Below, piece by piece: positions 1 through 32,000 of a DNA stretch of 32,000 bases (positions within the stretch are counted from its first letter, which is position 1; each line of letters begins with the position of its first letter). Under the pieces are notes generated by a model that saw only the letters and a program-made list of their open reading frames with translations, had not been told where the DNA came from and did no database searches. A program made the position numbers and the translations under genes. The stretch is from positions 90,001 through 122,000 of the forward strand of contig NC_009930.1 of assembly GCF_000018105.1 (NCBI RefSeq), written 5' to 3'. The DNA comes from Acaryochloris marina MBIC11017 (GTDB taxonomy: Bacteria; Cyanobacteriota; Cyanobacteriia; Thermosynechococcales; Thermosynechococcaceae).

Positions 1-1900
1 TCCTATCAAATTTCACCTTCACTCCACTATCTAGATATTCTTTAGGCATCATCCAGGCTAGATCTGCTTTTGGAGGTACCGTCAAAGCTTCCAAATTTAC
101 AGTTGGAGCAGCTTGATGCTGGTCAAAGGTCAGGGTAACGGGCGATGTCGTGAGGTTCCTGAATGTAATTCTCGGCAATGTAGTTTTGGGCGTTATAGAT
201 TGAGGTCCTATACCAGGCGAGACCAGTTGCCCTTGCTTCATGGCAGCAGCTAATTTTCGGAATTCTTGCTGATACGCCATCAAGGTGTATGGGCCAAACA
301 AAGTAGATGCCCCTTCATAGTGCTGCCCCTGGTATTCTTCAAAGGTTGTAATGTATTGCGAGAAGGCATTGGAGTAGGCGGCCAAGGCTAAATAGTCCGC
401 ATTCAATTCAGCCTGGACCGCTGCCTTTAAACGACGTCCAGCCATGGTGGTGATTTCGCCAGGAATACCCGTCAAGACCAAATTACCAATTTTAAGAATT
501 TGAATCGGCAATTCTTTTGGAGTAATTGGGAAAAAATCCGTTTCAGGGTTGGCTAAACCGGGAGCGAAGGCAATTGGTTTGGGAGCATGCCCATCAATAA
601 AATCTGGAGTCAGCTTGCTATCAAATTGTCCTGGCAGTTCAGCACCGGGCACTTCAATCGCTGCAATTAACCCAGAAAAAGCTAGGATACTGGCTTCGTC
701 TTCCGTGATTGAACGGATGGTAATGCCTTCTCTAATGGGAATGGGTGGCTTACTGTCTTCGCTACTACCTGCAGCAAAGGAGATTCCTAAAGCTGCTGGC
801 CAAGTTCGTTTTCCAGGCCGATCTTTTATCTCAATATGGGACATATCGATAAAGGTATGTCGATAGTCAATGCTGCCGTGTAGTTCTTCCGTTGCCTGAT
901 CAAATAAGGTTTGAGCCAGTTGATATTGCTGCCCACCATGTTTTTTCATCCGCTCGATATCATCAGCACCCGTCGGAATAGAACCGAAGGCGACATTACC
1001 AGATACATCACCACAGTTGGCGTTAGCAAAAGCGGCAACGATGGGTTCATATGCCTTTTCTTCAAATAGCTCTGCGGCGTATCCTTTGTTATCCCCCGTC
1101 ACTAAAGTGTTGTATTGTCCACGATCTGTAGGGTGAATGGCATACCAGTTCAGTAGACCAAGGGGCTTTTCGTTTGTATCAGTCAGATGCACAAATTTCA
1201 GCAGCAACATCTCATTGTCCGTGTCGCTTCCATACTGATAAAGTTCAGACTCAGGGTTTCGAAAGTATGCTTCAGGCGAGCGTTGCCTTCCACAATCTTC
1301 GATATGCCCCCGATTAACGTAAATTTTACCGGGGGCGAGTTGATTATGAGCTTGCTCAATGGCTGAGACAATCCCAGCGACAATAGATTCAAAATTATGT
1401 CGATCAAACCCACCCGTTTTATTCGGTCCACCCAGAGTATGGTTGTACAGATAATAGTGGGTATATCCGCCAGGACCACTATGGGTGTGGGTGCCACTAA
1501 TTAGGAGGTTATCTAACTGGTAGAGTTCAGGACCGTATATTTTTTGGAGGCGTTCAACAACCTCTTGTTTGACGATATGCGTACCAGACCAGAGATCAGT
1601 GGATACAATTGCGACTCGTTTGAAGGACACTGGTTCAGCCACAATAAAAACCTTTGCAAACAACCGAGATTCAACTCCCGTTGTGCGCTGGTTCTTATCC
1701 GCCATGCCCTGCATACCTAAACCAATAGCAGGATCTGTTATGTCACTTTTACCGACTCCAATAAGATAGTTAGAAATAGGCTGGCTAGCTACTTCAGGTT
1801 GATAACTATGACCACTGAGTTGATTTAGAAGGACTGAGCCCATCGCCATACTGGCAGTGCTCAGAAAGTTGCGTCTAGAGATGTTTGTTTTCAACGTCAT
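1..1900 (-). CDS. neutral/alkaline ceramidase-family hydrolase with twin-arginine signal peptide (partial; C-terminus lies beyond window start)
   Basis: Absent from the ORF track because it runs off the window edge. My own minus-strand translation from ATG 1900-1898 (alternative in-frame ATG 1909-1907) stays open to position 2. It reads MTLKTNISRRNFLSTASMAMG (Tat-type SRRNFL), then LISGTHTHSGPGGYTHYYLY and ANANCGDVSGNV, motifs I associate with neutral ceramidases. Track ORFs 549-866, 1198-1497 and 1569-1769 are off-frame or antisense inside it. Confidence 0.7.
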   Translation of the reverse strand, partial: MTLKTNISRRNFLSTASMAMGSVLLNQLSGHSYQPEVASQPISNYLIGVGKSDITDPAIGLGMQGMADKNQRTTGVESRLFAKVFIVAEPVSFKRVAIVSTDLWSGTHIVKQEVVERLQKIYGPELYQLDNLLISGTHTHSGPGGYTHYYLYNHTLGGPNKTGGFDRHNFESIVAGIVSAIEQAHNQLAPGKIYVNRGHIEDCGRQRSPEAYFRNPESELYQYGSDTDNEMLLLKFVHLTDTNEKPLGLLNWYAIHPTDRGQYNTLVTGDNKGYAAELFEEKAYEPIVAAFANANCGDVSGNVAFGSIPTGADDIERMKKHGGQQYQLAQTLFDQATEELHGSIDYRHTFIDMSHIEIKDRPGKRTWPAALGISFAAGSSEDSKPPIPIREGITIRSITEDEASILAFSGLIAAIEVPGAELPGQFDSKLTPDFIDGHAPKPIAFAPGLANPETDFFPITPKELPIQILKIGNLVLTGIPGEITTMAGRRLKAAVQAELNADYLALAAYSNAFSQYITTFEEYQGQHYEGASTLFGPYTLMAYQQEFRKLAAAMKQGQLVSPGIGPQSITPKTTLPRITFRNLTTSPVTLTFDQHQAAPTVNLEALTVPPKADLAWMMPKEYLDSGVKVKFDR

Positions 1901-2769
1901 TGGTTGCATCACTTAGATTGATGTACCAGATAATTCCACTAGATAGGTATTGCTCAACTCAATAAAAGTGAGACAAAGTTTAGCAATACTTTTTGGAATT
2001 AAGTATCAGTTTTTAGTTCAAATAATTGTAATTAACTCATAGAAATTTCTAAAGATTGCCATTATTAGCTAAAAACTATTATTGCCATCATTATTTTTGG
2101 AGTTAAATAACATAGTTCAATTGCCAATAGAGATCGGCTAGACTTAACTGAATCACCTTGAGTTCTACCTTCGTTATTACTTCTGAAAGACGGCCATTAT
2201 TTATTCATTACTTAATATTTCTTTATTTTTATGTAGCTAAGAATATATTCGAATGGCTTTTATCTAGTAGTTTCAGCTACAAGAGAATTTTAAAAAAATT
2301 GCATGCCAATACTAGGTTGGTGAATGACGGTCAACTAAGCATTTGCGTGCGTCTTTGGACGGGCTATTGCATCGGTGAAGACTGTCAGCTGCGTACTAGT
2401 GATGTTGACAAGGCCCCATACTCTCGGTGTTATTTTCTGGCACCAAACTAAGAGCAAGCGAGATACGCGAGAAGTGCTGATACATTTCCATTTAGGGGTT
2501 TTTGGTATAACTTCTCAGAAAAGTGTATTCCAACTTCAAACCTTTTTATCTCATTTTCAGAAATTATTTTTATAGGCTTGAAAAGACTCTAACTTAATTT
2601 GATCAAAGATTTATTGAACAAGAGTTTCAATTTCTCAGAACTTCTAGGTTTCTGCACCCAAAAGAGAGTATTTTCTGTTGGCACAGGAGATCAAAAATAG
2701 GTATGCATCTGAAAAAGCTTGCAACAAAAGAATATAGCCCTATCCCAATACTACTGCTCGATCAAGACC

Positions 2770-3366
2770 TCAATTATTCGTGTCTGGACTTGCCTTCACC
2801 TCACTATCAATCGAATCAATTGCAAGGAAAGCAGTTGATTCGTCCGTTTCTCCGACTCGATCAACAAGCAGGATGATGGTGGTCTGTAATGATTGCCCTG
2901 CAGGAACCAGAGTTGAAATATGAACAATGAAGTCGTCGAATTCGCCCACTCGTTCAGAGTCTTTTAATCCGTCTTCAGCAGCAGCCTGCTCAGCTTGCTT
3001 TCGAGTAGGAAAGTCTTTACTCACAGCACAATTTTTTGCGTCTTCAATTGCCTTGACTAGATCAACAACTGCTGTCTGAGAACCAGAGTGAACGATCATC
3101 GCTGCACTGGCATTACCCTCTCTTGCAACAAAGCCTCGAAAATCTTGCTCCACGAGGCTATCTTCGGTACTCTCAATTTCTCGGACATAAGTGAACGTTC
3201 TTGTCTCTACATCTGGTACTGATGGATTGCCCACTCCAGTTTCAATCGATAAATTATCAAAGATCATGGTTGAAGCTTGACTATCCTCGCTTGTGACAGC
3301 CACAAACCTTATTGTGTCAGTCGGGATACTCTTCTTGAATTTTGGGCCATCAAGTACCTGTTGCAT
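2770..3366 (-). CDS. hypothetical acidic protein
   Basis: Isolated 198-aa ORF with coding-like composition, flanked by AT-rich non-coding DNA. No motif recognised. Confidence 0.45.
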   Translation of the reverse strand: MQQVLDGPKFKKSIPTDTIRFVAVTSEDSQASTMIFDNLSIETGVGNPSVPDVETRTFTYVREIESTEDSLVEQDFRGFVAREGNASAAMIVHSGSQTAVVDLVKAIEDAKNCAVSKDFPTRKQAEQAAAEDGLKDSERVGEFDDFIVHISTLVPAGQSLQTTIILLVDRVGETDESTAFLAIDSIDSEVKASPDTNN

Positions 3367-4080
3367 GCTGATAGTCTCCTAAAGAACGACTTTTATAAAA
3401 CCAACGATAAAAAACATTTTGTCTATTGCTATTCTCCAACCAAAAAGCCATGATTAAATAGGCGAGAACACTCATCGGCAGTGGTCCCTTAAAAGGCTCT
3501 AGATTTCCGTAGCCCCTATTCTATAAACATTTGAGACTTCCAACTCCATTTATTCTGAAGTTTATAACCTAGAAAGGTTTTGAACTTTTAGATCCTGCTA
3601 AGAGACCAGCGCCAACACCTCCAAATATAACTAGACCCGTAGTCTGGCGGGGAGACTAGTAGCAATATAAAAGTAATGAATCAGGATAAAAATGCTATTT
3701 TGTGTTGTCTTAAATTGTTGAGTTTAGTGAAGAATGTGAGCAATGTACTTCGACAGGAATAAGTGTCAAGCACTTTTTTCAAGTATTCAGATGAGATGAA
3801 TTTCGTTGTGAACACTCTGCACCAAGGCACTTGGGCTGTCCGACTCTGAATTTAGCTGGCTTGACCGACCACATAGCAATGCTCTAGCGGAATCTTCTTA
3901 ATCGCCGCTTTCTGCCGTATATCTCTTTCTGCTTTCTTTCGAACAGCAATCCTAGCCCTAGCAGCTTTAGCCCGCATTGCCTTGGCATCGCTGTTGTAGT
4001 TCTTCTGAATTTCTTCAGTATTTCGAGAGGGGGGATGGCGTATTGATTTTGATCGGTCAAAGGGAAGTTAGTGTCCCGAT

Positions 4081-4362
4081 TTATTCGCCATGGTTATTGA
4101 GACGATCATGCTTGGCATGATCTCTGCGTGAGACGAGGAAGAAAATCGCTAAACAGCTCTCCTCATTGGGGAAAGCACCAATCTCATCAGCTTTGGTTCG
4201 GAATTCTCGGAACAACCGTTCTAGCGCATTGGAAGTACGAATCAGCGAATGAATGGATTCATCAAAATCATAGAAACTCAAGGTCAGGGCAAAATCTTTG
4301 GTAAAGGTTCTGACCGCATCGGGTTCAAGGCCCAATTGAAGGGTTGCTGACACCAGATACAA
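4081..4362 (-). pseudogene. IS256-family (mutator-type) transposase, C-terminal ~90 aa remnant
   Basis: The segment LSFYDFDESIHSLIRTSNALERLFREFRTKADEIGAFPNEESCLAIFFL matches the conserved C-terminal block of IS256-family transposases (..FP..HW..IRTTN.IE..N.E.RRR....FPNE.S...L). The N-terminal ~300 aa including the DDE core is missing, and the track start is a non-ATG artefact. Confidence 0.7.
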
Positions 4363-4527
4363 CGAAGGCTAGAGGCTATACAGAGAAAGGATTCTAAGGC
4401 TTGATATTTCTCAATATTCTTTAGCTTTTAGTAATGATTTAGTTTCTGGTCGAACGTATTTGCGTCGTTTCAGGCCCCTAAAAGTGCTTGATTGCACCTG
4501 GTGTCAGCAACCCTTCAATTGGGCCTT
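4327..4527. repeat. 30-bp perfect inverted repeat pair (4327-4356 and 4498-4527) around a 141-bp spacer
   Basis: Read directly from the sequence. 4498-4527 is ctggtgtcagcaacccttcaattgggcctt, and 4327-4356 is its exact reverse complement. Identity stops abruptly at both ends. Confidence 0.9.
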
Positions 4528-4717
4528 TTCGGGCCTTTCCCCCATACTCAATGTCAGTAGTATCCCTACGAGTATTGATTATTATGTCAATGTTCTTGGC
4601 TTTCAAAAAGATTGGGACTGGGGCGATCCACCGACTTTTGCATCTGTTTCCAGAGATGACGTTTGCATCTTTTTATGTCAGGGGGCACAAGGGCAGTCTG
4701 GAACATGGATATCAATA

Positions 4718-5800
4718 AGTACCTATCCAAAATCAATTACATAATCTTTTCCGAAGCCCTTAAGGATTTTGTCGATGTACAGACTCAGGCTGCCTAAACA
4801 CTTGTAGGCAGCAAATTCAATCCACTCATATTTCATAAAACGCCAGAAAATCTCAATCAAATTCAGATGCGGTGAATAGGTAGGTAGCCAGAAAATTTCG
4901 ACATTCTTGGCTTTCCAGTCCTCAATTTTTTCTTCAATTTCAGCGTTTTTATGGACGCTGGCTTGATCCATCACCACAACCGTGTGTTGATCACAGGTCC
5001 TACTAAAATCATCGATACAGGCCACCACCACAGCACTGGTAATACTCTTGTCAAACACATAGGAAGTGAGGTCATTGTGCCGATTCATCAACCCCAACAC
5101 GTTGAATCGACTGCTGCGTTGACTGGGAAGTCCTAGTGTTTCCCCTTTCTCCTGCCAAGCATAGGGGACATACGGCACTAAGCAAAACCCGCTTTCATCG
5201 AGATATCTCAGGTCCAGCTCACCTTTTTCCTCTTGGCGCTTCAAGACCTCTAACTGATGACGTTTGGTTTCATACTCCACTGGGTCTGGCTGGCCTGCAA
5301 CGACCCGCCTGAGACGACGCCAGCTCATGGAACATGATTTGAGGATGCGCTTGAGGGTGGTTTTGCTCACCGCTATGTTCCAGGCTTCTTTGATCTTGGC
5401 CAACACAGCATTGAGGTTATGCGGAGTCATTTTTGCCCACGCTCGGATTTGCTCCTTCTGCACGTCATTCAACTTAGGTTTACGGCCCCGGCCTGGCTGA
5501 TCATACAGACCCACTAAGCAGTGGTTGTCCCAATCATCTAACCAGGTATAAACCGTTTTTCGGGTGACGGCAAAGATGCTCATTAACTCTGTGACATTGA
5601 ACCCTTCAAAACTCAACAGAATGCAATGGGCACGTTGACGGACTTGGTGGTGATAACTATGGCGATGAATCCGGCTGAGTAAATGGATGGTCTCTGGGCT
5701 CAATCCCTGAATAAAACGTTGTTTCATTGGGCTACAAGCTATTCGCTATCAACTGAACTGAAACCACTTATTATGATGTAAATATTTCTGGCTATCTACT
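4718..5800 (-). mobile_element. IS630-family insertion sequence (1083 bp) with TA target-site duplication
   Basis: A single transposase ORF lies between imperfect terminal inverted repeats (left agtacctatccaaaat..., right-end reverse complement agtagatagccagaaat...). TA is present at 4716-4717 and 5801-5802. The insertion splits a VOC gene in frame. Confidence 0.85.
4723..5727 (-). CDS. IS630-family DDE transposase
   Basis: 334-aa intact ORF. N-terminal HTH region (QRAHCILLSFEGFNVTELMSIFAVTRKTVYTWL), then the DDE_3-like core (YLDESGF ... VVVMDQASVH ... FWLPTYSPHLNLIEIFWRFMK). Confidence 0.9.
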   Translation of the reverse strand: MKQRFIQGLSPETIHLLSRIHRHSYHHQVRQRAHCILLSFEGFNVTELMSIFAVTRKTVYTWLDDWDNHCLVGLYDQPGRGRKPKLNDVQKEQIRAWAKMTPHNLNAVLAKIKEAWNIAVSKTTLKRILKSCSMSWRRLRRVVAGQPDPVEYETKRHQLEVLKRQEEKGELDLRYLDESGFCLVPYVPYAWQEKGETLGLPSQRSSRFNVLGLMNRHNDLTSYVFDKSITSAVVVACIDDFSRTCDQHTVVVMDQASVHKNAEIEEKIEDWKAKNVEIFWLPTYSPHLNLIEIFWRFMKYEWIEFAAYKCLGSLSLYIDKILKGFGKDYVIDFG

Positions 5801-6073
5801 TATTCGTGGCTGATGTTGATGCGTTGTTCACTGAGTTCAAAGCGAAAGGAGCCAGGATTCGGCAAGCACCTACTAATTTCTCTTGGGGAATGCGAGAAAT
5901 GAATATTGAAGATCCTGATGGGCATCGATTGCGGATGGGAGCTGCAACGAATGAGCCCAGTGATGGAGTGCCATTATGTGAGGATTGATATGGGGGGATT
6001 GCGGGAAATTCAAAGCAATCTTTTCCGTACAGCCTGTGCCGTGGCACCGTATTGCTCTGCGATCTCTTGATAG

Positions 6074-7273
6074 TCAAATCGTCAAGTCATTGATCAGAAT
6101 CTGCAAGTCTGGTTTAAATTTTGTGGGGGAGGTTCTGTGTAACCGGAGTTTTTTACAGCGATTGAACTGCAGAAATGATTCTAATTCCTTGCGTAGAGCA
6201 AGGAACAACTCCTCGACTTTTAAGACAATCGGTTCCAGTACGAGATGATGAATATGCAGCAGCGATTTACTTCTCTCAGTACTGCAGTCCATTCGAGCGA
6301 CCAGTTTTCCATCCCACAAAATGGGGAGGCAGAAGTAGCCGTATTGGCGTTTGGCCTCAGGCACATAGCACTCAATTAAGTAATCAAAATCAAACAGCGC
6401 TTTGAGGCGCTTACGCTGAATGACAAGATTGTCAAATGGTGAGAGTATTTTCAGTTTGCTGCGGGCTAAAGGTTTACTGAGCAACTCCAGTGAATTTGGC
6501 AAGGCATAGTAGAGACGATCACCGACATGAATCTGCAATAGCTCACCGGAAGAAACCATGTCCTTCAATGTCATATCAATAAGCGGCTTGGTACCCTTCA
6601 GCAAATAGGCAATTTCAGCAGACTGGCCTAACCCGTTTGCGCGCAAATATCGCGTAATCAAAAATCGAGCGTATTCCTCTGGAGCTGGTAGGGTGATATC
6701 TGTCCCTTCAGGCAATACCCGCTCGGTGAGATCATAAACTTTTTGAAAATTGACACGGTAAGGAATCATGAGATCCCCCTGCATAAACAGATATTGCAGG
6801 GCGCGCTTGGCAGGCTTGGTTTTCCATGCACCGATCCTTGTACCAGTATGCTCAAAATCTTTAGCCATCAAAGGGCCTTCAGTGGCAATGCGTTTGAGCA
6901 CCCATTTCAACATCTGCTCATCACGTTTATACCAGTGGCTTAGTTCACCACTTGCCAGCGCATACTTGCGAGGCAGACTGAAGCGGTAGTCCCGAAAGGG
7001 CAGGTAGGCGGCTGCATGTGACCAGTACTCAAAAACCTGTTTGTCAGAAAGCAGCTGATCGAGCTGGGAAGCCTTGTAACGAGGATTGCGATTCCACAGG
7101 GTATGGTGATGGGCACGTTGAACAACGGAGATGGTATCAATTTGGATATAGCCAAGGTGCTCAATCGCCGATAGGGTCGCTTCAATGGCACGACCAGATT
7201 GCTTTCTCGGAGGTAATCTTTGTGAGAGCAGGACCAGTTTTCTGGCTTGTTGAATGGACAGGGATTCTTTCAT
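6074..7273 (-). CDS. ycaQ: YcaQ/AlkZ-family winged-helix DNA glycosylase (DUF1006-type, interstrand-crosslink repair family)
   Basis: 399 aa. N-terminal LSAIEHLGYIQIDTISVVQRAHHHTLWNR carries the Q-hydrophobic-D catalytic motif described for the YcaQ-like subfamily. Length and the later segments (WKTKPAKRALQYLFMQGDLMI, YGYFCLPILWDGKLVARMD) fit the family. Confidence 0.75.
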   Translation of the reverse strand: MKESLSIQQARKLVLLSQRLPPRKQSGRAIEATLSAIEHLGYIQIDTISVVQRAHHHTLWNRNPRYKASQLDQLLSDKQVFEYWSHAAAYLPFRDYRFSLPRKYALASGELSHWYKRDEQMLKWVLKRIATEGPLMAKDFEHTGTRIGAWKTKPAKRALQYLFMQGDLMIPYRVNFQKVYDLTERVLPEGTDITLPAPEEYARFLITRYLRANGLGQSAEIAYLLKGTKPLIDMTLKDMVSSGELLQIHVGDRLYYALPNSLELLSKPLARSKLKILSPFDNLVIQRKRLKALFDFDYLIECYVPEAKRQYGYFCLPILWDGKLVARMDCSTERSKSLLHIHHLVLEPIVLKVEELFLALRKELESFLQFNRCKKLRLHRTSPTKFKPDLQILINDLTI

Positions 7274-7696
7274 AGCCTAGTAATCACCAGCATCCCTCGC
7301 CTAAGTCTTCCATAAATCTCATCCATGTTCGACCTCAGCAGCTTCAGTTTCCCCACCCCTCATCTTTCTTTCACAGATGACTCTGAATAGTCGTCTCAGG
7401 GCAAAGATCCACTATCAGGATGCCAGTCTTCTAAAATTCTCGACCTGGCTAAAGATTCGCTCCATAGCATAGTGGACTGCATCCAAAAACTGGTGGTAAT
7501 AGCGAACACACTGTTGCAGATTGGTGAATTTACCCCTCATTAAACGGACTCGAGTGGACACACACAAGCGTCGCTTCTGGCACCTGCTCCTCAGCCTATA
7601 GCTTCAGGCTCTCCCTAGCCTAATTAGGGCTTGCTGGCGTTTATTTATCAATGGACCTGTTTTGGTCGCTAAGGTGTTCAGATTACTGAACGGTAC

Positions 7697-8770
7697 TTAG
7701 GTAGCATCTGCTTCTTCCAGGTGAGTCTCTTCAATTTCTATGGCATTGTTAGCATTAACGTCCGCTTCACCTCCTAGGTCAAGCTTTTGACGCACCTGCT
7801 GTTCTACATCTTGAGCAAACTCTGGGTTATCCAAAAAATATTGAATCGTATTCTCCCGACCCTGGCCTATATTGCTACCGTCATAGCTATACCAAGCCCC
7901 TTTGCGGACAATGATATCTTTCTCTTCCGCCATATCGACCAGGCAACCCATGGTTGAGATTCCCTGGCCAAAAAGGATGTCAAACTCGGCTATCCGGAAA
8001 GGAGGTGCAACCTTGTTCTTGGCAACTTTGACCTTCGCTCGGATGCCATACATATCGGTCCCTTTCTTCAAGGTCTGGATCCGACGAATATCCAGACGAA
8101 CCGATGCATAGAATTTGAGGGCGTTACCTCCCGTGGTCACCTCAGGGTTACCATAGGTGACCCCAATCTTTTGGCGAAGCTGATTCAGGAAAATAACGGT
8201 GCTGCCAGACTTAGCAATATTGCTCGTTATCTTGCGTAGGGCTTGACTCATCAACCGAGCCTGCAAACCCATATGAGAATCTCCCATGTCTCCCTCAATT
8301 TCAGCTCTGGGAGTGAGAGCAGCCACGGAATCAACCACCACTAGATCCACCGCACTGGATCGGACTAACTGATCCACAATTTCTAAAGCCATTTCACCAG
8401 AGTCAGGCTGACTTACGAGTAGCTCAGATACATCTACACCTAATGCTGCTGCATACACTGGATCAAGAGCATGTTCAGCATCCACAAAGGCAGCGACGCC
8501 CCCAGTTTTTTGGATCTGGGAGATCGCATGGAGGGCTACAGTTGTTTTACCGGAACTCTCAGGGCCATAGATTTCAATCACCCGTCCCCTAGGAAGTCCA
8601 CCTCCTAAGGCTAGGTCCAGGGTCAATGCACCACTAGAGATGGTCTCGACCTGCATCCGAGTGGCATCCCCTAGTCGCATGATGGCCCCTTTCCCAAACG
8701 TCTTCTCAACGTTCTTCATCACCAAGTCGAGGGCTTTTTGCTTCTCGTTCATTTCATTTTTGGCACTCAT
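7697..8770 (-). CDS. recA: recombinase RecA
   Basis: 357 aa with canonical RecA sequence: [24 protein letters not shown], Walker [71 protein letters not shown] lies 8 nt upstream of the ATG. Confidence 0.97.
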
Positions 8771-8814
8771 GAGTGAATCTCCAAAGGGGTGAATTGGGGG
8801 GATGCTAGACCAAT

Positions 8815-8843
8815 ATAGTAATTCTGTACTAAAATGGTGTCAA
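8815..8843 (-). promoter_or_regulatory. candidate recA promoter (TTGACA-N17-TACTAT) with overlapping LexA-box-like palindrome
   Basis: On the minus strand the -35 TTGACA is at 8843-8838, followed by a 17-nt spacer and the -10 TACTAT at 8820-8815, 45 nt upstream of the recA ATG. AGTACAGAATTACT (8830-8817) matches the cyanobacterial LexA box consensus I recall (RGTACNNNDGTWCB) with one mismatch. Confidence 0.45.
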
Positions 8844-8888
8844 TAAGATACTTTTGTTCATGTTTTACCTCCACATGGTGAGGTTGTA

Positions 8889-9092
8889 ATGGCAACAGAT
8901 ACACTTGCTGAATTGGTTGGATTCCCTGGTGGGTGGCTCGTAGGCGTCTCTCTTGATTTGGAGTGGGGCTATCAATGTTGGGTGATCACACCAGAAAGAC
9001 AGGTTCACACTGATGGAGAATTCTACGAGAACAACGTTATAGCGTTGTCAGCAGGCCGCTTCCTGGTGGAACATTCCTTGGAAGTGGAATAG
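8889..9092 (+). CDS. small hypothetical protein
   Basis: 67-aa ORF divergent from recA. No motif recognised. Confidence 0.3.
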   Translation: MATDTLAELVGFPGGWLVGVSLDLEWGYQCWVITPERQVHTDGEFYENNVIALSAGRFLVEHSLEVE

Positions 9093-9101
9093 GGCTATTG
9101 A

Positions 9102-10973
9102 TCAGCAAGCTGCAACCAAGGATTCATCTTGGATCAGGGTCACCTGAAGTTGCTCTACTACTGGCCTTGCAGCTCTGTGCTTTGCCGTCTTTTTACTAGA
9201 GGCAATACCACTACCAGTAATAACTTCGTTATCAACCTTGAGCCGACATTCACAGTGATAGCCTTGTTCATGCTCCACAATCTCAAACTCTGCCTGTGGC
9301 CACTGAAAGCCTTGGCATATCTCCATGAGCAGACTCAGACAATTGTGCCCTTCCTGGTACTGCCTCAATTTATGGATCACGGGTGGAGGCTTAGGTGCAG
9401 ACGGTTGAGGAATCGGAGGTGCTTCTCTATGCTCTGGAGGAACTAAAGAACTTTCAAACTTAGCCTTAAGCCAAGCTAAACAAGCCTGATGTTTTGCACC
9501 CGTTTTATTCATAGAGATCCCCGGTTTAGCCGTTGTCCATAGCTGTTCGCCAATGAGAATCTCTATCCATGTTACGAAAGGCGGTTCGTGGCTGACTTCA
9601 ACATAAGCAGAACTGTGCCAAGCTTCTGTTTGATTGAGGGCAATACTGACAATGCTGGCAGCATCATAGAGATGGTCTTCCAGGTACTCCAAGACCTGCT
9701 CTTGTAACTGCAGCTCATCCCCTAACAAAAGCAAGACAAATAAATCTTCCACGGTGACATTGCCGGACTGTAATCGAGTTTCAGTCTCAGCTTTAAGGTT
9801 TTCTCCTTGTTGATCTTCTAGGGCAAATCTGAGCAGGAGGGAGAACTCTCGTGGGGGCAGCTGGGCAATTATTTCCGGGGATTGCAGCTGAGCTTCGTAG
9901 AGTTGTCGCTGCTGGGCTTTGTAAAAGGTTTTATGGGCCTCCTCCTGGGCTTGAATCGTTGCTTCAACATGTTGGGAAAGCGCTTGTATGTCTTCTATGG
10001 AATAGGGATAGGATTGCCCCTTCAGGTGAGCTTTGACCATGCGATGGTTGATTAAGTCTGGATATCGACGAATCGGGGAAGTGAAGTGGCAATAGGCAGA
10101 TAGATTTAGGGCAAAATGCCCATGGGGTTCAGGGCCATACTCAGCCGGATTTAGCCAACTCATCAGGACGCGACGAATATCCTCTTCAGATTGAGCATTG
10201 ACGAGAGCTGCAAACTGATGGGTTTGTTCAGGGCCAATGGCTCGATGGGTGTGATTGCGATAAATGGCGGGGATGTTGTTCTGGGCTAACCATTGAGCCA
10301 TGGCTGTATTTGCCAGAATCATAAACTCTTGAATAATCAGATAGCTCTGATAGCGTGTGAAGTCCGTGGAGAGGAGATTCCCGTTTTCATCCAGGTAATA
10401 CCCTTCAGGTAGAGTGAGTCCATCAAAATTCTCGGATTGGATTCGTCTTTGATAGAGCTGTTCTGCCCATTGCCAACACCGATAGATAAAGTTGGAGTCC
10501 GGTCGGCTGATATCCATGAGGGCTTCATCCGCTTGTTCATAAGTGAAGCGTTTATGGCTACTCAACCGGGATTCATAAACGTCAACATGCTGAATCTCAG
10601 CGGATTGATTCAGGGTGATCTCTAGGGTAATCGTGGGTCTAAGTTGATGTTCTAGGAGACTGAGCTTATCTTCAGACAAACACCGGGGCAGCATTGGAGT
10701 GTTGTTATGACGAAAATATAAGGTTTGGATGCGCGACTTTGCTTCTTGATCGACGAGGCTTCCGGGTTGCACGAGTTCGGCAACATCAGCAATATGAACG
10801 GAAAGGGTTGTGAGATGATCTTTCTCTTCAATCCAGATGGCATCATCCAGGTCTCGGGAGTGGGCTCCATCAATGGTGATCCCTGGGACTTGGGGTCGTT
10901 GATTGATGGAGGTGGGTAGGGAAATTGTCTCTGCTTCTTCAATAACGGGTTTAGAGAAGAATTGTCGAGGCAT
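9102..10973 (-). CDS. RNB-domain 3'-5' exoribonuclease (RNase II/R family) with dsRBD-like C-terminal region
   Basis: RNB motifs are present: ITIDGAHSRDLDDAIWIE near the N-terminus and HFALNLSAYCHFTSPIRRYPDLINHR. The RNB domain starts at about aa 30, so there is no room for N-terminal cold-shock domains. The C-terminal ~170 aa shows two dsRBM-like endings (NKTGAKHQACLAWLKA and SSKKTAKHRAARPVVEQL). Confidence 0.8.
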   Translation of the reverse strand: MPRQFFSKPVIEEAETISLPTSINQRPQVPGITIDGAHSRDLDDAIWIEEKDHLTTLSVHIADVAELVQPGSLVDQEAKSRIQTLYFRHNNTPMLPRCLSEDKLSLLEHQLRPTITLEITLNQSAEIQHVDVYESRLSSHKRFTYEQADEALMDISRPDSNFIYRCWQWAEQLYQRRIQSENFDGLTLPEGYYLDENGNLLSTDFTRYQSYLIIQEFMILANTAMAQWLAQNNIPAIYRNHTHRAIGPEQTHQFAALVNAQSEEDIRRVLMSWLNPAEYGPEPHGHFALNLSAYCHFTSPIRRYPDLINHRMVKAHLKGQSYPYSIEDIQALSQHVEATIQAQEEAHKTFYKAQQRQLYEAQLQSPEIIAQLPPREFSLLLRFALEDQQGENLKAETETRLQSGNVTVEDLFVLLLLGDELQLQEQVLEYLEDHLYDAASIVSIALNQTEAWHSSAYVEVSHEPPFVTWIEILIGEQLWTTAKPGISMNKTGAKHQACLAWLKAKFESSLVPPEHREAPPIPQPSAPKPPPVIHKLRQYQEGHNCLSLLMEICQGFQWPQAEFEIVEHEQGYHCECRLKVDNEVITGSGIASSKKTAKHRAARPVVEQLQVTLIQDESLVAAC

Positions 10974-11030
10974 CTTGGCTGAGGGATAGGAGCTTCAGTA
11001 CACGATTAGGGGTTGAGAACGAAAAGAAGA

Positions 11031-11612
11031 TTAGTCTGGCTTTGCATCTCTGAAGGGTGCCCCCCAATGCTTCCGTGATTCTCTGTTGAAAGGGGGTTTC
11101 CATTTTTGGATGAGGGCTTGCTCTAGCTGTTGCCGGGGATGATAGTCTGCAGGTGCTTCTCTCCAAAAACTAATGGTGACTCGCACGGGTAATTTGTGGA
11201 TTCGGTGGGCTGCCACGTAATTATGCAGGTAGTCTTTACAATCATGAACGCCTTTCCATCGCTGGTTGGATTTTGAGGTTTCACCTACGTATAACAGCAA
11301 TGGCAATTCTTGATCAATGACAAAGTATAGGGCTGCAATGCCTTCATCAAAGGTGTCTCGCCAAAATTCGGTGTTTTGTTGCTTGAGGCTAAAGGGATCG
11401 ATGCTGGCTGGATCTGTTGAGGGTTGGGCTAAATCAAAAAGTGACCCTTGCTGAGTTGGGGCAGATTCATTGACTTGAGTTTGGTATCTGAAGATCCGAG
11501 CTTTCCATTCTTTGAGGGCTGTATCACTCATTTGTAGAATGGGGGGGCTGGAACTAGAAAACCGGATATCTCGGAGTTCTAGGTCATTGAAGAGTGAGGA
11601 TTGCTCAGCCAT
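11031..11612 (-). CDS. GIY-YIG-like nuclease family protein
   Basis: The C-terminal half reads ALYFVIDQELPLLLYVGETSKSNQRWKGVH ... QLEQALIQKWKPPFNRE. This fits the order GIY-(x10)-YxG-x-T ... R ... H ... E ... N of GIY-YIG modules. Confidence 0.55.
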   Translation of the reverse strand: MAEQSSLFNDLELRDIRFSSSSPPILQMSDTALKEWKARIFRYQTQVNESAPTQQGSLFDLAQPSTDPASIDPFSLKQQNTEFWRDTFDEGIAALYFVIDQELPLLLYVGETSKSNQRWKGVHDCKDYLHNYVAAHRIHKLPVRVTISFWREAPADYHPRQQLEQALIQKWKPPFNRESRKHWGAPFRDAKPD

Positions 11613-11700
11613 AACTGGATTATTTCAATTTTGTGGATTAGCTTAGCGCAACTCAGCAAACTCCAGTTGATTTGACTAAGTTAGGGAGAGGATAGAGATT

Positions 11701-12042
11701 ATGGGAAAAAAGTTTGAGCTGAAGGTGGCGGCTAACAACCAATTTCATTTCAATTTGAAAGCAGGCAACGGCCAAGTCATTCTCACAAGTGAGATGTATA
11801 CCACTAAAGCGGCGGCCCTCAAGGGCATCAACTCAGTCCAGACAAATGCCCCTCATGACAATCTGTATGATCGGCGGGAATCCAAGAGGCAAGAACCCTA
11901 TTTTGTCCTCAAAGCCACCAATGGACAGATTATTGGTAACAGTGAGATGTACTCTTCCACTTCAGCAATGGAAAATGGTATCTCATCTGTAAAGACCAAT
12001 GCGCCTGGGGCACCCGTCGAGGATTTGACGGTAGATAATTAG
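11701..12042 (+). CDS. yegP: YegP-family protein (tandem DUF1508)
   Basis: Two internal repeats (FHFNLKAGNGQVILTSEMYTTKAAALKGINSVQTNAP and YFVLKATNGQIIGNSEMYSSTSAMENGISSVKTNAP) closely resemble E. coli YegP. Confidence 0.85.
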   Translation: MGKKFELKVAANNQFHFNLKAGNGQVILTSEMYTTKAAALKGINSVQTNAPHDNLYDRRESKRQEPYFVLKATNGQIIGNSEMYSSTSAMENGISSVKTNAPGAPVEDLTVDN

Positions 12043-12048
12043 GTTTCC

Positions 12049-12384
12049 ATGTCTAATCGTTGCCAACAATGCGATCGCTTTAGCGGATACCTTGGCTCCC
12101 AGTATTTAGTCTGCGCCATCCATCCAAGTGGCCCCAATCAAACTCCTTGCCCAGACTTTACAGAAGTGATTGAGGACTGGCAACCGCTGGGGGCATTCTA
12201 TGAGGGTGATCAGTTAATAATAGATTGGGCGGGTTATCTCACCTCATCGGAGCGGCTAGAGGTACTAGTGTCGCACCCGTACTTCTCAGGTATCTGTCCA
12301 AAGTGCGGTGCAAGGTTTGGGGATAGCAGACCCATCCACTACGATTGCAGGGAATGTGGTTGGATTGATGATTCGATCAACTGA
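12049..12384 (+). CDS. Cys-rich hypothetical protein (zinc-ribbon-like CxxC pairs)
   Basis: 111-aa ORF starting 7 nt after the yegP stop. It has CxxC at the N-terminus (CQQC) and CPKC...CRECG at the C-terminus. Confidence 0.55.
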   Translation: MSNRCQQCDRFSGYLGSQYLVCAIHPSGPNQTPCPDFTEVIEDWQPLGAFYEGDQLIIDWAGYLTSSERLEVLVSHPYFSGICPKCGARFGDSRPIHYDCRECGWIDDSIN

Positions 12385-12435
12385 GACAAATAACTAACCC
12401 CAGCTTTTACCTTTGACTATTCTAAACAGTAGCTA

Positions 12436-12729
12436 ATGAACTGGATTATTCTGTTAATTTGCGTGATTGTATTCATCGTTTACTGGAGTAAACGGAGGCA
12501 AAGCCGAGGCAACCTCGGCAAGGTCATTGACTACAGTAAAGGAAATCAGGGTGTGCGAAGGGAGCAATGGCAGAACTACTCTTCAAGCGAAGCAAAGCTG
12601 ATTCAGAGGATTGGCCATGAAGCTACAGAGCGTCTGATCGTCAGCGTACTTCTGGATAATCCAACCAAATCGAGAGCCTGGTGTATGGACAAAGCCTTAC
12701 GTGACCTGGAACGAGATCAAGGTCTGTAA
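12436..12729 (+). CDS. small membrane-anchored hypothetical protein
   Basis: 97-aa ORF with an N-terminal hydrophobic helix (MNWIILLICVIVFIVYW) followed by a basic stretch. Confidence 0.45.
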   Translation: MNWIILLICVIVFIVYWSKRRQSRGNLGKVIDYSKGNQGVRREQWQNYSSSEAKLIQRIGHEATERLIVSVLLDNPTKSRAWCMDKALRDLERDQGL

Positions 12730-12733
12730 GACA

Positions 12734-13261
12734 ATGGCAACCCCAAGACAGCTACTCTGTATTCTTTTTCCCATAGCAGTGTTGGGATGCAGCCCTCCCC
12801 CCAGCAACACGACCCATGAAATTACTTCAGCGAACACCGCTCCTGTCAAAGTTCTCAGCACGAGCGACGGGGATACTTTAAAGGTGCAATTTCAAAACGG
12901 TAAATCGAGTAAAGTCCGTATTGGCTGCATTGACGCTCCTGAGTATTCACAAGAATATGGCTTAGAAGCAGGCCTACGACTCAAGGCATTGATTCCAACC
13001 GGAGCAACTATCAAGCTTCGGAAAATCACCACTGACCAGTATGACCGCACAGTGGCAGAGATTTACTCGGAGGAGAAATCAGTGGGGTTACAGCTAGTGA
13101 GGGAAGGATATGCGGTAGTGTATCACCGCTACCTTGATGGTTGTTCCGATACAGCAAATCAGTATGTTGACGCAGAGAATGATGCGCGATCACGAAAGCT
13201 CAATTTCTGGAGCCAGAGTGATCCGGTTATGCCGTGGGATTATCGCAGGAATCGGCGATAA
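12734..13261 (+). CDS. staphylococcal-nuclease (SNase/thermonuclease)-like lipoprotein
   Basis: The start is trimmed to ATG 12734. The sequence MATPRQLLCILFPIAVLGCS has a lipobox-like LGC. SNase motifs DGDTLKV and RIGCIDAPE are present. Confidence 0.8.
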   Translation: MATPRQLLCILFPIAVLGCSPPPSNTTHEITSANTAPVKVLSTSDGDTLKVQFQNGKSSKVRIGCIDAPEYSQEYGLEAGLRLKALIPTGATIKLRKITTDQYDRTVAEIYSEEKSVGLQLVREGYAVVYHRYLDGCSDTANQYVDAENDARSRKLNFWSQSDPVMPWDYRRNRR

Positions 13262-13327
13262 TATTGGACCGAGGGTTAAGGTTTAATACATCTGATCTAC
13301 TATGGACTTATGCGCTAACACACGCCC

Positions 13328-14116
13328 ATGTCCTATTCCCTGTCAGCCACCAAGCTCAAAACCTACGGACAGTGCCCAAAATCCTATCAATTTAGGTATG
13401 AGCATAAATTACCTTCACCAACCATATTCGGCTCCACCAAGCTTGGCAATGCTCTCCATGCAGCGTTAGCCAATGTCTACAAGGATTGGAACTACGCTTA
13501 CCCTCTTCCTTCCCTGGACTGGTTTGCTGTTTGTTGGCAGCACCATACCAGTGAATTGACTCCGACGCAGATCCATGAGGGGTGGGCAGCATTGCAGCTT
13601 TACTACGAGCGGTACATTGCCCCACTTCCTCAAATCCGTAAACCGCTGGGGATAGAGACAAAAGTCAGGGCAACCCTCCAAGTCCGCAACATCGAATTTA
13701 CCCTGTCTGGTCGGTATGACCGCTTGGATTATATTGATGATGGTCTGGAATTGATTGATTACAAGACCAGTAAATCCGTCAATCCTCCTCCATCCGTGGA
13801 TATCCAATTGGGTTTTTATTATCTGATACTGGAACAGATCTACAAGAAAGCGCTCAAACGTCTGAGTCTAATCTACTTGCGTTCTAATGAGAAACTGATC
13901 TATGAGGTCACACCTGACCATCACCAGCAAGCCCAATCTCTGATTGAAGATATGGCGATGAAGCTCAGATGTGATCAGGAATGGAAACCCGTGGCGGGAC
14001 AGCATTGCGATCGCTGCGGGTATCAGAAATATTGCCCCGCGAAAAATACTAGACCAGAACCGCTACCGCAAGATGCTAAGGAAGTTACGCAAGTGCAGTT
14101 GGCTTTGGGGTTTTGA
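13328..14116 (+). CDS. PD-(D/E)XK nuclease, Cas4/AddB-like with 4-Cys cluster signature
   Basis: One N-terminal Cys (YGQCPKSYQF) plus a C-terminal CDRCGYQKYC gives the C...CxxCx5C pattern. Core motifs are RYDRLDY...LELIDYKTSK and QLGFYYLIL (QhxxY). No CRISPR array or other cas genes occur in the window. Confidence 0.8.
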   Translation: MSYSLSATKLKTYGQCPKSYQFRYEHKLPSPTIFGSTKLGNALHAALANVYKDWNYAYPLPSLDWFAVCWQHHTSELTPTQIHEGWAALQLYYERYIAPLPQIRKPLGIETKVRATLQVRNIEFTLSGRYDRLDYIDDGLELIDYKTSKSVNPPPSVDIQLGFYYLILEQIYKKALKRLSLIYLRSNEKLIYEVTPDHHQQAQSLIEDMAMKLRCDQEWKPVAGQHCDRCGYQKYCPAKNTRPEPLPQDAKEVTQVQLALGF

Positions 14117-14126
14117 TTGAAACTAT

Positions 14127-14501
14127 TCAAGGAGAATTAGGAGCCAGCATCAGAACCTGAAAAAGCGACTCAGGCAAGGGTGGCATCTCTATCGCCTCTC
14201 CTTGATAGTGGATCTGAGAGAACGAGGCGAGATTGAATACACCATGAGGAACATCCAGTTTGTTGTCTCTAATCCACATTCCTAGCCGATAATCTACGCG
14301 CCATCCCTCCAGACCTTCCATTAAGTCGATCCAAAAGTGCAAGGGAATCAACTGAGTATCCACCCGGCAAGACCCTCGATAAACTTGGTGGGGAATGTTG
14401 TGCCGAAAGAGTTGAGTATGACATAGACGGGTCATACCATCACACTCAGTAGGAGAGGCATCTAATGGGTTTAATAGTTGGCGTAGTTCGTCAATTGTCA
14501 T
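14127..14501 (-). CDS. hypothetical protein
   Basis: 124-aa ORF convergent with the PD-(D/E)XK gene, with 10 nt between their stops. No motif recognised. Confidence 0.5.
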   Translation of the reverse strand: MTIDELRQLLNPLDASPTECDGMTRLCHTQLFRHNIPHQVYRGSCRVDTQLIPLHFWIDLMEGLEGWRVDYRLGMWIRDNKLDVPHGVFNLASFSQIHYQGEAIEMPPLPESLFQVLMLAPNSP

Positions 14502-14532
14502 ATCAAGAAAGCTAAGGTTAGTCAGTTGGAGC

Positions 14533-14808
14533 TTACGATCTCAGAAATTCCTGATTCGCTAACCACAAAGCTTCATCTGTCGGCTGATCGATCATCCCTA
14601 GTGCCGCAAAGACGCGCAGTTGGATATCCCGTCCGCCTCGACAAGCTAGTTCCGGGTTGGTGTGGCAGATATGCTGTTTTCCGCTACACAGATACTCAGT
14701 GATTTCTGTCGTTCGATCATCGCCAAGGACTAAGCCTCCATCCTCTGGAGATCGGAAGATGCAGCTTTTGCACTGAGCGGGGTTGGGTTCAAGGAAATGG
14801 CTTCTCAT
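14533..14808 (-). CDS. hypothetical Cys/His-containing small protein
   Basis: 91-aa ORF, 31 nt upstream of the next minus-strand gene. It contains CKSC ... C ... CH ... C. Confidence 0.5.
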   Translation of the reverse strand: MRSHFLEPNPAQCKSCIFRSPEDGGLVLGDDRTTEITEYLCSGKQHICHTNPELACRGGRDIQLRVFAALGMIDQPTDEALWLANQEFLRS

Positions 14809-14870
14809 GATTTTTCGGATAGTTCATTTAATGCTTTTATAAAATCATCAAGATTGTATTTATTCTGCTG

Positions 14871-15161
14871 TTAGAAAAAGAAAATATTGCTGATAGGGAA
14901 AAATGCTCTATCTTCATTGTTACAGCACAACATAAACCCATAATTAAGTTCATCAATTCCATAAGATAGAGTAAAGCTATTCCCATTATCCTTAAAAGAT
15001 ACACTGGCAAAATCAAAGGGATTAAACCTTAAACTAAAGAATGTTGCGTCGATAATCTCGAAAAGGCTTACACCGAAAGTATCAATAAATCTTATGCATA
15101 GTCTTTCTTGAGATGGTGTCAGCGGTTTATGACTAACTTTAATCTTTCCAGGTTTATTCAT
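14871..15161 (-). CDS. hypothetical protein in AT-rich insert
   Basis: 96-aa ORF in a markedly AT-rich block (about 14809-15463). Its composition differs from its neighbours. Confidence 0.35.
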   Translation of the reverse strand: MNKPGKIKVSHKPLTPSQERLCIRFIDTFGVSLFEIIDATFFSLRFNPFDFASVSFKDNGNSFTLSYGIDELNYGFMLCCNNEDRAFFPISNIFFF

Positions 15162-15463
15162 TTACATAATGGTGATAGTGGGCCAAACCAATATTCAGGT
15201 GTCCCTGGCTGCATAGACCTTGGGCTAGTAAACAGTAATGGGCAGTTACTATCATCGGCTTTCGAACTACTTGAACTTGATAGGACCAAAGCAGTTCATC
15301 CAAAGGTAATTAGACCCACGAAAATCATACAAATATTGCCAAATATATTCCTTACCCTATGATTCGTTTGAGCCTCTTTGACTGTTAGGTTTAATTTTCG
15401 GATTTTCTTAGTCATGATTAGTCATTTTTAAGATGATTAACAGATTCCCGGTAGAAACTGAAG

Positions 15464-16045
15464 TTAATTTTCCTGTCGCTGAAGCTCTGCCACATTATCC
15501 ATGGCCTTTCGTGCGATCAGCCTCCAATCCGTCCGATCATCCCACCGCTGAAAAATTCTCTGATTCCCCAACCAGACTGCACAAAAAAGAACTTTGTCAT
15601 CATCAGCGGGAACAGCCTCAATGGTGATCCGCTGTTTGAGTTGGTCTGGAGTCATACTTGAGATCGCAATCAGGAACCCCTTCGCAAAAGTCGAATCATA
15701 GCCCGCCTCCAAAGTACAGGGACGATGGGCCAACATCTTGAACCGCAGCTTATATGAAGTCTTTCCTCTGTATTCCTTGGGAACGAACTCGATACTGATC
15801 AGGTAACCTGTCAAAGCAGGTTGCTGTAGCTCAACAGGTTCAGAGTCTTTATCGAGGATATACCAAGTGCTTGTTTTGGAACGATTACAGAATATAGCCA
15901 AAGCCGATGGACTATCACCAAATCCCAGTGCCCTTTCATGGCTAGGATCTTGGGATTGGAATTGATATTGCTGTGATAAGGGTTGCAATACAGCTTTGGG
16001 CTGTGTTGATGGGGTTACTTTGTTTGTGTTTGTGTTTGTGTTCAT
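15464..16045 (-). CDS. hypothetical protein with N-terminal (Asn-Thr) repeat
   Basis: 193-aa ORF whose ATG overlaps the upstream stop (ATGA at 16042-16045). No family recognised. Confidence 0.55.
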   Translation of the reverse strand: MNTNTNTNKVTPSTQPKAVLQPLSQQYQFQSQDPSHERALGFGDSPSALAIFCNRSKTSTWYILDKDSEPVELQQPALTGYLISIEFVPKEYRGKTSYKLRFKMLAHRPCTLEAGYDSTFAKGFLIAISSMTPDQLKQRITIEAVPADDDKVLFCAVWLGNQRIFQRWDDRTDWRLIARKAMDNVAELQRQEN

Positions 16046-16302
16046 TTTTCAGGTTCCATAGGGATTTTGATAACTCTGTGCATTTGTTCAGCGAGACTCC
16101 AGCAGTGATCGCAAATTTCAGGGTAGTCATCATCAGCACCTTTACACCAGGGCTGAAGATAGCCACAGCACTGACACTCGTAGTACTGCCCAGGTTCACA
16201 TCCAGAGCAAAAGGACGGGCTGTGATTACTCAGGCACCCCAATGGCTTTAGTTGCAAGACACCTCGGCCTCTTTGAATGAAGTTCCACATTGCTCTATCC
16301 AT
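16042..16302 (-). CDS. Cys-rich small protein (putative zinc-binding)
   Basis: 86 aa with CSGC, CQCC, C and CDHC clusters. It overlaps both neighbours (8 nt upstream, 4 nt downstream), which suggests translational coupling. Confidence 0.5.
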   Translation of the reverse strand: MDRAMWNFIQRGRGVLQLKPLGCLSNHSPSFCSGCEPGQYYECQCCGYLQPWCKGADDDYPEICDHCWSLAEQMHRVIKIPMEPEK

Positions 16303-16678
16303 TGGTCAAATCCTCCAACTTCATCTGCCCAAACCATTCCTGCTTGGTGTAAGCATTGGCTTTTCGGAACGGCGCATCAAATTTCAAATGGCAGGGCGCA
16401 CAGAGGGCCTTGAGATTGTCTGGGTGATTGTTCTGGGGATCTTGGTCAAGGTGCGCCACTGTGAGAGTGAATCGCTGAGGCTTCTGTTCCTCCCCCTCTG
16501 AAGTGATCGGGAACCATTCAGGGTGGGTAATCATCAGCCAGAAAGCGAAGTGTAACCACTCAACCCCCGGTTTTCGACAGGGTTTGCCGCACTCAGTACA
16601 ACGCCAGTTGGCGTCTTCTTTGACTTGCAACGCAATCTCGTCCCAGTTATCGGGGTATCGTGCCCGAATCATCGGCAT
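16295..16678 (-). CDS. HNH endonuclease
   Basis: The start is trimmed to MPMIRARYPDNWDEI, where the ATG overlaps the upstream stop as TAATG at 16676-16680. The sequence has CTECG ... TVAHLDQDPQNNHPDNLKALCAPCH, i.e. the HNH core with flanking Cys pairs. Confidence 0.8.
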   Translation of the reverse strand: MPMIRARYPDNWDEIALQVKEDANWRCTECGKPCRKPGVEWLHFAFWLMITHPEWFPITSEGEEQKPQRFTLTVAHLDQDPQNNHPDNLKALCAPCHLKFDAPFRKANAYTKQEWFGQMKLEDLTNG

Positions 16679-17076
16679 TACAGAACCTCCAATGTTTGCT
16701 GCTCTGGGGCTGGATACTTCCATTCGAGATAGGACTTAATGCAACGCCCTGGATCATGGTCTGAGGTGACGAAGATGGTGAGGTCTGTCTTACTGCCCAA
16801 CTCTTCGAGACAGGCCAAGATTTCATCTCGACTAAAACCTTTGTATCGAGTGCTAATCAACACACCACACTGTTTAGCAATGCGCTTTGCAGCTCTCACA
16901 GGCTCTTTCTCGCACAGCACCACTTCATGAAGCCATTCCCGATAGGCGTTGTAACAAGGTTCGGCATCCTTTTCTGGGTGGAAGGGATGAAAGGGGCTGA
17001 CTAGGGGGGACTGGGCAATCCTGAAACCGGGCTGGGATTGGTTTGTACGAGTTGATTGAGTGATAGTGATATTCAT
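16678..17076 (-). CDS. hypothetical protein
   Basis: The start is trimmed to MNITITQ, which is preceded by GGAGGAATCGCC. 132 aa. A vague DUF4326-like pattern (SPFHPF...YREWL) is not supportable by eye. Confidence 0.5.
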   Translation of the reverse strand: MNITITQSTRTNQSQPGFRIAQSPLVSPFHPFHPEKDAEPCYNAYREWLHEVVLCEKEPVRAAKRIAKQCGVLISTRYKGFSRDEILACLEELGSKTDLTIFVTSDHDPGRCIKSYLEWKYPAPEQQTLEVL

Positions 17077-17108
17077 GGCGATTCCTCCAAATCTGTAGCG
17101 GTTGGGGA

Positions 17109-17441
17109 TTAGCAAGCAATAACGGTCATGTTCTCGGCCATCTCATGAGCAAGAGCGACCCTCAAACGTTGCTCATCCGTGAGTCCTGCATTGAATGCTT
17201 CTAAGACAGCCTCAGCGGCTTCCATCCTGCGAGAGTAGGGGCCGAAGAACTGATGTCTGAGAGTGGTGCCGACGTAATTGGATTGACGCTCGACAAAATT
17301 GATGTAGACATACCCGATCAACCGACTGCCATAGAAAACATTGAGCTTGCGGTCATTATCAGCAGTGGGTCTAGTGTGGAGTTCATAGGAAGGTAGATCA
17401 ATGCCATCAATAACTTGTTGGGGAAGAGTTGTATGATTCAT
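17109..17441 (-). CDS. hypothetical protein
   Basis: 110-aa ORF in the co-directional operon. No motif recognised. Confidence 0.5.
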   Translation of the reverse strand: MNHTTLPQQVIDGIDLPSYELHTRPTADNDRKLNVFYGSRLIGYVYINFVERQSNYVGTTLRHQFFGPYSRRMEAAEAVLEAFNAGLTDEQRLRVALAHEMAENMTVIAC

Positions 17442-17473
17442 TTTGAATAACCTCGTTGAATGGTTCGTTCAAT

Positions 17474-17516
17474 AAAAGGCATCGTTTGACTTGTCCCGAG
17501 CTTGGCGATGCCTTTT
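17474..17516 (-). terminator. stem-loop with U-tract (possible intrinsic terminator or attenuator inside the operon)
   Basis: On the minus strand the stop TAA runs into AAAAGGCAUCG-(21 nt)-CGAUGCCUUUU followed by AUU. The stem is 11 bp and the loop is large. Confidence 0.35.
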
Positions 17517-17895
17517 ACTGTTCTGAAACGAATGGCACCTCGTCATAACCGCCATGGGTCAGTGCCTCCAGCATCAACGCCGCTTCCATATGTTTGAGGG
17601 CATCGATATGTCGCCGCTCCGACCTCAGCGTCGTCGCCTCGGCCATTAGATAGGCGACACAATCACGGAAGCACTGGGCTTTCTGTCGGTCAAAAGGAAT
17701 CCGCTCAATCTCTGGTTCTAGCTGGGGCCAGACCGCTGGATTAAACAGTTTCTGGGCACCACTGAGTAATAATTCCTGGGATTGCATCAGGTTCTTAGCC
17801 GTCGCTACCGTCATGACTGCTACAGGAGAATAGGCCAAGTTAACCGTAGGCGGGTTGAGCAGAAATTCTGCCAAGTTAAGGTGATGAGCTTGCAT
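17515..17895 (-). CDS. hypothetical protein
   Basis: The track ORF 17515-18114 is trimmed to MQAHHLNL (ATG 17895), because the longer version overlaps the upstream gene that ends at 17996. 126 aa. Confidence 0.5.
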   Translation of the reverse strand: MQAHHLNLAEFLLNPPTVNLAYSPVAVMTVATAKNLMQSQELLLSGAQKLFNPAVWPQLEPEIERIPFDRQKAQCFRDCVAYLMAEATTLRSERRHIDALKHMEAALMLEALTHGGYDEVPFVSEQ

Positions 17896-17995
17896 GGGAT
17901 TTCTCCAAGAAGAAATAGGGATGAGGAAAGGCCAGCCCTGATGGTTGGGGGGATATCGCCACAGGGCTGACCCAGGTACAGACAGGGGGAGAGGG

Positions 17996-18634
17996 TTAAG
18001 CTGCTTTGCTAACCTGCTCAAGCAAATGGTTGTGTGCCCAGTCCCACCAAGAGCGACGTTCCCAGTTAATGGCTTTGATGTCTTGGCCTTTTGCTTCGTT
18101 GTAGAGGGGCACAATCACAGCGTCGAGGTCTTCAACCGCCCCAGGAGAAACCCCCGAGAGTTCATACACGGTATCGGCCAGAGATTCCAGTTCAGTTCGC
18201 TTAATGGCAAGTTGCTTAAAGAAGGTCTCCCAGCTATTGATGCGAGTGACCGTGAGTTGATCCATCAGTTCGTTTAGGGCAACGATCATCAAAATGTCTT
18301 GGCCTGCTACCTGCTTAAGCACTTTGAATACAGCCTCTTTTAGGGGAGAGCATTTGGCCTTATTGGTTTTTCGCTGTTCTAGTCCCGTCGCTTCCAGGGT
18401 TAGCAATCCGAAGAGTTCAAGGACATGATCCCGGTTTCGCAGATTGCGATTGCCATGGTGTAATTCCCAGGCAAACTTAGCCAGCTTGTCTTGTCCTGTG
18501 GGGTCATCAGGTTTGTACTGTTTGACGATGTATTTTTTGATGTTGACCTTCTCAGGCTTAGCAGGATCGATATGCTCTTTGATGGCCTTGGTTAGAGCGT
18601 TGCGAGTGGCGTTGTTGTCTAGAGTGGCGGTCAT
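17996..18634 (-). CDS. hypothetical protein
   Basis: The start is trimmed to MTATLDNNATR (ATG 18634), preceded by GGAGAAAATC. 212 aa, predicted helical. No family recognised. Confidence 0.55.
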   Translation of the reverse strand: MTATLDNNATRNALTKAIKEHIDPAKPEKVNIKKYIVKQYKPDDPTGQDKLAKFAWELHHGNRNLRNRDHVLELFGLLTLEATGLEQRKTNKAKCSPLKEAVFKVLKQVAGQDILMIVALNELMDQLTVTRINSWETFFKQLAIKRTELESLADTVYELSGVSPGAVEDLDAVIVPLYNEAKGQDIKAINWERRSWWDWAHNHLLEQVSKAA

Positions 18635-18695
18635 GATTTTCTCCAAAAAGTGAATGAGGTTTGAGTGGTTATAAGAAACGTAGGCAGATTGATCC

Positions 18696-19028
18696 TCAGC
18701 AGCAAATGAAGTCCTGATCATCAGCTTCAACATCTGAGCGCACGGAGTTCAGCAGCTCCACGGGGTAAGAGGGCTTGGGTTCGGGCTGGGTTGGTAGAGC
18801 GGCTAGGGCTGTATATCTCAAAGAAAAAAAGATATCTCTGGGGGTGGAATGTTGGAAGGTGTGGACATAGGGGTTAAGTGACAACCAAAGATCCAAAGCT
18901 TGGTCATCGGTCAAATCTTTGCTACCTAGCACCAGGCGGTTGAGAATTGCCGTCTGCTGGTCATGGAGTTCAATCGTTGTGGTGAACTGAACTTGTGGAA
19001 TGAGCTTGTATCTTGTTTTGGGTTTCAT
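18696..19028 (-). CDS. hypothetical protein
   Basis: The start is trimmed to MKPKTRYKLIP. 110 aa. Confidence 0.45.
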   Translation of the reverse strand: MKPKTRYKLIPQVQFTTTIELHDQQTAILNRLVLGSKDLTDDQALDLWLSLNPYVHTFQHSTPRDIFFSLRYTALAALPTQPEPKPSYPVELLNSVRSDVEADDQDFICC

Positions 19029-19204
19029 TGGTTTTTCCCCGTAGCGAATGGAATGAAGAAGGACAAGAACATGGCGAAGTAGATGGATTGCCAGAGCAAA
19101 AACCAAATGAGGGTGTAACCGTTCATCGTTGCCCCCTAAGTTTTCAAAATCTCTATGGAATCTGAACTGCTTGGATGATTAGTGGCTCACCCAGGCCAGG
19201 GAGA

Positions 19205-19582
19205 TTAATGCTCAGACGGCAGCAGCACAACGCCGTATTCCGCATACAGCTTGATTTCTGGCAGGACGAAATCAGTGAAAGGAATATCTTGGGTAATGAC
19301 AGGGCTGCAAGTACTGGGGCTGTCTTCGTAGCAGGCTAAGACAGCGCTATGGTCGTCGTTTACGGTCAGCAACCAAAGCTGGAATTCTTGGAGGTTGGGA
19401 TTGCACTTGATGAGTCGCACCCGTTGATAACTTGCGATCTCGTCGAGGAGCCAGAAACATTCCCCTTTCTCTGCGAGTGTTTTGACGCCTTCTGTGTATC
19501 GGATGCCCAGCCAATGCTGATAGTGAGATTCACTGCAATGACAATGAGCAAGTTCAGCCTGAAGCTCTGAAGCTGTGATCAT
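19205..19582 (-). CDS. DUF6876-like protein (family typical of plasmid/ICE regions)
   Basis: The start is trimmed to MITASELQ. The pattern HYQHWLGIRYTEGVKTLAEKGECFWLLDEIASYQ ... EFQLWLLTV ... IPFTDF ... LLPSEH matches my recollection of DUF6876 proteins (..WY.H....YTDG....A....A.WLLDEIA ... FQVW.L.V ... FTDF ... LPSE[HY] at the C-terminus). Confidence 0.6.
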   Translation of the reverse strand: MITASELQAELAHCHCSESHYQHWLGIRYTEGVKTLAEKGECFWLLDEIASYQRVRLIKCNPNLQEFQLWLLTVNDDHSAVLACYEDSPSTCSPVITQDIPFTDFVLPEIKLYAEYGVVLLPSEH

Positions 19583-19651
19583 GGTATTTAGCCCCTGTGT
19601 AGCGAGTGGGTATGTGTGGTGTGGGAGGGGCAAAGGTGCCCCAGGATACTT

Positions 19652-19954
19652 CTAGAATTCTTCGTTTTCGGCTTCAATCTGGCGAGTGGTGGGGATGGTG
19701 CGCCAATCAGCTAGCCAGTGGTCATCACCAAAGAAAGTCTTGACCCAGCTCTCTAGGCGAGGCTGGATCAGACCTGGCTTAGACTTGACGGGTGCATAGA
19801 CTTCAAATAAATCGCCACCCTCACGTACACCGGGGTATTTTTCAATCTGCATCTCGACTGCAATCACTTCAGGATGAAGGGGATCAGTGACTTGAGAGTC
19901 AACAAGCTGAAGCAGTTCAGTGACGGTGGTGGGTGCTTCGGTTAAAGTTGTCAT
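19652..19954 (-). CDS. hypothetical acidic protein (first gene of the minus-strand operon)
   Basis: 100-aa ORF directly downstream of the palindrome-rich control region. No motif recognised. Confidence 0.5.
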   Translation of the reverse strand: MTTLTEAPTTVTELLQLVDSQVTDPLHPEVIAVEMQIEKYPGVREGGDLFEVYAPVKSKPGLIQPRLESWVKTFFGDDHWLADWRTIPTTRQIEAENEEF

Positions 19955-19983
19955 AGTTATTGCCTTTGATTGGGTTTTAACTA

Positions 19984-20018
19984 GGGCATCCGAGAACTTA
20001 CCAGGCGACCGGATGCCT
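19984..20018. other. stem-loop GGCATCCG-(17 nt)-CGGATGCC followed by TTTGTTTG on the plus strand
   Basis: Read directly from the sequence: arms at 19985-19992 and 20010-20017. It lies in the 5' leader of the minus-strand operon, about 30 nt upstream of ATG 19954. On the plus strand it looks like a terminator against antisense read-through. Confidence 0.35.
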
Positions 20019-20041
20019 TTGTTTGTATGTAATAACTATAT

Positions 20042-20145
20042 CACACTGAGTGTGTAAAATTACACACTAAATAAAACTATAGACTTATTGCGTGTGTATA
20101 AAAAGTACACTATGATGCAAGTTGTCTAGCACTAATGCATCATAG
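20042..20145. promoter_or_regulatory. divergent control region with nested palindromes (candidate operators)
   Basis: CACACTgAGTGTG is at 20042-20054. It overlaps GTGTGTAAaaTTACACAC at 20050-20067. Further GTGTGTA and GTACAC half-sites lie at 20092-20110. A 10-bp-arm inverted repeat CTATGATGCA-(16 nt)-TGCATCATAG at 20110-20145 abuts the first ATG of the RHH ORF. Confidence 0.5.
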
Positions 20146-20169
20146 ATGTGTGGTGTTGGAATAGTTGCT

Positions 20170-20343
20170 ATGACGAATAAATCACGAATGACGCGAATTA
20201 ACATCACTGTCCCGGAAGATTTACTTGAAGAGTTCAAAGAATACTGTGACTCGCAAGTAAGATCTGTTTCTTCTCAAATTCAGTTTTTTATGAAACAGGC
20301 AGTTGAGTCTAATCAGAAACAGAAAGGGAATGAAAGTTCTTGA
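20170..20343 (+). CDS. ribbon-helix-helix (CopG/Arc/MetJ-type) DNA-binding protein
   Basis: TRINITVPEDLLEEFKEYCDSQVRSVSSQIQFFMKQAV is a classic RHH beta-strand plus two helices. The start is ambiguous (ATG at 20146, 20170 or 20188). Confidence 0.7.
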   Translation: MTNKSRMTRINITVPEDLLEEFKEYCDSQVRSVSSQIQFFMKQAVESNQKQKGNESS

Positions 20344-20391
20344 TGCTGCTGAATAATCAATAAAAGCAACTATTACCAAGTGGTGAGATAA

Positions 20392-20637
20392 ATGACCAAC
20401 AGCAACCCCCAACGATGGACCGATGATCGGCTTGATGCCCTCGCTGCCTCTACCCAAAGCTTGCTAGAAGCAACACAGGCTAATACTAAAGCTATCGGGG
20501 AAAATTCTGAACTCATGCAGAAAGTGATTGAAGGTCAGCTAGCCATGCAGACTTTACATGGTCAATTGGCAGAGCAGACTTTGCAGCTGAAGCGGGCTGT
20601 TGACTACTTGCTGAGCAAAGATGGAGGGCAATCATGA
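20392..20637 (+). CDS. hypothetical coiled-coil protein
   Basis: 81-aa ORF downstream of the RHH gene with a heptad-like Q/L-rich sequence. Confidence 0.45.
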   Translation: MTNSNPQRWTDDRLDALAASTQSLLEATQANTKAIGENSELMQKVIEGQLAMQTLHGQLAEQTLQLKRAVDYLLSKDGGQS

Positions 20638-20640
20638 TCA

Positions 20641-20865
20641 ATGGAATCTGAAGAGATTATCATCCGCTACTACCGCAATCCTATTCCTGTAATGGTCGAT
20701 CCTGGTCAGAATCATCCACGACATGAGCATGATTTATTACTAGGTTGGATTTGTCAGGGTAAGGATAGAAGCCCTGTACTCAAGAACTTCCCAAATGCTG
20801 AAATAGTTGCTAAGGCTAAGTCTGAGTCTGAGGCTAAGCCTTATCTAACCCTAGTAAAGCAATAG
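20641..20865 (+). CDS. hypothetical small protein
   Basis: 74-aa ORF whose ATG lies 3 nt after the previous stop. Its 3' end overlaps the convergent gene by 32 nt. Confidence 0.4.
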   Translation: MESEEIIIRYYRNPIPVMVDPGQNHPRHEHDLLLGWICQGKDRSPVLKNFPNAEIVAKAKSESEAKPYLTLVKQ

Positions 20866-21256
20866 TCTTCTTTATCCTGTCTTTCCCCGGTGCCCACTTA
20901 TCCCCGGCAGTAATCCTCAACACTTCCCCCCAAGCCTTAAGCTGATTTGCCCTCGATAGCTTCACCAATGGCCGAGCCGCACTCTCAGACTGAGGCAGCA
21001 CACTAAAATGCTCCTGCAAGAACAATACGAGTTCAGCAGCTTGAATACAGCGAAAAGCATGGATGTAAGTAACTCCAAGATTCTCTTCCACATAGACCTT
21101 GAATCCCTTGGAGTCTGGTAAATACAACTTGTTGTCTTGAATGACCTTTAATGCCAACCCAGAAGACAACAGAGCATCAGATCCAGTTTCAGTAGGTTCC
21201 AAAAATATTTCTTCCAGATCAGCCAAACTCTTATCCTGAAAATCGCGTAAATCCAT
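20834..21256 (-). CDS. hypothetical protein with ParB-associated HTH-like segment
   Basis: LYLPDSKGFKVYVEENLGVTYIHAFRCIQAAELV ... PQSESAARPLVKL resembles the segment (..F..YC.E.{W}G.S...AY.LI.AAEV ... NE.QARPL..L) that I recall downstream of ParB/Srx domains in plasmid and phage proteins. No ParB N-domain is present. Confidence 0.4.
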   Translation of the reverse strand: MDLRDFQDKSLADLEEIFLEPTETGSDALLSSGLALKVIQDNKLYLPDSKGFKVYVEENLGVTYIHAFRCIQAAELVLFLQEHFSVLPQSESAARPLVKLSRANQLKAWGEVLRITAGDKWAPGKDRIKKTIALLGLDKA

Positions 21257-21365
21257 CGCACCCAGAGTTTTAAGGTTTCAAAGCCAGGTGAATTATAGCA
21301 AGCCCTCCTTTGTCCGAAATCTTTACTAGGCAATATACAATCCATAGAGAAAGTGAGTTTTTCTC

Positions 21366-22694
21366 ATGACTAAATTAATCAGTAAATTAGTCTCAGCCAA
21401 GACCTCAGACCCCAAAGGCGACTCATCGGCTAAGGCCAAAATTGATACCGCTCCGCAACTCTCAGTTGAAGATATCTGGGATACCCTGGCAGACCGTGAC
21501 CTGTATCGACTCTCAATCGAAATTGATTCAGGCTTAAGACTCTCAGCCCGTCTAGATGCCGAAGATTTGGGCTTAGATCCTCATGTCGTTGATGAACTAG
21601 CGGGAGGCTACCGCAAAGCCTTCTCAGAGGCATTCACAAAGGCTCGAAATCAGCTCTCTGGCCTACAGAAAAAGTTCAATAAGAAATTCACCATCTACGT
21701 GAAGCCCTTCCGATTTATAGATGGCAGCATCATCAATGACGCCGTTGACTTTGCGCAGGAAATCAAGAATGAAGCGGCATCCTTACGCCAAGGCTTAGTG
21801 GATACCTACACAGATCAGCTCGAAACCTTCTTAGTGGAGCTGGAGCAGAAACTCAATGAAACAATACCCGGAAAAAAGAAGCAGATTGAAAAAGCCCTGA
21901 TTTACTATGCTGGAGAATTCCCCAGTATTGACGATTTTTCAGGTAGCCTCCAGGTGATTATCGATGGCCCGGTCCAGCTCACCTCCCTGAAAAATAAGCT
22001 CAAGGCCGATGCTGATTTGCAAGCTGAGTTAGCCAAAAAGAAACGGCTGACAGCTAAGCAAAAGAAAGAAGCTCAGGAGATTCAAGAGCGGATCAAAACC
22101 AGTCAGCTTATGCTCAATGGCATTGCTCAAGCAGTGCAACAGTCTCGTGTGGCTTGCCTGGATGAGGGCTGGGAACTGCTAGCTGACCTGATCGACCGCT
22201 TCGGTGCTAGCCCTGATGGGAAGCTCACAACCAAGGACCAGTCTGCGATTAACTCTACCTTTTCCCGACTGGAGCTACTAGAGAAGCACAACCCAGAGAT
22301 ATCAAAGCACTTGGCCGAGGCCCGGAAGCTGCATGAAGTGATGCAGGGCACTCCCACCCCAGAGCAGACCAAGGATGCCTATGATAAATTCTCTGCATTC
22401 CTTGCCAAGCAATCCAAGTCAGCGAGTGGTGAAGGGGCTGAGAAACTTCAGAAATCCCTTCAGTTTGCCAATGATTACAAAGCTTTGGTAAGCAGACTGG
22501 AGAAGCTGATCGAGACGCCCGATGCCGAAACATTGGCCGAACTAGAGGCAGGGCAACTCGCCAATATCGAAACCACGCTTACCCGCCGAGTGACGAACCT
22601 CAAACGCCTCACCAAGAAAGCCCAAGAGTCAGCCAAATATGCCAACGAACAGGCAGCAGCTCAAGGGGGAGTGGACCCCGTAGCAGGCTTCTAA
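21366..22694 (+). CDS. helical/coiled-coil protein, possibly DUF3150-like (first gene of the ATPase/VWA module)
   Basis: 442-aa ORF, Lys/Glu/Ala/Leu-rich with long heptad-like stretches. The N-terminal third (YRLSIEIDSGLRLSARLDAEDLGLDPHVVDELAGGYRKAFSEAF...) recalls the DUF3150 pattern (hS.s.W.G...L...DLGL). The assignment is unverified. Confidence 0.55.
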   Translation: MTKLISKLVSAKTSDPKGDSSAKAKIDTAPQLSVEDIWDTLADRDLYRLSIEIDSGLRLSARLDAEDLGLDPHVVDELAGGYRKAFSEAFTKARNQLSGLQKKFNKKFTIYVKPFRFIDGSIINDAVDFAQEIKNEAASLRQGLVDTYTDQLETFLVELEQKLNETIPGKKKQIEKALIYYAGEFPSIDDFSGSLQVIIDGPVQLTSLKNKLKADADLQAELAKKKRLTAKQKKEAQEIQERIKTSQLMLNGIAQAVQQSRVACLDEGWELLADLIDRFGASPDGKLTTKDQSAINSTFSRLELLEKHNPEISKHLAEARKLHEVMQGTPTPEQTKDAYDKFSAFLAKQSKSASGEGAEKLQKSLQFANDYKALVSRLEKLIETPDAETLAELEAGQLANIETTLTRRVTNLKRLTKKAQESAKYANEQAAAQGGVDPVAGF

Positions 22695-22778
22695 AGCTGG
22701 AAATACTTTCAATAACTGTAAGGAATTTATATTACCTAGGCTATCTAGATTCTGTAGAGAAATCAAAAATATAAGCTG

Positions 22779-23936
22779 ATGAAACCTCTTCAACTCAAGC
22801 TTCAGACGCTACGAAAAGAACTCAACGCCGCTCACCTGGAACGCAAGTCTGTGATTGATGGCTTGCTGGCTACATTACTGGCAAACCAAAACGCCTTGCT
22901 GTATGGGCCTCCGGGAACTGGGAAAAGTTTGATTTTGAGAGAGATATGCTCTGCGATCGCAGATGCGAACTTCTTCCAGCGCTTGCTTCACAAGGCCATG
23001 TCCCCCGATGAAGTCCTAGGGCAAATCAGTCTTAAAGCCTTGGAACAAGACATCATGAAGCGCAACACCAACGGCAGGCTTCAAGAGGCTCACTTGGCCT
23101 TTCTGGATGAAGTCTTTAGAGGCAATGGGGTACTGCTCAATAGCTTGCTGGAATTGATGAACGAGCGCACCTACGACAACCCAGATAAGCAGAAAAGCCC
23201 CCTCCGCTCGATAGTCGGTGCAACGAACTCGATTGATTCTGGGAGTGATTTGGAAGCCTTTGCCGATAGATTCATTTATCGACCCTGGATCTTTGATCTG
23301 AAGACCCCCAGCTCTACTAAAAAGCTATTGAGCTGGACAATCAACGGTAATCGTCCCCAGGTGAGCCAAGGGTTGATTACATTGGCTGAACTCGATCAGA
23401 TGTGTGCTGAAGCCCAACGGGTGAAAATCACCAGTGGAATGGTGGATGCATTCACTGAGATGATTCACAACTTGATCCGGGATGGCTTTGTGATTAGTGC
23501 CCGCCGACGAGTGAAACTGCTGCAACTGGTTCAGTGTTATGCCTACGTCCAAGGCGATGAGCAAGTTTATCTAGAGCATGTGCATGAGCTATTACCCCAG
23601 TGCTGTTGGAAATCCAAGATAGAGGAAATCAGAGAAATCAAGAAGCTGATTGAAACCACAGCACCCATCGCGAAAAAGAAATTAGCGGATATTGTCAAAG
23701 CCGCTCAGGGTGAAGTATCAAGGCTAGAAGAGAAACTGAATGATCCACGATTAGGCCATACTGATCATGTCTATGCTGCTGACTTTGCCAGAACACAGCT
23801 CAGCAACTTATCGAACAGCTTGAATAAGGTTCAGGCTGATTTATGCAGGAATGGGGCCAGCCAAAGAACTAAAGCAGAAGCTGATTTGAAGGCGAAAGCC
23901 CAGCGAGTCAGTGAACTAGTTGAAGGCTTATATTGA
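22779..23936 (+). CDS. MoxR/RavA-type AAA+ ATPase with coiled-coil C-terminal tail
   Basis: Walker A is LLYGPPGTGKS, Walker B is AHLAFLDEVF, followed by NSLLELMNERTY, sensor-1 VGATN and EAFADRFIYRPWI. The order and spacing match E. coli RavA (LLGPPGIAKS ... IVFLDEIWKA ... LLTAINER ... DR). The last ~110 aa are helical. Confidence 0.85.
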   Translation: MKPLQLKLQTLRKELNAAHLERKSVIDGLLATLLANQNALLYGPPGTGKSLILREICSAIADANFFQRLLHKAMSPDEVLGQISLKALEQDIMKRNTNGRLQEAHLAFLDEVFRGNGVLLNSLLELMNERTYDNPDKQKSPLRSIVGATNSIDSGSDLEAFADRFIYRPWIFDLKTPSSTKKLLSWTINGNRPQVSQGLITLAELDQMCAEAQRVKITSGMVDAFTEMIHNLIRDGFVISARRRVKLLQLVQCYAYVQGDEQVYLEHVHELLPQCCWKSKIEEIREIKKLIETTAPIAKKKLADIVKAAQGEVSRLEEKLNDPRLGHTDHVYAADFARTQLSNLSNSLNKVQADLCRNGASQRTKAEADLKAKAQRVSELVEGLY

Positions 23937-23937
23937 T

Positions 23938-25386
23938 ATGTTCACCCAGCTCAAGGCAGAACTCACCCCCATCACCACCGAAGTCAGCGAAACCTCAAAG
24001 CTGTTTTGGCAAGACTATCTCAACTCAAATCCTACAATGGTGGAGGTGACCCAGGACACGAATATCAAAACCCTCAATCGTTTTGCCCTGGAAGTCTTTC
24101 ATCGGTTGTATTACTCCCCCATACCGGAATGGCTACCGGAGAAACCAGAACATCAATGGGCGCGAGTGTTGCACAACCAGCTCAGTGAATCTGAAGAGTT
24201 CCAAAATCTAACCCTGACTTGTACGGGCGATCCGTTAGGTTCTGCCATCGCTGCCCAATCCATGATCACCAATCTGTACCGACAGCTTGAAGAGGCCAGC
24301 GACGATCTGGAGATAGACGAACTCGACACCCTTAGAGCTAAGGCCCGCCGCGCCAAAATGGAGGGTGATGAGGAGCTATTCAAGGAACTCCAAGCCCAAG
24401 GGCAGGCCATGTCCCAAGCAGCACAAACCTTTGCTCAAAATTTGGAAGGCATGGAAGGTGAAGGCATTGGTGAGAGCGTTGAGGATGCTGAGGGGAATGT
24501 ACAGGAGAAGAAAGACGAGCTGGAAGCCTTGGGGATGAGCTGGGGAAATGAGCCAGGTGACCGCAACCCCACACCCACCGGAGAGAAGCTAAAGCTTGCG
24601 GCTTTGATTGAACAGCGGCCACAACTCAAGAAGATACTAGCCCTCGCTGGAAATGCCTTGGAGACAGCCAACCGCAAACGCCGACAGCACCAGTCCGAGA
24701 CGGGATATGGTGAGTTAGTGGGGATTACCACGGGGAATGATGTGGCTCAAGTCCTGCCTCAAGAGTTGGCAAGGCTTTCAGATTCCAGACAGAAACTGAG
24801 TTTTTATCGAGACTTTCTAGAAGGTCAGTTGTTTCAGAATGACTTACAGGCCCCAGAGGAGAAGGGGAAAGGTCCGATGGTGATTTGCCTGGATTGCTCT
24901 GGATCGATGGTTAAGGGCAATCGTTTTCTCTGGTCAAAAGCCCTGATCGTTGCGTTGGTGAAGTTGGCCCATGAGCAGGATCGGGTGGTTTCGCTGGTAT
25001 TGTTTGAGTCTGTTTGTTACGACCCTATCTATTTCCATCCCAGAGAGGACATTGACCAGCTGATCCGATTGCTGGTTACGAGTCCCACGGATGGAGGGAC
25101 AGAGTTTCAAAGACCACTGGAAACAGCCAGGGACATCATTGAGCAGGACAACAACTACAGCGAGGCCGATATTGTCTTTATCACGGATGGGATTGCGCCT
25201 TTGAGTTCCACTTTTGTTCAAGAGTACTCAAATTCCCTACAGAATTTGAAAACGGATTTCTTTTTGCTAGAAATTGAACCGAAACAGGGATGGTCAAGCG
25301 AACTCAGGACGTTGGCGAGTCAGTCTTGGGCAATTGATGCGGATGGAAATTTTGAGGAATTGGGGGCTGTGTTTACGGCTTGTTAG
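23938..25386 (+). CDS. VWA-domain protein (ViaA/CobT-like) with complete MIDAS motif
   Basis: The ATG at 23938 lies 1 nt after the ATPase stop (TGA t ATG); the track's TTG start at 23920 is less likely. The C-terminal VWA reads MVICLDCSGSM ... TDGGTEF ... IVFITDGIA (DxSxS, T, D). The N-terminal ~300 aa are acidic and helical, with LPQELARLSD...FYRDFLEGQL resembling ViaA-type linkers. Confidence 0.85.
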   Translation: MFTQLKAELTPITTEVSETSKLFWQDYLNSNPTMVEVTQDTNIKTLNRFALEVFHRLYYSPIPEWLPEKPEHQWARVLHNQLSESEEFQNLTLTCTGDPLGSAIAAQSMITNLYRQLEEASDDLEIDELDTLRAKARRAKMEGDEELFKELQAQGQAMSQAAQTFAQNLEGMEGEGIGESVEDAEGNVQEKKDELEALGMSWGNEPGDRNPTPTGEKLKLAALIEQRPQLKKILALAGNALETANRKRRQHQSETGYGELVGITTGNDVAQVLPQELARLSDSRQKLSFYRDFLEGQLFQNDLQAPEEKGKGPMVICLDCSGSMVKGNRFLWSKALIVALVKLAHEQDRVVSLVLFESVCYDPIYFHPREDIDQLIRLLVTSPTDGGTEFQRPLETARDIIEQDNNYSEADIVFITDGIAPLSSTFVQEYSNSLQNLKTDFFLLEIEPKQGWSSELRTLASQSWAIDADGNFEELGAVFTAC

Positions 25387-25503
25387 CGAGTGTACGGAGT
25401 CAGAAGTAGTAGGTGGTTGAGATGGCTGAGGTTTTGGGTGAGGCAGCGTAATCTTTTGATTTGCATTGGAAAGCAGATTACCAAGAGGCCGTTAGGTAAT
25501 CCG

Positions 25504-25905
25504 CTATTCAGCTTTTTCTTGAATAGAGATAACCCTGTACATAGCACTTAGGGGTGATGATACAAGAGTTGCACAAATGGCAACCACCCAAGGGTTAATT
25601 AGGACTGCTGGCCTAATCACAATTGCGGTCAGGACATAGCCCCAACCAACTACGCTTGCTGTCCACGAGAGCCAGGTGATCCATCGAATCAGATGGCGTA
25701 CTATAGTTGCCTTTCTGAGTCTGATTACGACCTTTCGTTGGACTTGCGCGTATAACATGAAAGCAAAACTTAGAAAGGCGAGAGCCCCCAACGCGAAAGC
25801 TACTTCATTGGAGCCCAAGCTATATCTTGGCATTGAGTCGTCTCCGCTAGACAAATAAAGCAGACTTTTGATAGCTATTGTTAGCCACACGGACCAAAAT
25901 GGCAA
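25504..25905 (-). CDS. small integral membrane protein
   Basis: Three hydrophobic segments (AFALGALAFLSFAFMLYA, ITWLSWTASVVGWGYVLTAIVI, PWVVAICATLVSSPL). The first codon is TTG, and ATG at 25833 (MPRYSLG) is an alternative start. Confidence 0.5.
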   Translation of the reverse strand: MPFWSVWLTIAIKSLLYLSSGDDSMPRYSLGSNEVAFALGALAFLSFAFMLYAQVQRKVVIRLRKATIVRHLIRWITWLSWTASVVGWGYVLTAIVIRPAVLINPWVVAICATLVSSPLSAMYRVISIQEKAE

Positions 25906-26037
25906 AGAGTATCACCGCTAGTTTGAACAGCACGACTCTTGAAATTGTCTTGTTTAGCTTGCTCACCTCATCTAGGGAATCTTAAAAGGTAGAAATCAAG
26001 ATTACACCTTCTGGCAGTTAAGGGAGATGCCTGAAAG

Positions 26038-26421
26038 GTGGTTTTTGACCATCACACTCTACCTCACCCGATAATTTTAATGGACGCAGATTTTGACTTA
26101 GACTCCCTATATCAGCAGCTTCAGGATGAAGATGTCATTGAGTTAACCATCCTTGACGGAGACTTGGCTCCCGGTCAAACAGCCGAAATTACCGTTGCCA
26201 GTAAGTGGCTGACCAGATATCACCTTTATCTATTTTTTGAGCATCACTCACAGAGCTTCGACTTGGCAGGGGTCAAAGAGGGAGCCAGTAAGACAAAGGT
26301 GAATTTAATCATTGACCACATGGATGCCATCAGCTCGGAGAAAGCTTATATCTTTACCTATGGCAGTGAAACGTCTTGGAGTATTCAACTGGTGCAGTGG
26401 AAGAAACTCACTAGGGCTTAA
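26038..26421 (+). CDS. hypothetical protein
   Basis: 127-aa ORF with a GTG start; an alternative ATG gives MDADFDLD. No motif recognised. Confidence 0.4.
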   Translation: MVFDHHTLPHPIILMDADFDLDSLYQQLQDEDVIELTILDGDLAPGQTAEITVASKWLTRYHLYLFFEHHSQSFDLAGVKEGASKTKVNLIIDHMDAISSEKAYIFTYGSETSWSIQLVQWKKLTRA

Positions 26422-26493
26422 GACTTTGAGTAGAAGTTGAGTGTTGGTAAACCCCGAATCAATACACTTGGACAAGACAAGTGAGATTCAACC

Positions 26494-26907
26494 ATGACTC
26501 AGATTCCATCCCTGACTCACCAACAGCTAGAGCTGCTGAGAATAGCCAAGAAGAATACTGTGGGAGAACTACGGCTTTCCTATGAGTATCCAGTGCTCGA
26601 TGACAATGAACCTCAGATCGGCCATCCACCGTTCATCCAAGAATTGATTGATCACCATTTCATCCATGTGCAAGTCAAAGAAACTTCTCTACGTGCTTCA
26701 GAGTTTCAGCAAGAAAATTGGATAGAGCACTGTGATGGGATTGACTATCCCCACCAAGCCGATTGGGACCGATGGCGGCAGGGATTCATCACCCAATTAA
26801 GTGAAGAGATTGAGAGCCTGATGATTCCAGGGAAAAATCTAGGACAATTCACGCAGGTGTGGATCCGTGAGATTAGCGTTCGAGCAGTTCAGCCTAGTAG
26901 TTTGTGA
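26494..26907 (+). CDS. hypothetical protein, paralogue of the partial ORF at 31829-32000
   Basis: 137-aa ORF. The first 57 aa are ~70% identical to the ORF at the window end. Positions 26620-26663 match 31955-31998 at 43 of 44 nt. Confidence 0.55.
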   Translation: MTQIPSLTHQQLELLRIAKKNTVGELRLSYEYPVLDDNEPQIGHPPFIQELIDHHFIHVQVKETSLRASEFQQENWIEHCDGIDYPHQADWDRWRQGFITQLSEEIESLMIPGKNLGQFTQVWIREISVRAVQPSSL

Positions 26908-27138
26908 GTTGGGGTTGTTGCTGAAAGTGCACTGCACCTAGTGAAGAATGGGTCTTCGATGGCCAAAGGTCGGTCGGAGACCTTCGTACAGGCAATCCGA
27001 TATTAAACCATTGAAACTTGGCTAGATAGAAACGACCAAAAGTTAAGGTTTTAGAGATGCTGCTATGGTTGGAGACTTTGGTTGATGAAAAACACGAAAC
27101 TCCTTTACTTAACTGGTGGCTACATTCGAGGACATCAG

Positions 27139-27402
27139 TTATCGATGGAGATGACGAACAATCGCTCCAAGTTGGTGCATTTTAGGGTTAATTTCTGTGG
27201 GAACCCCATGCGGAAGTTGCTCGCTAGTTTCAGAGTGACAGGCTTGCCAAGCCTTATACATCCCATTAACTGCAACATCTAAGGGAACTTGCCCAAGGGT
27301 CTCATGGTGGTGATGCTTAAGACTGATTACTAATTGATTACGCAACTTATGTTTCTCTTTAAATTTATCTTTTAGTAGAGGATTTCTATTGATATCTGCC
27401 AT
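27139..27402 (-). CDS. hypothetical small His-rich protein
   Basis: The start is trimmed to MADINRNPLL. The ORF is AT-rich and isolated, so support is weak. Confidence 0.3.
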   Translation of the reverse strand: MADINRNPLLKDKFKEKHKLRNQLVISLKHHHHETLGQVPLDVAVNGMYKAWQACHSETSEQLPHGVPTEINPKMHQLGAIVRHLHR

Positions 27403-27667
27403 GAATGCCCTCCTCACACATTTCACTTGATGGCGATAGATTATCAAAGACTTTTATTCAATGAAAGTATCGACAACGCCAAATCATGAAGTATAAGAAT
27501 ATCTTCAGGATCTGCTAGAATCATAAATTCAGATAATTATCTTCAAATGAATAATATTGATTCAAACCTGGCTGGACCTGTCCATGGGTTGTTGATTGAC
27601 ATTTGCGATGTTCAAGTCAACCGTGTGGAATACTTGGTTATAGAGATGGCGAAGTAACTGGGAGGAT

Positions 27668-27916
27668 ATGACTATGCCCAGTAATACTGAATCGATCAAA
27701 GGCATAGCCTTAACTGAAAAACCCGCTAGCATTTCAAGGTGTGGTATGTCTTATGCGAAGTTTGCCCAACATCGAGCCTCCAAAAGGTGGTACCAACTTT
27801 CTAGCCAGGGGAAAAACCTTGGTTCACCTATCGAATTTGATTTTTATAAGCAAGATTCCCCAAACCGTCCAAATAGACGCACAAGTGTTGAGACTAGAGA
27901 ATTAACAGGCGTTTAG
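27668..27916 (+). CDS. hypothetical small protein
   Basis: 82-aa ORF preceded by GGGAGGAT. No motif recognised. Confidence 0.3.
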   Translation: MTMPSNTESIKGIALTEKPASISRCGMSYAKFAQHRASKRWYQLSSQGKNLGSPIEFDFYKQDSPNRPNRRTSVETRELTGV

Positions 27917-28090
27917 AGTATTTTTCATAATAGTCAATATTTCCTGATTAATGCATTAAATTCCTAGATAAAGCTCCAGTATCTGACTATACACTTAGTA
28001 TTTTACTGGCATTATCTATTGGTATCAAAGAATAGCAATATGCCATGATTAACCCATTCAGGTGATATTTCATGAGGAAAATATTAACTT

Positions 28091-28483
28091 ATGCCTAGGA
28101 AGAGAAAACAGTCTAAACCCATAACAGGTAAAGATTTGGTTGCAAAAGTAAAACAATTGGGTGATTTGACCCGTGAAGAGAAGGCAAAAGCTTGTGGTTA
28201 TTATTCGACGGATAAAGATGGCTCGGAACGGATCAAGCTCATGGCGTTCCTGAATGCGCTGTTGGATGCAGAAGGGATTAACTTAGATAGTCACTCCTCC
28301 AGTGGCAATGGTAATGGCAGAGGAGGGCGAAAAGCGAGCTATCGGGTCAGCGTACAATCCAATGGAAATTTGCTGTTGGGGAGCGCCTATACCAAAGAAC
28401 TGGATGTTAAGCCTGGGGATGAGTTTGAAATCTCTTTAGGTCGGAAGCATATTCATTTGAACAAGGTTGCCGAACCCAGTTGA
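28091..28483 (+). CDS. cyanobacterial AbrB-like (cyAbrB) transcriptional regulator
   Basis: The SpoVT/AbrB fold is at the C-terminus (NGNLLLGSAYTKELDVKPGDEFEISLGRKHIHL). The N-terminal KDLVAKVKQLGDLTREEKAKACGYY segment completes the architecture typical of cyAbrB (CalA/CalB-type) proteins. Confidence 0.8.
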   Translation: MPRKRKQSKPITGKDLVAKVKQLGDLTREEKAKACGYYSTDKDGSERIKLMAFLNALLDAEGINLDSHSSSGNGNGRGGRKASYRVSVQSNGNLLLGSAYTKELDVKPGDEFEISLGRKHIHLNKVAEPS

Positions 28484-28724
28484 GGGAAAAGCACTGGTCT
28501 CTTAGCAGGATCAAATAAGGTCAAAACCATTTAGTGATATCGGCTTCTGGGTGGTTGATGAGAAAAGATTCAAATGCCTATTAAATAAGGGCAACGGAAC
28601 TATAGATCCTCTTAAGAGATCAGCGCTGCAGAATATGCTCCATACTTTAAGAAATACGAATAAGCTATTCCATTTCTCCGGTAGGTGGGGTATTCCTCTA
28701 GCAAAGGTGTTTGGGGATTTAAAT

Positions 28725-29531
28725 ATGGCGACTCAGAACGACAGCGTTCAAGCCTATTTGAAGGAGATGGGCCGTTACCCACTCCTCTCCCATGAAGAAG
28801 AAATCAGACTGGCTCGACAGGTTAAAGCTGGTGATCTCAAAGCCAAACAACGGATGATTGAGTGTAATCTGCGCCTGGTGGTTTCCATTGCCAAGAAGCA
28901 TCAGCATCTCGGTTTACCCCTAATGGACCTAATCCAAGAGGGGAGTATTGGCCTCAATACCGCCGTTGACAAGTTTGACTTAGCTCAAGGCTGTAAGTTC
29001 AGCACCTATGCCTATTGGTGGATTTCAGAGGCGATTAAGCGGGCGTTGAAATCCCAGTCCCGCACGATCTATATCCCTATTCATCAATGGGAACGCGCCC
29101 ACAGGATCAAGAAGGCTGTTCGCCAATTAACGCAAGAGAAAGGGCGTACTCCCACCCTCAAAGAACTCTCAGCAGCGACTGGCATAAAGTCTTCACTGAT
29201 TCGGAATACCCTGCAATCATTCCAAGCGATTTCTTCCCTCGATCAGCCCGTGGGTCCTGAACAGAAGGATGCTCTTATTGATTTAATCCAAACAGAAGAC
29301 GCTGCTCTCTCGATCATGGATGGGCTAGAAATTGAAGATGCTCTAACCCGATGCATGGCCTACTTAACTGAGCGGGAGAGATTCATCGTTGATCAGCGGT
29401 ATGGATTAACGGATGGTCAGCCCAAGTCAATGGGAGCCATTGGCAAACCAATTGGCATTAGCCGAGAGCGAGTCAGGCAAATCCTCAATATCGCCATGAA
29501 GAAGATGACTAGGCAAGTTCGTTCTGCTTAG
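28725..29531 (+). CDS. sigma-70 family RNA polymerase sigma factor (regions 2-4, short group 2/3-like)
   Basis: The start is trimmed to [30 protein letters not shown]. Region 2 reads [18 protein letters not shown]...[17 protein letters not shown]. Region 4.2 reads [23 protein letters not shown]. Confidence 0.9.
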
Positions 29532-29721
29532 GAAAATTTTTACATAACAGGATGAGTTCAACAGTAGGAGAATTCATGATCGAAAATATTAACAATTTAC
29601 TCAAATTTCAGCGTTCCTACTGAGTGATTTAGTATCATTTTTGCCCACTCTAGACTTATATAAAGTCATCAATCTTGGATGATAAACCTCATTTTTGAGG
29701 TGCAAGTCGCTTAGTCTAACC

Positions 29722-30075
29722 ATGATCGCAGATAATATCACCGATTATTATTTAGAACATTCTCAGCCCACACTAACGGCCTCAAACACGGTGTCGCTTA
29801 ATGTGCCAATCATTGAATCATGGCGTTGCTACGATATCAGCAATAATGTGATTATTCGTGGACAAATCTTTAACCACTCCAAGTACCCCGCAGGGAAATC
29901 GCTTAAATCTTCCCCTATTCAAGGATGCTTGACTAAAGCAGGTCGGGTGTATGTGACCACGAAGAATTCCATGTATGAACTGGGCATTCCCCATCCTGAT
30001 TTTGCAGGGGATGCTCAACTATGGATGGATGGAACAGACCATCAGCAATGGGCCAAGCTTACTTTCTGTGGGTGA
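29722..30075 (+). CDS. hypothetical protein
   Basis: The start is trimmed to MIADNITDYY. 117 aa. No motif recognised. Confidence 0.4.
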   Translation: MIADNITDYYLEHSQPTLTASNTVSLNVPIIESWRCYDISNNVIIRGQIFNHSKYPAGKSLKSSPIQGCLTKAGRVYVTTKNSMYELGIPHPDFAGDAQLWMDGTDHQQWAKLTFCG

Positions 30076-30173
30076 TCCAGCCATGGTGGCTATTATTTAA
30101 TTTGCTCACTAAATCGTTTTCTAGGCCTGATTGGCCTATTTCTCAACTAAAGTGAGCTATTGAACTGCCAAGT

Positions 30174-30761
30174 TTATCGCGTAAAAATAACTTGGGCTAA
30201 CTTCAAGGTGAATGCATTGCTTGCTTTAGGATCATGAATGTAGCTAGCTAAAGCTTCAATCAGTTTCTCAGGTTTATTCTGCTCAATTTGAGTTAGAGCA
30301 TCTTCGATAAGAATTTCAGCCATTGGACCAATATGAACGGCTAACTCTGCTTTACATTGTTCGATAAATTCACTGTCAATGAGCGTAGGAGAGGCCTGAT
30401 CAGCTTCGAGCTTTTCACTATACTTGGAATCCTTTGATTTTATTCCTTGCTCTGATGGTTTGGCTGAAGTTGGGGATAACTTCTCATCGGGAGGTGAAGA
30501 ATCCTTAGCGTAGACTTTATGAGAAGGCGCAGCATCTTTGGGAATGAAGCGTCGCCAAGCCATGAAATAAGTTGGAAATTCAACCAGGATATATTGACGC
30601 CCTTGTGTCCGTGCATCTTTACAAAACTCGATAGCTGCCTGGCGTAACGATTTTCTGAATGATGGTCCAGGCTTAAACCATTTTCCTTGGATAGTAAGGG
30701 AGGAAGACTGATCATGCAGCAAACCTTTTGCTTCTAAATCCACTGATTGGATAATGGACAC
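30174..30761 (-). CDS. hypothetical protein
   Basis: 195-aa ORF with a low-complexity Ser/Pro/Lys linker. The C-terminal FIEQCKAELAVHIGPMAEILIEDAL resembles a helical module I recall at the C-termini of cyanobacterial signalling proteins. This is unverified. Confidence 0.45.
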   Translation of the reverse strand: MSIIQSVDLEAKGLLHDQSSSLTIQGKWFKPGPSFRKSLRQAAIEFCKDARTQGRQYILVEFPTYFMAWRRFIPKDAAPSHKVYAKDSSPPDEKLSPTSAKPSEQGIKSKDSKYSEKLEADQASPTLIDSEFIEQCKAELAVHIGPMAEILIEDALTQIEQNKPEKLIEALASYIHDPKASNAFTLKLAQVIFTR

Positions 30762-31075
30762 CCTATTCCCCCTGACCTATATCTTTTCCTATTCAAGATC
30801 AAAGACTTGCTCAACTTTAGTATTCCCTTCATTCGAGGCTAACCAAAGCTTTGGCATTTTACTTGCATTATCATTAATCGGTATTTCAGAGCTTTTAATT
30901 TGTGATGATTAAGATAGCTATTCAGGTGGAAAGATAGCGTGGCAAGCATACTTTACCTGCATCTGAACCATTCGCATCTACAAAAGTCCCTAGGTCGAAC
31001 GACTTAGGCATTGCGTCAAACCGTACACTTAAACCTCAGTTTTTTTAGGGTGGGTTATTCTAACTGGTACCTTCT

Positions 31076-31333
31076 ATGAAAAGTAAAAAAGGGTATAGAA
31101 AAATGTTCGATTTCGAGGTACAAAGAGAAAAGCTAGAGCATTTGTACTATTCATCACCAAGCTTTCTATCCGACGAAATGATTGAAGCTGAAATAGGGTA
31201 CATCCCCTCAGAAGTCATTGAGGAGGGGGATGATCTCGACCCCCGAAACAACATTGAATCGTCTCCAACGGTCCTTGACCTGATCGGTGAAGCCGTTGAG
31301 CTATGGGTGCTTAAGCGAGGTGGGGATGACTGA
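31076..31333 (+). CDS. hypothetical acidic small protein
   Basis: 85-aa ORF. No motif recognised. Confidence 0.35.
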   Translation: MKSKKGYRKMFDFEVQREKLEHLYYSSPSFLSDEMIEAEIGYIPSEVIEEGDDLDPRNNIESSPTVLDLIGEAVELWVLKRGGDD

Positions 31334-31496
31334 GCTTCGCGAGTTTTCCTTCCTCGTCTTGCACACCAGCGGCGAAGAGACCGTTCAGACAGTCGTGAGT
31401 ACTAGTAAGGATCTCGCCGAAAGTGCGCTGCATCGCTGGATCACAGATATCAAATCTCTGCAACCTATGACTTCCGGGGATGAGGAACAGCATTGA
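31326..31496 (+). CDS. hypothetical small protein
   Basis: The start is trimmed to MTELREFSFLV. The ATG overlaps the 3' end of the preceding ORF by 8 nt, which suggests coupling. Confidence 0.3.
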   Translation: MTELREFSFLVLHTSGEETVQTVVSTSKDLAESALHRWITDIKSLQPMTSGDEEQH

Positions 31497-31828
31497 CCAG
31501 CATTGACTCAAATTAACTGGACCGTATTGAAGTACTGGTATATCCCAATTGCTCAGATCATCCAGTCTACCGCCCGATCCATTGAGACGATGAGGACACA
31601 ATTTAAGGAAACCAAAAGACTTGCTGATAGAGTATTTCAGCGTATGGACTCTCTAACCCAGTAGCTAACGGTCAGTATGAATAGTCGCAACGAGGATCGT
31701 GATTTACTCCGAGCAATCAAGGCTGGTATCGATAAGTTGCTGAGACGTTCTGAGTAAACATCTATCAATTCACAGATATATATTTAACGCTGGTTCAATA
31801 TACATGAACTGGGCGATGGAGATAACCT

Positions 31829-32000
31829 ATGGCCGATATCCCATCTCTTTCTCTCCCACAACTAGAACTCCTCAGACTTGCTAAAAAACATTCTGTGGAA
31901 GAACTTCGGCTTATCTATGAGTTCCCAGTGCTGGATGATAATGAACTTTCAAGCGGCCATCCACCGTTTATCCAAGAATTGATTGATCACCATTTCATTC
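31829..32000 (+). CDS. hypothetical protein, paralogue of 26494-26907 (partial; continues beyond window end)
   Basis: My own translation from ATG 31829 gives MADIPSLSLPQLELLRLAKKHSVEELRLIYEFPVLDDNELSSGHPPFIQELIDHHFI. It is absent from the track because it has no stop in the window. Confidence 0.5.
   Translation, partial: MADIPSLSLPQLELLRLAKKHSVEELRLIYEFPVLDDNELSSGHPPFIQELIDHHFI

Follow-up and report, generated by a model that had tools for sequence, protein, structure and literature searches.

Within the window, that is the whole 32,000-nucleotide stretch of DNA that was analysed, from an Acaryochloris-type cyanobacterial plasmid, ORF calling places three adjacent, intact and co-directional genes on the plus strand. 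These encode a DUF3150-like protein of 442 amino acids (gene 1, 21366..22694), a RavA-like AAA+ ATPase of the MoxR class with 385 amino acids (gene 2, 22779..23936) and a VWA protein with a complete MIDAS, which is 482 amino acids long when read from the ATG at 23938 (gene 3, 23938..25386) and the open reading frame of which opens upstream of this codon, at the TTG at 23920. Genes 1 and 2 are separated by 84 nt, and gene 3 starts 1 nt past the stop codon of gene 2 (...TAT TGA T ATG TTC...), such that the ORF calls and the junction sequence both agree with the layout given in a preliminary description of this DNA. No terminator-like site is found on the plus strand within the module, and the three genes form one operon. 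Its promoter region, judging from the gene arrangement, is presumably the intergenic stretch at 21257..21365, which gene 1 shares with a divergent 140-aa ORF on the minus strand (20834-21256); a simple sigma-70 scan of this stretch returned no consensus promoter. The divergent ORF is kept beside gene 1 in Acaryochloris plasmids and is absent from that position in more distant loci. That the trio consists of real genes, not chance ORFs, is evident from the domain matches and from the full-length homologues, of equal lengths, which all three proteins have on other plasmids.

Gene 2 matches the Pfam models bpMoxR (5.4e-40), AAA_5 (1e-20) and AAA_lid_8 (3.6e-5), and the motifs expected of the class are found in its translation at residues 43 (GPPGTGKS), 107 (AFLDEVF), 146 (VGATN) and 162 (ADRF), with Walker A, Walker B, the sensor-1 residue N150 and R164 invariant across seven relatives. 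Its nearest solved structure in the PDB is the AAA+ module of RavA (RavA residues 12-287, 106 bits), and it scores 247 bits against phrog_19600. RavA is also its best NCBIfam match, though the 121 bits fall far short of the cut-off of 681. The likeness to RavA extends to about residue 290, beyond which gene 2 lacks the triple-helical and LARA domains and has a C-terminal helical tail, perhaps a coiled coil, of ~95 aa (about residues 290-385). Gene 2 is a MoxR AAA+ ATPase that resembles RavA without being its orthologue.

Gene 3 is a ViaA-like VWA/MIDAS co-factor of this ATPase. It consists of a helical, partly acidic N-terminal region (18-250), in which D and E make up 22% of residues 100-215, and a C-terminal VWA domain (311-481), the latter bearing the motifs DCSGSM (319), TDGGT (384) and ITDG (415). 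The MIDAS residues D319, S321, S323, T388 and D417 do not vary among 37 homologues. The Pfam match is to VWA_2 (5.3e-11), and the best NCBIfam match is to ViaA over residues 219-439, albeit at 80.6 bits where the cut-off is 500; the score against phrog_24053 is 117 bits. An AF2 model (pLDDT 80) gives PDB fold matches that are confined to the VWA domain. The family assignments of genes 2 and 3 in the preliminary description, together with every motif quoted there, are thus borne out.

Gene 1 has no match in Pfam, either to DUF3150 or to any other family. By profile and model comparison, however, it is a remote DUF3150 homologue, seen by remote methods only: a profile-profile alignment of gene 1 with canonical DUF3150 (hhalign) gives a probability of 95.6% and an E-value of 1.2e-8, and a Foldseek search of BFVD with the AF2 model of gene 1 (pLDDT 79, pTM 0.67) returns a phage DUF3150 protein as its top match (E 4.7e-7), with nothing significant in the PDB. 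Moreover, the gene 1 family HMM matches a Providencia DUF3150 protein at 2.5e-6, and three distant members of the family match Pfam DUF3150 weakly, the best with an E-value of 1.4e-5; the two of these three that were examined score 17.9 and 20.9 bits, under the 24.9-bit cut-off. The earlier assignment therefore stands as a remote relationship, which the Pfam search with gene 1 itself does not recover. The likeness had been placed in the N-terminal third of the protein, a limit that does not hold, since the aligned spans are residues 39-327 of gene 1 and 5-243 of DUF3150, interrupted by a hairpin. In the model, the N-terminus is disordered, with a short helix that is conserved, and leads into an alpha/beta and helical core (about 34-330), into which a coiled-coil hairpin is inserted at about 205-263; beyond the core the protein is extended by C-terminal helices and closes with a flexible tail, which is of low confidence and unstructured. 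The family is rare, with 39 representatives among 1.84 billion proteins.

The tail ends in the invariant motif ...D-x-x-A-G-F-COOH, in which G441 and F442 never vary, D437 ahead of them hardly does, and the A position is Ala in most members. Relatives of gene 1 that are linked to MoxR proteins end in AGF, GH[KR]ALAxW closes the sequence of those that accompany DUF1257/DUF2997 and an AAA ATPase of the classic type, and the CobS/CobT-linked proteins have an aromatic C-terminal residue, with an acidic stretch before it in three of six. The extreme tail therefore differs with the type of partner ATPase, a pattern which suggests that it may be a docking peptide.

A module of AAA_5 ATPase, DUF3150 and VWA proteins is widespread on mobile elements, and the trio represents a cyanobacterial variant of it. 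In its canonical form this module combines a CobS-like ATPase (AAA_5+CbbQ_C), DUF3150 and a CobT-like VWA protein, and it is present in all five plasmids sampled (a Pseudomonas plasmid and MOBH plasmids of gammaproteobacteria, among them IncC) and in one viral contig, in line with the linkage of DUF3150 to such ATPases and VWA proteins given in the preliminary description. Its genes are contiguous or nearly so in five of these six elements, the exception being IncC, where the ATPase lies upstream of ssb-bet-exo; ssb-recT/bet-exo stands beside the module in four of the five plasmids, and in Proteus pJPM24 the canonical trio is followed directly by traF, traH and traG. Typing of the plasmid records with a DUF3150 match classed 973 of 1125 as conjugative. 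The Acaryochloris trio differs in that its order is DUF3150-like, ATPase, VWA and in that its ATPase and VWA proteins are a RavA/ViaA-like pair.

In IncC-type resistance plasmids, similar trios lie within the region of the host-defence-evasion (hde) operon. Here the CobS-like ATPase and its neighbour vcrx090 are an experimentally shown anti-restriction factor, vcrx089-090 act in the recipient, where they protect against type I restriction, and vcrx094 is the next gene past exo on the same transcript (PMC7498323). The anti-restriction effect has been confirmed against EcoKI and EcoBI (PMC11602122). In the published work vcrx089-090 alone complement the phenotype, and no phenotype is reported in the literature for the IncC counterpart of gene 1 or for the IncC VWA protein. 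Gene 2 resembles vcrx089 only in the P-loop region (BLAST E 0.024) and gene 3 shows no similarity to the IncC VWA protein by BLAST, so that gene 1 is the sole homologous link to the hde region.

The three genes are co-conserved. At 27-37% identity the trio is kept on plasmid-like elements of Acaryochloris, of Chroococcidiopsis (L011, L015), of an Oligoflexus MAG (L029, where KfrA and a primase-like DUF5906 protein lie close by) and of metagenomes; L008 has ParA/McdB and a relaxase near its copy, and L027 and L028 hold partial copies. Several diverged copies occur on different plasmids of one strain, and decayed copies are frequent (gene 1 is truncated in pMB04, the VWA gene split in S15 and the MoxR gene interrupted in L006), which shows that the trio is dispensable and fits several roles. 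On related Acaryochloris plasmids the same conserved block adjoins ssb (pMB04) or ArdC (S15), and pREC4, a segment of which is 94.5% identical to this DNA, carries a disrupted relaxase ~25 kb from the trio. That segment has no annotated counterpart of the neighbouring minus-strand ORF at 25504-25905, described earlier as a membrane protein, and this ORF may not be a gene. In the upstream ORFan cassette, which the preliminary description had called anti-defence-like, DUF6876 and one RHH protein are all that can be recognised, and RecA and several nucleases also lie upstream of the trio. Searches of the window for homologues of ssb, bet, exo, vcrx090 and ArdC found none, and the trio matches no already characterised system.

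The trio could be a plasmid-borne MoxR-vWA 'ternary' NTP-dependent conflict system, defensive in function, with gene 1 as the third component, a sensor or scaffold, and with the ATPase-VWA pair setting an abortive or containment threshold against phage. Kaur et al. (2020) describe pairs of MoxR and vWA proteins whose third component varies, with the VMAP and iSTAND classes common among cyanobacteria (PMC7159879), and this fits the reading, as does the best Pfam model of gene 2, bpMoxR, which was defined from MoxR-vWA-beta-propeller ternary systems; moreover, plasmid genes near copies of the trio encode NACHT, caspase-WD40, CHAT-TPR and nSTAND-Mrr proteins and toxin-antitoxin pairs. A defensive role is nonetheless unlikely: no effector domain is fused to either gene 1 or gene 3 or encoded next to these genes, VMAP, iSTAND and propeller models find no match in gene 1 or in 30 of its relatives, PADLOC returns only P-loop or coiled-coil noise from the window, DUF3150, the homologue of gene 1, adjoins recombination and anti-restriction genes on conjugative plasmids, and related ATPase-VWA pairs lie in phage replication modules. 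An accessory role in plasmid maintenance or replication is likewise improbable. Here the substrate remodelled by the pair would be a nucleoprotein complex of replication, partition or recombination (for example an initiator, a clamp, SSB or a RecA filament), with gene 1 as a coiled-coil scaffold of the KfrA kind, and it is to this that the neighbours ParA/McdB (L008), ParA (L028) and KfrA_N with the primase-like protein (L029) would speak, as would DnaN, RecQ or ribonucleotide reductase next to phage relatives of genes 2 and 3, the ssb-recT/bet-exo genes flanked by the canonical module, and the RecA and nucleases of the window. The gene 1 terminus is also loosely like the C-terminal tip of SSB (...DDIPF-COOH in the pMB04 SSB), but this resemblance is short. 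Pfam and NCBIfam detect no DNA-binding domain in any of the three proteins, the single weak KfrA_N match (E 0.0095, in one distant gene 1 relative) is not significant, and the trio is often truncated or split on plasmids that persist, hence it is not essential for their maintenance.

That the trio is an assembly chaperone, for a conjugative pilus, a type IV secretion system or a virion, is very unlikely. There is precedent in a MoxR-VWA pair proposed for tail development in Acidianus two-tailed virus, in the related MoxR ATPases of archaeal spindle viruses, in the proposal of a jumbo-phage review that MoxR-vWA pairs serve as chaperones in virion assembly (PMC7824862), and in the tra genes behind the canonical trio of pJPM24; yet the window, L008, L011 and L029 have no transfer or structural genes near the trio, and the phage relatives sit in replication, not structural, modules. 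Least credible of all is that an ordinary housekeeping pair, RavA-ViaA or CobS-CobT (cobaltochelatase), has come to lie on a plasmid by chance; against a housekeeping RavA-ViaA function the preliminary description had already argued. The best NCBIfam matches and the closest structure would favour it, but both scores lie far under the family cut-offs, the RavA-specific domains are absent, Pfam detects neither CbbQ_C nor CobT, no cobalamin, lysine decarboxylase or respiratory genes lie nearby, and one strain bears several diverged copies on different plasmids.

The explanation which we tentatively prefer, at somewhat less than an even chance for the whole of it, is that this variant module acts by VWA-ATPase remodelling, with gene 1 as adaptor, in aid of plasmid establishment or counter-defence. 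The mechanism of known MoxR-VWA pairs, CbbQ-CbbO and Rea1 among them, leads us to infer that the VWA MIDAS of gene 3 would grip an acidic residue on its target or on a partner, and that a hexamer of the gene 2 ATPase would use ATP to exert a pull on the complex so bound or to remodel it; gene 1, docking through its flexible tail, would serve as the adaptor or as the subunit that confers specificity. By analogy with the IncC hde operon, in which a CobS-like ATPase and vcrx090 shield against type I restriction in the recipient, establishment or counter-defence, as had been proposed earlier, becomes more plausible and would most likely be the role of the trio. In other words, the trio would help the plasmid to establish, and would probably do so by inactivating some host complex that targets DNA, a restriction enzyme for example.

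The trio is a MoxR–VWA pair with a third component, and it is through that component, gene 1, that it is tied to the AAA/DUF3150/VWA module found on conjugative plasmids. The observation stands, and the interpretation offered in the preliminary description is largely supported. All three genes lie on the + strand. Gene 1 (21366–22694) is an ORF of 442 aa, gene 2 (22779–23936) follows after 84 nt as an ORF of 385 aa, and gene 3 (23938–25386), an ORF of 482 aa when read from its ATG, meets gene 2 at a TGA-T-ATG junction. The earliest possible start of gene 3 is an in-frame TTG at 23920, upstream of the ATG at 23938. No terminator-like site was found on the + strand within the trio, and the ORF positions, the junction and the motifs quoted in the preliminary description were all recovered where it had placed them.

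Gene 2 matches bpMoxR in Pfam (E 5.4e-40), along with AAA_5 and AAA_lid_8, and its best NCBIfam match is RavA (NF010054), at 121.3 bits against a cut-off of 681 and spanning RavA residues 10–298 of 498. Among solved structures, the AAA+ module of E. coli RavA (residues 12–287) comes closest, and in sequence, too, RavA is the nearest relative of the gene 2 AAA+ module. The match does not continue past this module, and gene 2 is therefore without the LARA domain; the C-terminal triple-helical and LARA domains of RavA are both absent, and the C-terminus is an unrelated helical tail of ~95 residues that is common to the phage relatives. The MoxR-type motifs (Walker A, Walker B, sensor 1 and arginine) lie at residues 43, 107, 146 and 162, and the catalytic residues and motifs are invariant in seven aligned relatives, from which gene 2 is apparently an active MoxR ATPase.

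For gene 3, Pfam gives VWA_2 (E 5.3e-11) and NCBIfam gives ViaA (NF008230) at 80.6 bits against a cut-off of 500, over residues 219–439. In its AF2 model (pLDDT 80) an all-helical N-terminal domain (18–250) is joined to the VWA domain (311–481) by a short beta linker. Fold matches in the PDB are to the VWA domain alone, the all-helical N-terminal domain having no match there. The C-terminal VWA domain has the complete MIDAS expected of a ViaA protein, with D319, S321, S323, T388 and D417 invariant in 37 homologues.

In E. coli, ravA and viaA are adjacent, ATPase first, as are genes 2 and 3, and gene 3 resembles ViaA over the VWA domain and ~95 preceding residues. The trio differs in that both proteins score far below the orthologue cut-offs, the LARA domain is missing, the setting is a plasmid, and there is a conserved third partner where ravA–viaA has none. 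Pfam matches to CbbQ_C, CobT and CobT_C are likewise absent from genes 2 and 3, unlike the IncC proteins, and the window contains no cobalamin genes. A housekeeping RavA–ViaA or CobS–CobT pair was accordingly rejected on scores, domains and context, and on the same grounds (sub-cut-off scores, missing domains, plasmid setting) the preliminary description was right to set such a role aside.

Gene 1 gave nothing significant in Pfam, NCBIfam, PADLOC or PHROG scans, and has no match at E <= 1 to the Pfam DUF3150 model (PF11348; gathering score 24.9 bits). A word-indexed homologue search returned only proteins at least 82% identical, to which the 32-sequence alignment added none. Searched exhaustively with HMMER, 1.84 billion representatives yielded only 39 relatives at E <= 1e-3; matches on plasmids are all cyanobacterial. 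Three distant members of the family carry weak DUF3150 matches in Pfam, the best with an E-value of 1.4e-5; two weak matches that were examined score 17.9 and 20.9 bits, under the 24.9 cut-off. A canonical IncC protein scores 305 bits with PF11348.

Canonical DUF3150 proteins were located on IncC and other plasmids and five were aligned for profile comparison. With hhalign, the 32-sequence gene 1 family matches these five at a probability of 95.6% (E 1.2e-8, 226 columns), placing gene 1 residues 39–327 on DUF3150 residues 5–243; a narrower 14-sequence gene 1 alignment gave only 42% (E 2.6e-4), and the gene 1 alignment against a single DUF3150 sequence gave E 0.1. The gene 1 family HMM matches the Providencia DUF3150 protein directly (E 2.5e-6). 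The AF2 model of gene 1 has a pLDDT of 79 and a pTM of 0.67. Sequence profile and fold searches of the PDB returned coiled-coil noise only, but the top Foldseek match in BFVD is a ‘DUF3150 domain-containing protein’, A0A6J7WV52 (E 4.7e-7, probability 1.0, TM 0.54 on the target), with five more phage proteins at E <= 1e-4. Gene 1 is thus a remote homologue of DUF3150, from whose canonical form it differs by an inserted coiled-coil hairpin and by a helical extension of ~110 aa at the C-terminus. Because the Pfam threshold is not reached, it is named here DUF3150-like and not a member of the family. The DUF3150 resemblance proposed for its N-terminal third found no backing in Pfam for gene 1 itself and stood in the fold comparison and in the profile–profile comparison, the latter over residues 39–327.

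DUF3150 has essentially no literature of its own, with a single passing mention in the literature searched. Among the 1125 plasmid records with a match to the domain, 973 are typed conjugative, and the plasmids concerned are mostly conjugative multidrug-resistance plasmids. The elements sampled for the canonical module were pAR060302 (IncC), a Pseudomonas plasmid, Vibrio p123, a Providencia plasmid, Proteus pJPM24 and one IMG/VR viral contig, and in all five plasmids and the viral contig the DUF3150 protein is accompanied by a CobT-like VWA protein and by an ATPase with AAA_5 and CbbQ_C domains. The linkage to CobS-like ATPases and CobT-like VWA proteins, which the preliminary description had named, thus holds in every element sampled, as an empirical association outside the Pfam definition. 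The only match that tblastn with a canonical DUF3150 protein gave in a phage collection was a Salmonella record filed among the phages. Of the five plasmids, four have the DUF3150 gene beside ssb–recT/bet–exo. The ssb gene of pAR060302 (23628–24158 of the extracted locus L021) is annotated as running nine residues (MRLHHLAGG) past ...DDDIPF, an extension that would bury the canonical C-terminal tip.

Part of the IncC region has a published function. On pVCR94, the CobS-like Vcrx089 acts in the recipient, together with the domain-less Vcrx090, to protect against type I restriction, and ssb, bet and exo serve in the repair of Cas-induced breaks; the RT-PCR primer for the hde (host-defence-evasion) operon sits in vcrx094, the gene directly after exo (PMC7498323). 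The anti-restriction activity of vcrx089–090 was confirmed against EcoKI and EcoBI (PMC11602122), and the pair is an AntiDefenseFinder entry, ‘vcrx089_090’ (PMC11724313). With pAR060302 as the IncC reference in place of pVCR94, vcrx094 would be the DUF3150 gene and vcrx095 the VWA gene, assignments made solely by synteny with pAR060302. The published hde phenotype concerns vcrx089–090 of IncC plasmids only, with no function reported for vcrx094 or vcrx095.

When set beside the canonical module of IncC, IncT-like and other conjugative plasmids and of SXT/R391 elements, which takes in vcrx089–090 of pVCR94, the trio shares an AAA_5-class ATPase, a DUF3150-fold protein to which gene 1 is homologous, and a protein whose VWA domain is C-terminal, the genes being plasmid-borne and co-directional in both. 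The ATPase of the trio is, however, RavA-like (AAA_lid_8) where the canonical one is CobS/CbbQ-like, the VWA protein is ViaA-like and not CobT-like, the gene order differs, and the hosts are cyanobacteria. BLAST of genes 2 and 3 against the canonical proteins found no similarity past the P-loop (gene 2 against the IncC ATPase, E 0.024). Nor does gene 2 have the AAA_5 + CbbQ_C architecture of a vcrx089-type ATPase, having AAA_lid_8 and no CbbQ_C. Unlike the canonical module, the trio is not adjoined by vcrx090, ssb, bet or exo, and tblastn with the IncC vcrx090 homologue found no counterpart in the window.

The window comes from a plasmid of Acaryochloris type. Its 4-kb module has 80–92% nucleotide identity to six Acaryochloris plasmids (four typed conjugative, two mobilizable), with a MOBF relaxase in all three of the matching plasmids examined in detail, and it falls within a larger block, 15409–29530, that is syntenic with pREC4. 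Outside the trio, the window also encodes an IS630 transposase.

In the window and at least eight other loci, a gene of the gene 1 family is linked to genes for a VWA protein and an AAA_5 ATPase. Beyond the close relatives, the trio recurs with gene 1 at 27–37% identity, or as partial copies. The sites of these more distant sets include a metagenomic plasmid-like contig with ParA/McdB, toxin–antitoxin pairs and a relaxase (loci L008–L010), Chroococcidiopsis plasmids (L011, L015) and an Oligoflexus MAG contig where KfrA_N and a DUF5906 primase-like protein adjoin (L029); L027 and L028 are partial. In Chroococcidiopsis a HigB/HigA toxin–antitoxin pair is inserted on the opposite strand between the MoxR and VWA genes (4633–5281 in L011; 10614–10934 in L015). 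Part of the copies have decayed. In one such copy, on a 528-kb contig (L006, 5911–9455), only the lid part of MoxR (154 aa) is left beside an intact VWA gene, and where gene 1 and the rest of the ATPase would be expected there is an ORF of 491 aa in the opposite orientation.

The neighbourhood of the trio contains several other features. Between 6074 and 14116, genes for DNA repair proteins and nucleases are densely clustered on the plasmid: on the − strand an AlkZ-like glycosylase (6074–7273), a RecA paralogue (7697–8770), an RNB + dsRBD ribonuclease (9102–10973) and a GIY-YIG nuclease (11031–11612), and on the + strand a double DUF1508 protein (11701–12042), an SNase (12701–13261) and a Cas4-like PD-(D/E)XK nuclease (13328–14116). 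The recA and RNB pair recurs on other Acaryochloris plasmids. A cassette of ~10 small ORFs, a candidate leading-region or anti-defence cassette, follows on the − strand (15409–19990), with a family match only for DUF6876 (19205–19633), and is kept as a block beside the trio on several Acaryochloris plasmids; on pMB04, ssb and the gene for an ATP-binding protein precede its counterpart. One RHH protein is found among the small ORFans of the window. Directly upstream of gene 1 and divergent from it is a 140-aa ORF (20834–21256, −) without a family match, possibly a local regulator, which is conserved in Acaryochloris plasmids only and for that reason was excluded from the module. Also excluded was the downstream ‘membrane protein’ ORF, because the near-identical pREC4 segment has no such annotation. 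Further downstream, the pREC4 segment has three distinct matches (71–95% identity) to the region of a 137-aa ORFan (26494–26907, +), which is therefore one member of a gene family repeated on these plasmids. At 28091–29531 (+) there is an AbrB-like regulator and, after it, a complete factor of the sigma-70 family (regions 1.2, 2, 3 and 4); pREC4, which has a second sigma factor elsewhere, conserves both downstream of the trio.

Two further kinds of module are related to the trio, through different components. MoxR–VWA pairs of phages, namely Aphanizomenon phage CL131 (gp147/146), Bacillus phage 0305phi8-36 (gp66/gp63) and Moorella phage MTATph1, share the ATPase subfamily of gene 2, including its C-terminal helical tail, with 28–29% identity over the alignment (34–35% over residues 7–277 by tblastn); phmmer with gene 3 as query picks up their VWA partners, and gene 2 is matched by PHROG 19600 (annotated just ‘ATPase’) and gene 3 by PHROG 24053 (unknown function). 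Unlike the trio, the phage pairs are located among replication genes and have no gene 1/DUF3150 relative adjoining, even at relaxed thresholds. The same absence holds for longer bacterial bpMoxR–VWA pairs, so that only the plasmid-borne subclade has the third component. Directly upstream of the CL131 pair, gp148 (758–1600 of locus L003) contains LPD29 (E 7e-22), the large polyvalent protein associated domain 29, which hints that the phage pair also uses a mobile-element-specific partner.

The second kind comprises short gene 1 relatives such as that of Nostoc sp. C052 pC052_F, which share the DUF3150-like family (profile E 1e-9 to 1e-8), plasmid DNA and a following AAA+ ATPase gene. They differ in having a classic AAA (PF00004) ATPase, no VWA protein and shorter proteins. 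The order is DUF3150-like protein, DUF1257/DUF2997 protein(s) and then the ATPase of ~530–560 aa, as at 7848–11661 of the pC052_F locus (L016) and also in L012 and L013, all on cyanobacterial plasmid-like DNA. This module appears to be uncharacterised.

The main new observation is that the C-terminal tail differs by partner set. All MoxR-linked gene 1 relatives end in [Y/F/W]-D-x-x-[A/V]-G-F-COOH, save for G in place of D in the relative P0088, whereas the short relatives with DUF1257/DUF2997 and the classic AAA ATPase have the C-terminal motif GH[KR]ALAxW.... Canonical DUF3150 proteins have an aromatic last residue in all six cases, preceded in three by an acidic stretch, and share with gene 1 an aromatic end on a poorly conserved tail. 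In the AF2 model the gene 1 tail is unstructured and of low confidence. Since it changes with the partner set, the tail suggests a docking peptide. Its motif is also loosely like the C-terminal tip of SSB (...DDIPF-COOH in the pMB04 SSB), a likeness that is speculation.

Established MoxR–VWA pairs, namely CbbQ–CbbO, Rea1/midasin and RavA–ViaA, provide the precedents for a mechanism. By analogy with these, and with the wider MoxR–VWA background (PMC7159879), the MIDAS of gene 3 would bind an acidic residue in its partner or target and a gene 2 hexamer would supply ATP-driven force, with gene 1 as the putative specificity subunit, docked through its tail. On the IncC precedent, the target may be a host DNA-targeting complex encountered on plasmid entry. 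A more general reading, which we regard as tentative and on balance doubtful, is that the DUF3150 fold is a general class of AAA+ adaptor on mobile elements, with partner-specific docking tails, working as an ATP-driven anti-defence machine. The tails would then be assigned as AGF-COOH for the RavA-like MoxR and VWA pair, an aromatic end for the CobS-like ATPase with the CobT-like VWA protein, and GH[KR]ALAxW for DUF1257/DUF2997 with the classic AAA ATPase, and the machine would act on plasmid or phage DNA entering the cell, from which it would strip restriction or other DNA-targeting complexes of the host, or inactivate them.

Three rival explanations have to be weighed against an anti-defence role. 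The trio could be a defence system of the MoxR–vWA ternary kind, with which it shares a MoxR–vWA core, one conserved third protein and bpMoxR as the best model for gene 2. The described classes of such systems are VMAP, iSTAND, FtsH and beta-propeller (Kaur et al. 2020, PMC7159879), of which VMAP and iSTAND are frequent in cyanobacteria (PMC7159879), but the third component here is DUF3150-like, and no VMAP, inactive STAND, FtsH-like or beta-propeller Pfam family was found in gene 1 or 30 relatives; a VMAP-type third component was rejected, no model matching gene 1. The Walker A of the trio is the standard GPPGTGKS and not the GxxxTAKS variant reported for some ternary systems (PMC7159879). 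Fused effector or adaptor domains are absent from Pfam and NCBIfam matches, with gene 3 showing the VWA domain alone and gene 1 nothing, and a PADLOC scan gave only P-loop and coiled-coil noise; that no enzymatic effector domain is visible, as originally proposed, agrees with none being recognised in gene 1 or gene 3. Alternatively, the trio could be an accessory of replication, partition or recombination, or an assembly chaperone.

The anti-defence reading, if true in its general form, would describe an enzymatic, remodelling kind of anti-defence, of which the published vcrx089–090 activity would be one visible part. What the comparison joins, around the common theme of a DUF3150-fold protein and an AAA+ motor, are three variants: the rare cyanobacterial trio, the widespread IncC/SXT-type module and the cyanobacterial classic-AAA variant. 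On resistance plasmids, DUF3150 adjoins an ATPase already known to defeat type I restriction. Should the link to anti-restriction prove false, the trio would be a well-delimited, conserved plasmid module; should it prove true, it would explain a motor protein as an anti-defence factor and offer a new target for limiting plasmid spread.
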